NCBI GenBank assembly: GCA_050250895.1
Contig: JBFWNU010000003.1
Location: 128,001-192,000 of the forward strand
Direction of reading: 5' to 3'
Length of the DNA: 64,000 nucleotides
Source: Vulcanimicrobiota bacterium
GTDB taxonomy: Bacteria > Vulcanimicrobiota > Xenobia > Xenobiales > JADMJV01
Shown here: in pieces, positions 1-64,000 of the stretch
Layout: every line of letters begins with the position of its first letter
How positions within the stretch are numbered: position 1 is the first letter of the stretch
Position numbers and translations under genes: made by a program
The notes under the pieces: generated by a model
What the model was told of the DNA's origin: nothing
Seen by the model: only the letters and a program-made list of their open reading frames with translations
Databases searched by the model: none

Positions 1-942
1 GGCGACCTGCCCGTATTCTTCGGGCTTTTTAGCCTCTTCCAGCACCCTGGCCACCAGCGCCGCTCGAGCGGCAGCGGTGACCTCGGTGCGATAAGGCAAG
101 GCGTTGGCCAGCACGGCGACGCGGGCCGCCTGGGGCACACCCTCGCTCAATCCGGCCGCAAAGCCGCACATCGAGGCATATTTCGGGTGAGCGGCCAGCA
201 CCGGCACCAGGTCTGACGATGGGTTGCCTGCCAGAGTGCCCTGGTGGAGCTGAAAAGCCCTCTGGGCCAGGCTCAGCTCTTCGGTGGCGGCGCGAAAAGT
301 CTCGAACTCTTGCAACTGTTGGCGATCGAAGCTGCCGTCTGGGCTCTCGTACCAGGCTTCGTCGGCCTTGCCGACCCAGGCCGGACGACCGGCCGCATTG
401 GCCTGGACATAGGCAGTAGTGGGCTTTTGCTGACTGCCGAACAGGCGATAGCCGTCACTTTCCAGGCTGGCCAGGGGATGGGAGCCGGTATAGAAGCGGT
501 GGACCTTTTCCAGTTCGTGACCATCAGCCACCACCAGCGGCAGGCCTGCTCGCATCAGGGTTAGTTCCTTCAGGCCGTGGGCCGGATCGGTAAGGCTATT
601 GTAGGCGCCATAGAGCCCCACCTCGGCGCTGGTTCCGTCGAGCTTCGCGTGAAAGCGAAAGCCTTGCCCGGCCAGCTCTTCGAGCTTGCTAGCCAGCCCC
701 TTCTGGGTCGAGTTGACGGTCAGGTTTTGGACTTCGCCCAGGTCTTCACTGGTGCGCAGCGGCAGGCGCACCTGGCTGTCGGGTGGCTGCACCAGCAGTT
801 TGTCGGTGTTGGGGTGGCTGCCGAGATACTGCTCGACCTGAGCGGGAGCGACCTCCTTATAGGCGTCCATCAGCCAGGGCACGTAAAATGCCTTCTTCTG
901 GAAAAACCGGACCTGGCCCGGGTCCTGTGGGTTGATCCTCAC
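1..942 (-). CDS. hypothetical protein, runs off the window's left edge (MRINPQDPGQVRFFQKK...)
   Basis: Manual translation gives an open minus-strand frame from GTG at 942 to position 1 with no stop, so it is absent from the ORF track; CACAAT lies 6 nt upstream of the GTG. Confidence 0.7.
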   Translation of the reverse strand, partial: MRINPQDPGQVRFFQKKAFYVPWLMDAYKEVAPAQVEQYLGSHPNTDKLLVQPPDSQVRLPLRTSEDLGEVQNLTVNSTQKGLASKLEELAGQGFRFHAKLDGTSAEVGLYGAYNSLTDPAHGLKELTLMRAGLPLVVADGHELEKVHRFYTGSHPLASLESDGYRLFGSQQKPTTAYVQANAAGRPAWVGKADEAWYESPDGSFDRQQLQEFETFRAATEELSLAQRAFQLHQGTLAGNPSSDLVPVLAAHPKYASMCGFAAGLSEGVPQAARVAVLANALPYRTEVTAAARAALVARVLEEAKKPEEYGQVA

Positions 943-1080
943 CTGCCCATTGTGGTCGGTGGGGCTGAAACTTTCCTGAAGGGCGTGGCGGCCGGGCTGG
1001 TCGGCGCGGGCCCGATGGATAAACCGCAGAGTTTAGGAGGCGCGGAGAGAGGAGGTCGGTCTATCGCGGCATGGTGACTT

Positions 1081-1341
1081 TTGGACTCCGGGCGCGGGCA
1101 CTCTTTCGACAACGTGGTCACCTATCTGCCCGCCGAGAAGGTGCTCTTTGGAGGCTGTCTGCTGAAAGCGCGGGGGGCCGGCAAAGGCAACCTGGCCGAT
1201 GCCGACGTGGCCGCCTGGCCCACCACCGTGGCCGCCGTGCGCCAGGCCTTTGCCGAGGCCGAGTTCGTGGTGCCCGGTCACGGCCGCTGGGGAGGACCCG
1301 AGTTGCTCGACTACACCATCGAGATGTTCTCCCAGCCTTAG
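1081..1341 (+). pseudogene. C-terminal fragment of a subclass B1-type metallo-beta-lactamase
   Basis: GHSFDNVV, LFGGCLLK, GNLADA and VVPGHG match the His196/Cys221/His263 region of B1 MBLs; the HxHxD motif and signal peptide are absent. Confidence 0.75.
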
Positions 1342-1342
1342 C

Positions 1343-1360
1343 CCCTGGCTTCGGCCAGGG
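1343..1360 (+). terminator. stem-loop after the MBL fragment
   Basis: ccctggc-ttcg-gccaggg (UUCG loop) 1 nt after the stop; no clear U tract. Confidence 0.4.
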
Positions 1361-1529
1361 CCTCCGGTGGGAGCCGGAGGAAAAATAGGAAGGGAGGCAG
1401 TCCCATGCGTTTGCGACGTCGTCGTGACTGCTCTCCCCTGGGCGGGATCATCACCCTCGGTTTGATCACCTCTCGATGAGGTAATTTGGGGTTGTCCTGG
1501 GCGGCGGTCGAGGGCTGTCGCCCCTCTCC

Positions 1530-2063
1530 TTATTGCCGAATGTAGGCGTCGACCTGGTTGGCCATCTTGTCGGCGGTCTTGGCGCGGTTGATGCTGACGT
1601 CCTGGATGATTTCGAAGATCTTGGTCTGAACGTCCTGTTGGATCTTCCAGCGCTGGGCCTGCTGCTTTTGGGCGTCGGCCTGGATCTGCGCCTGGATGGT
1701 CAGCACCTGCTGGATGGCCTGTTCTTGCGCCTGGCGGCGGCTGGCCCAGAGCGTCATGAGCGACTCGGGTGAGGCGCCCGACTGCATGGCTTGCAGCATC
1801 ATCGGGTCCATCCCGCCAAAGCTCTGGAGCATCGAAAGCATCGAGGGGTCTGCCCCGGGCAACTGGGGCAGGTTGAACGAGCGCAACGCGTCGATGTTGC
1901 CGAGGGTGTTGCCGAAGTAGGGGCGGTAGGCTCCCACCTGGCTGGGGTCCATTCCCCCCAGCAGGTCCATTTCTTCAACCAGGGCTCGCACCTCGGCGGC
2001 GCGTCCGCTGGCCTCCAATCCGGCGGTGGTCAAACTTCTGAGAGGCAGTCCCTGAACGTCCAT
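1530..2063 (-). CDS. hypothetical protein with Gln-rich helical C-terminus
   Basis: 177 aa ORF with normal codon usage; C-terminal RWKIQQDVQTKIFEIIQDVSINRAKTADK. Confidence 0.8.
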   Translation of the reverse strand: MDVQGLPLRSLTTAGLEASGRAAEVRALVEEMDLLGGMDPSQVGAYRPYFGNTLGNIDALRSFNLPQLPGADPSMLSMLQSFGGMDPMMLQAMQSGASPESLMTLWASRRQAQEQAIQQVLTIQAQIQADAQKQQAQRWKIQQDVQTKIFEIIQDVSINRAKTADKMANQVDAYIRQ

Positions 2064-2279
2064 CCTGCTAAGCTTCCTTCCGAGAACTACTCTTCTATCG
2101 CGACAAGCTGGTTCAGAGTAAAGGGGCTTTTGTTGTTAAATTTTTGCAGCAGTCTGAATCTTTGGATTGCTTTTGTTTTGCTTGTTGGCCTCGTGGCTTT
2201 TTTGTGATCAGTTTTTGGTGTTTGGGAGTCGGGCTTGGGTTTTCGTGGGAGCACCGGGCAGGGCCGGTGAGCAGCGGGC

Positions 2280-3485
2280 TTAGCTTTCTTGCGACCAGAG
2301 AGCGGCCAACTCCAGCAGCACGTCGACGGCCGACTCCATCTCTTCGAGACACGCGAACTCGAGGCGCGAGTGGAAGTTGTGCATGCCGGTAGCCAGGTTG
2401 GGGGTGGGCAAGCCCTTTTCGCTCAGCTTGCTGCCGTCGGTGCCACCGCGGACCGACGAGAACTTCGGCTCGACTCCGCAGGCTTCATAGGCTTTAGAAG
2501 CGAGGGCCACGGCCCGGGGCTCTTTGGAGAGATACTCGGCCATGTTGCGATACTGTTCGCGCACGGTGATGTCGATGCGCGAGCCGGCGTGGCTGGCGGC
2601 TACTTTCTCGGCCGTCTCGCGCAGCAGCGCTTCTTGCGAGCGCAAGTCGCTGGCCTCGAAGCTGCGCAGGAGGATCTTGATTTTGACCTGCTCGACCCCG
2701 CCCTCGATGGTATAGGGGTGGACGAATCCCTCGCGGTCACGGGTGCGCTCGGGCGACAGATCGGGGGGCAGGGCGGCCAGGAAGGCTCCGGCCACGCGCA
2801 GGGCGTTGACCATGCGGTCATAGGCGAGTCCCGGGTGGATGTTGACTCCGGTTACCACCACCTCGGCCAGGTCGGCCGAGAAGGTCTCGTTCTCGATGAC
2901 TCCCGCTCCCTCGCCGTCGAGGGTGTAGGCGGCGGTGGCGCCGATGGCGTCCAGGTCGAGGTGCTCGGTGCCGCGCCCGATCTCTTCGTCGCAGGTGAAG
3001 ACCAGGCGGACCGGCCCCCGCGGTTTGTTCTCGGCCAGCAGCCGCGCGGCGGCCGTCATGACCACGGCTACGCCGGCTTTGTCGTCGGCGCCCAGGAGGG
3101 TGGTGCCGTCGGTGGTGATGATGGTCTTGCCTTGATAGGCGGGCGCTTCGAGCACGGCGGCGGGGTTGGCCGCCAGGGGCAGCTTGCCTCCGTCATAGTC
3201 GCGCACCACCTGGGGTTTGACCCCGGCGCCGCTGGCTTCGGGCGACGTGTCGAGGTGGGCCAACCAGGCGATGGTGGGGGCGTTGGGATGGGTGGCCGGA
3301 ACGGTGGCCATCACGATGCCCCGGTCGCTGACCGTTACGTCCTGCAGGCCGAGCTGGCGCAGCTCGTCGGCCAATAGGCGACCGAGTTCGAACTGGCCGG
3401 GCGAGCTGGGATAGTCGGTGGTGTCTTCGTTGGCGGTGGTTTCGACCTGGACGTAGCGACAAAAGCGCTCGAGTAGCTGATTCAT
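2280..3485 (-). CDS. pepT: peptidase T (M20B tripeptidase)
   Basis: AHLDTS, TDGTTLLGADDKAG, FTCDEEIGRG, VNIHPG, RGGTDG and HNFHS motifs. Confidence 0.93.
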   Translation of the reverse strand: MNQLLERFCRYVQVETTANEDTTDYPSSPGQFELGRLLADELRQLGLQDVTVSDRGIVMATVPATHPNAPTIAWLAHLDTSPEASGAGVKPQVVRDYDGGKLPLAANPAAVLEAPAYQGKTIITTDGTTLLGADDKAGVAVVMTAAARLLAENKPRGPVRLVFTCDEEIGRGTEHLDLDAIGATAAYTLDGEGAGVIENETFSADLAEVVVTGVNIHPGLAYDRMVNALRVAGAFLAALPPDLSPERTRDREGFVHPYTIEGGVEQVKIKILLRSFEASDLRSQEALLRETAEKVAASHAGSRIDITVREQYRNMAEYLSKEPRAVALASKAYEACGVEPKFSSVRGGTDGSKLSEKGLPTPNLATGMHNFHSRLEFACLEEMESAVDVLLELAALWSQES

Positions 3486-3520
3486 GCCGGCCCCTTCGCA
3501 GGCGGGCGGGCCAGGGCCTC

Positions 3521-3952
3521 TCAGAACATCAGCAGAGGACCGTTGACTCCGGCGCTCATCACGGTGGCTCCGGTCGAGGTCTTGTCGACTTCGATCAGTT
3601 CAGGCGGCGGAGGTGGCGGCGGGTCTTCGAGCGGTAGGGGCGACCGAGCGTCAAGTCGGCCGGCGAGCATGTCGAGTTCTGAGGGAGGGGCGGGGCGAGC
3701 GTCAACTCGGCCGGCCAGCATCTCGAGAGTCGAGATGCCATTGGGGTCGGGCGCCGGGATCGGGGGCACTTCCAGAAAAGGCTCGGGAGGCGGGGAGCTG
3801 TAGGCTGACGGTGTGTAGGTCTCGCCCACCGGCTCGGGTGGAGGTGGTGGCGGAGGTTCGGGAGGGGGCGGGGGAGGCGGAGGGGGCGTGTAGGCCCGCA
3901 CGTTCTCGTGGCGAGTGTTGAGAATTCTTGCCTCGAAGCCACCGAATGCCAT
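3521..3952 (-). CDS. proline-rich hypothetical protein
   Basis: 143 aa; poly-Pro tracts; duplicated LEMLAGRVDAR/LDMLAGRLDAR. Confidence 0.65.
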   Translation of the reverse strand: MAFGGFEARILNTRHENVRAYTPPPPPPPPPEPPPPPPPEPVGETYTPSAYSSPPPEPFLEVPPIPAPDPNGISTLEMLAGRVDARPAPPSELDMLAGRLDARSPLPLEDPPPPPPPELIEVDKTSTGATVMSAGVNGPLLMF

Positions 3953-3989
3953 GAGTCCAGGATTCTCGCTCGAGCGGGATGTTCCTGGC

Positions 3990-4793
3990 TCACAGGCAAG
4001 ACAGCACGTAGGTCGGAGTGATGGCCTGGCTGGGGCCAGAGCTGACTCCGGTCAGTACCAGAGCGCTATCGAGGCCGGCTGCCCGGGCACCCTGGATGTC
4101 GGTCTCGAGCTGATCGCCCACCACCAGCGCCTGGCGGGTGCCAGCGCGTTCGATGGCCATTTGATAGAGGGCCGGCGAGGGCTTGCCCAGCCGCTCGAAA
4201 GTGGGAGGGTCGGGGTAGCGGCGGGCCAGGGCGGCCTCGAGCATCAGCGCCATGGCGCCAGCCGTGAAACCGAATCCACCCTGGCGGCGAGGATAGACCA
4301 GGTCGGGGTTTGGCACCACCAGGTGAGGACGCCGGCCGGAGTCGAGGGCGGCCACCAGTTGGCTGAGCAGCTCGTCCATGGATTCGAGAAAGTCGAAGCC
4401 GCGTTCATCGCCCAGCACCACCACCTCGAAGGGCTGGCCAGGTGCGACCGGGCTGCCTCCGGCCAGTTCGACGTAGCGCCGGCTGTCGTCGGGGCCGAGC
4501 ACCAGGCTGGGCGCGCCGGCCAGATCGTGGCGGGCAAAGTAGTCGGCCAGTAAAAGGCCCGACGTCAGGATGCGCTCGGGCTCGACCTCGAGGCCGCGCT
4601 CGAGAAAGTGGCGCGACGAGGTCTCGGGGGTCTTGGACGCGTCGTTGGTGATGATGTAGAACGCCTTGTCGCGAGCCCTCAGTTGGGACAGCAATTCGGC
4701 CGCGCCGGGAATGGGCCCGGCCGCGTCCACCAGCACGCCGTAGGCGTCCAGGAAAAGCGCCTGGTAACGGTCGAGCAGCTCGACGAGGGTCAC
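3990..4793 (-). CDS. HAD-IIA family hydrolase (NagD-like)
   Basis: FLDAYGVL, ITND, NPD, LGKPS and VVGDQLETDI motifs. Confidence 0.9.
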   Translation of the reverse strand: MTLVELLDRYQALFLDAYGVLVDAAGPIPGAAELLSQLRARDKAFYIITNDASKTPETSSRHFLERGLEVEPERILTSGLLLADYFARHDLAGAPSLVLGPDDSRRYVELAGGSPVAPGQPFEVVVLGDERGFDFLESMDELLSQLVAALDSGRRPHLVVPNPDLVYPRRQGGFGFTAGAMALMLEAALARRYPDPPTFERLGKPSPALYQMAIERAGTRQALVVGDQLETDIQGARAAGLDSALVLTGVSSGPSQAITPTYVLSCL

Positions 4794-5791
4794 GGACCGC
4801 CCACCAGTTTGGCCTGTTCATTGGCCCAGGTTTTCAGCCAATCCGCGGGTTGGGCGGCCAGGGCCGCGCGATAGCTCTCCAGGGCCACTTGGGGGCGGCC
4901 CAGGCGGCGAGCCAGCTCGCCTCGCAAGTAGAGTAGATTGGCTCGGGAGGGGCCCTCGGCTTCGGGGGTCTCGAGGCCCGCTTCGAGTAGCTGCAGCACG
5001 CGTTCGAGATAGCTGCGCTCGTGGGCGATGCTGGCCGTGACCTGCTGCTCGAGTTGGGGTTGACGCATGGCCGCAACCAGGCGCGGTAGGGCCTGTTCGA
5101 GTTCACTCAATTCCCCGTGGGTGCGGAGCAAGAACCCCGCCAGGGTCGCCTGAGGACCGCTCAGCTCGGGCCCGGCCAGTAGCTGGCGGGCCATCTCGAC
5201 TTCGATGTCGGCCCGCCCCGCCTCGGTGTCGGGCTCGAGCGCTTGCAGGGCCGTCTTCCACTCTTCTTCTGAGAGCTGCCCGGCCAGGGGCGTGAAGGGG
5301 TTGTCCTCGAGGCGCACCGACCAGGCCGCGCGGTGAAGGAAGAGGGCCTGGGTCAGCACCGGGTCGTCCACCAGTTTGGATTGCTGAGCCATCAGGTCCC
5401 AACGCGCCCAGGCCGGCAGGCTCTGAAGCGAGTCGAGCCCTTCGGTGAAATAGGCGCGGGAAGGCCCGTTGGGAGTGATCGGTTGATGCTCGGGAAGCTT
5501 GAGTTCGGTCAGTCGCTTGAGCAGTTCGGGCGGGACCGGTTCTTCGAACAGCGAGGCATCGGACACGGTGTAGTGGCACTTGGGACAGGTGGCCGGCGTC
5601 AGCAGCAGGGCGAAGCCTCCGGCCGGGCGCTCGAGAAAGTCACGGTCCATTCCCCCGGCGTTGTTGCTGGTGTAGAGCACGGTCACGCTGACTTGCGTGC
5701 CGCAGGCTGGACAGGTCGCCTCTTCGACAGCCCCGGTGGTGGCCCAGGCGGGAAGCCACAACACCAGTAGTACTAGGAGTTTCCTCAACAT
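4790..5791 (-). CDS. exported DUF2225-like Zn-ribbon/TPR protein
   Basis: Signal peptide; CPACG and CPKCHY; HRAAW; C-terminal TPR-like YLRGELARRLG. Confidence 0.7.
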   Translation of the reverse strand: MLRKLLVLLVLWLPAWATTGAVEEATCPACGTQVSVTVLYTSNNAGGMDRDFLERPAGGFALLLTPATCPKCHYTVSDASLFEEPVPPELLKRLTELKLPEHQPITPNGPSRAYFTEGLDSLQSLPAWARWDLMAQQSKLVDDPVLTQALFLHRAAWSVRLEDNPFTPLAGQLSEEEWKTALQALEPDTEAGRADIEVEMARQLLAGPELSGPQATLAGFLLRTHGELSELEQALPRLVAAMRQPQLEQQVTASIAHERSYLERVLQLLEAGLETPEAEGPSRANLLYLRGELARRLGRPQVALESYRAALAAQPADWLKTWANEQAKLVGGP

Positions 5792-5898
5792 GCCGCTGAC
5801 TTCACTGCCAAGGCGGCTTCCCCTCCGCCCCGTCCTGGCAACAAACCTGACATAAAACGTGAGCAGATCGTTAACATGCCCGAACTAGGGTAGCACCT

Positions 5899-6090
5899 AT
5901 GAACTCTGCTCTTTGTGAACCAACCGTATATCGTCTTGAGGAGTTTCGGGTGATTTGCGCCTGGTGCCACTCCATCATCCAGTCTCCGACCTGTTGTCGT
6001 GGCGAGGTGCCCGAGTCTCACGGCGTGTGCCGCCGCTGTGCCATCAACATGGGCCTGCCGGCCCATTTGCTCGACCGTCAGTCCGCCTGA
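5899..6090 (+). CDS. small putative zinc-binding protein
   Basis: ICAWCH...SHGVCRRC motif; 63 aa. Confidence 0.6.
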   Translation: MNSALCEPTVYRLEEFRVICAWCHSIIQSPTCCRGEVPESHGVCRRCAINMGLPAHLLDRQSA

Positions 6091-6653
6091 AGGGGGACCT
6101 CGATCGCGTTGATCGAAAGCCAATCGGATTCCAACTGAAAGTCCACCTCACGCGGGGACGCCACGAGCTCTTCTACCTTGCCGCGATTCTCCTGGTGATA
6201 GCGCTCCAGGTTGTCGGCGAAGTGGCCGGGATCTTGCATGAACATCGTCACGCAGAAGTGGCGATTGTCGTAGGGACCCAGATGCTCCGAAATCTCTTTC
6301 ATGGTGGCCAGGGCGTTCCTGGGGGCGTCGATGTACTTGCGCTCGCGTTCGAACGGAATCAGGCGCTTGTAGTCTTCGACCAGGTCGGCCATCGGCTCGC
6401 CCGGGCGGCGCAACTCGGCCAGCGCCGGAAAGCTGCGGTTGACGGCGCTGGTGGGACAGGCAGTGTGGCGCTTTTCCTCTTCGAAGAGATCGACCATCAC
6501 CTTGCTCATCTCGACCACATCGTCGCCGGGCTGCATGGACGATTCGACCACTCCCAGATGGGTCTGTTCGACCCCTACGCACTCCCAGAATTCGCCCCGG
6601 CGGGCGATGGTCGAGAGCACTTCGATGGCCGGATTCTTAGGAGAGACTCGCAT
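6078..6653 (-). CDS. hypothetical protein
   Basis: 191 aa; normal codon usage; TAGGCT 6 nt upstream of the ATG. Confidence 0.75.
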   Translation of the reverse strand: MRVSPKNPAIEVLSTIARRGEFWECVGVEQTHLGVVESSMQPGDDVVEMSKVMVDLFEEEKRHTACPTSAVNRSFPALAELRRPGEPMADLVEDYKRLIPFERERKYIDAPRNALATMKEISEHLGPYDNRHFCVTMFMQDPGHFADNLERYHQENRGKVEELVASPREVDFQLESDWLSINAIEVPLQAD

Positions 6654-6693
6654 GGGCCTAGCCTAGCCGCTCGCCCTCAAAGAAAGTCGAAAT

Positions 6694-7962
6694 TCAGCCC
6701 AAGCCGAGCCGCTGCTTGATGTGTTGGCGCAGGGCCGCGCTCGAGGCTTCGCCCGGGTCGGTCAGGTTCTTGAACTGACCTAAGATGGCCAGACCCAGCG
6801 GAATGGACACCGGGGTGCCCAGACCAGCGATCAGGTAAAATCCACCCGCCTCGGGATCACCGGCGTGGGCAAAGCAATAGACCGAAATGGCCGTGGCTAG
6901 AGCAATGGCCGCGGCGATGGGTAAACAGCTGATATGCGAATTGGGCTTGACCCGTTCGCGGGTGGCATCCAACAGGTTGACCGAGGCCAGCACCATCTTC
7001 TTGAGTTCGGGCAGGCAGTCGAACAACTCTTGCGTTTTGGCCCGTAGTTCGGGCCCGTCGAGCACCTGCATGCCGGTCAGATCAGTCTTGAGTTCATCGA
7101 CCGAAAGCACCGCTTGCAGCCCAGGAATAGGAGCCTCGACGGTCTTGGTGTCGACCCAGACTCCGGCCTGGACCAGATGGATTTCGGCGGTATCCTCGAG
7201 CGCTGCGCGCATGGTCAACCAGCGATCGCTGTTAGCTCCGTCGAGGCGACGGGTGAGCGGGGCAAGGGTGTCGGCCGGGGGCAGATCCAGGCGGTGCTCG
7301 GCTGCGGCCGGGCGCCATTCGGCCAGCACATAGTCACCTTCGAGATGCTGCAGATGGCGGCGCGGCTTATAAGGGGGAAAGCCTCCGCCCGGTAGCACCG
7401 CGCCATCGACCAGGATGGGCAGCGGCAGGTAGCGGCAGCGGGTCCGAAGCGCTTCCATCTCGGCTCCCCGATCGCGTTTGGGCAAATCCAGGCGAATCTC
7501 CATATAGGGGCCTTTATGGATGGTGGCCAGGGGCTCGAGCTTCATCTCGTTGGCATCCACCGTCAGGGCCTTGGATTGGCCCTCGCTATCGGTCAAAAAG
7601 AGATAGCCCTTACCGCCCTGGGCCAGGGCCGCGTTGAGGGCGATCAAGAGACAACCCGCCGGCGTGAAGGCGTCGCTGCCCAGCGGATTGCACAACCCTT
7701 CGGCTACCTGCTGAAGGTCGGAGTTGGACCAGCCCGGCAGCTGGACGACCAGTTCGCTACGCAGACTAAGTTGAACCTCGCGGCAGTCGGCCAGCACGGC
7801 CGCCTGCATCAGCTTGAGCAGATAGTCGGTGGGACGAGCCAGTTGAAACTTGGCCAACTTCTCGCGCGCTTTGCGAAAGTCGACGGTGAAGCGTCCGCTC
7901 GACTCGAGCTGGGCTCCGCCTTCGCTGGTCTGTTCGGCGATGTATTTCTGCAGTTCGCTCAT
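6694..7962 (-). CDS. hypothetical membrane protein with a conserved N-terminal 'SSGRFTVD..KAREKLAKFQL' domain (possibly degenerate GHKL/HSP90-like)
   Basis: Start reassigned to MSELQKY, which overlaps the upstream stop; two C-terminal TM segments; N-terminus paralogous to 17056..18861. Confidence 0.7.
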   Translation of the reverse strand: MSELQKYIAEQTSEGGAQLESSGRFTVDFRKAREKLAKFQLARPTDYLLKLMQAAVLADCREVQLSLRSELVVQLPGWSNSDLQQVAEGLCNPLGSDAFTPAGCLLIALNAALAQGGKGYLFLTDSEGQSKALTVDANEMKLEPLATIHKGPYMEIRLDLPKRDRGAEMEALRTRCRYLPLPILVDGAVLPGGGFPPYKPRRHLQHLEGDYVLAEWRPAAAEHRLDLPPADTLAPLTRRLDGANSDRWLTMRAALEDTAEIHLVQAGVWVDTKTVEAPIPGLQAVLSVDELKTDLTGMQVLDGPELRAKTQELFDCLPELKKMVLASVNLLDATRERVKPNSHISCLPIAAAIALATAISVYCFAHAGDPEAGGFYLIAGLGTPVSIPLGLAILGQFKNLTDPGEASSAALRQHIKQRLGLG

Positions 7963-8768
7963 GGCTTGCTCCGGGCGGCGGCCAGCAGGCGCTGGTTGGC
8001 GATCTTGGCCAGCGCGCGTTTGAGCGGCCGCTGGTTGCCGGTGGTCTCGAGCCACTCGAGCACCTGCTTGTGATTGCTGCGGTCGACGTAGTTGGCCGTC
8101 AGGGCCACGCCGGTTTCGACGTGACGGGTCTGATGCCACCAGGCGCTCGGGGTGAACATCAACTCGCCCGGGGCGACGGTGGCCATCCAGGGTGTGGCCC
8201 GGGCGTAGCGCGGAAATTTCTTGTGGTCGGGAGCAAAAGCGTCGACCTCGCCCCCGTAGAGATACGGCGTGTCGTCGGGCGCGAAGAAGACCCACTCTTT
8301 GCTGCCCGACAGCTGAACGTTCCAGGCGCTGGTCATGCCCACATCTTGATGCATCTTAAAGCCCGAGCCGGCCGGGCCCATGAAGATCCACATCAGCTGA
8401 TAGCGCAGCTCTTCGGGCACCTCGGCCAGCCAATCCTCGGCGAAGTACTCGGGCACGGTGAAGTCGTCGAGCAGCTCGGGCAGGCCGTCTTGGAACGACC
8501 AGCTGGCCAGATACAACATCCGCTCGTCGGGCGCCTCGAGATAGGCCACATAGTCCTTCAAAGCCATGGTAACCTTGTCGCGGTTGGGGCCGGCGCTGGG
8601 AGTCAGGATCACTTCTAACTCGGGTTGGCGCCGGGCCAGTTCGGCCGGCGTCCAGGCGCGGGCCGGCCAATCCTCGGCCAGGCCGGTCAAGACCACGGGT
8701 TTGCCAGGCTTGGCATAGTCGCGGTAAAACTCCTCAGGGTCCGGTCGGTGAAGGCGCTGGATTTCCAC
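7959..8768 (-). CDS. JmjC/cupin-like Fe(II)/2-oxoglutarate oxygenase
   Basis: KPVVLTG..WPA..WT; GPAGSGFKMHQD (HxD); PGELMFTPSAWWH. Confidence 0.88.
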   Translation of the reverse strand: MEIQRLHRPDPEEFYRDYAKPGKPVVLTGLAEDWPARAWTPAELARRQPELEVILTPSAGPNRDKVTMALKDYVAYLEAPDERMLYLASWSFQDGLPELLDDFTVPEYFAEDWLAEVPEELRYQLMWIFMGPAGSGFKMHQDVGMTSAWNVQLSGSKEWVFFAPDDTPYLYGGEVDAFAPDHKKFPRYARATPWMATVAPGELMFTPSAWWHQTRHVETGVALTANYVDRSNHKQVLEWLETTGNQRPLKRALAKIANQRLLAAARSKP

Positions 8769-8848
8769 TCTGATGGGTTCTACGCCGCCCCGGCCACTCC
8801 CGCTTCGCCCGACCAGGAGGTCGGCTCGGCGCCAGCCAACAGTGGGGC

Positions 8849-9649
8849 ATGCGAAGGCTCTTGCTCGTCTTGTTATTGCTCACCACACCGGCCCTGGCCC
8901 AGGTCGATCTGTCCGGGAAAATGGTCTTGCTGGTGGTTACCGATGAGCGCGAGGACGCTCAGGCCAAGCAGCTCGAAGCTCCTCTGCTCAGGCTGCGAGA
9001 GCGCCTGGGCCTGTCCAAGAGCGAGCTGCCCTTCGTGTTCATGGGCTTTCAGGACCCCCTCATCGACCGCTCGGTGTTTGGGCGTCTCGGCTTTTCGGTC
9101 TCGCAGAACCCGGTGGTCTGCGTAGTCCGCTGGGGAACTCCGGCCTCGGCCGGGCCCAGCCATGTGGTCAACGGGGCCATCCGCCGCCAACTCTCCAAGA
9201 ATCCCGAACCGGCTCTGGTGGGGCTGTTGCGCGATTGGCTGCAAGGCACCGACCGGGCCGAGCTGGCCACCCGCCTGCCGGGACCGACCTTCGGGAAGCT
9301 CTCGCTCAAGCAGCTCGATGTGCAGGCTCACGGCGAGCCCCTCAACCTGATGACCCTGACCACCCAACTCATTAACGACAGCTCGGCCGCCTCGCGACCG
9401 GTTTCGCTCGAGTTTCGCGTTCAGACCAATCCGGATGAGCCCTGGAGCACGGTGGCGCTCTTCTCGATCGGGGCGGTCAAGCCGGGCGCACTGGCCAAGA
9501 AAGGCACGGTGGTCTCGCTCAAGGACTATCCCGAGTTGGTTCGCGACGGCCAGGTGCTCGACTTTAAAGGCCGGTTGCTGATCGAGTCCGAGACGATCTT
9601 CGAAGGCAGTTTTGTCCAGGGCCACTGGCAACCACAGGAGGACGAATGA
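8849..9649 (+). CDS. exported hypothetical protein
   Basis: Signal peptide MRRLLLVLLLLTTPALA. Confidence 0.75.
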   Translation: MRRLLLVLLLLTTPALAQVDLSGKMVLLVVTDEREDAQAKQLEAPLLRLRERLGLSKSELPFVFMGFQDPLIDRSVFGRLGFSVSQNPVVCVVRWGTPASAGPSHVVNGAIRRQLSKNPEPALVGLLRDWLQGTDRAELATRLPGPTFGKLSLKQLDVQAHGEPLNLMTLTTQLINDSSAASRPVSLEFRVQTNPDEPWSTVALFSIGAVKPGALAKKGTVVSLKDYPELVRDGQVLDFKGRLLIESETIFEGSFVQGHWQPQEDE

Positions 9650-10365
9650 GTCTGGAAAAGGATTTTGACGCGCTGCTCCACGGCTACGACCCGGCCATCG
9701 GCGAGTTGGCCCGCGGGGCTCGCCGGCTCATCGCTTCGGTGCGGCCCAGGGCCCACCAAGAGGTCCATCCCGGCTGGGGCGGCTATCTGCTGTTCAAGCA
9801 AGTGGCCGGGGCCGGTACCACGGTGTGCTGGCTGAGCGCCCACCAGAAGCACGTCTCGATCGGTTTTTCTCAGGGAGCCTCACTGCCCGACCCGGCGGGG
9901 TTGCTGGCCGGCACCGGCAAGCACCAGCGTCACGTCAAGATCAAGAAGCCCGTGGACCTCGAGCGCCCCGAGCTGCGCGCCCTTATCGCGGCCGCCTGGG
10001 ACCAGCAGCCAGACCCCTCCACCCTGTCCGTTGCCCTCGAGCGCGTGCGCGAGTTATGCCTGGCTTTGCCCGAGGCCTCCGAGAAGCTCTCCCACGGTCA
10101 TCCCACTTTCTTCGCTGGCAAGAAGTCCTTCGCCGTCTACGGCCTCTACTCGCCCTCGGTGGCCTTTAAAGCGCCGCTCGGCCTGCAGGTCGAACTCGAG
10201 GGCGACCCGCGCTTTTTTCCCACCCCCTACATGGCCCATCGCGGCTGGCTGTCGGTGCGCCTCGACAACGAGACCGACTGGGCGCAGGTGGCGGACCTGC
10301 TCAAGCAAAGCTACCGCGAGGTGGCCCCCGCCAAGCTGCGCAAAACTCTCGAGGCCCGCGGTTAG
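9646..10365 (+). CDS. DUF1801-like plus MmcQ/YjbR fusion protein
   Basis: N-half HVSIGFSQGASLPDPAGLLAGTGKHQRHVK; C-half ERVRELCLALPEASEKLSHGHPTF..GWLSVRL..DW. Confidence 0.8.
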   Translation: MSLEKDFDALLHGYDPAIGELARGARRLIASVRPRAHQEVHPGWGGYLLFKQVAGAGTTVCWLSAHQKHVSIGFSQGASLPDPAGLLAGTGKHQRHVKIKKPVDLERPELRALIAAAWDQQPDPSTLSVALERVRELCLALPEASEKLSHGHPTFFAGKKSFAVYGLYSPSVAFKAPLGLQVELEGDPRFFPTPYMAHRGWLSVRLDNETDWAQVADLLKQSYREVAPAKLRKTLEARG

Positions 10366-10603
10366 GCTGGCTCTGCGCCGGGGCCTCCCAACAGCAGGCT
10401 TGGCAGACAACCGAACAAGCAAGCCAGACCCAAGGCGATAGGGCCAAAGCACGAGAGCGTCCCGTGGTCGAACACCGGCGTCTGCCAGGCCCAATGGAAT
10501 CCGAGGTAGTAGCCGCCCAACGACCTGCACGAGGGGTCAAGGTTTGCTCAAGAACCAGGCCCTAAGCTGAGCAAGACCCAGCTTGGGTCGAGGAGGTTCC
10601 ACC

Positions 10604-11476
10604 GTGAAGGTCAGCTTGCCGAGACGTCTCATCAAAGCCCTGGATGACTACAGTTCGCCGCGCCCCCATACCAAGGCCGACTTCGAAGAGGCCAGCTATA
10701 TTCAGTCGGCCTTGCTTTCGGTCGAAGACGGCTTTTGCTTTATGGGTCTGGCGGGGGTGGCGGTGGCCGTGCCTCCCGCTCTGGTCTCGACTTACGTCAA
10801 TCGCAAGACGAATTCACGCACTCTGGGAGTCCTTTCGGGGGCAGCCACAGGAACGGCTATCGCCCTGGGGGTGGGCGCGATAGCGGGAGGGGCCGGTTTG
10901 GCCCTGGGAGTGGGCGGAGCTTTGGTGGGGGCTTTGGAGGGGATTCGGGGAGACAAATCCTCGGAGGTGCGGGATGCGGCCCTGGGTGGACTGATGGCCA
11001 CCGGAGCCTGGATGCCGGGGCCCAGTAAGATTGCCGCCGGCATCGGTGCGGCCCTGGGGGGCACCCGTCGCAGCAAGTGGGTTCAGGCTCTGGTGGGCGG
11101 GGCTACCGGAGCGGCTCTGGGGGGCGCCCTCGGCTTGATGGGGTTGGGCGCGGGTCCGCTGGCGGCGGCGATTCTCGGTGGGATTGGGGGCGCAGTGGGC
11201 CCGGTGGTCGGCCAGCGCTTCAACCAGTTGACCCGCAATCTGGCTTCGGATACGGCCGGGGCCGTTCACAAGCTGGCCGAGCGATTTCGCAAGACCAGAC
11301 CGTCAGAAGAGGCGGCTCTGGTGGTGGGGTCCTTTCCGGCCCAGGCCGTGCACGAGTTCGCCGAGATCGCTATCAACTCCGACGGCAATCTGGCCGCCAT
11401 CGGACTGGGATTGGGCTTGGAAACGGCCGCCATGGTCCATTCGCTACTATGCTACAAGCCAGCCAAGCAGGGGTAG
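10604..11476 (+). CDS. Gly/Ala-rich (glycine-zipper) membrane protein
   Basis: AGGAGG at 10591 precedes GTG 10604; repeated GxxxG hydrophobic segments. Confidence 0.7.
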   Translation: MKVSLPRRLIKALDDYSSPRPHTKADFEEASYIQSALLSVEDGFCFMGLAGVAVAVPPALVSTYVNRKTNSRTLGVLSGAATGTAIALGVGAIAGGAGLALGVGGALVGALEGIRGDKSSEVRDAALGGLMATGAWMPGPSKIAAGIGAALGGTRRSKWVQALVGGATGAALGGALGLMGLGAGPLAAAILGGIGGAVGPVVGQRFNQLTRNLASDTAGAVHKLAERFRKTRPSEEAALVVGSFPAQAVHEFAEIAINSDGNLAAIGLGLGLETAAMVHSLLCYKPAKQG

Positions 11477-11509
11477 TGGCCGTCGCTGATTCCAGCTACA
11501 ATGGGAGCG

Positions 11510-11986
11510 ATGGTCCAGGCAATGTGTGCGAAGACGGGGAGGGTCTGGTTGGGCGTAGGGTTGACTTGTACGGTTGGCCTTTTGGGGATCATCCTGACGG
11601 GTTGGGACTTGACCTCCACCCGATGGCAACGGGCAGACGCCGAGCAACGGCTCTTTCAGGGACTCGACGGTGTGAGTCTGGGGATGGATAGAGGCTCGCT
11701 CCTGAAGCGACTGCAGGCCGACCCCTGGTTGGCCCAGAGAGTCAGCCAACGTTCGCTCTGGGTGGAACAGCCCGATGACCAACTCGTTCTCGAAGCGATC
11801 CCGAACTCCAGTGTGGCCGCGGTTGCCATCCTGGATTTCGAGCACGGGCGATTGCGCAGGATACGCTATCGGACCTGGGACGATGGTGTCAGACCTGCAC
11901 CTGGGGCCCCGCCGGACCGCGAAGCAGATTTTTTTCAGGGCGGGCGACTAGACTCGAGCTATGCTCGTCGGTCCACGCCTTTTTAG
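11510..11986 (+). CDS. membrane-anchored hypothetical protein
   Basis: N-terminal TM segment; TACAAT 7 nt upstream of ATG 11510. Confidence 0.55.
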   Translation: MVQAMCAKTGRVWLGVGLTCTVGLLGIILTGWDLTSTRWQRADAEQRLFQGLDGVSLGMDRGSLLKRLQADPWLAQRVSQRSLWVEQPDDQLVLEAIPNSSVAAVAILDFEHGRLRRIRYRTWDDGVRPAPGAPPDREADFFQGGRLDSSYARRSTPF

Positions 11987-13610
11987 TTACTCTCACCGTC
12001 CGCCCGTTCTCACGGCGGGTTTCCCAAGCTCCATTCCCGATAGCGTTCAGCTCGGGACAGACCTGCCCAACGCGACCCTGTTGGCCCAGGAACTCGAGCA
12101 GGCCAAGGAGAGTTGTCCCAACGGAATCGCTGCGTCACCCGAGAAACGTGGGTTGCAGAAGGCCGACACGGCTCTGGCCCAGCAGGCCGGGCTGGTTGCG
12201 TCCGGGCCGGCGGCGAACGCGGTGGCTGCTCAGCAAAGCGAGTTTCGGCGTGGCGTGTGCCCCTATCTGGCCACCATGGGCAAGGTCGAGCAGGGAGTGC
12301 TCGAGCCGGAGGCGGTCGGCAAGCTCGAGTTCGCCTCGAGCCTGATTCGCAATCACGGCAATGCAGCTGTTCTCTTCGAGGAGATGCACACCGCCCACGG
12401 CAGCACGTTCCAGGTCCAGGGAGCCAGCGGTCCAATCCTTTTCGACACTCGTCCCGAGACGGTCGAGCAATTGCTGGTGCGCACCGAGGATCCTCGCAAT
12501 CCACCGCTGTTTCAGAAATCGGCCGTGGCTTCCCACGGTATGGCCGGCCTGTTCGGGACCGACAATGTGTTTCTCAACGACGGTCCCGGCTGGAAGCTCA
12601 GTCGTCAGGCGGTGATGCCTTACTTTTCTTCCAAGCATGTCCATACCGACGAGCGAGTAGCGGCTATCGACGCCATTGTAGGGCGCCATCTCGATCGTCT
12701 GGGCGAGCGGGTGGGCCCCGGCGCCGTGGTCGACCTGCAGGAGGTGATGGAGAAGACCACCCTCGACGTCGCTCTCAACCACATTTTCAGCGCCGATCTT
12801 ACACCGGCGCGCCTGGACGAGATTCACGCCGCCTTCGCGGTGGCCATGCAGGCCTCGGCGAAAGAGACGATGCTACCGGGCTCGTCCAGCCGGGCCGATG
12901 AGAGCGCTCGGGCCCGGGTCAAGCAAGCTTACTCCACCCTTGAGTCTTTCGCCGACGAGCTGATCGCCGGGCGGCGTAGCCAGGGAGTGGGCCAGCGAGA
13001 CGCCCTCGACGGCTTGCTGTCGATGCGGCATCCCGACACCGGGCTGGGGCCCTCCGACAGCCAGCTACGCCACGAGATCTTGACCCTGATGCTGGCTGGT
13101 CACGAGACCACCGCCAGTCTATTGGGTTGGACGCTGTGCGAACTGGCTCGCAATCCGGAGGGGCAGGCCCAGGCGCGCGCCGAGATCGAGCGCGAGATCG
13201 GTTCGGCCGAACCCGGATTTCGCAGCCTGAAGGGTCTGCAAGGTGTGCACGACGCCTGGTTCCAGAGTGCGGTGGACCACACTCCCAGCTTCTTGATCGC
13301 CCGCCAGGCGGTGAACGACACCCTGGTCGGGCCCGAGGGCGCCCAGGTCGAAGTGAAAAAGGGCACCACCATTCTGGCCAGCATTCGGCACGCCAATCAG
13401 ACTCGCTCGGCCAGCGGCAGCACCAAGGTTTTCTCCTTTGGTGGAGGGCCGCGCATGTGCATCGGTCAAATGCTGGCCCGGCTCGAGGCCGAGCTTGTCA
13501 TGACGCGCTTTCTGCAGCGGTTTGAAGTGAGCGCTCAAGGGCCTCTCCAGACCGCCTCGGGGCTATCGGCTCATCCCCACGACGCCCGGGTCGAAGTCAA
13601 GCCGCGCTAG
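11961..13610 (+). CDS. cytochrome P450, atypical
   Basis: I-helix LAGHETTA; heme motif FGGGPRMCIG; ExxR replaced by QSAVD. Confidence 0.88.
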   Translation: MLVGPRLFSYSHRPPVLTAGFPSSIPDSVQLGTDLPNATLLAQELEQAKESCPNGIAASPEKRGLQKADTALAQQAGLVASGPAANAVAAQQSEFRRGVCPYLATMGKVEQGVLEPEAVGKLEFASSLIRNHGNAAVLFEEMHTAHGSTFQVQGASGPILFDTRPETVEQLLVRTEDPRNPPLFQKSAVASHGMAGLFGTDNVFLNDGPGWKLSRQAVMPYFSSKHVHTDERVAAIDAIVGRHLDRLGERVGPGAVVDLQEVMEKTTLDVALNHIFSADLTPARLDEIHAAFAVAMQASAKETMLPGSSSRADESARARVKQAYSTLESFADELIAGRRSQGVGQRDALDGLLSMRHPDTGLGPSDSQLRHEILTLMLAGHETTASLLGWTLCELARNPEGQAQARAEIEREIGSAEPGFRSLKGLQGVHDAWFQSAVDHTPSFLIARQAVNDTLVGPEGAQVEVKKGTTILASIRHANQTRSASGSTKVFSFGGGPRMCIGQMLARLEAELVMTRFLQRFEVSAQGPLQTASGLSAHPHDARVEVKPR

Positions 13611-14977
13611 CGGCCTTTGCCGATCGAGAAGCCCCCAATGGTGATGGCCTCTTCGTCCTCCTCGAGCCTGGTGGTGGGCTCGCTGGCCGTGGCTAGATCT
13701 CGCATTTCTTCCACGGCTTCTTGGTGCTGGCGGCGAGCCTCGCGCACGGCCCCGTAGTTATCGTGGAAGCCTCCGGCCGCCCCGAGCACGGCGCCAGCCG
13801 CGACCAACGGCAAGGTGGCCTGGGGCCCGAGCCAGGCGCTCAGGCCGCCTCCGACGGCTGCCCCCACCAGGCTGGCCCCTCCCACCTCGGGCACTCCGCC
13901 TAACAGCAGGCCCGAGACACCCGATAGGATGGCCGCCGAGAAGAAGCCTGGCCAGCCATAGGCGTGGGTAAGGGCGGCCGTGCCACCCAGCACTCCGGCC
14001 GTAACCAATCCGCCCACCAGCGTGCGCCGGATGAGGTTCTCGGTGGGGCCCGAACGGGCTCGTCCGCTTTCGCCTTCGAGGCCGGCGGCCAGGCCTACCA
14101 GCCCCGAGCCGAGGGTCAGCGAGGCGGCCAATCCTGGGCCTCCATAGGCTCCACAAGCGGCCAGGGCGCCGGTGATGAGAGCGCCGGGGATGATGGCTTC
14201 GCCGGCCTTGGTAAAGGCGGCTAGCCCGGCCGCGCCGGACAGGGCCGACACGATGGCGCCGGGGACCTGATGGCCGGCCCCCAGGGCGGCGCTGCCGCCA
14301 AAAAAAGCCGCCATGGTGGAGGCCCCCACCAGGGCCGCCCCGGCCTGGGCTTGCCGGCCGTCGAGGTTCTTGGCGTAGTTCTCGTCTTGAAAGGTGCCCA
14401 CGATTCCCAGGCCCGCCCCCACGGCGGCAATGGGTATCAGCAATCCGGGTGAGGCCATGGCGCAGCCACCCAGGCCGGCCGACAAGACGGTGCCGACCGT
14501 GGCCAGTTCGGGGGCTTCGGCCACGGCTGCCGTGCTGAGAAAAGTGGTCAGCCCTCCGCTCACCAGGCCGGGAAAGCCGTAGTTGACGGCCATGGCGCCC
14601 GTGCCCGCGGCCAGTCCCGCTCCCAGCAAACCGTGGCTGGCCAGCTTGAAAGCGGCCTCGGCAACCGGGCCAGGTGGAGAGGACTTGAATTCGTCACGCA
14701 GGCTCAGATAGGCTCCCACCGCTCCGCCCGCTGCCGCCAGCGGAAGGGCCATTTGGGGGCCGCCGTAGGCTCCGCAAGCGGCCTGAATGCCTCCCACCGC
14801 CATGGCCGGTAGCGCCGCTTCGCCGGCCTGGGTCCAGGCGGCCAGACCGATGCCTGTGCCCACGCTGCCGGCCGCTCCAAGCCACGGATTCACCCCGCCC
14901 AGGGCCACGTTGGCCCCGGCCAGGGTGGCCCCGCCCAGGCCAGCGCCGACGACTCTGGTGAAGGAGGAGACTTTCAC
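13607..14977 (-). CDS. Gly/Ala-rich multi-pass membrane protein with internal duplication
   Basis: Repeated 'AGEA..P......AACGAYGGP' units; acidic C-terminal tail ending ITIGGFSIGKGR. Confidence 0.78.
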   Translation of the reverse strand: MKVSSFTRVVGAGLGGATLAGANVALGGVNPWLGAAGSVGTGIGLAAWTQAGEAALPAMAVGGIQAACGAYGGPQMALPLAAAGGAVGAYLSLRDEFKSSPPGPVAEAAFKLASHGLLGAGLAAGTGAMAVNYGFPGLVSGGLTTFLSTAAVAEAPELATVGTVLSAGLGGCAMASPGLLIPIAAVGAGLGIVGTFQDENYAKNLDGRQAQAGAALVGASTMAAFFGGSAALGAGHQVPGAIVSALSGAAGLAAFTKAGEAIIPGALITGALAACGAYGGPGLAASLTLGSGLVGLAAGLEGESGRARSGPTENLIRRTLVGGLVTAGVLGGTAALTHAYGWPGFFSAAILSGVSGLLLGGVPEVGGASLVGAAVGGGLSAWLGPQATLPLVAAGAVLGAAGGFHDNYGAVREARRQHQEAVEEMRDLATASEPTTRLEEDEEAITIGGFSIGKGR

Positions 14978-15011
14978 CGGGTCAGGCTAGCCGCCGGGCG
15001 TCAAAAATCCA

Positions 15012-16187
15012 TTAATAGTAGTCGCGGCGGAAACGCTCGCTGTCGGGCTTTTGGAATTCGGGAGCCTGGCTCCACTTGCGGGAACGCTGGGGCGGAGTGT
15101 AGTCGTTGCGCGGCACCGGCTGCGAGTAGGTCGGGGCTGGCCGCGGCGGCGGTGTGTAGCTGGGCGCGCTTGGCTCCGAGCGTCTCGACCTGCGTCGAGG
15201 TCGCTCGCGAAACTCTTCTTCTTCGTCGTCTTCGTAGCGCGGCCGGTGGGTGGGATAGGCCGGACCGCCGGAGAGTCTGGCCGGAGTGCGGGGCTCACGG
15301 CTGACCACGGCGGGATTTGGCTTGGGTCGGGGAGCCGAGTAACTGTAAGCATGATCCAACTGCTGGTAGGCGGCTAGAGCGCTGCTGTCGTCGGGGTTGA
15401 GCTTGTAAGCCCGATAGTAGTGCTGGGTGGCCGCGCCCCGGTCGCCCTGGGCTTTCTCGGCATCGGCCAGCAAGTGATAGGCTTTGCCCAACTGCCAACC
15501 GACGCCGCCGTTGGCTTCGAACAGCTCGAGAGAGCGCCGGGCGCAGGTAGCCGCCTCGGCGGGATCCGTGGCCAGGGCGGCCTGACCCAGCTTCAGGGTG
15601 GCCATGGCCTGGCTGCGGGCCTGCTTCTGCAATCGCTCCTCGCAGGCCATGGCTTCAGCCAGGGCGCCGTGCACCTGACTGTAGTATTCGAGTGCCTCGG
15701 CATCGCGACCCAGGTCTCGGAGCACGTCGGCTTGCAGCGCCATAGCCTGCTGCAGTTCGAGAGGAGCCTTGAGTCGAGCGTAAATCTGGCGGGCCTGGTC
15801 GACTTCGGCCAGGGCCTTCTCGTCGGCTTTGGCGCGATGGTGTGCCTGAGCCTCCTGGAAGAGGTCGTTGGCCTGACTGAGCTGACGCCGACCGATCAGG
15901 GTGGGCACCAGCATGAAGGCGACCAGCAGGCAAACCAGGGCCGCTCCCAACCCCGCCGCCGAGAACCAGCTCAGCCAGGAAGGACCGGGCTCGGGAAGGA
16001 CCGGCACCACCTGGCGCAGGTCCAGACCCAGGTTACTTCTGAGCTGGGGGTTAGGGGGGCGATCCCGACAACGGGCCAGCATGGCCGCCTCGACGGGCCC
16101 GGCGTCGCTCTCATCGGTATAAAAACAGTTGGGGCAGGCGGAGCCCAGAAAATCAGCGGAGCGACATTGAGGACAGACGGCAGACAT
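15012..16187 (-). CDS. Zn-ribbon, TM and TPR protein
   Basis: CPQC...CPNC; one TM helix; TPR-like helices; Pro/Arg-rich tail. Confidence 0.78.
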   Translation of the reverse strand: MSAVCPQCRSADFLGSACPNCFYTDESDAGPVEAAMLARCRDRPPNPQLRSNLGLDLRQVVPVLPEPGPSWLSWFSAAGLGAALVCLLVAFMLVPTLIGRRQLSQANDLFQEAQAHHRAKADEKALAEVDQARQIYARLKAPLELQQAMALQADVLRDLGRDAEALEYYSQVHGALAEAMACEERLQKQARSQAMATLKLGQAALATDPAEAATCARRSLELFEANGGVGWQLGKAYHLLADAEKAQGDRGAATQHYYRAYKLNPDDSSALAAYQQLDHAYSYSAPRPKPNPAVVSREPRTPARLSGGPAYPTHRPRYEDDEEEEFRERPRRRSRRSEPSAPSYTPPPRPAPTYSQPVPRNDYTPPQRSRKWSQAPEFQKPDSERFRRDYY

Positions 16188-16192
16188 CGACG

Positions 16193-17008
16193 CTATCTAG
16201 ATTCGGCGTCAGTAGGTGAATCCTTCTCGGAGATCAGCCCGCGGTCGCGAAGATACCAGTAGAAGAAGGCTCCCAGCGCCAGACTCACCAGGCTCAGCCA
16301 GTGGGCGGGCGTGATGGTGCCGGCCACGTAGTGGGTGCCGTAGTCGCCTCGGAAGAACTCTACCAGAGAACGATTGATGGGATAGATCATCACCAGCAGG
16401 CAGAAGACCTGACCGTCAAATTTCTTGCGCTGGTGGACCCAGGCCAGGAAAGCGTAGAGACAAAGGCTGAGAAAGGCATCGTAGAGTTGGCAAGGGTGGA
16501 CGCCGATACCGGCCGTCGGATGGTCGGCCGGAAAGTGGATGGCCCAGGGCAGGTCGGTCGGACGCCCATAGCAGCAGCCACTCATCAGGCAGCCGAAGCG
16601 GCCGAAGGCGGCGCCTAAAGCTCCGCTGGGGGCCAGGGCGTCGCCCAGCTGCCAGCGGTCGACCCCCCGATGCCAGGTAAACAACAGCACCGCCACCACC
16701 GAGCCCACCAGGCCCCCATAAAAGACGAGTCCTCCCCGGCGCAGCATGAAGATCTCGAGCCAGGGGGCGCTGGGAAAGGCCGGGTTCTGCATCATCTCGT
16801 CCCAGTAGGTGATGCAATAGAACAGGCGTGACCCCACGATCACTCCGATCACAATCCACATGGTCGAGTCGAGCACGGTTTGGCGGTCCAGGCCGTAGCG
16901 CTCTCCGCGCCGGCCGGCCGTCCAGGAGCCGAGCATGAACCCGGCAGCCGCTAGCAAGCCGTACCAGTGGATGGCCAGAGAGCCTATGGAGAAAGCAACT
17001 TTATGCAT
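16193..17008 (-). CDS. lgt: prolipoprotein diacylglyceryl transferase
   Basis: IHWYG, GGLVFYGG, FGRFGC, HPCQLY and VEFFRGD motifs. Confidence 0.95.
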   Translation of the reverse strand: MHKVAFSIGSLAIHWYGLLAAAGFMLGSWTAGRRGERYGLDRQTVLDSTMWIVIGVIVGSRLFYCITYWDEMMQNPAFPSAPWLEIFMLRRGGLVFYGGLVGSVVAVLLFTWHRGVDRWQLGDALAPSGALGAAFGRFGCLMSGCCYGRPTDLPWAIHFPADHPTAGIGVHPCQLYDAFLSLCLYAFLAWVHQRKKFDGQVFCLLVMIYPINRSLVEFFRGDYGTHYVAGTITPAHWLSLVSLALGAFFYWYLRDRGLISEKDSPTDAESR

Positions 17009-17055
17009 TGTCTGGGGCGGGAATTCTCGTTTGGTTCCGGAACTCTTCCTCTCAG

Positions 17056-18861
17056 GTGTCTATTCCTGGGCCTCAGCCGCCCGACTCGATCGAAACGATG
17101 CTGGGTCAGTACCGAGAGGCCGGCAGTGTCGATTCGGAAGGTCGTTTCACCTTAGACCCGCGCCGCGCTCGTGAGTTGCTGCGGGAGTTTCAGCTTGCCC
17201 AGCCCGAGCACTATATCCTGCATCTTCTCTCTTATGCCGTGGCCGCAGGGGCCGAGCACATCGAGGTGGGAGTGGGCGACCAGTCGGTCAGTCTGACCCA
17301 TGACGGCCAACTGCCGACCATGGCCGAACTGGAGTCTCCTTTCTCGGCGCTCTTGAGCAACGATCATCAACGCCAGGCTCCGCGAGAATTCGCCATCGCT
17401 CTCAACAGCCTGCTGGCCAACCCTGATAACGACCTTCGCCTGACCTGTCCGAGCGCGGAAGGTGGCTGGCTGGCTTTCTACAGCCCCAAGGAGCAGCGGG
17501 TGGAGCCGCTAGCAAAGCCCCCTCAAGGACTGCGCATCGAGATCTTTCGCTCGCTCCCTCGCTCCCAACGGGCGCAGGTCGAAATCGATGTGATTCGTGA
17601 TCATTTCAAATACTGCCCGGCCGACATCAGGGTCAACGGCCGGCCCATTACCGAATCGGTTTCGCCGGGGCCTTGCACCGCCTGGCTCGAGTTGACCGCC
17701 GAGCCTGGCAGCCCGGCCACTCGCATGCGGGTGGCGGCCGCCCCGGCCGACTATCACGAGCGGAAAGAGCATGCCCTGCGCTGCTCGGCCCTGATTAGCG
17801 TCGGCGGAGAGCGCTCGGGATTGCAGATCGTGTATCTGGGGCGCCTCTATCCGATGCCGCTGGGTTGGGAGTTCGAAGGTCTGGAACTCTCGATCGGGGT
17901 GACCGTCGCCACCGACCGCCTCAAGAAAGACCTCTCGGGTGGCCAGTTGGTGGAGGATAAGGTCCTGGCCAACCTCCGTCGCTATCTGCAGCAACAGACC
18001 GCCTGGCTTTTGACCCGCATGGTGGGGGCACGGCCTAGAATCGAGCTCAGCGCAGGGCTGCTGCCGGCGCTCGAGTGGGTCGTGACGTGCTTGAGCCGGG
18101 CCGGCCAGTATGAGCAGGCGCATCACCTGCAAACCATCCTTTGTCAGTGGTGGCGCGACCGTGAAGGAGCCGCCCCGGCTGGGGCCGTCTTCTATCGCCT
18201 CGGCCTGCTGAGCCAAAAGCTGGGGCTCGGGCACGAGACCACCTCGCACTTCGAGCTCGCCGACCTGCATTGGAGGCGACTCGGACGCCAGCTCCAGGTC
18301 GGCGACGAAGTGGTCCCGGCCAAGCTGCAGGTAGACTGGCTTCGGCTCCGGGCCAGTGCCGAGCTGTTCGGCCAGTTGCCCGCTCACGAGGCCACCCGCT
18401 TGCTGACCGTCACCCGCACGGCGCGCGACCTGGGCTTGCCTCGCCTGGTCAAGGCCAGTTCGGAGATTTTGCTGGTCAACGGGGCGGCCGGCGAGGCCAA
18501 CCGGTTGGAGGTGACGGCCGCCCTGGCCGGAGCACTGTTCGAACTAAGAGAGTCAGACCGCAGCCTTGAACTTTACGAGGCGATCTGGGCGCTCGGTGAG
18601 CCTCTCGAATCCTCGTTGCCCACCGCCGCTCGGCTGCAAGCTCGCGAGAACTTCGCCGTGTTGCTGGCCGAGCAGGGCCGTTTCGAAGCTGCCCGCGATC
18701 ATCTGCTGATTGCTCTGTCGGCGCGCAAGGAACAGTTGGGCGAGTCGTCCCCCGCCGTTCTTCAGCTGGCCCTGCGCCTGAGCGTGGTCTTCGCCGCTCT
18801 GGGCCAGAACCAGGAGTCCGAGCAGTTGCGAGCCTGGATCGCAAGTTTACAAAAGGCCTGA
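17056..18861 (+). CDS. TPR protein with N-terminal 'SEGRFTLD..RARELLREFQL' domain
   Basis: Paralogous N-terminus to 6694..7962; C-terminal TPR-like ENFAVLLAEQGRFEAA; start uncertain (GTG 17056 or ATG 17098). Confidence 0.75.
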   Translation: MSIPGPQPPDSIETMLGQYREAGSVDSEGRFTLDPRRARELLREFQLAQPEHYILHLLSYAVAAGAEHIEVGVGDQSVSLTHDGQLPTMAELESPFSALLSNDHQRQAPREFAIALNSLLANPDNDLRLTCPSAEGGWLAFYSPKEQRVEPLAKPPQGLRIEIFRSLPRSQRAQVEIDVIRDHFKYCPADIRVNGRPITESVSPGPCTAWLELTAEPGSPATRMRVAAAPADYHERKEHALRCSALISVGGERSGLQIVYLGRLYPMPLGWEFEGLELSIGVTVATDRLKKDLSGGQLVEDKVLANLRRYLQQQTAWLLTRMVGARPRIELSAGLLPALEWVVTCLSRAGQYEQAHHLQTILCQWWRDREGAAPAGAVFYRLGLLSQKLGLGHETTSHFELADLHWRRLGRQLQVGDEVVPAKLQVDWLRLRASAELFGQLPAHEATRLLTVTRTARDLGLPRLVKASSEILLVNGAAGEANRLEVTAALAGALFELRESDRSLELYEAIWALGEPLESSLPTAARLQARENFAVLLAEQGRFEAARDHLLIALSARKEQLGESSPAVLQLALRLSVVFAALGQNQESEQLRAWIASLQKA

Positions 18862-18979
18862 AGCTGTTAACATTGCTCCGAAAAATTTTACAAAGTGTGT
18901 CTTTAATTTTTATGGACTTTTTCAGAGCCGGCTCCCATAATGGAATGAACACACGCCAGTGTTATCAGGAGGGTCCAAC

Positions 18980-19537
18980 ATGTCACTTTACTTTCCCACC
19001 GAAGTAGCCGGCCAGGGCATTCGCATCGGCATCGGCGATTACGATCACAACGGTAAGATCGACTTCGACTTCGGCCTGCAGGGTTTCAACGCCTGGGGCA
19101 ACGGCGTCAGCGGAGGCTATAACTCCACCGAAATCGGCTACGGCACTGCCCGTGGAGCCTACGTCGAAAACAGCAACGGCTCCTACACCCCCTGGGCTCG
19201 CCAGGACAATCACTGGGGCGCCGACTCTTGGGGCAACCACGGTTCTTCGACCTACCAGGACGTTTTCGGCAATTACCAAAACCATCGCTACGCCAACGAT
19301 GTCTTCGGCAACTATTCCTACGGCGACACCCAGGCCACGCCGTGGAGCTATTCTGACCGCAACGCTTCTGGGAACTCTTACTGGGGCAACCACCACGAGA
19401 GCGGCCGCTACGCCGACGCTTTCGGCAACCGGGGCAGCTACAATGTGCCCGGCTGCGTGCCCAACTATGGCTGCCGCGACTATTGCTGCGGCGGCGGTGT
19501 CCAGGTCAATGCCTGGTTCGGCGGCTGCTTCGGCTAG
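18980..19537 (+). CDS. Gly/Asn/Tyr-rich hypothetical protein with Cys-rich tail
   Basis: AGGAGG upstream of ATG 18980; strongly biased codon usage; followed by a hairpin. Confidence 0.8.
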   Translation: MSLYFPTEVAGQGIRIGIGDYDHNGKIDFDFGLQGFNAWGNGVSGGYNSTEIGYGTARGAYVENSNGSYTPWARQDNHWGADSWGNHGSSTYQDVFGNYQNHRYANDVFGNYSYGDTQATPWSYSDRNASGNSYWGNHHESGRYADAFGNRGSYNVPGCVPNYGCRDYCCGGGVQVNAWFGGCFG

Positions 19538-19553
19538 ACCGTCCCGACCTACG

Positions 19554-19582
19554 AAGAAAGGCAGCCAGTGGCTGCCTTTCTT
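19554..19582. terminator. intrinsic terminator-like hairpin
   Basis: aagaaaggcagcca-g-tggctgcctttctt perfect inverted repeat. Confidence 0.7.
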
Positions 19583-19599
19583 GGCTTTAGGGGGAAATC

Positions 19600-20517
19600 A
19601 TGGAGACCCAAAGTCGCGGCATTCCTCAGCCTGATAGCGATGGTAACTATACCTCGCCACCGTTGGCGGCCATTCGGCGTGTGTGGGGAGACTACCAGCA
19701 AGAGATCGCTAGCGAAGAGGACGTGGTCACTGTCCTGCAAGCGGTGGCCGACTTCGCCCAACTGCAGGTCGAGCAACTCGAGGCTCAGCTCGAAGCCGGA
19801 GTGAGCCAGGTCGAGAACGCGGCCTTCCTTCGCATTCTCGAGGCCTTCGAGCTGCATCACGAGGCTCTCGAGCTGATGGCCGAGCACTTCGAGGCCCCCG
19901 AAGAGGGCTTGTTCGAGCGAGGGTTGGCTATCGTGCAAGAGGCCACTAACGAGCTGATGGCCGGCCATCAGATGCTGCTCGACGATATCGAGGCGGCCGG
20001 CCAGGTCAACTGCATGTTCTGCTCGGCCCCCAACCCGCGCGGCACCGACAAGTGCGCCCGTTGCGGCCGCAGCCTGCTGGTGCCCGGCGAGGCCCGCTCG
20101 GCCATTTCGGTGGTCAACGCCGAAGGCCTCGACAACTCTGCCGGCCAGGGCCAGGTGACTCAGAACTTCGCCCTGGTCAAAGGCGCGGTCGAGGCCTGGC
20201 GGGCCGAGCAGCTCTCGTCTGACGACCTGCTGGCTCAACTCGAGCAGGTCGAGGAAAACCTGGCCGGCCATCGGGCCTCCAACGAAGAGGCCGCCTCCCG
20301 CCTGGAAGAGGCCCCCCCCGAACGCCGCCAGGCCATCACCGCCGCCCTCGAGCAAACCGATGTCGCCATCGCCCATAACCTGGCCGCTATCGAGAAGATG
20401 AAGCTGGCCTTCGTCAAAGAAGACGACACTTACCTGGTCAACGGCCTGGCCGACCTCGAGCACGCCTCGCGTCTGACCCTGGCCGCCTTTCAAGCCCTCA
20501 AGTCGGCCAACAGCTAG
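19600..20517 (+). CDS. helical hypothetical protein with central Zn ribbon
   Basis: CMFC...CARCG flanked by acidic helical regions. Confidence 0.8.
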   Translation: METQSRGIPQPDSDGNYTSPPLAAIRRVWGDYQQEIASEEDVVTVLQAVADFAQLQVEQLEAQLEAGVSQVENAAFLRILEAFELHHEALELMAEHFEAPEEGLFERGLAIVQEATNELMAGHQMLLDDIEAAGQVNCMFCSAPNPRGTDKCARCGRSLLVPGEARSAISVVNAEGLDNSAGQGQVTQNFALVKGAVEAWRAEQLSSDDLLAQLEQVEENLAGHRASNEEAASRLEEAPPERRQAITAALEQTDVAIAHNLAAIEKMKLAFVKEDDTYLVNGLADLEHASRLTLAAFQALKSANS

Positions 20518-20518
20518 A

Positions 20519-20680
20519 CTCGCTGCGCTCGCCAGGGAGCGAAGCTCGCGGGCTCGCTTCGGGAAAGGAGCGAAGCTCGCTGAGCTCGCTTCGGGAGAAG
20601 GAGCTCTTGCTTCGCGCGAGGGAGAAGGGGCGACCCTGCGGGCCGGGAGAAGAAGCGTCGGTCGCTACCGCTCCCTCCGA
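20519..20680. repeat. REP-like palindromic repeats
   Basis: Two tandem units ggagcgaagctcgc(gg/tga)gctcgcttcggga followed by degenerate hairpins. Confidence 0.6.
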
Positions 20681-21183
20681 GGTTGGACTTCCGTGCGGAA
20701 GTTGCCCGGAATCGGCCCGACAAACTGGTGCGGAGCTGGAACGGCGCTTTCGTGGTGGCTGTCAGGCCGGGCTCGATCACCGGCGTCGCGCAGTTTCTTC
20801 TTGCGCAGGTTGCCGGAGTTGACGGCGGTCCCGGCTGGCTCGACGGCCGTCAGCCGGTTGGAGTCGTCCGAGTCGTTCGCGTACGGCTCGGGTTGAGAAC
20901 CCGGGCGATCGTGGTGCCATTATTGTCGTGGTTAGACGACTCCACCAGCTCGTCTACCCCTCCGCGCACACGTGTGTCAAAATTATTTTCCGATGCGGCC
21001 GCCGAACCGCCTCGGAGGAGCCTCACCCCTAGACTGCTCGTGATAGCCCCTCCAGGACCCCCTCAGGCATTTGAACAGCCGAGTTTGAAGAAATCTTCAT
21101 TTCGGCCTCGAAAAGCTCGAATAATCATCGCTCAGAAAATGCGCAATTGCCTGTAAAATAAGGGTTTGAGTCGCATCGAATCT

Positions 21184-21213
21184 TTGACGAACAAGGGGAG
21201 CAAAGACTATCAT
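21184..21213 (+). promoter_or_regulatory. sigma70-like promoter of the HNH gene (leaderless)
   Basis: TTGACG-N18-TATCAT with ATG 6 nt downstream; hexamers identical in copy 2 (55609-55638). Confidence 0.6.
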
Positions 21214-21219
21214 GGATTT

Positions 21220-22278
21220 ATGATTACCGATGACAAGCAACGCGAATTCTGGACCCTCGAAAACTTGAGCAAGCTCCCTTATGAGCGGCTGGAAAGGGTG
21301 ACCCGTCGCCTGGCCAACACCCTGGCCCTGACTCGCATCCTGCTGGGGCGATGTCTGTTGGCTATCGAGCGCACCGACTTCTGCGCCCAGACCGGCTGCC
21401 ATTCGGCTATCCACTTCGCCCGGCTCATCAAAGTCGAGAAGCGCGAGGCGCTAGATTCAATGAGGATCGCCGGCCATCTCGAAGGGCTGCCGCTGTTTTC
21501 CAAAGCCTGCGAAGAGAACAGAATCTGCTGGTCCAATCTGCGTGTTGTCACCCGCATCGTGACGCCCGAGACCGAAGAGGCCTGGCTTGACCTGGCGGTG
21601 CGCCTCAAGCCTCATCGCCTGGCCCGTCTGGTGGCCGGGGCCAATCGCGGTGACACTCCGGCTGAAGCGGCCCTGAACATGGTAGAAGAGGTGGAGCTTC
21701 GTTTTCGGGTCGCTCCCGAGGTGTCCGAGCTGTGGTCGCGAGCCGTGACCGTGATCTCGAGAGACCATGGGGGCACGGTCAATCCGGCCGAGGCGTTCGA
21801 ATGGATCCTGGCCGACTTTCTGGGTGGCCAGGTAGAGCAGCTCAAGGTTGAGGCCGCCCAGGACCTGGTCGCTCCGGTCGAGGCACTGGCAATGCGGACA
21901 CACGTGTGTCCGGGCGAGTCGAAGTTGCAACTGGCCGGACGGTTGAGGTTCAATCCCAGCAAGCGGCAGGCGACTGCCGCCCAGCGCCGGGCAGTGCTGC
22001 GGCGGGATGGCTATCGCTGCTCTTGTCCGGGTTGCCCCAACCGACTCTGGCTCGATGTGCATCACGTGGTATTCTACTGTCGGGGCGGACCGACGGTGCC
22101 CGAGAATCTGGTGGTGGTGTGCTCGCGCTGCCACAAGAACATCCATCGGGGCATCCTGCAAGTGAGCGGGGTGGCGCCCCGGGAGCTGGTCTGGCGCGAT
22201 CGTCGCGGCCGTGACCTCGAACGCCAGCGAGAGAGCGGGCTATTGGAATGGCTGCTGGAATGGGCTCGAGCTGGCTAA
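21220..22278 (+). CDS. DUF222-like domain plus C-terminal HNH endonuclease
   Basis: RRAVLRRDGYRCSCPGC..LDVHHV..GGPT..ENLVVVCSRCHKNIH; N-region resembles DUF222; start set at MITDD. Confidence 0.88.
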   Translation: MITDDKQREFWTLENLSKLPYERLERVTRRLANTLALTRILLGRCLLAIERTDFCAQTGCHSAIHFARLIKVEKREALDSMRIAGHLEGLPLFSKACEENRICWSNLRVVTRIVTPETEEAWLDLAVRLKPHRLARLVAGANRGDTPAEAALNMVEEVELRFRVAPEVSELWSRAVTVISRDHGGTVNPAEAFEWILADFLGGQVEQLKVEAAQDLVAPVEALAMRTHVCPGESKLQLAGRLRFNPSKRQATAAQRRAVLRRDGYRCSCPGCPNRLWLDVHHVVFYCRGGPTVPENLVVVCSRCHKNIHRGILQVSGVAPRELVWRDRRGRDLERQRESGLLEWLLEWARAG

Positions 22279-22518
22279 GTTGCGGCGACGGAGAAGTGAC
22301 CCCCGATACTAGAACTTTCTCTGGCGGAGGGGGTCGCTGAGCCGTCGCCCCGGGCGGGCTCGTTTCGTGCGCAGTTCCATCAGGTTCGACGTGGTCTGAG
22401 AACTGCGCCCGCGCGCCTTTCAGCGACGCTCACGCCCTTCTCCGTTGCAGTCCTTGCTCACGTCCCGCGGCGCTGGCGAGCGCCCTTTGGGCAAAGAGAG
22501 CGCCAGCGCCCCGGTGGC
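22279..22518 (+). ncRNA. candidate structured ncRNA, copy A (~240 nt)
   Basis: Nested stems 22285-96/22437-48, 22296-304/22329-37, 22338-48/22423-32, 22369-77/22400-08 and 22469-78/22501-10; G-U pairs favour the + strand; three copies in the window. Confidence 0.55.
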
Positions 22519-22521
22519 GTT

Positions 22522-23043
22522 TCAGATACGACACGCGTCCTGAGGTTTCGGCCCGACCGAGCGTCCGGTTCCAAGCTTCTGCGCACGAATACAGTCAAAC
22601 AGTTCGTCACGTCCGATTCTGATTCTCTTAACAGATCCTTCTCTAGTCACTCGCATTTCGAAGGTCTCAACCTCCTGGTGACAGGCGTCGAGAAGAGCCG
22701 ATGGCCCAGTAATCTCGACGCCGTTAACAGCCTGCAATAGGTCGCCAGCTTCTAGGCGCATACAAGCGAAAGCTCCTTGTGGCTCCCTGATTAGCAAGCC
22801 TCCATCAACAAACTCCGCAGGAGGCAAGTATTGCCTTTCGGGTTCGACTTTCTGCTCGTCCTGGGATTCGTGCGCATTTTCTCGCTCCGCTAGTCGCGGA
22901 TAGCACTTTCCCCCTCCATTAACCTGATGTGAGGAACTAACCCGCGTGGTGGTGTCGACTGTTCGGCTGACAAGCTGGGCTCCCAGAGCGACAAAGGCCA
23001 AGACCACAATGATTGTAAGGCTGTTTGCGAGTGATATCTTCAT
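22522..23043 (-). CDS. membrane-anchored PDZ-like protein, putative immunity or partner of the Rhs toxin
   Basis: N-terminal TM; LEAGDLLQAVNGVEI (PDZ-like); ATGA overlap with the toxin stop; lower GC. Confidence 0.65.
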   Translation of the reverse strand: MKISLANSLTIIVVLAFVALGAQLVSRTVDTTTRVSSSHQVNGGGKCYPRLAERENAHESQDEQKVEPERQYLPPAEFVDGGLLIREPQGAFACMRLEAGDLLQAVNGVEITGPSALLDACHQEVETFEMRVTREGSVKRIRIGRDELFDCIRAQKLGTGRSVGPKPQDACRI

Positions 23044-24281
23044 GGCATGTACCTGGTTCCCTCAAAGAGAATGTTCGGGTGCGACTCTATGATTTGCCCC
23101 CTCATACCCTCGAAGTTGCCTTTAAAGAGATCCTTGCGAAAGGCTTCCTGAGCTTCGCGCATCTTGTCTAGCTCTGGAGGGTACAACATTCCGAAGAGAC
23201 TAGAAAGGGTTTCTGCAAAAACCTCCGAGTTAAGTTGGTCATCGGAGTTTTTCCGGCTTGCTCCATAAAAAGTCCACCAAACGTAGTGACCGCACTCGTG
23301 AACCAAGGTATTTAACTCAACTAGCCGAAATGGTCGGGGCTGCTTTTCTATGAAGATGTCCACAGACCCGTCTTCATTCAACCTTGCCGCTCCGTATTTC
23401 CCACCCATGCGTTCAATGTCATTGCCCTTCACGTAATTGATTTTTGGAGGCGGCACCAGAGCTTGGGCTAGGCCCAGATAGAGCGAGTCCGCTCCTTGTT
23501 CCAGAGAGCCGAACCAAGATTCCAAGCCACTCGGGTCGACCTTGCCAATCGGATTCCCGCCAACATACCCATACAGGTTCAAGCCACCCGCAAACCCGAT
23601 CGGGTCGCGACTCAAGAACCTGGCGGTGGCGGGGTCATAATGGCGCTGGCGCATGTAGAGCAAGCCGGTATCGGCGGTGTCGTCGTGGACGCCCAGGCCA
23701 CCCACGTAGGTCTTCGGACTCACCACCGAGCCCGAGTAGGCGATCTGCTGGCCGAACTCGTCGTATTCATAATAGGCCAACTGACTGCCATCGGCGCCGT
23801 CCACGACCACCCGCACCGATGAGAGCCCATCGGTTAGGAAGAAGCGGAAGTCGCCACCGCGGTCAAAGCCCAGGAGTTGGTGACCCATGAAGTAGCTGAT
23901 CTCCACCGGTGAACCGGCGCTCGGCGTCTCGACCTCGCTCACGGTTGGCAAGCCAGAGAAGTGGCTACGGGTCTCGGTACCGTCGGCAGCAGTCTTGAGC
24001 TTGCGCAAGCCGCCAGTATCGTAGTGTTGGACGACGGTCTCGTCGGCAGGTTGTTTCTCGACCGCAACCAAACGGTCGAAAGTATCCCACGAGAAAGTGT
24101 TGGTGTTGGTGCCGTCGTCCGACTCGATCATGTCCCCATCATCGTCGTAGGCAAAGGTCTCCACCGATGTCGTGAAATCTCCTTCGTCCCGAGACTGGAA
24201 GGTCCCGGAGAAGATCTCCTGGAGTTGATTCGCGTCGTCATAGTCGTAAAGGTAGCTCACGCTAGCTCCGTGGTCGTCCAT
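23040..24281 (-). CDS. Rhs repeat-associated core with C-terminal HExxH metallopeptidase-type toxin (3' part of a broken rhs gene)
   Basis: GLLYMRQRHYDPATARFLSRDPIG..NLYGYVGGNP..DPSGL; C-terminal domain has VHECGH...SEVFAE. Confidence 0.85.
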   Translation of the reverse strand: MDDHGASVSYLYDYDDANQLQEIFSGTFQSRDEGDFTTSVETFAYDDDGDMIESDDGTNTNTFSWDTFDRLVAVEKQPADETVVQHYDTGGLRKLKTAADGTETRSHFSGLPTVSEVETPSAGSPVEISYFMGHQLLGFDRGGDFRFFLTDGLSSVRVVVDGADGSQLAYYEYDEFGQQIAYSGSVVSPKTYVGGLGVHDDTADTGLLYMRQRHYDPATARFLSRDPIGFAGGLNLYGYVGGNPIGKVDPSGLESWFGSLEQGADSLYLGLAQALVPPPKINYVKGNDIERMGGKYGAARLNEDGSVDIFIEKQPRPFRLVELNTLVHECGHYVWWTFYGASRKNSDDQLNSEVFAETLSSLFGMLYPPELDKMREAQEAFRKDLFKGNFEGMRGQIIESHPNILFEGTRYMP

Positions 24282-24970
24282 GAACTTGCGGTTGTCGGAC
24301 TCATCGTATTGATAAGTTCGCTGCGCCGACGGAGTAGCCCCCCCCTACACCTCGCTTGACTTCCGTCAATCGATTCAGGAAGTCGTAGGAGTATTCCCAG
24401 CGGATGTCCTGGGCCGGCGTTCCGCTTTTCTCATCCATGGAGACGCGGTTGCTCGAAGCGAAGAATCTCGGTGCCGTCCTTCTCGTAACGCAGACACGTC
24501 AATTGGCCGTTTTGGTTCCAGCCAGGGCCGGGTGTCATCGCGCCGTCGTCAAACTTGGCCACGATTTCGCTATCGGTAGGGTAGACGATCTCGGCGAGGC
24601 GCCCGGCCGCGTCGTAGGAGTAGACGAATTCGCCCACATCAGAGCTATCGCGCTCGATGATGACCTTCGAGTGGAGGCCGTCATTCTGGTATTCGTAACG
24701 GGTCGCGTTGCCGTTCGGGTCGACCATCCTCAGCAGCTCGCTCTCTCGAGAGTAGCTGTAGTCGATGGTCTTGCCATCGCCAAAGGTCACGCGGGTGATG
24801 CGGTCCAGCGAGTCGTACTCGTAGCGTCTTCGGCTACCGTGCCGTGCCCAGCTGACCTCAGGCCATTCGTTGAGCAACTCTTCAAAGTCAAATTGATCTC
24901 TGGCAACAGACGCGAGTTCTCCACAGCTATGCTCGACGATCCTCCTGAAGGCCCTAAGCTCGTTTTCCAT
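24282..24970 (-). pseudogene. frameshifted Rhs YD-repeat segment
   Basis: YEYDSLDR, YSYDAAGR and WEYSYDFLNRL repeats; frame breaks near 24450 and at the C8 tract 24338-24345. Confidence 0.8.
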
Positions 24971-25062
24971 CCTCAGCCCTCGCTCGGCCGATGTTGCTCC
25001 AGCCCCACTCGGCCGAATCCCCGCGAAGCGGCTCCTTCTCCCGCCGACGCAGTCGGCGCTCC

Positions 25063-25132
25063 CTACCGACTACCGTCTACCGACTACCAACTACCGTCTA
25101 CCGTCTACCGTCTACCGACTACCGACTGCCGT
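25063..25132. repeat. heptanucleotide tandem repeat (CTACCGW x10)
   Basis: Ten consecutive 7-mers ctaccga/ctaccgt (two variants), overlapping the stop of the hydrolase gene. Confidence 0.9.
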
Positions 25133-26752
25133 CTCAGCGGCCGGCGGCGAGTGGGCGAAGTCGATCATCGCGTCTTTGACCTCGGGGTTGAACATAATAC
25201 CGACATGGCCGCCGCGCTCGTAGACGTGGAGGGCTTCGTTGGGCCCCTGCTGGCCTTCGAGCTGACGATAGGTCTCGACGTTCTCGGGCAAGAGGATGTA
25301 GTCGTCCTGCGAGACGATGGTCATCACCGGAGTGTCGTCGATGACCTCGAGGGCGCGGCTGTAGCTATACTCTGAACTCATCTGCTGAGGAGTCATCTGG
25401 TGCTGGCGCAGCCAGGCGTCCTGCGACATCCAGACGTCCGAGAACTGGTCGTAGTCGAGTTGGTGTAGTGCTCGATAGTGCTCGCGCATGATCTGGTTGC
25501 GCTCTTCGCCGCGGGCCCAGCGATTCTCGGGGCGATGGGCGGGCAAGAGGTCGTGGTCGAACTGCCGGTCGACCCGGTCGATCATGTCCTCCATGCCATC
25601 CCGCGAGCCGTAGCGGTCGGCGATCTTGATGTCGGTGGTGTTCTGGTGGCGTGAAGCGAGCTCGCTCTCCATGAAGCGCTCATAGCCATACTCGCGCACC
25701 TGGTTGCGGTATTTCAGGCCGGTGAAGATGATCGAGCCTTCGACGCTCGGTCCCTCATAGTGCTGGCGCAGACCGTCGAGGGCGTGCATCGAGTCGTAGA
25801 GGTTCTCGGGCGGGCTCAGGGCCACCAGCGAGCCGGTGAACAAGCGCGGCTGGCCGGCGTCGGCCAGCTCTTCGTCATAGCGCACAGCGTTGGCGCCGAG
25901 CAGCGCGCCGTAAGAGTAGCCGGCCACGGATACTTGACCAAAATAATCGGGATACCGTTCTTTGAGTTGAGAAACGATATCGCGCACCGCCCGTGCTTCC
26001 AGGCCCGGGTTGCCGGGATGGAAGAACGGGTCCTCAGTCATGGCGTCTTTGCTGAGAGCGTTGGGAATGGCCACATAGTTCATGCCGCGCTCGAGCGCCA
26101 TGCGCTTGAAAGCCACCGTCAGCGAACCGCCGGGATCGCCGTAGATGCCGGGCAAGATGACCAGCATGGGCGCGTTGGGGCCGTTCTGCAGACCCATGCG
26201 GATGTCGAAGCGATCGTCATACTGGTCTAAAACGCGTAGTTTGATCTTCATCTCGTCGCGCACGCCGCCGCCGCGACCGGCGTCGATGCTGTTAGCGATC
26301 GAGGCCACGTAGGGATCGATGTCGTGAAAGGTGAGGTTGTTCATACGGTCACGGGTCTCGCTGATGGTGACCGGGGCCAGGCCGTCAGCGTGCAGACCGG
26401 GCACGATAGGCCGGGTTTCGCCGGTGCCGGGCAGAGAGAGGCGCTGCCACTGCTCGCTGGTGGGATCGCCCTGCCACTCGAGCACCTCGGATTGGCTGAA
26501 TTCTGGGGGAGGCGCGGGTGGGGTGGCGGCCGAGATCAGCCCGCCGATGACGCCGATGGCTCCCAGGCCGATCAGCGACCACTTCTGCCATGGCTTGAGG
26601 TGGATGCCCTGGGGAGTCTGAGCCGCCTGATCGAGCTGGACTTGATCGGTGGGCAACGCCGCTGGCGCCGGTCCGCTCTGAGGAGCAGACTTGGGGGGAG
26701 CGCTGCGGGCGCTGAGAAGACCAGTCTGTTTTGGCGCGTCATAGACAAGCAT
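25112..26752 (-). CDS. membrane-anchored alpha/beta hydrolase
   Basis: LVILPG, nucleophile elbow GYSYG, SQDD and GGHVG motifs; one TM. Confidence 0.8.
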   Translation of the reverse strand: MLVYDAPKQTGLLSARSAPPKSAPQSGPAPAALPTDQVQLDQAAQTPQGIHLKPWQKWSLIGLGAIGVIGGLISAATPPAPPPEFSQSEVLEWQGDPTSEQWQRLSLPGTGETRPIVPGLHADGLAPVTISETRDRMNNLTFHDIDPYVASIANSIDAGRGGGVRDEMKIKLRVLDQYDDRFDIRMGLQNGPNAPMLVILPGIYGDPGGSLTVAFKRMALERGMNYVAIPNALSKDAMTEDPFFHPGNPGLEARAVRDIVSQLKERYPDYFGQVSVAGYSYGALLGANAVRYDEELADAGQPRLFTGSLVALSPPENLYDSMHALDGLRQHYEGPSVEGSIIFTGLKYRNQVREYGYERFMESELASRHQNTTDIKIADRYGSRDGMEDMIDRVDRQFDHDLLPAHRPENRWARGEERNQIMREHYRALHQLDYDQFSDVWMSQDAWLRQHQMTPQQMSSEYSYSRALEVIDDTPVMTIVSQDDYILLPENVETYRQLEGQQGPNEALHVYERGGHVGIMFNPEVKDAMIDFAHSPPAAETAVGSR

Positions 26753-26801
26753 AGAGACCCTCCGGCCCCAAGCCTAACGCGTCGAAGGCGGCAGGTTTAG
26801 A

Positions 26802-27998
26802 TCAGGAAGTTAACATTCCGACCGGTTGCAGAGCCCGCCGGGGCTGGGCCCGTTTCCAGCAGGAGTAGAGCACCTCGGCCGGTTGCTCGAAGCGAGTCAG
26901 CAAGATCATGGCCGCCACCACGAAGGGCTTGTGGCCGGCCTCGCGATACGTGTCCAGGCGAAAGCGCTCGAAGACCGAGGCGGCCACCTCGCCGGCCGGG
27001 CAGCTGACCCCGCTGATGTCGGCCGGAAGGCAGTGGCAGTAGAGGGCGTCGTTGGTGGTGGCCATGAGCTTCTCGGTGCACTCCCAGTCTCGGTGGCGGG
27101 CGTTTTGGGCCAGGGCCTCTCGCTCGAGTTCGGCCAGCTGGTTGGATTGGCCGGCCCGCAACAGTTCGGTGCGGCGTTCCATGACCTGGCGGGGAGCCCA
27201 GCTTTTGGGATAGACGAGGTCGGCTCCGGCGAAGGCTTCTTGCATCGAGTGGGTGATGGTGAACGAGCCACCGCTGGCGGCGGCAAAGCGAGTAGCGGCC
27301 TCGAGCGGTTCGTCGACCAGTTGGTAGCCCTCGGGATAGGCCAGGCTCACCTCCATGCCAAAGCGCGTCATGAGAGCCACGATGCCCTGGGGCACCGACA
27401 AAGGCTTGCCGTAGCTGGGCGAGTAGGCCCAGGTCATGGCCAGCTTTTTACCCCGTAGGGCCTCGAGGCTGCCGAAGTGTTCCACCAGGTGACCCAGGTC
27501 GGCCAGGGCCTGGGTGGGGTGGTCGAGGTCGCACTGCAGATTGAGCACCGACGGTCGCTGCATCAACACGCCCTGCTCGAAGCTCTCCTGGATCGAGGCG
27601 GCCGTCTCGACCATCGAGGCGTGCCCGTGGCCCAAAAACATGTCGTCGCGAATGCCCACCGTCTCGGTGAGAAAGCTCAGCATGGCTGCCGTCTCGCGGA
27701 CCGTCTCGCCGTGGGCCAGCTGCGAGGTTTCTTCGCTGAGTTCTTCGGTGGAAAGTCCCAGCAGGTTGCAGCCCGACTTGAAGGCGTAGCGGGTTCGCGT
27801 TGATTTGTCGCGGAAGATGCTGTAGCCCATTCCGCTCTCGAACAGGCGCAGCGAGATGCCGCGCCGGGCGATCTCGCGCAGGGCCTGGGCGGCCAGCAGG
27901 GTGCTGCGGATGGCCCGCTCGTCGAGTTCCCAACTGAGCAAAAAATCTCGGTTGTAAAGCGGGCTCGGGCCGAGTTGGTCGAGTAGGGTCGGAATCAT
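26802..27998 (-). CDS. ygeW: knotted carbamoyltransferase, YgeW family
   Basis: FRDKSTRTR, HGETVRET, HPTQ, WAYSPSYGKPLSVPQG and HCLPADI; start reassigned to MIPTLL. Confidence 0.9.
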   Translation of the reverse strand: MIPTLLDQLGPSPLYNRDFLLSWELDERAIRSTLLAAQALREIARRGISLRLFESGMGYSIFRDKSTRTRYAFKSGCNLLGLSTEELSEETSQLAHGETVRETAAMLSFLTETVGIRDDMFLGHGHASMVETAASIQESFEQGVLMQRPSVLNLQCDLDHPTQALADLGHLVEHFGSLEALRGKKLAMTWAYSPSYGKPLSVPQGIVALMTRFGMEVSLAYPEGYQLVDEPLEAATRFAAASGGSFTITHSMQEAFAGADLVYPKSWAPRQVMERRTELLRAGQSNQLAELEREALAQNARHRDWECTEKLMATTNDALYCHCLPADISGVSCPAGEVAASVFERFRLDTYREAGHKPFVVAAMILLTRFEQPAEVLYSCWKRAQPRRALQPVGMLTS

Positions 27999-29224
27999 AG
28001 AGCCTCCTGTTTTGTTTCGAGGTAGAGGGTGGGGAAGGCGGCGTAGAAGCGGGCCGCGGCCGTCAGGTGCGCGATGGGGCACTGGTCTTCGGTCGAGTGG
28101 GCGTGGATTTCGTTGGCCGGGCCAAAACCCACGGTGGGAATGGAGAACATGCCGCAGGTGGCCACGCCGTTGGTCGAAAATCCCCACTTGTCGATGCGGG
28201 GCGCCTCTCCCAGAGCTTGTTCGGCCGCTTTGGCGGCCGCTTGCACCACCGGCTCGTCTTCGTCGAGGACCCAGGTCGGGTAGTATTTGGTGGTGGGGTA
28301 GGTGAGGCCGGTGTAGGCCTGCCGGGCATACTCGAGCAGGCGCACCTGGCCCTTAGCCGCTTTGACACTGGCGAGGTTGCGCAGCTGGTCCATGGCCGTC
28401 TGCTGGGTCTCGCCCCGGGTCAGGCGCCGGTCGACGTGGATGGTACAGCTGTCGGCCACCGCGCACAACGAGGGCGAGGTGGAGCGGATCTGCGAGATGG
28501 TCATCGAGCCTTTGCCCAGGAAAGGGTCGGCGCTGTCGGCCAGTTCGCGATTGAGGCGCTCGATGTCGGCGATGATGGGAGCCATGGCATAGATGGCGTT
28601 CTCGCCGAGTTCGGGCATCGAGCCGTGAGCCGAGCGGCCTTTGACTTCGATCTCCATCTCCATACGGCCGCGATGACCGCGATAGACTCCCAGGTTGGTG
28701 GGCTCGGTGATGACCACCACCTCGGGCTGCAGCACCTTTTCGTGCAGGATATACTGCCAGCACAGGCCGTCACAATCTTCCTCCATTACGGTGCCGGTGA
28801 TCCAGAGCTGGTAGTCGCCCGACAGGTCGAGGTCTTTGATGATGCGAGCGCCATAGACCATGGCCGCCATGGCGCCTTCCATGTCCGAGGCGCCGCGGCC
28901 GAAGATGATGCCGTCCTTGACCTCGCCCTGATAGGGGTCGCGGGTCCAGGCGCTGGGGTCGCCCACCCCTACCGTGTCGAGATGGGCGTCCATGGCGATG
29001 ACGGTCTTGCCGTTGCCGATGCGTCCCAGGATGTTGCCCAGGCCGTCGATCTTGATCTCGTCAAAACCGACTTTCTCCATCTCCTGGCGAACCCGCTCGA
29101 CCACCGCTTTTTCTTCGGTGCTCTCGGAAGGGATGGCGATCATGTCGCGCAAGAACGCGACCATTTCGGGGGTGTAGCGGTCGGCCAATTCCGCGATCTG
29201 CTCGGCCTGATTGGTGGTCAGCAT
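27995..29224 (-). CDS. ygeY: M20 hydrolase, YgeY family
   Basis: DAHLDTV, GRGASDM, MEEDCDGLCWQY and FSTNGV motifs. Confidence 0.9.
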   Translation of the reverse strand: MLTTNQAEQIAELADRYTPEMVAFLRDMIAIPSESTEEKAVVERVRQEMEKVGFDEIKIDGLGNILGRIGNGKTVIAMDAHLDTVGVGDPSAWTRDPYQGEVKDGIIFGRGASDMEGAMAAMVYGARIIKDLDLSGDYQLWITGTVMEEDCDGLCWQYILHEKVLQPEVVVITEPTNLGVYRGHRGRMEMEIEVKGRSAHGSMPELGENAIYAMAPIIADIERLNRELADSADPFLGKGSMTISQIRSTSPSLCAVADSCTIHVDRRLTRGETQQTAMDQLRNLASVKAAKGQVRLLEYARQAYTGLTYPTTKYYPTWVLDEDEPVVQAAAKAAEQALGEAPRIDKWGFSTNGVATCGMFSIPTVGFGPANEIHAHSTEDQCPIAHLTAAARFYAAFPTLYLETKQEAL

Positions 29225-31149
29225 GGAGCCTCCTCAAGACAATTGATGTAGTTGACCGTGTCGGTTGCGAACACGGCCTGATGCAAGCGAAGCATCAGGT
29301 GATAGTAGGTCAGGTCGATGACGCCCTCGGCCCGGCCGGTGACGGTGGCGGCCGGGTTGTCGGGGTCGAAGCTGACCTCGAAGGTGGGACCGGCGTAAGT
29401 GGGCGGATGGCCCAGGGCCAGGCGATACTCCCGGCCCTCGAAACGGGCCCAGACGGTGGTCGTCGTCAGATAGAACCCGTCGTGATCGGTGAAGCGCTCG
29501 AAGCTTTCCAGACTGCCGAAAAAGCGCGGCTTGATGGCGTACGGACCGCCGTCTTCAGGGCAGAAGATGTCGCAGTTGCCGCACTCGTTGCAAAAATCGG
29601 CGAAGTTGGCTAACTGGTGTTTTTGCTCGACAGGAATCGGCATCTGCTCAGTCAGCTTCCAGCCGCTGCCGTGCCGTTCGAGCAGCTGGCGGGGCACGGG
29701 TTGGCGGGGCAAGACGAAGGTGAAATTGGCGTCGTTGGGACAGACCGGGATGCACTTGTCGCAGGTCAGGCAGTCAAACAGCACCAGCCGGCTGCCGACC
29801 TTTTTGGGTGGCTTGGAGTTGGCGCTGTGGTGATAGCTGGGATCGGCCAGCAGTTGCTCGAGGTAGTGCTCGGTGTTGCGTAGGGCCGTTTGGGCAACCC
29901 ACTCTGGATAGGCCAGGGGAGACTCCGCTTCGGCCAGACCGTAGCTACGCAGGATGAATTCGTCGATGTTGCCGGCCCCGACTTTTTGCATGCGCGACTT
30001 GAGTTCGAGGTGATAGCCCTGGGCCCGTCCGTAGCCGCCGGGCCCGAGCAGGTCGCTGCAGACGGTCACCGGGGTCAAGCCTAGAGCGACCGCATCGGGA
30101 TAGTTCTTGCGTCCGATGCCGGCCGCAAACGAGATGGGCAGACGCTGACCGAAGTGGCGCCGCCAGTCGCGCACCAGGCACATGGCCAGCACGTGCAGGG
30201 GGCGCCCCGAGAGGTACATCTCCTTTTCGGTGGCGGGAAAGAAGTCGCGCTGGTTGTTTACGATGAGGGTGTTAGAGAACTTGACTCCAAAGCTCAGGCC
30301 AAGTTGGTGGGCCCTCTCCGAGAGGCGTTCTGAGAAGGCCACGGCCTGGTCCCAGCGGGTGTCCTTTTGGAAGGCCGACTCGGGCACCGTCGCCTCGTAA
30401 CCCAGCTGGTCGTTGAGCAGGCGCTTGACCTCGGCCTGGCCCAGCAGGGTGGGGTTGAGCTTGACCACGCAGTGCAGGCCGTGGTGCTGCATGAGAAACT
30501 CGAGGATGCGCTCGATCTCGTCGGGGGGGCAGCCGTGAAAGGTGGAGAGGGTGAGGGTGCGCGAGAGTTGGCGAGGAAAATCCAGATCGCGATAGGCCTT
30601 GGGCAGTTGGGGCCGCAGGCGGTCGATAACCGGGCCGGCGTCTTTCATACCGGTTAGGAAAGCCTCCACCCGAGGGTTCTGGATGCCGGCCAGATCATAG
30701 CCCACGCTCATGTCGTAGATGACCTCGTTGCGAACGTCGAGATGGGCTTTGAGCACCTCGATGAGCATGGCAGCCTTGACGTATTCTTCCAGCGACTGCT
30801 CGAGTTTGAGTTCTTGCGACCATTCCACGTTGTAGCCGACCGTCTGCATGTCGATGCAAGGACGGGGGATCTTCAGTTCGTCGAGCACCTGGACGGTCTT
30901 TAGTTCCATGATGCGCCCGCCGGCCAGCCAGCTGAGCACGATGTTCTGGGCCAGTTGGGAATGGGGTCCGGCGGCCGGTCCGAAGGGAGTCGAGGCGGGC
31001 TGGCCGTGGAAGCGAACCGAGAAGTCGACCTCGGGGTCGCCCAGGAAGAACTTGCGCCGGGGCAGATCGAAGATCGAGTCGCGGCTTTCGAGTTCGCGCA
31101 GCATGCGCCGGGTCAGGGCAGCGAGGGGATAGGGACAAAGTTCAGCCAT
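29218..31149 (-). CDS. YgfK-like oxidoreductase (dihydroorotate-dehydrogenase-like barrel plus ferredoxin), short form
   Basis: GPAAGPHSQLAQN, YNVEWSQEL, TLSTFHGCPPDEIE; CLTCDKC..VCPN and CNECGNC..FCP. Confidence 0.85.
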   Translation of the reverse strand: MAELCPYPLAALTRRMLRELESRDSIFDLPRRKFFLGDPEVDFSVRFHGQPASTPFGPAAGPHSQLAQNIVLSWLAGGRIMELKTVQVLDELKIPRPCIDMQTVGYNVEWSQELKLEQSLEEYVKAAMLIEVLKAHLDVRNEVIYDMSVGYDLAGIQNPRVEAFLTGMKDAGPVIDRLRPQLPKAYRDLDFPRQLSRTLTLSTFHGCPPDEIERILEFLMQHHGLHCVVKLNPTLLGQAEVKRLLNDQLGYEATVPESAFQKDTRWDQAVAFSERLSERAHQLGLSFGVKFSNTLIVNNQRDFFPATEKEMYLSGRPLHVLAMCLVRDWRRHFGQRLPISFAAGIGRKNYPDAVALGLTPVTVCSDLLGPGGYGRAQGYHLELKSRMQKVGAGNIDEFILRSYGLAEAESPLAYPEWVAQTALRNTEHYLEQLLADPSYHHSANSKPPKKVGSRLVLFDCLTCDKCIPVCPNDANFTFVLPRQPVPRQLLERHGSGWKLTEQMPIPVEQKHQLANFADFCNECGNCDIFCPEDGGPYAIKPRFFGSLESFERFTDHDGFYLTTTTVWARFEGREYRLALGHPPTYAGPTFEVSFDPDNPAATVTGRAEGVIDLTYYHLMLRLHQAVFATDTVNYINCLEEAPC

Positions 31150-32410
31150 GGGACCTCCTGAGGCCGGTGAACAACACCAGCGAGCGCCCTTGGGGGCGCA
31201 CCTGCAGCAGCCCGGCCAGGCCGGCCGTTCCGGTGTTGCTCACCGCGATATCGGTGGTTTGTCGGGCCAACCAGTTGGCCTCGTTCAAAAGCTCTTCCGA
31301 GGCCGCCAGCGGCCTGCCGCCGCTTTCTTTCATGGCCTTGACCAGTTCGAACCAGTCGTAGGTCTCGTCGTCGAGAATGCCGCTGGCCACACTGTGCGGC
31401 GGAGTGGGCCAGGGTCGCATGTAGCGCGAGCGGTGGGCGGCCACCTCAGACCAGGGAGCGTCCAGACGGTTCCAGGCGGCCAGCAGCGGCGAGGCCTCGG
31501 TCTGAACGGCATAAAGGGTGGGAACGCGCTTCACGGCGCCCAGGCGCAGGCCGTCGGAGTAGGCCTGCACGAACGAGCTGGCCAGCGCTCCCCCGCCCAC
31601 CTGGATGAAGACCTGGTCGAAGACCTCGCCCTGACGCAGCAGCTCGTAAGCCAGCGTCTGGCCGCCCTCGATGGTCAGGCCGTTTTCGGGACCCTGGCAG
31701 CCGAAGGGCAGGGCCCCTCCCGCCAGCGCCTGGCGAAAGCGCAAAAGGCAGGGGTCGCCGTGCTCCTCCGGATGGCGCGGACAAAGGGCCAGCTCGGCTC
31801 CCAACTGGCGGAGTCGCTCGACCACCAGCGGGTTGGCCTCGAGCGGGATGAACACCTTGAGGGGATACTCGGCCGCGGCCGCCACCACCGCTGCGGCCAG
31901 GGCGGCGTTGCCGCAGCTGGCGATGGCCAGTCGGGGGCGGGGGCCGGTCTGGCCGCGCAGGCGGCGGACCACCTCGAGGTAGAGGATGATCCCGAACAGA
32001 TGGCGAGCCTTGTGCGAGCCGGCTACATTGCCGGTTTCGTCCTTGACCCACACTTCGCAGTCGATTTCCTGGCTCAAGCGTTGTTCGTGCACACAAGGTG
32101 TGAAGAGAAAGCCGCGGCCGTCGACCCGGGCCACCCTCTCGTCGAGGCGGCGCACCAACTCGACATAGTCGGCGTCGGACATGGCGGTTCGGGCCAATTG
32201 GTAGCTGGTGAACAGATGGCGGAAAGCCACGAACGGGTTGGGGTCGTGGTCGTGGGGAAAGTGACCACTGTCGAGCTGGCGCTTGAGCACATGCTCGACA
32301 TCGTCGCGGCCGGCCCGCGGACAACGGAAGGGGAGGGGAGCCTCGGGGCTGATTGGGAGCTCGTAGCCACAGCCCACACACACGAACCGGCTCGAGATGG
32401 TCGAGATCAT
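31142..32410 (-). CDS. PLP-dependent fold-type II enzyme (threonine synthase-like)
   Basis: [21 protein letters not shown] and QVGGGAL motifs; N-terminal Zn ribbon. Confidence 0.85.
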
Positions 32411-33891
32411 GCCAGCGCTCCCGTCTCGGCGTTAAAGGCCTGGATCTGCTCGTCCCAGGCCTCTACCAGCTCGTGCAACCCGCGCCAGAACGCCTGTTTT
32501 CGGCGGGCCTCGAAGTCGGCCAGGGCAACACCCTGCTGCTCGACCCAGGTATAGTATCCCAGGTTGAAGATGCGCTTGCGTTGGGGGTGGGTCAGCTCGA
32601 GCAGGTGGTCGACCCCCAGCCCGGCCAGGTGCTGGCCATAGACCTCGCCAGCGGCCACCGGGTCAAAGCCGTCGGGGAAGTAGCCAGCCAGGGCTTTGTC
32701 ATACTCGGTGGCATACATTTCGTGGGCGTCGGTGGCCACCGTGATGATGGCCTGGGTCTCGTCGAAGTCGAAATAGCGAGCCACTTTGATAGCGCTTGCG
32801 ATGTTGCACAACGAGGAGAGCCCGAGCTGACCGAGCCGGTCGACCAGGGTGGGATCGACGCCCCGACGTGTCTTGAGATAGTTGCGCCCCGTCGGGCTGT
32901 TGAACAGCAGGTCGAGACAGTCGGTGGTGTGCTCGGAGATGGCCACCACCAGGTCGGTGTTCATGACGTTATGGATGAAGGGAACGTGCTTGTCTCCGAT
33001 GCCCTGGATGTTGTGCTCGCCGAACCCGTTCTCGAGCAGAGTCGGGCATTCGAGCGCTTCGGCAGCCACGATGCGCGTGCCGAAGCGGTCCTTGAGATAG
33101 TCGCCGGCGCCGATGGTGCCGGCCGAACCGGTGGCCGAAACGAAGGCCTCCAGGCTCAACTGCCCGGGCAGGTGGGTGAAGATGGTCTCGAGCGCCCGTC
33201 CGGTGCAGTGGTGATGAACCAGGTAGTTGGCGAACTCGCAGAACTGGTTGAAGATGATGTTGTGGGGGTCGGCCTCGAGTTCGGCACACTTGTCGTAGAT
33301 TTCTTTGACGTTGCTTTCGGTGCCGGGCGTGCGCACGATGTCGTCATCGGCTTTGACCCAGCGGGCCAGCCAGTCGAAGCGCTCGGCGCTCATCCCGGCC
33401 GGTAAAATGGCCACTCCGTGACAATCGAGAATTTTCGAGATGGCCACCCCGCCCCGGCAATAGTTGCCGGTCGAGGGCCACAGGGCTCGATGCTCGCTCG
33501 GGTCGAACTGTCCGGTCACCAGCCGGGGAGCCAGACAGGCATAGGCGGCCAGCACCTTGTGGGCGCGGATCATCGGAAACAGCCACCCCAGTGCCACCAC
33601 GATGGGAGCGCGCACTCCGGTCAGCGACGACGGCAACACCAGGTGGGCCGGCACTTCCACCCGGCCTCGCCGGTCGGGACTGTTGAACCAGTGCACCCGA
33701 AACAGGTTGAGGGGATGGGCCGCGTCGGGGTCGACCTCGTTGAGCTGATGGCTGATGGTCGCCGGAATGGTCTCGGGCCGAGCCAGCTGAGAAAAGGTGG
33801 GCAGAGCCACCCGCGAGCGGCGAAAGTGCTCGATAGCCCGGGCCCGCACCCCGGCATCCACGATATGACTTTCTAGACCAAGACGTGCCAA
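32407..33891 (-). CDS. PLP-dependent fold-type II enzyme (cysteine synthase-like)
   Basis: AHKV, PSTGNY, TGSAGT and HNIQGIG motifs. Confidence 0.85.
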
Positions 33892-33903
33892 AGTGTTCTC
33901 CTT

Positions 33904-35094
33904 CTAGACCCGCAGGGCCAGCATGGCGTCAAACAGCCGGTCGGCCTGCTGTCTGGCCTCGCACAGAATGGTGGCGTAATCGGCCGCCAGCAGCTGGCCG
34001 TTCTCGACCACCCGCTGGCCGTTCACGCACAGGTGGCGGGCCCGGCCATCCTCCAGGCAGGCGACATCGGCCACCGTGCCCGCTTCAAGGGGGACGAAGG
34101 GAGCCTTGAACAGTTGCTCGAGCAGACGCCAGCCACCGGCCGCCCGGGCCTGGATCTGGGCCGGCTTTTCGCCCAGGTCCTCGAGCAGGGACTCTTCGGC
34201 CGAAAGGTCGGATGGATAGCCATCGGTCCCCAGCGCCACCTGCTGGCTGTAGCCCAGGTGAGAGGCGTAGCCGACCCGATTGCCCTGATTCGAGCGAGGG
34301 TTCTGAATCAGCCAGCAGCCCAGCTCTTCGACCCGGGCCACCTGTTGGGCGGTGAGGTGCACTCCGTGGGCCAGGATCGAACCCGGCGGCAAAGCTCCTA
34401 GCTGCTCGAGGCGCTCGAGGGGGCCGGCATAACCGCGCCGGCGGGCGTCTTCGACGTCGGCGCCGTCTTCGGCCAGGTGCACATGCATGACCGTGTCGTA
34501 GCGGCGGCACAGCTCAGCTGCTTCGACAATGGTCTCGTCCGAGACGGTGAAAGAGGCGTGCAGGCCGACCAACCCCTTGACCAGCGGACGCCGGTTGGTG
34601 GATAGAAAGCGGGCGCACTCGGCCAGCCCTCGGCGGGCTTCCTGGCGTCCGCCGTTGCGTTCGGTGGCCCCAAAGCAGAGTACGGCGCGCATGCCCAACT
34701 CCTGGCAGGCGTCGGCCAACACGTCGAGCGACCCCTCGATGAAGTTGGGCGACTCGTGGTGGTCGATCAAACAGGTGGTGCCTTGCATGAGCGACTCGGC
34801 CACGTAGTAACGGGCCGAAGCTCGCAGGCTGGCCTCATCCAGAGCCCGATCCAGACGCCACCAGAGTCGCTCGAGAATCTGCAAAAAGTTCTGGGCCGGC
34901 GGGTCGGGCTGGGGAATGCCAAAGGGAGCCAGACCGCTATAAATGTGGGTGTGGGCGTTGACCCGGCCCGGCTCGATGGTCAGACCTCGGCAGTCGAGGC
35001 GATGGACCCCGGCGGGCAGACTCAAATCGGGGGCCAGGTTCTTCACCGTGGCCTGGTCGGTGAGCAGGGTGTTAGTGCCAATAAAGGCGAGCAT
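33904..35094 (-). CDS. SsnA-like amidohydrolase
   Basis: [32 protein letters not shown] and LGTDG motifs. Confidence 0.88.
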
Positions 35095-37720
35095 CCGTCG
35101 CTCCTTTCGTTCTGATGCGGCCCACCGACATGGCTCGGGAGGCCGGCGAATCTTTCATCGGCAACTGATAGCGGCGCCTGCCATCAAAGGCATAAAGGGC
35201 GTTGGCCACGGAGGCGGCGGTGGGCACCAACCCGATTTCGCCCACTCCTTTGGCGCCAAAGGGGCCTTCGGGCTCGGGCTCTTCCACCAGGATGACCTCG
35301 ACCTCGGGCATGTCCTGGGCCCGCAACACCCCCAGCTCGCGCAGCTTGAAGCTGACCGGCATACCGTTGTGGCAGGGCAGCTCTTCGGTCAGGGCATAGC
35401 CCAGTCCCATGTGGATGGCCCCCTGAATCTGGCCTTCGCACAGGGCCGGGTTGACGGCTCGACCGACGTCGTGAGCGGCCACCATGCGCTCGACCCGACC
35501 CGCTTCATCGAGCACGCACAACTGGCTGGCATAGCCGAACGAGGTGTGGGTCTTGATGTTTGTCCCGCGCGCCCCGAGTGGAGTGGTGTCGTCATAGCAG
35601 ACATCGGCGGCAAACACCTGGCCGGTCAGCTCTTCGAGAGAATGCTCGGCCAGAGCCGCTTTGAGCTTGGCGGCCGCGCTCTCGACCGCTTTGCCCGCAA
35701 AGAGCGTGGCCCGCGAGCCGGTGGTCTGACCGCAGTCAAGAGCATAGCGCGAGTCGACCTTGGGCCGAAAGAGACGGGCCGGCAGGCCGGTCAGGCTGAC
35801 GGCGAACTGGATCAACACGGTCAGCAGCCCCTGGCCCATCTCGGTATAGCCGTTATAGAGCGAGATGGTGCCGTCTTCTTCCACCACCAGGCGGCACTTG
35901 CCCCACTCGGCCACGCCATTGCCGATGCCGGTGTTCTTGAGTCCGCAGGCCAGACCCACCGCCCGGCCTCGTTGGCGATGCCGATAGAAATGGGGCTTGA
36001 TGGCCTCGAGAGTCTTCTTGATGCCCACCGACTTGTCGAGCACCTGGCCGGTCGAGTAGACGTCACCCACCTCGAGGGCGTTGCGCCAGCGCATCTCCCA
36101 GCCATCCAGGCCGACCTTTTCGGCCAGCATGTCGAGACAACTCTCGAGGGCGAAGTGGGCCTGATTGGCCCCAAAGCCTCGCATAGCCCCACAGGGCGGA
36201 TTGTTGGTATGCACGGCCAGAGCCTCGATGTCGACATGGTCGACCCGGTAAGGACCGCAGGCGTGGCCGGCCGCCCGCTCGAGCACCTTGGCTCCCACCG
36301 AGGCATAGGCGCCGGTGTCGCCCAGCATGCGGGCCCGCACGGCCGTCAGACGACCCTGCTCGTCACATCCGACCTCGTAGTCCATCTGGATCGGATGGCG
36401 CTTGGGGTGCATTCGGACCGACTCTTCCCGGCTCAGGGTCACGCGGGCCGGCCGGCCGGTGAGCCGGGCCAGCAAGGCCGCGTGGGCCTGGATGGTCATA
36501 TCTTCTTTGCCACCGAAGGCGCCTCCGTTAGGCACTAGCTCGACCTCTACCTGGTCCACCTCAAGGCCGAGGAAGGCGGCCACCTGGCGGCGGTCGTCAA
36601 AGACTCCCTGCCCCTGGGTATAGAGATGGATCCCGCTTTCGGTGGGCACGGCCAGGGCCGACTCGGGCTCGAGAAAAAGATGCTCGATGCGCTGCGTGGT
36701 GAAGGTCTCGCGCACCACGTAGGCGCTCTGGCTCAGGGCGCTTTCGGCCTGGCCCCGCCGGATGGTCGAGTGGGACAGCAGGTTGGGGCTGTCGCGATTG
36801 ACCCGAGGGGCGTCCGGCGCCAGGGACTGGCGAGGGTCGAGCACCGGCTCGAGGGGCTCATACTCGACCTCGACCAGTTCGGCCGCCCGGCGAGCGGTGG
36901 CCTCGTCTTCTGCTCCTACCACGGCCACCACGTCGCCCACGCAGTTGACTACTTCGCCCGCCGCCACCAGGCCCGGCCAGTCTGGATGAAGCAGCCCGTA
37001 AAAGCGGTCTCCGGGCACGTCGGCGGCCGTCAGAACGCACACTACGCCGGGCTGGGCCAGGGCCTGCTCGGTGTGGACGGAACGAACCCGGGCTCGGGGG
37101 TGGGGGGAGAGGAGAACCACCCCCGAGACCAGGTTGTCAAACTTGAGGTCGCTGACGTAGGCTCGCTGGCCCAGCACCGTCTCGGCGCCTTGATAGCGCG
37201 CCAGCGATTGGCCGACTCCACCCTGTTTCAGGGGGCGGGGCACGGTTTCGCCCCGGCGGGCCCGGGCTACCATCTCGATAGCGTCGATGATCTTGACATA
37301 GCCGGTGCAGCGGCAGAGGTGGGCGTCGATGGCTTTGGCGATCTCGGCTCGGGTCGGGTCGGGATTGTTTTTGAGCAAGAAGCTGGCCCGCAGGGCCAGC
37401 CCGGGAATGCAAAACCCGCACTGCAGGCCGGCGGCGGATACGAAAGCCTGGGCGATCTCTTCTCGTTCCTCGTCGGCCAGACCCTCGAGGGTGACGATCT
37501 CCTTGCCCTCGACCCGGTCGGCAGGCATGGCGCAGGTCACCTTGGCCTGGCCGTCGATGAGGGCCAGGCAACAGCCGCACTGGCCCTGCGGCTTGCACCC
37601 GTCCTTGGTGGAGCGGATGCCGCACCGATTGCGCAACAGGTCGAGCAGGCTCTCGCCAGGCTCGACCTGGTGGCACTGGGGCTGACCGTTGAGGCGAAAG
37701 CGAACTTCCATCGATGCCAT
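35072..37720 (-). CDS. molybdenum hydroxylase (selenium-dependent xanthine dehydrogenase-type; 2Fe-2S fused to the Mo-binding subunit)
   Basis: [37 protein letters not shown] and GAKGVGE motifs. Confidence 0.9.
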
Positions 37721-37756
37721 TCTGCCAGTTGGAAGGGGAGTGGAAAATGACCTGGG

Positions 37757-40219
37757 TCAGTCCACCAGCAAGGGCTCGAGATGCCAGATGTCCCGGCTAT
37801 ATTCGCCGATGGTGCGGTCCGACGAAAAGAATCCGCAACTGGCCACATTGAGAATCGACTTACGGGTCCAATCCTCGACCTGGCAAAAGTGACGGTCGAC
37901 CTGATCCTGGACTTCGACATAGCTGCGATAGTCGGCCAGCACCAGATACTCGTCGTGATGCAGCAACGAATCGACCAGTTCGCCAAAGTGGTGGCCGAAG
38001 TCGCCGCGGGCGATGGAGTCGATGGCTCGGGCCAGTTCTCCGTCGCTGCTATAGTAGTGGCCCGGGTTATAGCCGGAGGCTTTGAGGGCAAAGACTTCTT
38101 CGGTGGTCAGACCAAACAGGAAGAAGTTCTCTTCCCCCACCAGGTCACGGATTTCGACGTTGGCCCCATCCAGGGTCCCCACCGTCAGGGCCCCATTGAG
38201 GGCCAGTTTCATGTTGCCGGTGCCGGAGGCTTCCTTGCCGGCCAGCGAGATCTGCTCGGAGAGGTCGGCGGCGGGATAGATGACCTCGCCCAGGCTGACG
38301 TTGAAGTTGGGCAGAAAGGCCACCCGCAAAGAGGGGGTCTCATTGACCACCTCGGCCACCGAGTTGATGAGCTTGATAATCAGCTTGGCCATCCGATAGC
38401 CGGGGGCGGCTTTGGCTCCGAAGATGAAGGTGCGGGGCACGGTTTCGGCCTCGGGGTCGTCGAGCCAGCGCTGATAGAGGGTGATGATGTGCAGCACCTT
38501 GAGCACCTGGCGCTTGTATTCGTGGAGCCGCTTGACCATGACGTCGAACATCGACTCGGGGTCGACCTCAAGACCCAGCTGTAGCCCGATGTGGTCGGTG
38601 AGACGTCTCTTGTTGGCCATCTTGACGGCTCGCCAGGCCTTGCGAAAAGTGGCTTTGCCGGCCAGCTTCTTCAAGCCTTCGAGGCGATCGAGGTGGTTGA
38701 GCCAATCCTCACCCAGGTGGCTGGTCAACAGCTCGGACAGTGCAGGGTTGGACAGGCGCATAAAGCGCCTAGGCGAGACTCCGTTGGTCTTGTTGTTGAA
38801 CTTCTCGGGCCACATTTCGGCAAAGTCGTTGAGCACCCGTTCGGCCAGCAAGCGCGACTGGAGTTCGGCCACTCCGTTGACCGAGAAACTGCCCACGCAG
38901 GCCAGATAGGCCATGCGCACCAGCTTGTCAGGACCTTCCTCGATGAGCGACATTCTGGCCTGGCGGGCGTGGTCGCCAGGATAGCGCCGCGCCACCTCCT
39001 GCAGAAAGCGATGGTTGATCTCGTAGATGATCTCGAGATGCCTGGGCAAGACGTTCTCGAGTAGCCGCACCGGCCAGCGTTCGAGAGCCTCGGGCAGCAG
39101 GGTGTGTTGGGTCGAGGCGAAGGTGCGGGTGGTGATACTCCAGGCCTGGTCCCACTCGAGGCCGTGCTCGTCGACTAAAAGCCGCATCAGCTCGGGAATG
39201 GCCATGACGGGATGGGTGTCGTTGAGCTGAACCACGGCCTTCTCGGGCAGCTGCTCGAGACCGTCGTTACAGGTCAAGAAGATGCGCAGCATGTCGGCCA
39301 GCGAACAGGCCACGAAGAAATACTGCTGGCGCAGGCGCAGTTCGCGTCCCTGGGGAGTGTTGTCGTTGGGATAGAGCACTTTGCTGATGGTCTCGGACTC
39401 GACCTTTTGGGCCACGGCCCGGTGGAAGTCGCCCTCGTCGAAGACCTGAAAGTTGAACTCGTGCGAAGCCCGGGCCCGCCATAAACGCAGCAGGTTGACC
39501 ACCGGGCTCTGATAGCCGGGCACCAGCATGTGATACGGCTCGCCCAGCACCGTCTGCTCGGGTACCCAGCGCCGTCGCTGTTTTCCCTGCTCGTCGAGGT
39601 AGCTCTCGGTGTAGCCGCCGAAGTTGACGGTCACGATGTCGTCGGGCTGGGGAAATTCCCAGGGGTTGCCCAGAAACAGCCAGTCGTCGGGGCGCTCGAA
39701 CTGCCAGCCGTCGCGAAAGAGTTGCTCGAAGATGCCGAATTCGTAGCGGATGCCGTAGGCCACACAGGGCAATCCCAGGGTGGCCAGCGAGTCGAGAAAG
39801 CAGGCAGCCAGGCGTCCCAGGCCGCCGTTGCCCAGGCCTGGCTCGCGGTCTTTGGCCAGTAGAGCCTCGGGATCGTGGCCAAACTCGCGCATCGCCTGGG
39901 CGGCGGTCTCGGTCAACCCGGTGTAGAGCAGGTTCTGGCGCAACTGCTCGCCCAACAGGTATTCGGCCGAAAGGTAGTAGACCGTGCGGGGGTTCTTCTC
40001 GAAGTAGGCTTTCTCGGTCTTTTGCCAGCGGCGCACCAGCTGGTCGCGCACCGTGTAGCAAAGAGTCATGAAGCGGTCGATGTCGGTGGCCGTGTAGACC
40101 GGCTGGCCTCGCGTGTAATACAGGTTGTCGGCCAGCGCCTGCTGGAAGTCGGCTACCGATTCGATATCCCGCCGGCGCACGGTCGGGCTGCCGGTGGCTT
40201 CATGCAAATGAGGTTTCAT
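37757..40219 (-). CDS. glgP: glycogen/starch/alpha-glucan phosphorylase
   Basis: [30 protein letters not shown] and EASGTGNMK motifs. Confidence 0.96.
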
Positions 40220-40305
40220 CGCTCAACCATAGCCCAGATGGCGCGCCCTGGAAATGACCTCGGTCAGGGCCCAGGGATCTGTCCTTCGGTGCAAAATCAG
40301 GCCAG

Positions 40306-40728
40306 ATGGACCTGACCCAATGGCGTGACCAGCTCACGCCCTGCCTCACCGGCGTGCTGGCCGAACTGCCCGTATCACCTGACGAGATCGCGATGCTGGT
40401 GCTCGACCTTCATCCCTGGGAGGGGCATCTCGAACTCTGCTTGCTGACCCGTGACGAGGCCCGCCAGGACCCGGCTCTGCGCTCGGTGGAGGAGTCGGCC
40501 GCCTGGCAGCACTTCGCCTTTAGCGAAGAACTCGTCAGTTGGGCGCCGACGGCGGCTCTGGCGGCGCGGATGCGGGCCGACTATGAACAAGCCGGACAAA
40601 AGGCGGTCGTGGGCCGGGCCTATTTCGAGGCTTGCGCCGAGGCGATGGCCCAGGCCTACGCTGGACTCAAGTTTCCGATCCTCCTCAGCCACCCCGACGA
40701 CGGCGAGGTCTTCTTCCGCTCGCCCTGA
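40306..40728 (+). CDS. hypothetical protein
   Basis: 140 aa ORF filling the gap between two minus-strand genes. Confidence 0.65.
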   Translation: MDLTQWRDQLTPCLTGVLAELPVSPDEIAMLVLDLHPWEGHLELCLLTRDEARQDPALRSVEESAAWQHFAFSEELVSWAPTAALAARMRADYEQAGQKAVVGRAYFEACAEAMAQAYAGLKFPILLSHPDDGEVFFRSP

Positions 40729-40730
40729 AA

Positions 40731-42092
40731 CTAGTTCGTCAGGCTCTGGATGGGGGCGGGGATGCGTCCGCCGCGGCGCACGAAGTTGGCAGCCGAGAAT
40801 TTATGCACAGCCATGATCGGGGCAGCCCCCAACAGGCCTCCGAAATCGACCCACTCGCCGGCTTTCTTGCCCGGCACGGGAATCAGGCGGACGGCGGTGG
40901 TTTTGCCGTTGATCATGCCGATGGCCATCTCGTCGGCCATGATGGCCGTGAGCGTCTCGGGAGGCGTGTCGCCGGGCACGGCCACCATATCGAGCCCCAC
41001 CGAGCAAACGGCGGTCATGGCCTCGAGTTTGTCCAGCCCCAGCGCTCCCATCTCGACTGAACGGGCCATCTCGCTGTCTTCGCTGACGGGAATGAAGGCG
41101 CCCGACAAGCCACCCACCCGCGACGAGGCCATGGCCCCGCCCCGCTTGACCGCGTCGTTGAGCAGGGCCAAAGCGGCCGTGGTTCCGTGGGTGCCGCATT
41201 TCTCGAGGCCCATCGATTCGAGCACCTCGGCCACCGAGTCGCCCCGGGTCGGCGTGGGAGCCAGCGACAGGTCGACAATGCCGAACGGCACGCCCAGCCG
41301 GCGCGACACCTCGCGACCGGCCAGTTCTCCCATGCGGGTAATCTTGAAGGCCGTCTGCTTGATAGCCTCGGCCAGGTCTTGCAAGGGGGCGTCGGGCATC
41401 CTGTCGACCACGGCTTTCACCACACCCGGGCCGCTCACACCCACGTGAATCTCGACATCGGGCTCGCCGGTGCCGTGCATGGCCCCGGCAATGAACGGGT
41501 TGTCTTCAGGCTGGTTGCAGAAGACCACCAGCCGGCCACAGTTGATGCCGCCCTTTTGAGGGCTGCGGTGGGCGGTGTCATAGACTACCCGCCCCATCAA
41601 CAATAGGGCCTCGAGATTGATGCCGGCCTTGGTCGAGGCCACCGAGATGGAGGAGCAGACCCGCTCGGTGCGGTCGAGGGCCTCGGGCAGGCTGCGCAGC
41701 AGCACCCGGTCGGCGGGGGTGATGCCTTTGTGGACCGGGGCCGAAAAGCCACCCAGGTAGTCGATGCCTAACTCGGCCGCGGTGCGGTCCAGAGCCATGG
41801 CCAACGGCACGTAGCTGTCGGCTCCCGAAGCGGCCGCCACCATGCTGATGGGAGTCACCGACAGCCGCTTGTTGACGATGGGGATGCCGAAGTCTTGCGA
41901 GACGGCCTGAGCGGTCTCGACCAGCTTCTCGCCCGAGCGCAAGAGCTTGCGCACCACTTTCGCACAGGTCTTCTGAATGTCGTCAGAAGCGCAGTCGAGG
42001 AGGTTGACCCCCATGGTAACGGTGCGAATGTCGAGATGAAGCTCTTCGATCATCTCGAGGGTTTCCATGACCTCGCGGGCGGACAGATACAT
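40731..42092 (-). CDS. PFL family / DUF711 (UPF0210) protein
   Basis: [29 protein letters not shown] and [13 protein letters not shown] motifs. Confidence 0.9.
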
Positions 42093-42218
42093 GGCCGGCC
42101 GGTTCGAGTTGGGGGCGAAAGGGTCCTGCGGCCGGTTGGCCCTCGGTCCGACGAGCTGGAGGCTGCTCGGGGTCGGGGCAGCGAAGGCCGCTGGCGCGGC
42201 CTTCGGGGGGGGTGAGCC

Positions 42219-42632
42219 TTAGCGAGCCTTCTTGAGGGCAGCTTCGGTTCGTTGCACCAGTTGCTCGACGGTCATGGAGCCGACCTGCTCGTCGATCGGC
42301 TTACCCTGGCTGTCGAGCCAGACCGTGAAGGGGATGTACTCCGAGGTCGCGGCTTTGGCGTATTTCTTCTGCTCGGGAGTGTCCTTGTCGTCGATGTTGA
42401 TCGACACGAGATTGACTTTCTTCTTGTATTTTGACTCAAACTGAGCCATGGCAGGTTCCATCTGCACGCACGCCCCTCACCAGGGCGCGCCGAAATGGAC
42501 TACCGTAACTTTGGCACCTTTGGCCGTGGAACTGTGGGTCTTCATTTTCTCTTTGCTGGCGCCGGGCGCGGCCATCAGGCCGAGCCCCAGGCATACCAGA
42601 GCGAGCAGAAGACTGAGCTTTTGCTTGTGCAT
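42219..42632 (-). CDS. exported thioredoxin-family selenoprotein (UxxC; Sec at codon 52)
   Basis: AAGGAG, then ATG 42632; signal peptide; VTVVHFGAPW-TGA(42479-42477)-GAC continues in frame into the 82-aa ORF containing YIP. Confidence 0.85.
42451..42465 (-). promoter_or_regulatory. candidate bacterial SECIS hairpin
   Basis: GCAG-AUGGAAC-CUGC starting 11 nt after the in-frame UGA; G in the loop. Confidence 0.6.
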
Positions 42633-42751
42633 AGCTGCTCCTTTCTGGGCGTTTCATCGCCGCGAGGCACAACTACGTGGTCGGCCCGGAAGTTCCCCGT
42701 GGGAACCCCAGCCGCGGCGAAACTCGCCCAACCGGCAGTCCACGCGCCGGC

Positions 42752-42780
42752 TTGACATTGTACTGCTGTACTGGTACAAT
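42752..42780 (+). promoter_or_regulatory. sigma70 promoter overlapped by a YtrA/GntR-type operator
   Basis: TTGACA-N17-TACAAT; inverted repeat ATTGTAC-N10-GTACAAT at 42757-42780. Confidence 0.8.
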
Positions 42781-42788
42781 TTGCCTAT

Positions 42789-43175
42789 ATGAAACTCGGA
42801 TTTCATGTCGACAGGTCCCTGGCAACACCTCTCCACGTTCAGCTGTCCGAGCAGATTCATCTCCAGATTCACAGTGGACAGTTGCCCCCAGGGCAACGCC
42901 TCCCGACCGTGCGCAGTCTGGCCATCGAACTGGGGCTGAACGCCAACACCGTAGCCAGGGTCTATCGCGAACTACAAGACCGAGGCTTTCTCGAGCTCGA
43001 GCGAGGCGTCGGCACCTTCGTGGCCCGCGAGCCACCCGAGTCCCCCCTGGGACGGACCGACGTAAAGCGTATCCGTTCCAAAGCCAGTCAACTGATCACC
43101 CTCAGCCGTGGTGCGGGTTTGAGCTTTGCCGAACTCACCCAGCTGATCGAGAATCTCTGGAAGGAGATGGAATGA
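42789..43175 (+). CDS. GntR family (YtrA subfamily) regulator
   Basis: LPTVRSLAIELGLNANTVARVYREL..RGVGTFV; short C-terminal domain. Confidence 0.92.
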   Translation: MKLGFHVDRSLATPLHVQLSEQIHLQIHSGQLPPGQRLPTVRSLAIELGLNANTVARVYRELQDRGFLELERGVGTFVAREPPESPLGRTDVKRIRSKASQLITLSRGAGLSFAELTQLIENLWKEME

Positions 43176-43176
43176 T

Positions 43177-44031
43177 ATGAACACTAACATTTTTACCTGG
43201 TTGATTTTGTTGGCCAGCTTTCCGGCTGCGTTTTTCGCCGGTCAGTTTAGCGTGTTGGCCGGCTGGTTGGTGATGGGGCTGGGCCTCTGGCTGAGCGCCT
43301 CGCCCCGCCAGATCGCCGAGTGGGAGCGCGGGGTCTTGCTGCGATTCGGCAAGTTCAGCAGGGTCCTCACTCCCGGCATCTCGTGGGTCATCCCGGGCAT
43401 CGACTCCATCACCAAGGTGGTCGACATGCGCATCCGCTCCACTTCGTTCTCGGCTGAGAAGACCCTGACCAGCGACACCGTGCCGGTCAATGTCGATGCG
43501 GTCCTGTTCTGGGTGGTCACCGATGCCAAGCAGGCCGTGATTGAAGTCGAGGATTTCCTCACGACGATTAGCTGGGCCGCCCAGACCACGCTGCGCGACG
43601 TCATCGGTCAGACCGAGCTGGTTCGGATGATTTCCGACCGCAAGTCGATCGATGCCGAGCTGCAGAAAATCATCGACAGCAAGACCAGCGACTGGGGTAT
43701 CACCGTACAGTCGGTCGAGATTCGCGATATGAAGATCCCGGCTGCTCTCGAGGATGCCATGAGCCGTAAGGCCCAGGCCGACCGCGAGAAAGAAGCTCGC
43801 ATCATCCTGGCCGAGTCCGAGCTGCGGGTGGCCGACGAGATGGAAAAGGCGGCCCGAGTCTACAACCGTGACCCGATTGCTCTGCAAATCCGGGCCATGA
43901 ACATGACCTACGAGTCGATCAAGGAAAGGGGTGCCCTGATGGTGGTTCCCAGTGAAATGATGAGCTCGATGAACGGCAGTCTGCTAGGAATGGGGACGGC
44001 CTGCTTCGAGCCCGAGACGGTGGTGAACTGA
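43177..44031 (+). CDS. SPFH/band 7 (slipin) protein
   Basis: WERGVLLRFG, VDMR, AQTTLRDVIG and WGITVQSVEIRD motifs. Confidence 0.92.
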   Translation: MNTNIFTWLILLASFPAAFFAGQFSVLAGWLVMGLGLWLSASPRQIAEWERGVLLRFGKFSRVLTPGISWVIPGIDSITKVVDMRIRSTSFSAEKTLTSDTVPVNVDAVLFWVVTDAKQAVIEVEDFLTTISWAAQTTLRDVIGQTELVRMISDRKSIDAELQKIIDSKTSDWGITVQSVEIRDMKIPAALEDAMSRKAQADREKEARIILAESELRVADEMEKAARVYNRDPIALQIRAMNMTYESIKERGALMVVPSEMMSSMNGSLLGMGTACFEPETVVN

Positions 44032-44588
44032 TGTTTCCGCTCGCGGCGGCGGCCCTCTTTCGCAGGTCCCTCGAGCTCGAAGGGGTTCGCCTGGACCAGG
44101 CCACCTTGTTTCCTCTCTTCGATGAGACCGGCAAAGTCTTTAAGCTGCTGCTGGTGGTCGAAGAGCCGGTCCTGGTGGCGCTCATCGACTGGCGACCCGG
44201 CCTGGTGAGTAAGCCGTTCTTCGGTCCGGTCCGGCTGGGCGTGCGACTCAATTCGCTCGACGACCTGACCGCTCGCGAGGCCAACGAGGCTACCGGTTGG
44301 TGGCACTTCGACCCCTGGTGGTTGCTCACCGAGCCGCACCTGTGCAAGCATCCTTCGGCGGCTCAGCTGCGCACGACCAACTGCGTGAACGAATTGGAAA
44401 AGGTGACCTCCGTGAACTTCGCTCGCGACCTGTCGATGGTAACCTCGCTCGGTCACACTCGCGACGGCGAGTTGCGAGTGGTGCCGTTGGAGCCGGGCTG
44501 GCTGCCCCGGCGGACCGTAGAAGCGACTCCCTCGAGTCGGCGCACGGTGTGGCGCCTACGACCGTTCTGGCAGCGACCAGCCAGCTAG
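44031..44588 (+). CDS. hypothetical protein
   Basis: Start overlaps the SPFH stop codon; followed by a terminator. Confidence 0.65.
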   Translation: MFPLAAAALFRRSLELEGVRLDQATLFPLFDETGKVFKLLLVVEEPVLVALIDWRPGLVSKPFFGPVRLGVRLNSLDDLTAREANEATGWWHFDPWWLLTEPHLCKHPSAAQLRTTNCVNELEKVTSVNFARDLSMVTSLGHTRDGELRVVPLEPGWLPRRTVEATPSSRRTVWRLRPFWQRPAS

Positions 44589-44596
44589 AAACACAA

Positions 44597-44631
44597 GAGC
44601 CGCGCGGGCAACCGCGCGGCTCAATTTCTTT
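44597..44631. terminator. intrinsic terminator between convergent genes
   Basis: gagccgcgcgg-gcaa-ccgcgcggctc followed by a T-rich tract. Confidence 0.75.
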
Positions 44632-44640
44632 GGGTGTTGT

Positions 44641-44931
44641 CTAAACGAATCGGGACCAGGTTCTGGTGGTCTCGCCGTTGGTGGCGGCCAGGGCGGCCCC
44701 GTGATGGTTAGGGCCGAATCCGGCTACGCCGCCGACGGCTCCACGCGGCCCGGCGGCCCCGGCCACGGCGACTCCGGCGTCGATGGTGCCGTCGCTACCT
44801 TGGTCGAAGGCCAGTCCGGCTACTCCCGCGCCGCGGGTTCCGGCTTCGTTGGCCACTCCCGCGCCACCCCAGTACCAGGTGTTGCCGGCGCGTCCAGTGT
44901 AGCTGTTGACTCCCGAGTTGTAGACCTGCAT
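44641..44931 (-). CDS. small Gly/Ala-rich hypothetical protein
   Basis: GGAGG upstream; 96 aa. Confidence 0.7.
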   Translation of the reverse strand: MQVYNSGVNSYTGRAGNTWYWGGAGVANEAGTRGAGVAGLAFDQGSDGTIDAGVAVAGAAGPRGAVGGVAGFGPNHHGAALAATNGETTRTWSRFV

Positions 44932-45460
44932 CGTTCGTTTCCTCCGTGGTTTCTTTCGTTGTGGCTATGTCCAGAGAATAGCCCTCCTCGTTGTCAGGCC
45001 GCCAACAGGCCGCTTACAGGTCGCTTACAGAGGTTAAACGTTTGTGCGCTCTAGCGATAGGCTCCCCGATAGGCCCCAACGGCGTTGCGCTGTGCGTTGT
45101 GATGGCCTGCCACTCCGGCTTTGCGGCCGCTGGATCGGGCCGGTTTGGTGGTGGGGTTCGGGACGGGGCCAACGGCCAGATCATACAGACTAGGAGTTCT
45201 CGGAGCATTGCGGGCGGTTCCTGCGGTGGGGTTAATCATTGGGGTTGCCTCCTGTTTGGTTGATGCCATCACCTTATCAGGCGAAGGCTCGAACAGCGTC
45301 TGAATCTCGGGTTGCTTGTTGCCGATTTGTAAAATTTCGGTTCTGGATGCCCCCGGGGGGTACTACCCTGTTCGAATGCCCGGGGTCAATACGGCCGGAG
45401 GGCGAGTTGCCTTCGCTCGCTAGCTACCATGGGCTTATACCACTCAGGAGGAAATTCCAA

Positions 45461-46255
45461 ATGATGAAACATTTTATCGCTAGTGTAGCTGCCGCTTCTT
45501 GCCTGTTGGCGGCTGGACCGGCTATGGCCCACGAAGACAATACCACCATGATCCGCGACGATTCCAAGTCGATCGTCAATCTCGACGACCGTGGCCTGAT
45601 CATGTTCCACGAACCGGTGGCCATCGAAGGCACCGTGCGCGGCGTCCATATGGGGCAGATTCAGATCGAGGCCGAGAACAACCAGATGATCGAAGTGCCT
45701 CACATGGCCCTGGTCTGGAATGGCGACACCAAGATCTTCGCCCAGGACTGCGAGATTGGCGACCACGTCATCATGCATCTGCGTCAGGGCGAGCCTTATG
45801 ACGTGATGAAGATGGCCAACGGTGACCTGGCTCTGTTGAGCTACGACGGGGTATTTCGTGTGCCCGAGAGCTTCATCGCCGCCATCGACATCGATGGCCT
45901 GGATGGTGACATCTATGCCAATACCGATGACCGCAACTATACCTTGAACGACCGCTACATCGACGCCGACAACGACGGCATTCGTGATGACCACGACGCC
46001 TGGGTCGACGTCGATAACGACGGCATCAACGACTCCGGCGACACCTTCGTGGACGCCGATAAAGACGGCATCCGCGACGACCACGACTCCTTCGTAGACG
46101 CCGATAACGATGGCATGCGTGACAAAGTGACCTATACCGACGTCAACAAGAATGGCATTCGCGACGATGTCGAAGACTATCGCAGCTATGACTACGACCT
46201 GCGTGACCAGGCCGTGAGCGTCGACCAGGATGACGACGAACTCGTCACCCGCTAA
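45461..46255 (+). CDS. exported protein with DxDNDG Ca2+-binding-type repeats
   Basis: AGGAGG; signal peptide ending AMA; five D-x-[DN]-x-[DN]-G units near the C-terminus. Confidence 0.8.
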   Translation: MMKHFIASVAAASCLLAAGPAMAHEDNTTMIRDDSKSIVNLDDRGLIMFHEPVAIEGTVRGVHMGQIQIEAENNQMIEVPHMALVWNGDTKIFAQDCEIGDHVIMHLRQGEPYDVMKMANGDLALLSYDGVFRVPESFIAAIDIDGLDGDIYANTDDRNYTLNDRYIDADNDGIRDDHDAWVDVDNDGINDSGDTFVDADKDGIRDDHDSFVDADNDGMRDKVTYTDVNKNGIRDDVEDYRSYDYDLRDQAVSVDQDDDELVTR

Positions 46256-46272
46256 TCGATAGCTTAATCCTT

Positions 46273-46310
46273 GACCGCGAAGGTGGGGCCACCTTCGCGG
46301 TCTTTCTTTT
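46273..46310 (+). terminator. intrinsic terminator
   Basis: gaccgcgaaggtgg/ccaccttcgcggtc followed by tttctttt. Confidence 0.8.
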
Positions 46311-46350
46311 GTCCAGAAGGCTCCGCGCCCCTGAAAGCGAAGGCGCGGCC

Positions 46351-46806
46351 ATGCCTTCTTACTGGCTTTTCAAGAGTGAACCTGATGTCTTTTCGATCGA
46401 CGATCTGGCGGCCGTCGAGAGCGAGCATTGGGACGGCGTTCGCAACTATCAAGCCCGCAACAACCTGCAGGCCATGAAAGTCGGCGATCTCGGGTTTTTC
46501 TATCACAGCCGCCTGAATCCATCCGGTATCGTCGGTATTTGTGAAGTGGTGAAAGAGGCCTACCCCGACCACACGGCCTTCGACCCCAAGAACAAGTATT
46601 ACGATCCAAAGTCCACTCCCGAGAAGCCACGCTGGTTCATGGTCGACATCAAGTTCGTAGACAAGTTCTCGCGCATGATCGACCTGCACGAGGTCAAGTC
46701 TGACCCCAAGTTGGCCGAGATGGCTCTGGTCAAGAGCAGCCGTCTCTCGGTGCAGCCCGTGTCTGCCAAAGAGTGGAAGCACATCTGTAAACTCGCTGGC
46801 GGTTAA
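46351..46806 (+). CDS. EVE domain protein
   Basis: [24 protein letters not shown] and RLSVQPV motifs. Confidence 0.93.
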
Positions 46807-46808
46807 TC

Positions 46809-48197
46809 ATGGACGTGCTCATGCTGGCCAGGTTGCAGTTCGCCCTGACCATCATGTTCCATTATCTCTTTCCGCCCCTCACCATCGGGCTGGGGATGCT
46901 GATGGTGGTGGTGGAGGGTCTCTATCTCAAGACCGGCGACCCTCGTTACCGGACCATCGCCCGCTTCTGGACGCGCCTCTTTGCCGTCAACTTCGCCATG
47001 GGCGTGGCCACCGGCATCGTGATGGAGTTCGAGTTCGGCACCAACTGGGCCACCTATTCGCGCTATGTCGGGGACGTGTTCGGCTCGGCCCTGGCCGCCG
47101 AGGGGATCTTTGCCTTCTTTCTCGAGTCTGGCTTTTTGGGAGTGGTCGTCTTTGGCTGGGAGCGGGTTTCTAAGCGGTTTCATTTCTTTGCCACCTGCAT
47201 GGTTTGTCTGGGTGGCTTTTTCTCGTCCATCTGGATCGTCATCGCGAACTCTTTCATGCAGACTCCGGCTGGGTTTCACCTGGTCGAGCACCCCCACGGC
47301 ATGCGAGCCGAGATCACCGATTTTTGGGCCATGGTGTTCAATCCCTCGAGTCTCGACAGGCTCGTTCATGTGTGGCTGGGTTCGTTCATCCTGGGAGCCT
47401 TTTTCGCCCTCTCCATCGCCTCGTTCTATGTCTTGAGGGGCCGCCACCCCGAGGTGGCCCCGCTGATGGTCAAGATCAGTCTGGCCTTTGCCACCCTCTG
47501 GTCGACTTTGATGCTGGTGTCGGGCGACTCTAACGCCCGCATGGTGGCGCGCGAGCAACCGGCCAAGATGGCCGCCTTCGAGGCGCTCTTCAAGACCACC
47601 GAAGGGGCCACCGGATTCTGGCTGGTCGGCTGGCCCGACGCCGACCAGGAGAAGGTCACCGGGATCGAGGTTCCCGGTTTGCTCAGCTTGCTCGTCCATC
47701 GCGATCTCGAGACGCCGGTGGCCGGACTGGATCAGGTCCCCGCCGACGAGCGTCCGCCGATCTGGCTGCCTTTTCAGGCTTATCATCTGATGATCGCCCT
47801 GGGCACCGCTTTCATCGGACTCAGCTGGCTGGGGTGTTTCTTCTGGTGGCGGGGCACATTGTTCGAGCAGCGCTGGCTGCTCTGGCTCTTTGTCTTCAGT
47901 GTGCTAGGAGCCTACGCCGCCAACGAGGCGGGCTGGGTTGCCGCCGAGGTGGGGCGCCAACCCTGGGTGGTCTATGGTTTGCTGCGCACCGACCAGGGCT
48001 TGTCCCAGGCGGTGGTCGCCAGCCAGGTGCTGGCCTCGATCCTGATGTTCGGCGTCGTCTACTTCCTGCTGTTTCTGGTTTGGGTCTTCGTGATGAACAA
48101 CAAGATCCGCCACGGTCCCGAGGACATCGAGGCCGAACCTCGGCACAGCGAGAATCCGCTGGCGGTGGCGGCCACCCGCTATGAGGAAGAACCGTGA
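46809..48197 (+). CDS. cydA: cytochrome bd oxidase subunit I
   Basis: [25 protein letters not shown] and EVGRQPW motifs. Confidence 0.95.
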
Positions 48198-49210
48198 TGG
48201 ACCTCAACATCTTCTGGTTCGTGCTGGTGGGGGTGTTGTTGGCCGGTTATGCCGTGCTCGACGGCTTTGACCTGGGGGTCGGCATCGTTCACTTCACGGC
48301 CCGGGACGACCGCCAGCGTCGGCTCTACATGAACTCGATCGGGCCCCTCTGGGACGGCAACGAGGTGTGGCTGGTGACCTTCGGCGGAGCCCTCTTTGCG
48401 GCCTTTCCCGAGGTCTACGCCACCGCTTTCTCGGCCTTCTACACGCCTTTCATGCTCCTGCTCTGCGGCTTGATTTTTCGAGCGGTGTCGATGGAGTTTC
48501 GCAGTAAGGCCGAGTGGCCCTGGTGGCGCAGCTTCTGGGATTTTTGCTTCTCGGCGTCGTGCACGGCCGTGGCTTTTCTTTATGGGGTGGCGGTGGGCAA
48601 CTCGCTGTTGGGACTGGCCATCGGCCCCAGGGGCGTCTTTGAGGGCCGAACCCTCGACCTGCTGGGCTTTTACCCGATGTTGGTGGGCGCGCTGGTGGTG
48701 GCCCTGTTCGCCATGCACGGGGCCATCTTTCTTTACCTCAAGAACGAGGGCGAGTTGCAACAGCAACTGAAACCCTTGATGTGGAAGTGCTACGGAATCT
48801 TCTTGGTGCTCTATCTGTTCGCCACCATCTACACCCTGGTGGAAGTGCCAGCGGCCATCCCCAACCAGAAGGGGCCCATCTTTTGGCTGGCCATCTTTCT
48901 CAACGTGGCCGCCATCGGCAACATTCCTCGAGCCATCTATTACGGCCGCGAGTTCGACGCCTTCCTCTCGTCGGCGCTCGTGATCCTGGCCCTGACCTTT
49001 TTGTTCGGCGCGGCGCTCTTTCCCAATTTGATGGTCTCGAACCTCGACCCGGCCTACAGCCTGACCGTCTACAGCGCGGCCTCGTCCCAGTCGACGCTCA
49101 AGTTGATGCGGGTCATCGCTTTTTTAGGTATGCCGTTCGTGATGACCTATACCGGCGTCATCTACTGGGTGTTTCGAGGCAAGACCCAGCTCGACGAGCA
49201 CTCCTATTAA
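48194..49210 (+). CDS. cydB: cytochrome bd oxidase subunit II
   Basis: LDGFDLGVG and [11 protein letters not shown] motifs. Confidence 0.95.
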
Positions 49211-49245
49211 GTCTTCTTTGAGGGGGCTCGACTAGGCTGGGAAGA

Positions 49246-52200
49246 ATGAAGATCGGGTCGTTCCAACCCAATACCCCGCCCGTGCGCACCGCTGCCGTCT
49301 CGCCCGCCCTGGTCGACGCCTATCGCCCCTGGCAGGCTGAGGGAGATTGGCAAACCGGCACCAACTGGCGCGGTCAGGCCATCTGGAAGAGCAACTCGGG
49401 CCGCTACGAGGACAGCCAGAACACCAGTCTGACCAGCCAGCCCCTGTCGCTGCGGGGGTTGACCCAGCCGCGCTTGAAGTTCCGTTGTGGCTACGGCCTC
49501 GAGGACAGCTACGACCATGTCCATCTCGAACTCAAGACCGAACACGGCAGCTGGCGCGAACTCAAGGACTTCACCGGCAAGACCTGGCTGGGCAAAGATG
49601 TCGACCTCGACCTGTCTGGTTATCAGGGAGAAGTCGTCCAGTTGCGGTTTCGGTTGCGCACCGACGGCAGCAATTCGGGCAGCGGTTTCAAGTTTTCCAA
49701 GCTTCGCCTGGAAGGGTTCGACTTCGAGGGCAAGCCTGTAAACCACTCGTTGCAATCGACCCAGGGACCCGATTTGAGTGGCCTCTCCGATCAGCAGTCG
49801 GCGCAGCTCGAGCAGCTGACCCGTCAGTTGGGAAGCCCCGAGGATGCCTATCTTTTGTGGCAGAGCCATCCCAATCCTCAGCCGGGCCTGGTCGAGCTGA
49901 CCCGTCAGGCCGGAGCGGCCGAGGCGGTGGCCAGCTGGCCCCTGGTCGAGGCCGACGACAAGGCTCAAGAGCGCATGGAATGGCTACGCCAAAAGGTGGA
50001 CGGAAAGCTGGCTCGCCAGGTCTGGCCCACGGTCCAGGCCGGCGACGAGAGCTCTTTAGAAGCGCTGGCTGCTGCCTCGGGCAGTTTTGCCAAAGCCGCT
50101 CAGCTCTGGCCGTTGGTGGCCGAGCGACGCGATCAGGCTGATTTCTCGGACCTGCTGGATGGTTTGGGCAAACTGGCTAGCGAGGCTGAACCCGAGGAAA
50201 TCAAAAATCGCTGGTCTTTGCTCGGGCATGGTCCCCAGACTCTGACCGACCGGCTAAGCCTGTACCGGGCCGCCCGCCGCCTGTCTGAAAAGGACGGGGT
50301 GGAACTCTATTGCAAGCTGGTCACGGCCGGCGCCGACGGAAGCACCGGCCAGACCCTGCACGACCTGCTCAGCCACAACCGGGACTGGAGTGGCGACTGG
50401 GGTCAGGAGAAGAGCCTGTTAAAAGGCCAGGTTTGGAGCGATAGCCCGGGCGGAAAGTATGCCAGCAGCGCTCGCACCAGCCTGACCAGCCCGCCCATTC
50501 CGCTGGCCGAATGCGAGCAGCCGAAGGTCCACTTTTCGGCCTTCTATAGTCTCGAAGATGGCTACGACAAGGTGCATCTCGAGGCGGCCGGGCGCGACGG
50601 ACACTGGCGGTCGCTAGACACGTTCACCGGCAGCAGCTGGATGTGGAAGCACAAGTCCTATGCCCTGGACGCCTTCGGACGCCAGCCCGTGCGCTTTCGC
50701 TTTCGCCTCGAGAGCGATGGCTCCAACGAGAAAGACGGCTTTTCGCTGGCCGACCTGCGGGTCGAGGATTCGGCCGGCCGCTGCCTGCGGCCCGAGGGCA
50801 AACCCGATGCGTTCGCCCAACCCCTGGTCGATTTCGCCATTGCTCATCCTGACCGCCTCGAGCAGCTGGGCTCGGTGGCCGACCAGCTGGGCTCGGTGCG
50901 ATCGGGCTTGGACTTTCTGCAGGCCTTCGATACGCCCGCCAACCACCCCCAACAGGCTCAGCACCGCCAGGCCCTGGTCGAACTCTTCGATCTGGCCGGC
51001 TCGAAGGCGGCGGCTGCCTGCTGGCCCCTCATCAAAAGCTCCAGGGAAAAGGACTTCGCGGGTCAGGCGGCCTTGCTCAAGTGGGGCCTCGACCAGACGG
51101 GGCCCGACCAGCTCAAAGCTCTGTGGCCAAGCCTGGCCTCCGGCGACCAGTCTCGGCTGGCTGCCTTCACCCGGCAGTTGGGCAGCTTCGAGAGCGCTGC
51201 TTCGCTCTGGCCGCTGGTCTCGCAGCGACGCCACCAACCGGGCTTTGACGGCGAGCTGACCCAACTCGCGTCGTTGGTGGAAACGGTCGGCCTTGACGAG
51301 GCCCGTCGCCGACTTTCTGGGCAGACCGATTTGGAGAGTCACCTGGCCCTCGAAGAAGTGGCTTCGCGACTGGCACCCGGCCAGTCGGAACCTCTCTCGC
51401 AGCGGCTTCACCAGGCCGGTCTCGACCCGGCCGGAGTCAAGGCGCTACTGTCTTTGACCGAGCAGATGACCTTCTGGAAGGCCGAGGGCAGCTGGGGTAG
51501 GGAAGGCAGCCTGTTCAAGGGTTCATGCTGGAGCGATAGTCCCAAAGCCAACTATCCTGACAGCGCCGACTATTCCCTCACCAGCCAGCCGTTGGACCTC
51601 TTCGGTCTCAAAGAGGCCACCCTCCATCTTTCTTCGCGCTTTTCGTTGGAAGACGGCTATGATTTCGCTCGTCTCGAGTTGGGCACGGCCGACGGCCGCT
51701 GGCACGAGTTGCACAAATTCACCGGCAACCGCCCGGTTTGGTGGAGTAACGACTTTGATCTGGGCGACTACGCCGGCCAGAAGGTTCGCTTGCGGTTTCG
51801 CCTCACCAGCGACGGCTCGCGCGCCAAGAGCGGCTTTTCCTTTGCTGGCCTGCGACTTGACGGCCGGGCCCCCGATGGCTCGAGAATCAGTCGTCACCTC
51901 GACCAGCCCGACCGTAGCCAGTCCATCCAGCAGCTGGTGGACCTGGCCTGCGATCCCAACCTGCCGGCGGCCGAGCGCAGCCAGAAGCTGCAGACTCTCG
52001 ACAGCGTCTCGCAGCGATTGAATAGTCCCGAAGCAGGCTTGGCCTTCATGCCTTTCGACCAGAGCCCCGAACGCGAGCTGGTCCTGCAGGCTTTCGCCAG
52101 CTGCGGAGAGGGGGCGGCCGGTCGGGCGGCCAGCCTGGGCGTCTCCTTGCGGGACCGCGATCCCACCCTGAAGTGGCTCAGCCAGCACGGCCAGACCGGC

Positions 52201-53493
52201 AGCGACGAGTTCTGGCGCCGCTGCCTGAGCAACAACGGCCTGGTTCCTTCGACACTCGATCGCATCAGCCGGCTGGCCGAACAGTTGGCTCGGCAACCCG
52301 AGCAGCGCCAGGCCTTCGTCGAGGCGATCGTGGCCGGCGGCGCCTGGGACATCCAGCAGCTACACATGCTCGAGGGCATGGCCCACAACCTGACCGGCTG
52401 GAAGTCCGAGAGCGGCTGGGGTGCCGAGCGTACCTGGTTGCACGGCAAGGTCTGGTCCGATAGCCCGGGAGGCAAGACGCCCTCGAATGCCGACCACCGG
52501 CTGGTCAGCTCGCCCCTTTCTCTGAAGGGCCTCAGCGATACCCGCCTGGCTCTCACCGGCAGCTTCAGTCTGGAAGACGGCTACGACCACCTTCACGTGG
52601 AAGTGCAGGCGGGCGGCAGCTGGCGGACCGCCGAGAGCTATACCGGACGCGGCTTCTGGCGCACCCGCGAGGTGGATCTGAGCAGCTACGACGGTCAGGA
52701 CATTCAGCTTCGCCTGCGCCTGAATACCGACGGGAGCAAGAACGGCGACGGTTTCAAACTGGGCAAGGCCACCATCAAGGCGAACCGCAACGGCAAGCCG
52801 GTCAACCTGGTGATCGGGCAGTCGCCCGACGAAAACCTGGCCAGTTCGCTGGTGCGCTACCTGGACAAGCCCGAGACGCTGGGGGTCTGGATGCGGTTGG
52901 TTGGCCTGGGCATGGCTCCCGACGCCCAGCACGCCTTGCTCGACCTGGCTCACAACGGCGTCGATTCGTCCCAGCTGCTGAAGCTGCTCGAGTTTTCTGG
53001 CCTCGATCGGGCCGAAGAGCTGTGGCAGAAGGTGGCCCAGGATCCGGCCCGATTGTTGCCGGTGATGGCCTCGGCCCACTATCTGGCCGACGCCACGGAC
53101 AAGCCCGAGCTGCCTTTGTATGAACGCCTCTCCCAGTCAAGGGTCGAGGGGACCTCGCTCGAGCGCCTGGCCCGCCAGGCCGACGCTGCCGACGCGGACT
53201 ATCTGGTGCGCCTGGCCGGCTCGAGCCACCGCGACCGGGACAAGGCTTTGCGCTTGCTGGCCTCGGGTCGCGAGCCGGCCGCCGTGGTCAAGTTTCTGGC
53301 CGGCAAGAGCCGGGGCGCGGTTTCGGTCAGCGGTACCATCGACTTTCTCGACCGCCTCAGCCGGGCCACCCTGCTCGAGGACACCCCGTTGCAAGAGCTG
53401 ATGGAGTCGCTCTATCGCGAGTCGACCGAGCTGCTGCTCGACGACGAGTCGCTCACCGTCGGCGACTACACCGTCGAGGTTCGCTCGGAGTAG
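49246..53493 (+). CDS. 1415-aa protein with four immune-inhibitor-A/MAM-like beta-sandwich repeats
   Basis: Four units with LED(G/S)YD..E..W..TG..(L/F)R(F/L)RL.(S/T)DGS..GF; WSDSP in units 2-4; no signal peptide. Confidence 0.8.
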   Translation: MKIGSFQPNTPPVRTAAVSPALVDAYRPWQAEGDWQTGTNWRGQAIWKSNSGRYEDSQNTSLTSQPLSLRGLTQPRLKFRCGYGLEDSYDHVHLELKTEHGSWRELKDFTGKTWLGKDVDLDLSGYQGEVVQLRFRLRTDGSNSGSGFKFSKLRLEGFDFEGKPVNHSLQSTQGPDLSGLSDQQSAQLEQLTRQLGSPEDAYLLWQSHPNPQPGLVELTRQAGAAEAVASWPLVEADDKAQERMEWLRQKVDGKLARQVWPTVQAGDESSLEALAAASGSFAKAAQLWPLVAERRDQADFSDLLDGLGKLASEAEPEEIKNRWSLLGHGPQTLTDRLSLYRAARRLSEKDGVELYCKLVTAGADGSTGQTLHDLLSHNRDWSGDWGQEKSLLKGQVWSDSPGGKYASSARTSLTSPPIPLAECEQPKVHFSAFYSLEDGYDKVHLEAAGRDGHWRSLDTFTGSSWMWKHKSYALDAFGRQPVRFRFRLESDGSNEKDGFSLADLRVEDSAGRCLRPEGKPDAFAQPLVDFAIAHPDRLEQLGSVADQLGSVRSGLDFLQAFDTPANHPQQAQHRQALVELFDLAGSKAAAACWPLIKSSREKDFAGQAALLKWGLDQTGPDQLKALWPSLASGDQSRLAAFTRQLGSFESAASLWPLVSQRRHQPGFDGELTQLASLVETVGLDEARRRLSGQTDLESHLALEEVASRLAPGQSEPLSQRLHQAGLDPAGVKALLSLTEQMTFWKAEGSWGREGSLFKGSCWSDSPKANYPDSADYSLTSQPLDLFGLKEATLHLSSRFSLEDGYDFARLELGTADGRWHELHKFTGNRPVWWSNDFDLGDYAGQKVRLRFRLTSDGSRAKSGFSFAGLRLDGRAPDGSRISRHLDQPDRSQSIQQLVDLACDPNLPAAERSQKLQTLDSVSQRLNSPEAGLAFMPFDQSPERELVLQAFASCGEGAAGRAASLGVSLRDRDPTLKWLSQHGQTGSDEFWRRCLSNNGLVPSTLDRISRLAEQLARQPEQRQAFVEAIVAGGAWDIQQLHMLEGMAHNLTGWKSESGWGAERTWLHGKVWSDSPGGKTPSNADHRLVSSPLSLKGLSDTRLALTGSFSLEDGYDHLHVEVQAGGSWRTAESYTGRGFWRTREVDLSSYDGQDIQLRLRLNTDGSKNGDGFKLGKATIKANRNGKPVNLVIGQSPDENLASSLVRYLDKPETLGVWMRLVGLGMAPDAQHALLDLAHNGVDSSQLLKLLEFSGLDRAEELWQKVAQDPARLLPVMASAHYLADATDKPELPLYERLSQSRVEGTSLERLARQADAADADYLVRLAGSSHRDRDKALRLLASGREPAAVVKFLAGKSRGAVSVSGTIDFLDRLSRATLLEDTPLQELMESLYRESTELLLDDESLTVGDYTVEVRSE

Positions 53494-53537
53494 CACTGGC
53501 TCGCCGTTGCGTGGGCCGGGACCAGGATGGGCCCGGT

Positions 53538-53620
53538 TGTGCGCCGCACAATGAGTCGACCGGCGTGTACGGCGCACACGTGCGCCGCACAATAGCTCGA
53601 CCGAGGTGTGCGGCGCACAT
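53538..53620. repeat. two tandem ~42-bp palindromic units
   Basis: gtgcgccgcacaat..tcgaccg..tgt(a/g)cggcgcaca repeated twice; each unit can form a hairpin. Confidence 0.75.
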
Positions 53621-53703
53621 TTGGCAGGCGGCGAGGGCTCGCACCTGTGGTTGGCGGCGTCGGTCTAGCGGTACAGTCGCGGGGGCGCATTTCGGATTTC
53701 GAG

Positions 53704-53941
53704 GTTGCGGCGACGGTGAAGTGACCCCCGCTAGTCGTGCTTTCTCGCTGACGGGGTCGCTGAGCCGTCGCCCCGAGCGCGCTCCTAGCGCGGGCAGTTC
53801 CATCAGGTTCGACGTGGTCTGATAACTGCGCCCGCGCGCCTTTCAACGACGCTCACGCCCTTCTCCGTTGCAGTCCTTGCTCACGTCCCGGGGCGCTGGC
53901 GAGCGCCCTTTCGTGAAAGGGCGCGCCAGCGCCCCGGTGGC
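53704..53941 (+). ncRNA. candidate structured ncRNA, copy B (no adjacent upstream HNH gene)
   Basis: Aligns with 22279-22518; same stems; terminal hairpin ggggcgctggcg..gcccttt-cgtg-aaagggc..cgccagcgcccc. Confidence 0.55.
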
Positions 53942-53952
53942 TTGGGGGTCCC

Positions 53953-54240
53953 TCAGGGAACTCCCAAGCCCTTCATTACCAAAGCCTCCATTCGGTCGAC
54001 ATGGTTGCGATATTCCTCGACAGAGATATTGGGTGCTTCCTGCCAACTCATAAACAGGGGAATGAACCAGGTTAGAGCGACCAAGCGTTGTGGCATATGC
54101 TCAACATTAGGGTTCAGACACTCAAGTAGAGACTCCACTCTTCGAAAACCTTCTTGGTCAAAACCCTTCATCCTGAGTATTGCAAAGAATCCTGATTCCC
54201 ACTCATGCTCGAGTTTTTCGATGATTTCTTGATTGTTCAC
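53953..54240 (-). CDS. putative immunity protein of the Rhs ART toxin
   Basis: 95 aa; lower GC; GGAGG Shine-Dalgarno; 9 nt downstream of the toxin stop. Confidence 0.75.
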   Translation of the reverse strand: MNNQEIIEKLEHEWESGFFAILRMKGFDQEGFRRVESLLECLNPNVEHMPQRLVALTWFIPLFMSWQEAPNISVEEYRNHVDRMEALVMKGLGVP

Positions 54241-54249
54241 GCTACCTCC

Positions 54250-55155
54250 TCAAGGTCTGATTTGCCATTGAATAGCTTCCGGTGGAACGAAGTCTCGGAT
54301 GAGGACTTCCTTGCCCATTCTCGCCCAAGCATTTAGCATTCTTGCCGCCGGTCCAAACGGCCCTGACGAAATATCTACGATTTCCGTGGTCACCAAAGAA
54401 AGGTCAATCTTGACCTGACCGAAAAAGCCATTCTTCGTGAATTGCATTGCGGCCTCGCTGGTCTTTGCAGTCGAGATCCATGGACTTAGTCTCTTACCTG
54501 CGACGTGTGACATTGGTGTCACTTCTGTAGCGCCCGGCGCGCGCGCCTGCAATCCTGCTGATGGATTTTCGCCTGGAGCCAGATTGCGAAAGACATACCC
54601 CTTCGGACATTCCTCCGCTGCGTTGGCGGCGGCGGAGAAGCCGAGTGCTGCCTCACCTGACACCGTGGCCGCACGGGCGACCCTGGCCGCGGCCAGATTC
54701 GAGCTTAGCCCCGTGGCGGATCCTACCAGAACCAAGGCGTAGTATGCGCTTTGAGCCTTTGTAGCCTTGCCGGAACCCCAGCCCTGACCAGCTTCCTGGG
54801 CAACCGTCGCTCCGCTCACGTCGAGCATCACGCCCCATGCTCGAAGCCCTGTTGCCTCCACCCAGCCACCAAGTCCGCCCCGGTCAATCGCGAGATTTGC
54901 TTGTTGGTCGAGATATACCTTGTTGGCGTGGGGGTCATCGAAAGTCCCTAGGCCTTCCAATCCGCTGGGGTCAGAGTGATTAACGGGATTCCCGCCGACA
55001 TACCCATACAGGTTCAAGCCACCAGCGAACCCAATCGGGTCCCTGCTCAGGAACCTGGCTAAGGTCGGGTCGTAATGCCGCTGCCGCATGTAGAGCAGCC
55101 CGGTGTCGGCCGTGTCGTCGTGCACGCCCAGGCCACCCACGTAAGTCTTCGGGCT
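54250..55155 (-). pseudogene. orphan Rhs core tip with C-terminal R-S-E ADP-ribosyltransferase-type toxin
   Basis: PKTYVGG...DPSGL core almost identical to 23530-23720; C-terminal domain has YVFRN, SPWIST and KEVL; no upstream YD repeats or convincing start. Confidence 0.78.
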
Positions 55156-55644
55156 ATCCGAGTCGGAACTCGGGTCCTTCGCCCCCCCATTCGTTGTGGA
55201 GGAAGTTGGAGGTCGCCCCGTTCGAGGCATTGACCATCACCCGAGCCGAGGAAAGCCCAGACCTCGGAGACCGTCGGCGTCGCGCACTTTCTTCTTGCGC
55301 AGGTTGCCGGAGTTGACGGTGTCCCGGCTCGACGGCCGTCAGCCCGTTGGAGTCGTTCGCGTCGGCTCAGGCCGAGGACCCTACCCCCCCCCGCACACGT
55401 GTGCCAAAAAAAATAAGATGCGGCCGCCCAACCGCCTCGGAGGTGCCTCCCCCCTAAACTGCTCGTGACAGCCTCTCCAGGACCCCCTCAGGCACTTGGC
55501 CAGCCGAGTTTGAAGAAATCTTCATTTTGGCCTCTCAAAGCTCGAATAATCATCGCTTAGAAAGTGCGCAATTGCCTATGAAATAAGGGTTTGAGCTGCA
55601 TCGAATCTTTGACGAACAAGGGGAGCAGAGACTATCATGGACCT

Positions 55645-56703
55645 ATGATTACCGATGATAAGCAACGCGAATTCTGGACCCTCGAGAACTTGAGCAAGCT
55701 CCCTCACGAGCGGCTGGAAAGGGTGATCCGTCGCCTGGCCAACACCCTGGCCCTGACTCGCATCCTGCTGGGGCGATGTCTGTTGGCTATCGAGCGCACC
55801 GACTTCTGCGCCGAGACCGGCTGCCACTCGGCTATCCATTTCGCCCGGCTGATCAAAGTCGAGAAGCGCGAGGCGCTAGATTCGATGCGGATCGCCGGCC
55901 ATCTCGAAGAGCTGCCGCTGTTTTCCAAAGCCTGCGAAGAGAACCGAATCTGCTGGTCCAATCTGCGTGTGGTCACCCGCATCGTGACGCCCGAGACCGA
56001 AGAGGCCTGGCTTGACCTGGCGGTGCGCCTTAAGCCTCATCGCCTGGCCCGTCTGGTGGCCGGGGCCAGCCGCGGTGACACTCCGGCCGAGGCGGCCCTG
56101 AACCTGGTAGAAGAGGTGGAACTCCGTTTCCGGGTCGCTCCCGAGGTGTCCGAGTTGTGGTCGCGGGCCGTGGGCGTGATCTCGAGGGAACACGGCGGCA
56201 CGGTCAATCCGGCCGAGGCGTTCGAATGGATCCTGGCCGACTTTCTGGGCGGCCAGGTAGAGCAGCTCAGGGTCGAGGCCGCCCAGGAGCTGGTCGCTCC
56301 GGTCGAGGCGCTGGCAATGCAGACACACGTGTGTCCGGGCGAGTCGAAGTTGCAATTGGCCGGACGGTTGAGGTTCAATCCGAGCAAGCGGCAGGCGACT
56401 GCCGCCCAGCGCCGGGCAGTGCTGCGGCGGGATGGCTATCGCTGCTCTTGCCCGGGCTGCCCCAATCGACTTTGGCTCGATGTGCATCACGTGGTGTTCT
56501 ACTGTCGCGGCGGACCGACGGTGCCCGAAAACCTGGTGGTGGTGTGCTCGCGCTGCCACAAGAACATCCATCAGGGCATCCTGCGCGTGAGCGGGGTGGC
56601 TCCCCAGGGGCTGGTCTGGCGCGATCGCCGGGGGCGCGAGCTGGAACGCGAGCCCGAGAGCGGGCTATTGGAATGGCTGCTGGAATGGGCTCGAGCTGGC
56701 TAA
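55645..56703 (+). CDS. DUF222-like domain plus HNH endonuclease, copy 2
   Basis: Same length as copy 1 and nearly identical protein; HNH motif intact. Confidence 0.88.
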   Translation: MITDDKQREFWTLENLSKLPHERLERVIRRLANTLALTRILLGRCLLAIERTDFCAETGCHSAIHFARLIKVEKREALDSMRIAGHLEELPLFSKACEENRICWSNLRVVTRIVTPETEEAWLDLAVRLKPHRLARLVAGASRGDTPAEAALNLVEEVELRFRVAPEVSELWSRAVGVISREHGGTVNPAEAFEWILADFLGGQVEQLRVEAAQELVAPVEALAMQTHVCPGESKLQLAGRLRFNPSKRQATAAQRRAVLRRDGYRCSCPGCPNRLWLDVHHVVFYCRGGPTVPENLVVVCSRCHKNIHQGILRVSGVAPQGLVWRDRRGRELEREPESGLLEWLLEWARAG

Positions 56704-56920
56704 GTTGCGGCGACGGAGAAGTGACCTTTTCTGGCTTTGGGGTGCTGAGCCGTCACCCGCGGGCGCGCTCGTTTCGTGCGCAGTTCAATCAGGTTTATCG
56801 TGGTCCGAGAACCGCGCCCGGGCGCCTTTCAGCCATGATCACGCCCTTCTCCGTTGCACTCCTTGCTCACGTCCGCGGCGCTGGCGAGCGCCCCTTTGGG
56901 CCCAGAAAGCGTCATCGCGC
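56704..56920 (+). ncRNA. candidate structured ncRNA, copy C (more diverged)
   Basis: Starts right after TAA; retains gcgacggagaag/cttctccgttgc and ccttgctcacgtcc; other stems weakened. Confidence 0.5.
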
Positions 56921-56985
56921 CTAGCCCCGATTTCGCGGTAGACGATCTCGGCGAGGCGTCCGTGGCCGAATCCCTCAAAAACTCG

Positions 56986-57078
56986 AGCCGTAGCGAAGCG
57001 AAGGCTCGCTCCCTTCCCTGGGCGTAGCCCAGCTCCCATCTCGAGGCCAAAGGCCTCGCTCCCCCCGGCGTGGAGCGG
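56986..57078. repeat. REP-like short palindromes
   Basis: gagcc..ggctc, ctgggc/gcccag and gaggcc/ggcctc hairpins in series. Confidence 0.45.
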
Positions 57079-58962
57079 TCAGTCGTGGACGTCGAGGCTG
57101 AAGTCGCCGATGGTGACCTGGTCGTCCGAGACGATGATGCGTTGGTCCTTGTCGGTCGAATCGATGAGCGCTTCGCCGACCTTGAGGGGGCGGCCGAGGT
57201 CGATGACCAGGGTGCCGCCATTGGCTCCCATGGCCAGCACTTTGCCCTCTTTGGTGGCCACCAGTTCGGCCACCGCGCTGTCCAACTTGTACGCGGATAC
57301 GGGCTGGCCCGGCTGCATGACATAGACGTGGCCGCTGGCCGAACCGGCCACGGCCAGATAGTCATCGCCGGCCCTCAGCGGCAACACTTCGGTGAACGGC
57401 TGGCCGTCGTCGGTCCAAAAGGTGGTGCGCTTGAACTCGTTGGGCCGGCCGGCCGGCAGCTCGATGGTCAGAAAGTGGTCGAAGTCCTCGGGCACACGGC
57501 CCCAGCGCACTCGGGCGTCGCTGAGGTCAGGGAAGACGGCGACCTGAGCTGTCTTGGAGCTGGCTAGAAGCTTGCTCGAGAGGGTGCTGGCACTCACGCC
57601 GGCCTGGGTCAAAGCCTGGTCTTGAGTGGAGGGTTCGGCGAACTGGGCGCAGCCGTCGGCTAGCACTCCGCCGAGGCTCCACAGGGTCGGCTTGAGGCTG
57701 ACCTTGTCGTTGTGGTGCTGAAACTCGCGGAGATAGCCTTCGAGAGTGGGGTGACGGTGGTAGTGGCCCAGGTTGGGGTCGGCCAGCAGGGGCGCGTCGA
57801 GGCTCACCGGGCTCGGGTTGCCGTCGCGGTCAAGCGCGATGGGACCGTTGCTCGACACGATGGCCAGCCGGCCGTCGGCCAGAGGGGCAAAGTGGAACAT
57901 CGGGCGATCGTCAGGCTCTGAGTAGATTTCGACCGGATGGTCCGCCAGGCCCACCGAGTGGGTGATGAGCCCCCAGCCAGTCTGGGCCTGATCGAGGTCT
58001 ATCCGAAGCAAGAGGCGAGCCTTGGGCTCCTGGTGCCAGCGACGGCCGGCCACGTAGGCTTCGTTGCCGTCGCGCGAGAGGCGCACCTCTTCGACCGAAC
58101 CGCGGAAGGTGAATTTCTTGAGCTTCTCGCCGTCGGGTGAATAGAGGCGAAAAGTAGACTTGGTGTAGTCGTGATGCTCGCGCACCAGCACCGAGCCGTC
58201 GGGGCGGGGTAAGATGTCCTGGATGTCGTCCGAGACGGCGAACGAGCGGCTGGCGCCGGTAGCCAGATCGAGGCTGGTCAGTTGCTTGTCCTGTCTGAAG
58301 GTCAGGCGGTCGGCGCCATAGTGGGTATAGGTGGGGCTCGCGTCTTGCTGGTAGATGGTCTGGCCGTCGCTGCCGAGGACTTCCAGGCTGCGCCCGGTGA
58401 CCACCAGCTTGCCGTCAGGCAAGAGCAGGGCGCGACTCATGTTGTCGTAGCTCTTGGGAGTCACTTCGCGGGTCGAGTCGAGGCGTGAGTCGGTCACCAG
58501 CAGCCGGTCAGGGCCGCCCACCACCAGGCCGTTTTCGTTGACATCCAGCCGGGTTGCCTCAAAGGGAAGGTTTAGCTCGGCGGTGGGTTGGCCGGTTTGG
58601 CCGTCGAGGCTCTGCAGGCGGCCTTTCTCGAGCACGAAGACGCGACCCGAGTGCTGCTCGCACTCGAGGCTGACGAAGTCGGGAGTGCGCTCGAATTCAT
58701 ACAGCTTCTCGCCCTGGCGACTCCAGCCGGTGATGGTCTTCTCGCCCAGCTTGACGAAGTTCTGACCGGTGAAGAGCAGGCGGTCAAAGCGACCGAGGGG
58801 TTGCTGATGAACCTGCTCGAATCCGCCGGCAGTGGCCCGATAGAGCGAGGCCTCGAGTGGCCTGGCCGACCCCTCGTAACCGTCGGTGGGGCCGGTGGCA
58901 GCGGCTCGGGGCGACGGACGCAAATTTGCCGGAGTGGCTCCGTTTACACCTGAAATGACCAT
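57079..58962 (-). CDS. beta-propeller-like hypothetical protein
   Basis: Repeated PDG/ADG/RDG turns between short strands; acidic C-terminal tail VTIGDFSLDVHD. Confidence 0.72.
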   Translation of the reverse strand: MVISGVNGATPANLRPSPRAAATGPTDGYEGSARPLEASLYRATAGGFEQVHQQPLGRFDRLLFTGQNFVKLGEKTITGWSRQGEKLYEFERTPDFVSLECEQHSGRVFVLEKGRLQSLDGQTGQPTAELNLPFEATRLDVNENGLVVGGPDRLLVTDSRLDSTREVTPKSYDNMSRALLLPDGKLVVTGRSLEVLGSDGQTIYQQDASPTYTHYGADRLTFRQDKQLTSLDLATGASRSFAVSDDIQDILPRPDGSVLVREHHDYTKSTFRLYSPDGEKLKKFTFRGSVEEVRLSRDGNEAYVAGRRWHQEPKARLLLRIDLDQAQTGWGLITHSVGLADHPVEIYSEPDDRPMFHFAPLADGRLAIVSSNGPIALDRDGNPSPVSLDAPLLADPNLGHYHRHPTLEGYLREFQHHNDKVSLKPTLWSLGGVLADGCAQFAEPSTQDQALTQAGVSASTLSSKLLASSKTAQVAVFPDLSDARVRWGRVPEDFDHFLTIELPAGRPNEFKRTTFWTDDGQPFTEVLPLRAGDDYLAVAGSASGHVYVMQPGQPVSAYKLDSAVAELVATKEGKVLAMGANGGTLVIDLGRPLKVGEALIDSTDKDQRIIVSDDQVTIGDFSLDVHD

Positions 58963-59044
58963 GCTATCAGCTTAGGCTAGAGACCGTAAAAAAGTCTGAT
59001 TCAACCCCTGAAGGTGGGCGCCCGGCGGGCAAGAACCTCTCGGC

Positions 59045-59659
59045 ATGCGTGTCATCCTCACTCTTCTTTTGGGCTTTCTGCTCGTTTCAGGGGTAGCGGC
59101 CGAGCAGCTCAAGCCGGTCGACAACACCGCCGAGGCTCCGGATTTCGAGGCTTTTCGCAGCCAGCTCAAACAAGCGGTGCGCGACCACGATGCGGCTTTC
59201 TTTCGCGAGCGCGCCCAGGGCGCCAAGGTCAGCTTCGGAGGAGACACCTCCCTCGACCAGATGTACAAACTCGACGATCCCGACGACCGATTCTGGAAGA
59301 TCGTGGCCCGCATGGTCGAGCTGGGCGGCTACTATGAGGCCGACCACGCTATGGTTTATTATCCTTACGTGTATGCCCGATTTCCCGAGAATCTCGACAG
59401 TTTCGAGTGGGTGGCCGTGACCGGCGAGAACGTGAACCTGCGCGACCAGCCCAGCCTTTCGGGGCAGGTGGTCGGGCACGCCAGCTATGACCTGTTGAAG
59501 GTGGTGGAGTGGTCCGACGAGTGGCTGAAGGTTCAGCGCGATGGTGGCGCCTTCGCCTATATTCACCGCGATCTGGTCTACTCGCCCGTGGGTTATCGGA
59601 TGGGCTTGAAGAAGAGGGATGGCCGCTGGATGATCACCTTCCTGGTGGCGGGCGACTAG
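59045..59659 (+). CDS. exported SH3b-domain protein
   Basis: Signal peptide; VTGENVNLRDQPS..VVG..WLKV..AYIH. Confidence 0.82.
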   Translation: MRVILTLLLGFLLVSGVAAEQLKPVDNTAEAPDFEAFRSQLKQAVRDHDAAFFRERAQGAKVSFGGDTSLDQMYKLDDPDDRFWKIVARMVELGGYYEADHAMVYYPYVYARFPENLDSFEWVAVTGENVNLRDQPSLSGQVVGHASYDLLKVVEWSDEWLKVQRDGGAFAYIHRDLVYSPVGYRMGLKKRDGRWMITFLVAGD

Positions 59660-59713
59660 CAGAAATGTCGAATTGTTCAGATTCTGGCAACAACTTTTTG
59701 GTAAGGTGTTGAG

Positions 59714-61123
59714 GTGGCAACGACTATAGGCAATACTCCCTCTTCGGTCACCACGACCGCGCCCTCTCGCCCCGCCACGGTCGCCAGCCAACCCAAAGTC
59801 GAGTCGGGCCCGAAAGAGACTTTCACCCCCGGCGAGCCGGCCGGTCCCCCTAAGCAGAGCGAGGTGCTGGCTCTATTCGCTAAGAATGGCGAGGCCCGCT
59901 CGGCCGCCAGCGACCTGATCCGCAGTGAGGGCGTGGGCGCTCCCGATGCCGAGCAGCGCCAGCGCCTGATGGGCGAGCTGTCCGGGGTCGATAAGGACGT
60001 GTTGCAACTGGCGGCCGACAGCGGCCTGAAATTCGCCGTGGCCGATCCTGGTGACAACCTGGTCGAACTGGGGGCGGTCAAGCCGCTCGACCCTGAAGCC
60101 ATCAAGGCCGATCTCCCTGACATGAAGGCGGCCGGCGACAACTATCTCGAAGCTTCGGGCCCGCTGGCCTCGAAGATGGCCGACCTCTACAACCAGCGAA
60201 ACGCTTATATCCAAGAGAAAGGCTACACCCAAGAGCAGCTGGCGACGGTCGACGATCCCAAGCTGCGCGGCATCGAGTCCCAATTTCTCGAGACCCGTGG
60301 CCAGCTGATGGGCGAGGCCAGCAAGATGCTCGAATCTGGAGTGCGCCAGTTTATCCCGCCCCAGGGGGAAGGGATGCCGCGCACCACCGCTCTCGAGTCG
60401 GTGGCCATCAGCCAGGGAGCCCAGACTCCCGAAGAGATCAAAGAGTTCACCGACATGGTCAAGACGCTCAACGCCGACCGGCTGGCCGGCATGGGCGAGC
60501 GCGGCCTCGCGGCCCTGCAAGCTCAGGCCCAGTCTGGCGACGCCCAACAGGCCGAGCAGGCCAAGGCCTATCTTGAGGCGGCCGAGCGCAAGGGTCTGAC
60601 CATGATCAACTGGCAAGAAGAGCCGCTGATCATTCCCGACATGCAGTATCATCGCGACCCCGACGCTCCCGCTGGCAGCCCCGGTCTGCGGCTGGACACC
60701 CACGACATGAACGTGCTCAACGAGTGGGGCGGGGGCACTACCACCGTCACTCCTTTCAATCCTGACGATCCCAACGGAGCCACCGGCGGCGTGCGACTGC
60801 CCAAGTCCAACCTGGTCTTGTTGCGTAGCGGCGTCGAGGGTGAGGGAGTGCACGAGTTAGGCCACGCCATCGAGGGCATCGTCGAGCAAAAAGATCCTCA
60901 GTTCCATCAGCAGTGGTCGAGCCAGGTGCAGCAAGCCTTCCTCAACGGTCAGGCCAGCGGTCAGGGCGTGACTCGCTACTCGCTGACCAACCCCGACGAA
61001 TACATCGCCGAGGGGTTCTCTCATTTCTACGAAGATCCCCAACTGCTCAAAGCCAAAGACCCGGCGCTGTTCGGCCTGAGTGAACAACTGGTCGCCAGGG
61101 CCCGTGAACTCGGCGCCCAGTGA
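59714..61123 (+). CDS. zinc metallopeptidase, anthrax-lethal-factor-like C-terminal domain
   Basis: VHELGHAIE; YSLTNPDEYIAEGF; L..KDP.LF; S/T/P-rich N-terminus. Confidence 0.8.
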   Translation: MATTIGNTPSSVTTTAPSRPATVASQPKVESGPKETFTPGEPAGPPKQSEVLALFAKNGEARSAASDLIRSEGVGAPDAEQRQRLMGELSGVDKDVLQLAADSGLKFAVADPGDNLVELGAVKPLDPEAIKADLPDMKAAGDNYLEASGPLASKMADLYNQRNAYIQEKGYTQEQLATVDDPKLRGIESQFLETRGQLMGEASKMLESGVRQFIPPQGEGMPRTTALESVAISQGAQTPEEIKEFTDMVKTLNADRLAGMGERGLAALQAQAQSGDAQQAEQAKAYLEAAERKGLTMINWQEEPLIIPDMQYHRDPDAPAGSPGLRLDTHDMNVLNEWGGGTTTVTPFNPDDPNGATGGVRLPKSNLVLLRSGVEGEGVHELGHAIEGIVEQKDPQFHQQWSSQVQQAFLNGQASGQGVTRYSLTNPDEYIAEGFSHFYEDPQLLKAKDPALFGLSEQLVARARELGAQ

Positions 61124-61407
61124 AAATCGTCTTCCACCGCTACCTCGAGACGGCCGACTCGCTCGAGGTCGGCGAAGAGGTCGGCGAGCTGTGCATCCAC
61201 GACGAAGAGTTCGACCTTTTCTTTGACGACCCCGATTTGCAGCGGCGAGTGTTGGAGCTGATCGAAGAAGACGGGTTACTCAAGCGAGTCGCCCAGGGCC
61301 CGGCCACCCGTTTCGTGGCTCCCGAGCCTCTCTCGAAAGAGTGGGCCCAGTTGTTGGTCGAGCGGCTCGAACGCAAGGACTTTCGCCTGTGCGGGAAGTT
61401 CACTTAA
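61120..61407 (+). CDS. small acidic hypothetical protein
   Basis: GTGA overlap with the peptidase stop. Confidence 0.7.
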   Translation: MKIVFHRYLETADSLEVGEEVGELCIHDEEFDLFFDDPDLQRRVLELIEEDGLLKRVAQGPATRFVAPEPLSKEWAQLLVERLERKDFRLCGKFT

Positions 61408-62297
61408 AGCGACTCGAAGAGCTTTACGGCTGTCTTGAAGAACGGCCGGGAAATCCTTGCGGCCAGTGCCGCGAATGCTGCACCGACGGGGGAGCCAACC
61501 TGCACCGGGTGACCGAGTTAGAACTCGACCTCATCGAAGAGCGGGTGGGCCCGGTCGAGGACTTTCGGCGCTACCTGGCTCGCACTGGCGAGTTCCACCT
61601 GTGCCCTTTTTATGACGAGCAGGCCCGCGGCTGCGGGATCTATGCGGTAAGACCCTTCTCGTGCCGTATCTTCGGCCACTATCGTTCAGACGCGACCCGG
61701 CTGCCCGAAGTGTGTGTCTTTCGGGGTCAGGAAAGAATCTTCGGGTCCTACTTCGAGGAAGTGCCCCAGGCTCGCCAGTTGCGTGAACTCGTGCGGGATT
61801 ACTGGCCGCATCGCCAGCAGCGTGTCTCGCTAGGTCAACCTACCGCTCCGGGACCCGATGCCGACCCGTTGGAGCAGGCCCTATGGCTGCAACACCAGGG
61901 CCACTTTGATGAAGCCCTGGCTCAACTCGAGTCGGCCGACCTCTCGCGGACCCCGTATTTCCTCTATTGCCTGGCTTTGATCCTCGAGGGTCTCGGTCAA
62001 TTCGCGCCGGCTCAGGCCGCCCTCGAAGAAGCCCTCGAGGCCGCTCCCGAGGTGGGAACGCTCTGGTTTCGCCTGGGCTGCGTCCGCTTCTCGCGCGGAC
62101 TCGATGCGGTGGCGGCTTTTGACCAGGCCTGCCGCTTTGACCCTGACAATGGTCGAGCCTGGGGGTTTCTGGGCTGTGCCTGGCTGCAGAAAGGGTGCCC
62201 GAGCGAAGCGGTCGAGCCGCTTCGCCGGGCGGTCGAGATGATTCCTGAGGAGGACGCGTTCGCGCGTTATCTGGCTCTGGCTACTGGCTCACCATGA
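61389..62297 (+). CDS. YkgJ-family cysteine-cluster protein with TPR repeats
   Basis: CGQCRECC, CPFY and CGIYAVRPFSCR; C-terminal TPRs; start uncertain. Confidence 0.82.
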   Translation: MREVHLKRLEELYGCLEERPGNPCGQCRECCTDGGANLHRVTELELDLIEERVGPVEDFRRYLARTGEFHLCPFYDEQARGCGIYAVRPFSCRIFGHYRSDATRLPEVCVFRGQERIFGSYFEEVPQARQLRELVRDYWPHRQQRVSLGQPTAPGPDADPLEQALWLQHQGHFDEALAQLESADLSRTPYFLYCLALILEGLGQFAPAQAALEEALEAAPEVGTLWFRLGCVRFSRGLDAVAAFDQACRFDPDNGRAWGFLGCAWLQKGCPSEAVEPLRRAVEMIPEEDAFARYLALATGSP

Positions 62298-62428
62298 ACA
62301 AGAGAATCAGGCTCGCCACTACCACCACGCTCAGGTCGAGTAGATGGGGCAAACCGGATGCCCCCCCCTTAACCATCGGGACCTGTTGGTGGCCGCGTCC
62401 AGGTGGTCTACTGAAGGTGGAGGAACAC

Positions 62429-63121
62429 ATGAAAAATTCCAATCGACTCAATCGTCTCGATGGCGAGATACAATCCCCTGCGGGGCTGTCACCCGAGAGC
62501 GCCTGGAAGCCCGTCGGCGACCAGATGCAGCGAGCTTCCGATGTGTGGCTGGCGGGGGACCCCTTCGAGATGCTGAGCGGAGGTCACCTGGAGTGGAAAC
62601 GCAAGATCCAGGAGCGCCTGCAGGTGCCCAAAGACTCGAGCCTGGGACTGAGGATGCGCTTCGTGCCCGCCAACCGCGAGACCCGCCTTGACCTGCCGAC
62701 CATGGTTCACGAAGTGCTCGAGGCCGTCGAGTCACCGGAGGACGGACGTCTGTTCGTTCACGCCGAGGTGACCGACGACACCGAGGCCGGACTGTACCTG
62801 GCTCACGACAATCGTCCCCCAGCGCTGACCACCCAGGTCTGGCTACATTCGGGCCACAAAGAGGGCCGGCTCAAGAGGCTCTCGGGACCGATCCACCTCA
62901 ACCTGCTGTTCCACGATCCGGGAGTGCGCTTCGCGGGCTTGTGGCGTGACGGCACCATGGACTGGCTGCTGGGCATCGTGCACACCATGCTCAACACCCA
63001 GCACAACGTGATTCAAGAACTCTCGCTGGCCCGTTCCAACGCTCGCCAGGGCGGCATCTCGATCGGAGCCGAACTGGTGCACCAACTGGAAGGAGCCGGC
63101 CTCAAAGACCGTTTTGCTTGA
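62429..63121 (+). CDS. hypothetical protein
   Basis: GGAGGA upstream of ATG 62429. Confidence 0.7.
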   Translation: MKNSNRLNRLDGEIQSPAGLSPESAWKPVGDQMQRASDVWLAGDPFEMLSGGHLEWKRKIQERLQVPKDSSLGLRMRFVPANRETRLDLPTMVHEVLEAVESPEDGRLFVHAEVTDDTEAGLYLAHDNRPPALTTQVWLHSGHKEGRLKRLSGPIHLNLLFHDPGVRFAGLWRDGTMDWLLGIVHTMLNTQHNVIQELSLARSNARQGGISIGAELVHQLEGAGLKDRFA

Positions 63122-64000
63122 TGAGGACGCTTTCGATGGGAGTTCCATCGATGTTCAGAGGACTGAGTTCCAGCCCTTCTTCCGTCTGGCTCAAGCGAAA
63201 CCAGTCTGCGTAGGCGTGGCCCAACTCGGCCACCTCGGGACGAAATTCGTCCCACCGGGTGGGGAGGGGCTGGCCTTGCGATTGCAGTCGCTTGAGTTCG
63301 AGCAGGATGATCAGGGCTGCCAGTCCTCGCCGTTGACTTTCGGTCACCGAGAAGAACAGGCGAGGATGCTCGGCCAGGGGGGCCATGCCGTGATCGTCCT
63401 CACCGGTGAGAGCGACCAGCTCTGACCGGGTCAGGGGCCTGGCCGAAGCCTCGGGCGGGAGCTTGGACAACGCCCGCCAAAAAGCATTGTACTGATAGAC
63501 CAGCAAACGACGCTGGAAGAAATGGTCCTCCGACACGGCCTCGGGGACCGTTCCTTTCACCCACTCGAGCAGTTCGGGCTGGGCTGAGGGAAGGCCCTGG
63601 GCCAGGTCGGTGCGCCGCAACGCCTTGTTGGTCCAGCGCTCCCAGGTGGCCGGAGGATAGTTGCCATCCCGGAACTGCGTCCACAGATCAAAGGGAGGAA
63701 AGGTCCCGGGCACGATGGTCTGGCGGACCAGTTCGACCTCGATGGCGCTCGGGGTGGCCACCGGGCTCCACCTGTCTTCGGGGGGCGCAAAATGGAACGA
63801 CTCGAGCCCGAGCGCCCGGATGCTCAGCTTGTTCCAGGGGCGTTCCCCGTTCCATTCTGAATCGACGGCTTCCAACCAAAGCTGGCTCCATTGCCGGGCC
63901 TCTTCCAGATCTTTGACCCCGCCAGCCTCGTTGATGCGCACGATCACTGGGTGCTGTTCATAGGCCGCAGGCAGGTCTTCCAGGGATGGGCTGGGCACCG
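63102..64000 (-). CDS. hypothetical protein, 5'-truncated by the window edge
   Basis: Open frame extending to the window end. Confidence 0.65.
   Translation of the reverse strand, partial: VPSPSLEDLPAAYEQHPVIVRINEAGGVKDLEEARQWSQLWLEAVDSEWNGERPWNKLSIRALGLESFHFAPPEDRWSPVATPSAIEVELVRQTIVPGTFPPFDLWTQFRDGNYPPATWERWTNKALRRTDLAQGLPSAQPELLEWVKGTVPEAVSEDHFFQRRLLVYQYNAFWRALSKLPPEASARPLTRSELVALTGEDDHGMAPLAEHPRLFFSVTESQRRGLAALIILLELKRLQSQGQPLPTRWDEFRPEVAELGHAYADWFRLSQTEEGLELSPLNIDGTPIESVLIKQNGL

What the first reader, a model, noticed from the sequence alone, without database searches (positions are those of the whole stretch)
20781..22518. DUF222-like/HNH nuclease gene with a conserved ~240-nt structured sequence starting at its stop codon: candidate RNA-associated HNH element
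Seen: both HNH genes are followed immediately after TAA by GTTGCGGCGACGGAGAAGTGACC..., which folds into nested stems. A 12-bp long-range helix (22285-96/22437-48) encloses three further stems, followed by a conserved linker CCTTGCTCACGTCC and a GC-rich terminal hairpin. Between copies A and B the stems are largely kept while loops vary (22305-28; terminal loop gggc vs cgtg). G-U pairs on the + strand favour folding in the ORF's orientation. Known: IscB/HEARO and TnpB are nuclease-plus-ncRNA units, and the TnpB RNA lies at the ORF 3' end with its guide taken from flanking DNA. This protein shows no RuvC motifs, and I know of no RNA partner for DUF222-HNH proteins. Inference: an undescribed HNH ribonucleoprotein, or a folded ssDNA element end.
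Basis: partly seen in the sequence, partly recalled or inferred. Interest (0 to 1): 0.9.

Follow-up and report, generated by a model that had tools for sequence, protein, structure and literature searches.

The report
Structured repeat ending Rhs toxin cassettes
The folded sequence after the HNH gene is real, but it belongs to a repeat family that sits behind nearly every Rhs toxin-immunity cassette of this genome, so it looks like a cassette boundary element rather than a guide RNA for the nuclease.

Summary
A conserved, strongly folding ~240-nt sequence starts at the stop codon of both HNH genes (22279-22518; 56704-56927). A third copy stands without any HNH gene (53704-53941).

It is a composite:
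- An 82-nt hairpin module, "X".
- A ~165-nt "core" with two hairpins (H1, H2).

The core occurs 25 times closely, 8 times as a ~70%-identical variant, and several times as fragments in this 9.5-Mb genome. Compensatory changes support H1 and H2.

Of 27 Rhs core-end hits, 21 have a core tail-to-tail 940-1230 nt downstream, just behind the small immunity-like ORF. Variant copies follow ParE/RelE/PIN-like genes.

All 10 near-identical copies of the DUF222-like HNH gene are followed by at least the first 4-13 bases of X. Most cores have no HNH gene. HNH homologues in related genomes share no 3' sequence. The protein has no RuvC domain, Rfam has no match, and the core was not found outside this genome. 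Two relatives carry their own unrelated repeat blocks at the same place.

Best reading: a lineage-specific structured boundary repeat of polymorphic-toxin cassettes, with selfish HNH genes in the spacers. The HNH ribonucleoprotein idea is not supported.

The parts
20781..20825 (-). conserved leader ('D4') of orphan Rhs cassette ORFs. It lies just outside the 5' edge of the HNH module.
   Evidence: Repeat D4. Related copies lie next to other Rhs ends. The minus strand translates as ..VNSGNLRKKK.. at the start of orphan ORFs.
20959..21219 (+). 5' part of the HNH module. It holds the palindrome CACACGTGTG (20967-20976) and a promoter-like site (21184-21213).
   Evidence: The module edge was defined by 9 aligned copies. 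Palindrome. TTGACG-18-TATCAT.
21220..22278 (+). DUF222-like HNH endonuclease gene (352 aa). It is one of 10 copies at 92% or more amino-acid identity (9 at 95% or more) and holds a second CACACGTGTG at 21899-21908.
   Evidence: Pfam HNH at E = 8.3e-7. Residues 49-311 align to a DUF222+HNH protein at E = 8e-21. Copy count.
22279..22360 (+). module X: an 82-nt hairpin module.
   Evidence: It occurs with and without a core and with and without HNH. An alternative fold appears in copy B. No covariation was found.
22356..22525 (.). core copy A. Its parts are H1 (22369-22408, loop GTTCGACGTGGT), the linker CTCCGTTGCAGTC (22440-22452), H2 (22465-22514) and the end motif CGTTTCAG (22518-22525).
   Evidence: Covariance model R1 scores 193 bits. 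Covariation. The strand is not resolved.
22522..23043 (-). small low-GC immunity-like ORF (173 aa) whose stop codon lies in the core's end motif
   Evidence: No Pfam family.
23040..24281 (-). orphan Rhs fragment: the core end (..DPIGFAGGLNLYGYVGGNP..DPSGLE) plus a variable C-terminal domain
   Evidence: Translation. Weak RHS_repeat hit. Used as the query.
53704..53944 (.). copy B: X plus core, with no HNH gene, at the end of an Rhs array
   Evidence: R1 scores 180 bits.
53953..55230 (-). orphan Rhs C-terminal ORF (54250-55230) and small ORF (53953-54240), ending 9 nt from copy B
55275..56703 (+). second HNH module: D4 leader (55275-55319), 5' region and ORF (55645-56703)
56704..56931 (.). copy C: X with a 15-nt deletion, plus a core whose H2 is decayed
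   Evidence: R1 scores 133 bits.

Best explanation
The 240-nt sequence is a composite of an 82-nt hairpin module (X) and a ~165-nt two-hairpin core. The core is a lineage-specific, multi-copy structured repeat. It forms the downstream boundary of polymorphic-toxin cassettes.

Shown:
- On the cassette strand the order is: conserved Rhs core end, then about 1 kb of variable toxin tip plus immunity gene, then the stop codon, then the core.
- The variable segment is bracketed by two conserved blocks.
- The two hairpins are kept by compensatory substitutions.
- Mosaic cores exist.
- Two related genomes carry their own unrelated repeat blocks at the same position.

Inferred:
- The core works as nucleic acid. 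It is a hairpin stop and a protecting 3' end for the convergent transcripts: the rhs-immunity operon on one strand and the HNH gene on the other.
- It is also the downstream homology or recombination block that lets toxin-immunity cassettes be exchanged and duplicated among about 25 loci.
- The DUF222-like HNH genes are separate selfish or helper nuclease genes. They live in the spacers between cassettes and have spread together with X.
For: Copy number and limits:
- The own genome holds 25 close and 8 variant full-length cores, plus fragments.
- The core has a sharp 3' end at CGTTTCAG and at least three alternative 5' parts.

Link to cassettes:
- Of 27 Rhs core-end hits, 23 have a tail-to-tail core downstream, 21 of them at 940-1230 nt. 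Two more are pieces of one broken end beside a variant core. Two lie at contig ends and cannot be judged.
- 19 of 25 cores have a convergent ORF of 95-241 codons ending within about 31 nt. In 5 of these the stop codon is the TCA of the end motif.
- The flanking ORFs are low-GC (0.46-0.56) and differ from locus to locus.
- Variant cores follow ParE/RelE/PIN-like genes.

Structure:
- 93.1% of cells are paired. 14 of 38 pairs show double changes, against 1-4 in slid controls. The covariation score is 0.211 against a shuffled 0.094, reached by 0 of 500 shuffles.

Outside this genome:
- Sludge-metagenome contigs carry the core and the Rhs core end. One contig joins 22513 to 23550 with what lies between not reported.
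- In relatives G004 and G009, genome-specific blocks (10 and 14 matches) lie 0.6-1.3 kb downstream of Rhs ends.

HNH as a separate unit:
- 8 homologous genes share no 3' flank, and 28 homologue loci hold no core.
Against: - No transcript data exist, so the termination and stabilisation roles are inferred only.
- No canonical terminator was called: 0 found in 20900-23100.
- The strand is unresolved. Wobble-compatible cells number 46 on + against 27 on -. Excluding the weak outer pair 9/61 (19 UG cells), this becomes 27 against 27 by my subtraction from that call's table. Mean z is -2.23 (+) against -2.65 (-).
- The covariation rests mainly on two or three lineage splits (core versus variant, type 3 versus the rest), and the alignment was fitted to the model.
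- Passive homology arms would not need conserved loops, yet the H1 loop GTTCRACGTGGT is nearly invariant. This hints at a sequence-specific partner.
- All 10 HNH copies keep at least the start of X, so the gene and X are not independent.
- No recombination event was observed directly.
Confidence: 0.55

Rival explanations
1. The core is the end of a non-autonomous mobile element (MITE/REPIN-like). Core and variant copies would be its long inverted terminal repeats, and the element would transpose or home behind toxin genes. It could be mobilised in trans by the HNH nuclease, by a tyrosine recombinase or by another enzyme.
For: - Four loci (C3:505986, C17:1401, C11:120917, C2:470084) carry a ~650-nt unit at 94-99% identity. 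It consists of an inverted variant core, a ~310-nt spacer and a core. Three more loci have variant-core pairs with other spacers.
- One HNH copy (C3:16589) lies between a variant core and a core.
- Mosaic modules and insertions occur exactly at the X/core junction.
- An IS110-like gene has inserted into one core.
Against: - The near one-to-one pairing with Rhs cassettes at a constant distance is not expected from free transposition.
- I saw no target-site duplication in the flanks printed. This was by eye, not a formal test.
- Only 1 of 10 HNH copies has the inverted partner.
- No Y1/RAYT gene is present.
Confidence: 0.17
2. The core is an attC-like folded recombination site. Rhs toxin-immunity modules, with or without an HNH gene, would then be mobile gene cassettes that integrate by core-by-core recombination.
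For: - Position at the 3' end of each cassette, sometimes holding the stop codon.
- Arrays of cassette-core-spacer-cassette-core with 2.4-4.6 kb spacing.
- Hairpins kept by covariation.
- A mosaic core, C10:11164, joins a type-1 first half to a type-3 second half.
- Toxin-antitoxin cassettes lie beside variant copies.
- Tyrosine-recombinase fragments lie in some arrays.
Against: - No integron integrase scores above the cut-off: best 70 bits against 265.
- There are two hairpins over 165 nt instead of one.
- The R-box consensus, which I recalled from memory, was not seen by eye.
- Relatives have unrelated blocks at the same place. That fits concerted evolution of flanks as well as, or better than, a dedicated site.
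Confidence: 0.1
3. The element is the RNA partner of the HNH protein. It would be a 3'-UTR-derived scaffold or guide forming an HNH ribonucleoprotein.
For: - All 10 HNH copies are followed by at least the first bases of X.
- A promoter-like site just upstream of the ORF would transcribe through the element.
- Copy A folds better on the + strand. G-U pairs sit in helix P1 in 11 of 11 and 10 of 11 copies.
Against: - 4 of 10 HNH copies carry deleted or truncated elements.
- 19 of 25 close cores and all 8 variants have no adjacent HNH gene.
- There is no RuvC domain or other known RNA-guided architecture.
- Homologues elsewhere have no conserved 3' flank.
- The helices that involve X show no covariation.
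- 7 of 13 HNH paralogues in this genome have neither a core nor an Rhs end within 4 kb.
Confidence: 0.05
4. The core is a family of small regulatory RNAs, or the template of antisense RNAs, that controls expression of the neighbouring toxin-immunity or toxin-antitoxin genes.
For: - The structure is conserved and the H1 loop sequence is nearly invariant.
- The core abuts the 3' ends of toxin-type genes.
Against: - No sigma-70-like promoter was found in the ~650-nt type-2 unit: 0 found.
- Targets would differ at every locus.
- Relatives use unrelated sequences at the same place.
- No RNA data could be obtained.
Confidence: 0.08

Closest known systems
REP/BIME and REPIN extragenic palindromes of proteobacteria
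   Same: Multi-copy hairpin-forming extragenic repeats. They sit just after stop codons, often between convergent genes and in inverted pairs, and are built as mosaics of modules.
   Different: - The unit is about 165 nt with two hairpins and conserved single-stranded parts, whereas REP units are far shorter (about 20-40 nt, a figure I recalled rather than tested).
- No RAYT/Y1 transposase gene is in the genome.
- Copies are tied almost one-to-one to Rhs cassettes rather than spread over operon ends.
Rhs orphan cassette arrays (C-terminal displacement; orphan toxin-immunity modules recombining through the conserved core end)
   Same: A conserved core-end coding block, then a variable toxin tip, then a small immunity ORF. 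There are arrays of orphans, and a selfish gene sits in the arrays, as H-rpt/ISAs1 does in E. coli Rhs elements (recalled).
   Different: A conserved structured non-coding block closes each cassette downstream, and DUF222-like HNH genes occupy the spacers. I found neither described. See (listings), passages of PMC3482391 and of PMC4287609.
Integron attC sites
   Same: A folded site at the 3' end of each cassette that sometimes contains the stop codon. Stems are kept by complementarity rather than by sequence. Toxin-antitoxin cassettes lie nearby.
   Different: No IntI. There are two hairpins and the site is longer. No R-box consensus was seen. Copies are dispersed over at least 12 contigs.
REP13E12 / DUF222-HNH multi-copy genes of mycobacteria
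   Same: A DUF222-type N-terminal region plus an HNH motif, with about 10 near-identical copies per genome.
   Different: No direct Pfam DUF222 hit; the link runs through remote homologues. The gene sits in Rhs arrays next to a structured repeat. Of the REP13E12 literature I saw only a search listing.
IscB/TnpB (OMEGA) nuclease-RNA units
   Same: A nuclease gene with a structured conserved sequence at its 3' end. The HNH motif resembles that of IscB.
   Different: No RuvC domain, no IS200/605 partner and no Rfam match. The structured sequence is not conserved with the protein family and occurs mostly without the gene.

Membership tests
IscB/TnpB RNA-guided nucleases | RuvC nuclease domain (split RuvC in IscB) | tested here: not met
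   - Pfam at E up to 10 finds only HNH families.
- The NCBIfam IscB model matches only residues 252-311, the HNH part, at 40.9 bits against a cut-off of 175.
IscB/TnpB RNA-guided nucleases | a structured RNA next to the ORF that is conserved with the protein family | tested here: not met
   - 8 full-length homologues in relatives share no 3'-flank similarity.
- 28 homologue loci hold no core.
- No Rfam match.
IscB/TnpB RNA-guided nucleases | IS200/IS605 context (Y1 TnpA, element ends) | tested here: not met
   PF01797 has 0 matches in the own genome, which is 99.6% complete.
DUF222-HNH (REP13E12-like) genes | HNH motif | tested here: met
   PF01844 at E = 8.3e-7, 29.5 bits against a cut-off of 21.4.
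DUF222-HNH (REP13E12-like) genes | N-terminal DUF222 domain (PF02720) | tested here: inconclusive
   - No direct Pfam hit at E up to 10.
- Residues 49-311 align at 30% identity (E = 8e-21) with P0070, which has DUF222 at E = 3.3e-26.
DUF222-HNH (REP13E12-like) genes | several near-identical copies per genome | tested here: met
   10 copies at 92-100% amino-acid identity.
REP/BIME/REPIN | many extragenic palindromic copies at gene 3' ends, in both orientations | tested here: met
   - 33 full-length copies.
- 19 of 25 abut a convergent ORF end.
- Inverted pairs exist.
REP/BIME/REPIN | a cognate RAYT (Y1 transposase) gene | tested here: not met
   none found.
MITE | terminal inverted repeats and target-site duplication | tested here: inconclusive
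   - Four ~650-nt units have ~170-nt arms about 70% alike.
- I saw no duplication in the printed flanks. This was by eye only.
Integron attC | an IntI integrase in the genome | tested here: not met
   For TIGR02249 the best hit scores 70.2 bits against a cut-off of 265.
Integron attC | a single imperfect hairpin with R''/R' boxes | tested here: not met
   There are two separate hairpins plus a 55-nt linker. The box consensus was recalled from memory and compared by eye.
Rhs toxin-immunity cassette | conserved core end (..DPxGL) followed by a variable tip and a small ORF | tested here: met
   - Translations.
- 27 core-end hits in the genome.
- The downstream ORFs are diverse and low-GC.

The most novel reading that the evidence does not exclude
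In this bacterial family, Rhs toxin-immunity modules are true mobile gene cassettes. Each ends in a folded, attC-like element (here the 165-nt core). The DUF222-like HNH nucleases that sit between cassettes make the breaks, or recognise the folded element or the CACACGTGTG palindrome. These breaks would drive cassette insertion, duplication and exchange. This would be a nuclease-driven counterpart of the integron for polymorphic toxins.
Probability: 0.12. Interest if true: 0.85.

Novelty: new variant of a known kind. Interest (0 to 1): 0.45.

Why it matters
How new toxin tips and immunity genes enter and move between rhs loci is poorly understood. The known route is recombination through the conserved core end (abstract of PMC3482391; passages of PMC4287609).

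Here the variable segment is also closed downstream by a conserved structured block. This holds in at least three genomes of the family, each with its own block. HNH nuclease genes recur in the spacers.

This gives a concrete, testable model for cassette exchange: a double crossover or site-specific recombination between two fixed flanks, possibly stimulated by a nuclease.

It also warns against reading every structured sequence next to a nuclease gene as a guide RNA.

Tried and rejected
- **Rfam.** No family reached its gathering score in the whole window. At E up to 10 in 20700-22700 the only match was a snoRNA chance hit, 16.4 bits against 70.
- **Homologues of the element elsewhere.**
  - BLAST found it in 0 of 40 relatives.
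  - Model R1 found it in 0 of 39 other genomes of the order.
  - One degenerate pattern scan each of genome contigs and metagenome contigs gave 1 hit each. Neither was confirmed by R1; the only match had E = 0.11 and lay elsewhere in the locus.
  - R1 with filters off on 27 Rhs loci of relatives scored at best 16.6 bits.
  - A cross-species covariation test was therefore not possible.
- **HNH relatives by pattern.** The search for related loci in genome contigs confirmed none.
- **Expression.** No RNA holder was listed among the 20 runs returned. Only contigs of 4 DNA runs could be laid. Parts of the stretch without cover there are not evidence.
- **Strand from wobble pairs.** Inconclusive.
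- **Coding remnant.** Rejected. Variable columns fall 31/31/34 by phase, copy lengths differ by non-multiples of 3, and the cassette-sense frames contain stops in 31 of 32 copies.
- **Promoters and terminators.**
  - 20900-23100: 2 promoter-like sites, one on each strand. The plus-strand one (10 of 12 matches) lies just upstream of the HNH ORF. No terminator was called.
  - The type-2 unit: no promoter-like site, and one weak terminator-like site outside the core.
- **RNAalifold on A2.** It gave a poor first-half structure because of a misaligned row, so I set H1 and H2 by hand.
- **Integron integrase and RAYT.** Not found.
- **Literature.**
  - Searches for DUF222/HNH/Rhs and for polymorphic toxin, immunity gene, repetitive element, cassette and hairpin listed no paper describing such an element.
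  - I read only matched passages of PMC3482391 and PMC4287609.
  - For REP13E12 I saw only the listing.
  - Supplements were not opened.
- **Tools and steps not used.** No structure or complex prediction was run, because the domain question was settled by profile searches.
Full report
**1. The observation**

- The 23-mer that follows TAA occurs three times in the window: at 22279, at 53704 (one mismatch) and at 56704. None is expected by chance.
- The three copies align from a sharp 5' edge to about CCCCGGTGGC.
- Copy A folds at -125.7 kcal/mol (z = -4.15; 0 of 200 shuffles fold as well).
- The minus strand folds at -117.4 kcal/mol (z = -2.56).
- Copies A and C follow the two HNH ORFs, 21220-22278 and 55645-56703.

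**2. Anatomy of the element**

- Searching the window's own genome (9.5 Mb, 17 contigs) gave 47 matches (44 BLAST pieces). They are of two kinds: full length (positions 1-240 of A) and a shorter form starting at position 83.
- Aligning 25 copies with flanks shows a constant core (about positions 78-247 of A) that ends in CGTTTCAG. It is preceded by at least three unrelated 5' parts.
- The first 82 nt of A (module X) is one of these 5' parts. X also occurs alone or separated from a core by inserts of 120-1500 nt.
- A profile search added 8 variant copies about 70% identical to the core, plus a few more distant pieces. A covariance model (R1, 166 positions, 38 pairs) finds all 25 + 8 full-length copies at 69-200 bits.

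**3. Structure**

- The core has two hairpins.
  - H1 has 9 + 4 bp with a two-base bulge and a 12-nt loop, GTTCRACGTGGT.
  - H2 is a ~22-bp GC-rich hairpin.
  - They are joined by a linker containing CTCCGTTGCAGTC.
- On 32 aligned copies:
  - 93.1% of cells pair.
  - 14 of 38 pairs have changes on both sides, against 1-4 when partners are slid by 1-3 columns.
  - The covariation score is 0.211 against a shuffled 0.094, reached by 0 of 500 shuffles.
- Between core and variant, five positions of H1 change on both strands (A-U to G-C, G-C to C-G, U-A to C-G and so on). H2 changes at four or more positions.
- Caveats: these events lie on two or three lineage splits, and the alignment was fitted to the model.
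They show no compensatory change (0 of 14 pairs). One-sided changes and mosaic copies break them.
- X can also pair within itself, and that is the predicted fold of copy B.
- The other 5' parts each bring a different hairpin.
- The strand is unresolved.
  - Wobble-compatible cells number 46 on + against 27 on -. Excluding the weak outer pair 9/61, which carries 19 UG cells, this becomes 27 against 27; that is my subtraction from the call's table.
  - The core alone has a lower raw energy on the cassette strand in 26 of 32 copies.
  - After a composition control, mean z is -2.23 (+) against -2.65 (-).
- There is no coding signature.

**4. Context**

- Downstream of the cores, on the opposite strand, lie a small low-GC ORF and then an ORF with the Rhs core end and a variable tip.
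- A 67-residue core-end peptide from the window hits the genome 27 times.
  - 23 hits have a tail-to-tail core downstream.
  - In 21 of these the distance is 940-1230 nt.
  - In the other 2 the nearest core (3.2 and 4.9 kb away) belongs to the next cassette.
  - 2 hits are pieces of one broken end next to a variant core.
  - 2 hits lie at contig ends and cannot be judged.
- 19 of 25 cores have a convergent ORF of 95-241 codons ending within about 31 nt. In 5 of these the stop codon is the TCA of CGTTTCAG.
- Among the 8 variant copies, at least 5 follow ParE/RelE-like or PIN-like genes. These names are my reading of motifs in the translations, not a profile hit.
- Four loci carry a ~650-nt unit made of an inverted variant core, a spacer and a core.

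**5. The HNH gene**

- The protein has only an HNH motif by Pfam.
- It matches the NCBIfam IscB model over the HNH part alone, far below the cut-off.
- Its residues 49-311 align with a protein that carries DUF222 plus HNH. "DUF222-like" is therefore fair, and an RNA-guided architecture is not.
- The genome has 10 copies at 92-100% identity.
- The repeated module starts about 260 nt upstream of the ATG and continues into X.
- All 10 copies are followed by at least the first 4-13 bases of X.
  - 6 have the whole element.
  - 2 have internal deletions.
  - 2 are truncated, one after 13 nt and one after 118 nt.
- The palindrome CACACGTGTG occurs 19 times in the genome. 18 of these lie in or next to these modules, typically two per module.
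- Of 13 more distant paralogues, 6 lie in Rhs arrays, five of them just upstream of and co-oriented with an orphan Rhs end. The other 7 have neither a core nor an Rhs end within 4 kb.

**6. Relatives**

- HNH homologues occur in 17 of 400 other genomes sampled from the phylum. 14 of these are among the 15 genomes of the same family.
- In 28 fetched loci there is no core, and the 3' flanks of 8 full-length genes share nothing.
- Rhs core ends occur in 11 of 15 genomes of the family.
- Within G003, G004 and G009, and between G008 and G012, the regions 0.6-1.3 kb downstream of different Rhs ends share blocks of 37-204 nt at 75-97% identity.
- The G004 block has 10 matches and the G009 block 14 in their own genomes. 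For G004, 7 of the 9 Rhs ends listed have a block 0.6-1.2 kb downstream; this is my comparison of coordinates.
- These blocks are not detectably related to the core.
- An HNH-family gene lies directly upstream of the Rhs end in 3 of 3 fetched G004 loci, and head-to-head in 1 of 2 G001 loci.
- Contigs of four sludge runs cover the core and the Rhs core end but not the segment between. One contig joins 22513 to 23550, and what lies between is not known.

**7. Reading**

- Shown:
  - The element is a composite.
  - Its conserved unit is a two-hairpin core under structural constraint.
  - It is a dispersed repeat tied to the 3' ends of Rhs (and some toxin-antitoxin) cassettes.
  - The HNH gene is a separate multi-copy unit that shares the spacers.
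- Inferred:
  - The core acts as a hairpin stop and protecting end for convergent transcripts.
  - Together with the conserved core end, it forms the second fixed flank for cassette exchange.
  - It evolves in concert within each genome.
- The near-invariant H1 loop and the recurrent HNH genes leave room for a sequence-specific partner. That is the basis of the bolder cassette-mobilisation reading, which I put at about 0.12.
- I put the HNH ribonucleoprotein reading at about 0.05.

**8. Taxonomy note**

The closest public relative of the HNH protein (87% identity) is named by NCBI as coming from a "Candidatus Eremiobacteraeota" MAG. I did not test the organism's placement.

Noticed in passing
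window 20967-20976 and 21899-21908 (likewise 55394-55403 and 56324-56333): The palindrome CACACGTGTG occurs 19 times in the genome. 18 of these lie in or next to main-family HNH modules: typically one at the module's 5' edge and one inside the ORF. A relative's HNH 3' flank (L103) has GTGACACACGTGTGTCAC. It could be an operator or the nuclease's own site.
   Followed up: partly
relatives: L118, L130, L138 (G004); L117, L129, L141 (G009); L127, L136 (G003); L133/L134 (G008/G012): Each genome has its own multi-copy, hairpin-rich block 0.6-1.3 kb downstream of Rhs core ends. These blocks are unrelated in sequence to the core described here.
   Followed up: partly
L130, L118, L138 (G004) and L120 (G001): An HNH-family gene sits directly upstream of an orphan Rhs end (G004) or head-to-head with it (G001). 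The HNH-Rhs array link therefore extends beyond this genome.
   Followed up: partly
G000:C10:4512-5760 (L024/L070): A 370-aa ORF starting MNIDTTKLRNVIYVGLDVHK cuts a core copy within H1. I read it as IS110-like from recall of that motif, not from a profile hit.
   Followed up: no
G000:C5:563589-564644: This HNH copy has an in-frame TGA, and its element has lost about 200 nt internally while keeping both ends.
   Followed up: partly
window 53539-53619: Two tandem 40-nt palindromic units (85% alike) lie after the 1415-aa ORF. They occur at this locus only.
   Followed up: partly
window 20520-20680: A GC-rich repeat (..GCTCGCTTCGGGA.AGGAGCGAAGCTCGC..) has 48 BLAST pieces in the genome and high summed depth in sludge contigs.
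   Followed up: no
L015:820-990 (G000:C3:505305-505475): A ParE-like gene next to a variant core appears frameshifted: ..YRIVYRVAV* is followed in another frame by ..VEIVRILHFRR...
   Followed up: no
G000:C2:8375-8509, C16:440-2148 and 5267-5401, C4:516271-516587: Tyrosine-recombinase-like genes or fragments lie inside or beside several Rhs/core arrays.
   Followed up: no

What the first reader, a model, noticed from the sequence alone, without database searches (positions are those of the whole stretch)
53704..53941. Stand-alone third copy of the structured sequence without an upstream HNH gene
Seen: homology starts at exactly the same nucleotide (GTTGCGGCGACGG) that follows the stop codon in the complete elements, and ends at the same CCGGTGGC as copy A. 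No HNH remnant is visible upstream. This copy has the best-paired terminal hairpin. Inference: sharp boundaries independent of the ORF suggest a self-contained unit (trans-acting RNA, non-autonomous element or recombination site) rather than a passive 3' UTR.
Basis: partly seen in the sequence, partly recalled or inferred. Interest (0 to 1): 0.8.

Follow-up and report, generated by a model that had tools for sequence, protein, structure and literature searches.

The report
Hairpin repeat capping Rhs toxin cassettes
This 238-base hairpin-rich repeat is not an appendage of the HNH gene: it is the conserved end-piece found behind nearly every Rhs toxin-immunity cassette of this uncultured bacterium, and probably marks where such cassettes are exchanged.

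Summary
Copy B (53704-53941) starts at the same base as the two HNH-linked copies, has no HNH remnant upstream, and has the best-paired terminal hairpin of the three.

The reading changes once the whole genome and the opposite strand are examined. The sequence belongs to a repeat family seen in this genome only: 48 profile hits, of which 25 carry the outer arm. Six copies follow a 370-aa HNH gene. Seven are HNH-free, B among them. Twelve are arm-only, and six of those sit in about 640-bp units with a diverged inverted left arm.

The constant partner is on the minus strand. In 22 of 25 copies a small low-GC3 ORF ends within about 110 nt of the outer end, and an Rhs-core toxin ORF precedes it. 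Conversely, 20 of 26 Rhs core ends have the repeat about 1.1 kb downstream. The 22 adjacent small ORFs fall in 21 unrelated clusters.

The HNH gene, a distant DUF222-HNH selfish type, is a separately bounded unit that ends at its stop codon.

Best reading: a DNA-level boundary module of Rhs cassettes that serves as a recombination anchor. That mechanism is inferred, not shown. A trans-acting or guide RNA is unlikely. I class it as a new variant of known Rhs orphan-cassette arrays, of moderate interest.

The parts
53704..53941 (+). Copy B of the repeat: hairpin 1, hairpin 2 and terminal hairpin. It has no HNH gene at its inner edge and lacks the last 7-8 nt (CGTTTCAG) of the family terminus.
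53709..53772 (+). Hairpin 1: a two-tier stem (GGCGACGG/CCGTCGCC, then GTGACCCCC/GGGGTCGC) around a TGAA/TGAG internal loop.
   Evidence: Fold. RNAalifold on 12 copies gives 17 pairs, 5 of them with compensatory changes.
53792..53831 (+). Hairpin 2: 8-bp plus 4-bp stems closing the conserved 12-nt loop GTTCGACGTGGT (53807-53818).
   Evidence: Alignment A2 and pair counts. B forms 11 of 12 pairs.
53890..53935 (+). Terminal hairpin: 11-bp and 9-bp stems, a GA bulge and a CGTG loop.
   Evidence: B forms 21 of 21 pairs.
53953..54240 (-). 95-aa ORF with low GC3 (0.51), convergent on B, with its stop 12 nt from B's end. It sits in the immunity-gene position. That role is inferred from position only.
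   Evidence: No Pfam or NCBIfam hit.
54250..55230 (-). Orphan Rhs fragment of 326 aa: the end of the Rhs core (…DPSGL) followed by a variable C-terminal toxin domain.
   Evidence: TIGR03696 Rhs_assc_core, E 1.5e-20. Degenerate upstream continuation to about 55380.
55381..56703 (+). HNH1 unit: about 210-nt leader plus 370-aa ORF (55591-56703). The palindrome CACACGTGTG occurs at 55394 (the 5' boundary) and at 56324 (inside the ORF).
56704..56935 (+). Copy C, HNH-linked. It is the most decayed copy: 76-83% identical to the other type-1 copies, with 12 of 21 terminal pairs.
20956..22278 (+). HNH1 unit of copy A (ORF 21166-22278). Palindromes at 20967 and 21899.
22279..22525 (+). Copy A, HNH-linked, with the complete terminus …GGTGGCGTTTCAG. 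The TCA at 22522-22524 is the stop codon (TGA) of the convergent ORF.
22522..24281 (-). Cassette behind copy A: a 173-aa immunity-position ORF (22522-23043) and a 413-aa Rhs core-CT fragment (23040-24281).
   Evidence: TIGR03696, E 1.2e-20

Best explanation
Copy B is an HNH-free member of a hairpin-rich DNA repeat found only in this genome. The repeat forms the conserved distal flank of Rhs toxin-immunity cassettes.

Read on the Rhs (minus) strand, each cassette has three parts: an Rhs-core fragment with its variable toxin tip, a small immunity-position gene, and the repeat. B closes the last cassette of its array. Copies A and C carry a separately bounded selfish HNH gene at their inner edge. 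That gene is of the DUF222-HNH type, with an HTH-like N-terminal domain and a McrA/IscB-like HNH domain.

Most likely mode of action (inferred): the repeat works as DNA. Together with the conserved Rhs core it brackets a hypervariable stretch of about 1.1 kb. It would supply the downstream homology, and a structure-prone break or pause site, for gene conversion, deletion and duplication of toxin/immunity cassettes. Direct copies such as B and C, 3.0 kb apart, could loop out a cassette together with its HNH gene. As a by-product, its strong hairpins end or stabilise the convergent transcripts.

Shown: the family, its boundaries, its conserved hairpins, its near one-to-one link with Rhs cassettes, and its independence from the HNH ORF.

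Inferred: the recombination role, the immunity function of the small ORFs, and any role of the HNH nuclease.
For: - **Link to cassettes.** 22 of 25 arm-bearing copies have a convergent ORF of 260 aa or less whose stop lies within about 110 nt of the outer end, and a larger ORF precedes it. The larger ORFs in the window carry Rhs_assc_core, E about 1e-20. 16 of the 25 loci share one Rhs protein cluster.
- **Reciprocal link.** 20 of 26 Rhs core-end modules in the genome have the arm convergent 933-1999 nt downstream, 19 of them at 933-1224 nt. The other 6 sit at contig ends or are degenerate fragments.
- **Conserved repeat against variable DNA.** The 22 small ORFs fall in 21 unrelated clusters.
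- **Shared terminus.** In 5 copies (A, C3:17648, C4:513656, C8:367976, C7:429745) the ORF's TGA stop lies inside the terminal GTTTCAG.
- **Independence from HNH.** Only 6 of 25 copies follow HNH1. Of 9 near-full HNH1 genes, 6 have a complete copy, 2 a truncated copy and 1 none. HNH1 and HNH2 units end at their stop codons.
- **DNA-level symmetry.** 8 diverged arms occur inverted as left arms and keep the hairpins through compensatory changes. 93.7% of cells are paired, against 37-50% when the partners are slid. 12 pairs and 79 cells carry double changes, against 22.7 cells in shuffles (0 of 500 shuffles reach the observed value).
- **Exchange among copies.** B combines type-1 hairpin 1 with the CGTG loop otherwise seen in three arm-only, type-2 copies, two of which have a detected inverted left arm.
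- **Analogue in another genus.** In G002, 4 of 15 Rhs cassettes share a hairpin-rich segment of about 160 nt, 0.9-1.4 kb behind the core end. It includes a terminator-like hairpin followed by a T run.
- **Known background.** Polymorphic toxins diversify by recombination of toxin-immunity cassettes onto a constant gene body (PMC3482391, passages read).
Against: - No recombination event was observed. No population data, RNA data or empty sites could be obtained.
- A plain homology arm does not need hairpins kept by compensatory change, nor inverted left arms. Those features point to recognition by a protein, or to a transposon past.
- Outer ends are ragged, truncated at different bases in B, C3:505980, C11:120911, C17:1407 and C15:11682. 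That argues for imprecise joining rather than clean homologous exchange within the repeat.
- The repeat was not found in 40 relatives, so Rhs diversification in general does not require it.
- The narrow cassette length (1085 +/- 92 nt) is not explained.
- G-U versus A-C counts do not say which strand folds.
Confidence: 0.5

Rival explanations
1. The repeat is a non-autonomous mobile element (MITE- or REPIN-like). Its two inverted arms are recognised in trans by a nuclease or transposase, possibly the HNH protein. It inserts preferentially just behind Rhs immunity genes. B would be a half element: the right arm plus hairpin 1.
For: - Six units of about 640 bp have a diverged inverted left arm, a spacer, a hairpin-1 analogue and a right arm. 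Their left termini are sharp (CTGAAACG), mirrored by CGTTTCAG on the right.
- Three of these units look nearly identical in the alignment, yet abut different small ORFs of 210, 170 and 241 aa.
- One HNH1 gene is bracketed by a left and a right arm (C3:15461-17887).
- The family is confined to one genome, as young mobile repeats are.
Against: - No target-site duplication is visible at the two units that keep both termini (read by eye).
- Right termini are ragged while left termini are intact.
- No transposase shares these ends. The genome has no Y1 (RAYT/TnpA) gene. The single IS110-family gene lying between two arms is a one-off.
- 22 of 25 copies sit at one kind of site and about 1.1 kb from an Rhs core end. 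Co-duplication with Rhs loci explains that as well as targeting does.
- HNH-only proteins are not known transposases (recalled, not tested here).
Confidence: 0.25
2. The element acts as RNA in cis. On the minus strand it is the 3' untranslated end of the Rhs-immunity transcript, and on the plus strand that of the HNH transcript where one is present. Its hairpins stop transcription or block 3' exonucleases, insulating orphan cassettes from read-through.
For: - It lies directly after the stop codon of the convergent ORF in 22 of 25 copies.
- Folding is very stable (z about -5) on both strands.
- The analogous repeat behind Rhs cassettes in G002 contains a GC stem followed by a T run in the Rhs sense.
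- REP elements are known to stabilise upstream mRNA (recalled, no call).
Against: - There is no T run after the hairpins on either strand, and no terminator-like call at B.
- About 240 nt with three conserved hairpins and a conserved 12-nt loop is far more than termination needs.
- Inverted left arms lie where no gene ends.
- It could not be tested with expression data.
Confidence: 0.15
3. The element is a guide or scaffold RNA for the HNH protein, an OMEGA-like pair as in TnpB. There the RNA spans the 3' end of the gene and the element's right end, and takes its guide from the flanking DNA. B would be a stand-alone guide gene.
For: - The element starts right after the HNH stop codon in 6 full copies.
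- The HNH domain's best NCBIfam match is the HNH region of IscB, E 1.2e-10 but far below that family's cut-off.
- The outer end abuts variable DNA.
Against: - No RuvC or RNA-binding domain: Pfam finds HNH only.
- The N-terminal half resembles ParB/Noc-type HTH DNA-binding domains, weakly.
- No Rfam match, HEARO and IS605-orfB families included.
- HNH homologs in 28 loci of relatives carry no such 3' element.
- HNH2 paralogs lack it.
- Most copies (19 of 25) have no HNH gene at their inner edge, and arms occur inverted.
- No promoter-like site upstream of B.
Confidence: 0.03
4. B is a leftover: an HNH-linked copy whose gene was deleted.
For: Among the HNH-free copies, only B keeps the exact GTT start of the HNH-linked copies.
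Against: - No HNH trace upstream at protein or DNA level.
- Four other full solo copies begin within 3 nt of the same base, next to unrelated repeats.
- The tree of 11 copies is unresolved, so no derivation can be read from it.
Confidence: 0.05

Closest known systems
Rhs / CDI orphan toxin-immunity cassette arrays ('C-terminal displacement'). Sources: PMC3482391 (passages read); PMC3967940 and PMC3150448 (search listing and abstract only).
   Same: - Truncated Rhs core fragments carry different C-terminal tips.
- Each is followed by a small gene and stacked in arrays.
- Variable DNA is bracketed by conserved core sequence.
   Different: - Nearly every cassette (20 of 26) ends in one conserved, hairpin-rich repeat of 160-240 nt lying convergent to it.
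- The core-to-repeat distance is held at about 1.1 kb.
- HNH genes sit at the cassettes' truncated 5' ends.
- I found no description of such a structured boundary element in two full-text searches.
REP / REPIN doublets and MITEs (recalled: Bertels and Rainey 2011; no paper read here)
   Same: - Non-coding, palindromic and multi-copy.
- Inverted doublets occur.
- Placed just behind convergent gene ends, and lineage-specific.
   Different: - Arms are about 165 nt with three distinct hairpins rather than one of about 35 nt.
- No RAYT/Y1 gene in the genome.
- Almost confined to Rhs cassette ends.
- No target duplication seen.
REP13E12 / DUF222-HNH repeated genes of Actinobacteria, for the HNH gene only. 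Source: PMC10589994, passage read, which cites Gordon et al. 1999.
   Same: - A multi-copy gene of about 370-600 aa with a helical N-terminal domain and a C-terminal HNH domain.
- Distant homologs of HNH1 carry PF02720 plus PF01844.
   Different: - HNH1 itself does not reach PF02720.
- It lives in Eremiobacterota, and in this genome it sits inside Rhs arrays.
- It carries a 14-bp palindrome twice per unit.
TnpB / IscB omega-RNA (OMEGA) systems (recalled: Altae-Tran 2021, Meers 2023; no paper read here)
   Same: A structured non-coding stretch abuts a nuclease ORF and an element end.
   Different: - No RuvC domain and no Rfam match.
- The element is mostly unlinked to the nuclease gene and occurs in both orientations.
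- The nuclease looks like an HTH-guided DNA binder.
Conserved 3' repeat of Neisseria pilE/pilS cassettes (Sma/Cla repeat) as a recombination anchor (recalled analogy; no call)
   Same: A conserved non-coding repeat downstream of each silent and expressed variable cassette, thought to aid gene conversion.
   Different: The organism, sequence and gene family are unrelated. A role in conversion is not shown here.

Membership tests
Rhs orphan toxin-immunity cassette array | Rhs core-end domain (TIGR03696, …DPxGL) at the start of the toxin tip | tested here: met
   Window ORFs 54250-55230(-) and 23040-24281(-) score E 1.5e-20 and 1.2e-20. The genome has 23 matches to the family, or 26 by tblastn.
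Rhs orphan toxin-immunity cassette array | Variable C-terminal tip followed by a small cognate immunity gene | tested here: inconclusive
   A small ORF is present in 22 of 25 copies, and these ORFs are mutually unrelated (21 clusters). Immunity function is inferred from position, size and low GC3 only. No family hit.
Rhs orphan toxin-immunity cassette array | Orphans lack the N-terminal delivery part and lie downstream of a full-length rhs gene | tested here: inconclusive
   The fragments of 326 and 413 aa are truncated. Full-length genes precede the repeat at C15:7056, C2:7739 and C5:84245. No full-length rhs gene was found next to the B/C array: the 627-aa ORF 57079-58962 has no hit.
MITE / TIR transposon | Terminal inverted repeats | tested here: met
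   Left and right arms of about 165 nt with termini CTGAAACG…CGTTTCAG in 6 units. B itself has only the right arm.
MITE / TIR transposon | Target-site duplication | tested here: not met
   None is visible at C2:469604-470240 or C15:6900-7433, the two units with both termini intact (read by eye).
MITE / TIR transposon | Autonomous partner with the same ends that encodes a transposase | tested here: not met
   Only an HNH1 gene (C3:15461-17887) and one single-copy IS110-family gene (C10:4750-5862) lie between arms.
REPIN-RAYT | RAYT (Y1 transposase, PF01797) gene in the genome, flanked by the repeats | tested here: not met
   0 matches in G000. The control genomes gave matches.
OMEGA (IscB / TnpB plus omega-RNA) | RuvC-containing nuclease (IscB, TnpB), or the PLMP-HNH IshB architecture | tested here: not met
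   Pfam finds HNH only. The IscB model matches only its HNH region, 41 bits against a cut-off of 175.
OMEGA (IscB / TnpB plus omega-RNA) | RNA matching a described omega-RNA/HEARO family | tested here: not met
   No Rfam match at gathering score across the window. The best E is about 0.2, to unrelated families.
OMEGA (IscB / TnpB plus omega-RNA) | RNA-guided cleavage of a target that matches the flank | not testable with these tools
   Needs biochemistry.
DUF222-HNH (REP13E12-like) gene family, for the neighbouring gene | HNH catalytic and zinc motif | tested here: met
   PF01844, E 1e-6 at residues 295-328. H299, H300, N314, H323, H327 and the cysteines are invariant in 16 homologs.
DUF222-HNH (REP13E12-like) gene family, for the neighbouring gene | DUF222 (PF02720) N-terminal domain | tested here: inconclusive
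   Not reached by HNH1 itself at E<=0.1. Homologs at E 1e-11 to 1e-6 carry PF02720.
Integron attC cassette site | IntI integrase nearby and inverse core sites (R''/R') | not tested
   No integrase turned up among the recurrent neighbours, but no dedicated search was run. The termini do not read as RYYYAAC/GTTRRRY (by eye; the motif is recalled).

The most novel reading that the evidence does not exclude
The repeat is the recombination site of an undescribed cassette-shuffling system for Rhs toxins. Hairpin arms recognised by DUF222-HNH nucleases would bound size-limited toxin-immunity cassettes of about 1.1 kb. The cassettes would be cut or looped out between direct copies (for example B and C) and re-inserted at other copies. 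This would be an integron-like or homing-like engine for polymorphic toxins.
Probability: 0.12. Interest if true: 0.85.

Novelty: new variant of a known kind. Interest (0 to 1): 0.45.

Why it matters
How new toxin tips and their immunity genes are joined to Rhs genes is usually put down to homologous recombination in the conserved core. The downstream junction is rarely defined.

This genome offers a defined, structured downstream boundary present at nearly all of its cassettes. It also shows a tight length limit on the variable part, and selfish HNH genes at the cassettes' broken 5' ends.

If the boundary element proves to be an active recombination or nuclease target, it would give a testable mechanism for toxin-cassette exchange. 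If not, it is still a clean example of a lineage-specific repeat that travels with Rhs loci. It also warns against reading 'gene plus structured 3' tail' as an RNA-guided pair.

Tried and rejected
- **Rfam.** Whole window at gathering score, and a 701-nt stretch at E<=10: nothing credible.
- **Expression data.** No RNA holder listed.
- **Element outside this genome.** blastn in 40 relatives gave 0. A covariance model in the same 40 gave 0. One exact degenerate pattern scanned in genome contigs and in metagenome contigs gave 0 each. The own genome may be left out of those collections, and only one 28-nt pattern was tried.
- **Empty-site test through synteny.** The 1415-aa left neighbour has no match in 5 relatives, and the right neighbour has only 31-33% identical matches elsewhere. 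No usable synteny.
- **Which strand folds.** G-U versus A-C counts are not decisive: 124 against 84 over all predicted pairs, and about 14 against 23 in the well-supported helices by my own tally.
- **Extra homology left of B.** Local alignment to the inverted-repeat units' spacer gives only weak, unconvincing scores.
- **Order of events from a tree of 11 type-1 copies.** All 8 inner branches are unsupported.
- **HNH-Rhs linkage beyond this genome.** No Rhs core within +/-1.5 kb of the HNH homolog in 28 loci of relatives.
- **IS110 as the mobiliser.** Single copy in the genome.
- **Conventional promoter or terminator at B.** None called.

Full report
**1. The observation**

The 13-mer GTTGCGGCGACGG occurs exactly three times in the window, at 22279, 53704 and 56704. 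At 22279 and 56704 it follows the stop codon of two 370-aa ORFs (21166-22278 and 55591-56703). Their only Pfam domain is HNH, at residues 295-328. With 100-nt flanks aligned, copy B (53704-53941) matches A and C from that base onward and not before. B versus A is 89.6% identical over 240 nt.

Upstream of B lie the end of a 1415-aa InhA-like MAM protein gene (49246-53493) and a 210-nt spacer. There is no HNH trace. The genome-wide tblastn finds nothing there. A permissive tblastn of 53494-53703 gives a best E of 1.9, and blastn of the HNH unit gives a 14-nt match with E 0.22. B's terminal hairpin forms 21 of 21 modelled pairs, against 19 for A and 12 for C.

One correction is needed. The family's true outer terminus is …GGTGGCGTTTCAG. 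A has it; B stops at GGTGGC.

**2. The family in the whole genome**

The window is G000:C3:128001-192000 in a 9.5-Mb, 63% G+C assembly of 17 contigs. Earlier notes of this scan call the organism Eremiobacterota/Vulcanimicrobiota. A source names an 89%-identical HNH protein 'Candidatus Eremiobacteraeota bacterium'.

A profile of 11 full copies finds 48 hits, of which 25 carry the outer ('right') arm. They fall into three classes:
- 6 directly follow an HNH1 gene.
- 7 have hairpin 1 but no HNH gene at their inner edge. Five are complete (B, C2:886848, C4:513656, C8:367976, C10:11165) and two are truncated.
- 12 start only at profile position 76-100.

Six of the last class belong to units of about 640 bp. 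These consist of a diverged inverted copy of the arm (the 'left arm'), a spacer, a hairpin-1 analogue of different sequence but the same two-tier shape, and the right arm. Their termini are CTGAAACG…CGTTTCAG. One HNH1 gene (C3:15461-17887) is bracketed by a left and a right arm.

Inner edges of the five full solo copies lie within 3 nt of each other, at the base of hairpin 1. Their left flanks are unrelated sequence, partly other genome-wide repeats.

**3. The structure is conserved**

On 33 arms (25 right, 8 left) I named a structure of hairpin 2 (8+4 bp closing the loop GTTCRACGTGGT) and a terminal hairpin (12+9 bp). It is paired in 93.7% of cells, against 37-50% when the partners are slid. 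Twelve pairs and 79 cells carry changes on both sides, against 22.7 cells in shuffles (0 of 500 shuffles reach the observed value).

Most of these changes separate a few lineages: left versus right arms, and one right-arm subfamily. They therefore represent few events. Hairpin 1 has 5 of 17 pairs with compensatory change across three sequence types.

The counts do not show which strand folds. The same arm, with its loop sequence, occurs in both orientations. That suits a DNA feature recognised symmetrically better than one RNA.

**4.

In 22 of 25 copies a convergent ORF of 95-245 aa with low GC3 (0.50-0.63) ends within about 110 nt of the outer end. It is usually preceded, often with a 4-nt overlap, by a larger ORF.

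The larger ORFs are Rhs proteins or fragments. Window ORFs 54250-55230(-) and 23040-24281(-) match Rhs_assc_core at E about 1e-20. ORFs of more than 1,700 aa occur at C15:7056, C2:7739 and C5:84245.

The link also holds the other way. 20 of 26 Rhs core ends in the genome have the arm convergent 933-1999 nt downstream. The six exceptions sit at contig ends or are degenerate. The family search counts 23 core domains in G000.

The 22 small ORFs form 21 unrelated clusters. In five copies, A among them, the small ORF's TGA stop lies inside the terminal GTTTCAG.

So B is not alone. It closes the cassette 55230→53953 on the minus strand.

**5. The HNH genes are separate units**

Homology among HNH1 loci begins about 210 nt upstream of the ORF, at CCCCTCCGCGCACACGTGTGTC, and the unit ends at the stop codon. 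Left of that boundary lies a truncated Rhs core fragment on the minus strand. In the copies whose left flank was read it is broken at …|RVLDPS (four copies), or 17 codons earlier in A and C4:596561.

A second paralog group, HNH2 (35-38% identical), lies in the opposite orientation relative to the repeat, also at the 5' break of Rhs fragments. It too ends at its stop codon and has no 3' repeat.

Of 9 near-full HNH1 genes, 6 have a complete repeat after them, 2 a truncated one and 1 none.

HNH1's distant homologs carry DUF222 plus HNH. This is the REP13E12-type gene (PMC10589994, passage read).

An AlphaFold model (pLDDT 76) was searched against the PDB:
- The HNH domain resembles McrA, ScoMcrA, Cas9 and IscB HNH domains.
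- The N-terminal helical half weakly resembles ParB/Noc/Spo0J HTH domains.
- No match reaches E 0.001.

The palindrome core CACACGTGTG (mostly within GACACACGTGTGTC) occurs 19 times in the genome. Eighteen of these are inside HNH1 units: at the 5' boundary of seven units and inside the coding sequence of eleven HNH1 genes or fragments.

HNH homologs occur in 14 of 15 genomes of the same family. They carry no such 3' element, and no Rhs core lies within 1.5 kb in 28 loci. I read the HNH genes as selfish site-specific endonuclease genes that have colonised Rhs arrays in this genome, not as the owners of the repeat.

**6. Distribution**

The repeat was not found in 40 related genomes by blastn or by covariance model. 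One exact pattern found nothing in two public collections.

Another genus does have an analogue. In G002, 4 of 15 Rhs cassettes share a segment of about 160 nt, 0.9-1.4 kb behind the core end. It is made of hairpins, including a GC stem followed by a T run in the Rhs sense. A fifth cassette shares an adjacent segment.

**7. What it most likely does**

Polymorphic toxins diversify by recombining toxin-immunity cassettes onto a constant gene body (PMC3482391, passages read).

Here the variable stretch is bracketed by the conserved core on one side and this repeat on the other. I therefore favour a DNA-level boundary module that supplies downstream homology, and possibly a structure-prone initiation site, for cassette conversion, deletion and duplication.

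Signs of exchange:
- B joins type-1 hairpin 1 to the CGTG loop otherwise seen in three arm-only copies, two of which have a detected inverted left arm.
- Inverted-repeat units that look nearly identical in the alignment abut unrelated small ORFs.

Direct copies such as B and C (3.0 kb apart) or C1:368560 and C1:371688 (3.1 kb apart) could loop out a cassette together with its HNH gene. This is inference; no event was seen.

Points against the favoured reading:
- Compensatory maintenance of the hairpins, and the inverted left arms, ask for more than homology.
- The ragged outer ends speak for imprecise joining.

A mobile-element origin (the inverted-repeat units) is compatible and is kept as the main rival. 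A cis-acting RNA end is a lesser rival. A guide RNA for the HNH protein is unlikely.

**8. Unexplained**

The distance from the Rhs core end to the repeat's outer end is 1085 +/- 92 nt in 19 cassettes. Yet the toxin-tip part ranges from 177 to 696 nt and the immunity part from 310 to 911 nt (r = -0.83). None of 20,000 re-pairings gave as small a spread of the sum. Where ORF calling places the border inflates the anticorrelation, but the constancy of the total does not depend on ORF calls.

**9. Limits**
- All ORFs outside the window come from my own simple ORF picker.
- 'Immunity' is positional.
- No expression or population data were available.
- No synteny with relatives was available for an empty-site test.
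- Comparisons with REPIN/RAYT, OMEGA systems, the E. coli Rhs H-repeat and the Neisseria Sma/Cla repeat rest on recall, not on papers read here.
- That such a boundary element is not in print rests only on the full-text searches.

Noticed in passing
window 53539-53619: Two tandem 41-nt palindromic units (GTGCGCCGCACAAT…GGCGCACA). They belong to a genome-wide repeat family with more than 30 loci, often in arrays. The family is unrelated to the HNH gene and to the finding's repeat.
   Followed up: partly
window 55394, 56324, 20967, 21899 (and 14 further sites in G000): The palindrome core CACACGTGTG (mostly within GACACACGTGTGTC) occurs 19 times in the genome, 18 of them in HNH1 units: at the 5' boundary of 7 units and inside the ORF of 11 HNH1 genes or fragments, in the linker between the two domains. 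Several homologs in relatives also carry 12-34-bp perfect palindromes in that linker or right after the stop codon (L038, L028, L025, L034). This may be a binding or cutting site of the protein.
   Followed up: partly
G000: C11:32229-35498, C3:638935-640237, C3:228857-230837, C11:103171-104007, C6:173072-173480, C1:3341590-3342523 and others: Distant paralogs of the HNH gene's N-terminal domain (25-36% identical) are flanked by tandem arrays with a period of 110-170 nt or more. The arrays are built around palindromes of the type ACTTCC-NNNN-GGAAGT. This is a second, different gene-plus-repeat association in the same protein superfamily.
   Followed up: no
G000:C10:4750-5862 (locus L119:51-1163): A single-copy IS110-family transposase gene (PF02371, PF01548) sits between a right arm (4507-4645) and a left arm (6627-6793) of the repeat. 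It looks like an insertion into one of the inverted-repeat units.
   Followed up: yes
19 Rhs cassettes of G000 (list); in the window 53941-54946 and 22518-23517: The length from Rhs core end to repeat end is held at 1085 +/- 92 nt, although the toxin-tip and immunity parts vary two- to four-fold and the small ORFs are unrelated in sequence.
   Followed up: partly
G002 loci L110:1457-1623, L112:1322-1479, L117:1054-1225, L111:1006-1163: In another genus of the same family, 4 of 15 Rhs cassettes share an unrelated hairpin-rich repeat of about 160 nt, 0.9-1.4 kb behind the core end. It includes a terminator-like GC stem followed by a T run.
   Followed up: partly
window 57079-58962 (-): A 627-aa ORF with high GC3 (0.82) convergent on copy C, with no Pfam or NCBIfam match. 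It takes the place of the usual immunity and toxin pair.
   Followed up: no
window 50393-52476: Three 65-nt direct repeats inside the 1415-aa ORF. They probably reflect its four InhA-like MAM domain repeats, that is, protein-level repeats.
   Followed up: no
window 53942-53968: A short palindrome, CTTGGGGGTCCC-TCA-GGGAACTCCCAAG, spans the stop codon of the 95-aa ORF, exactly where B's terminus is cut short.
   Followed up: no
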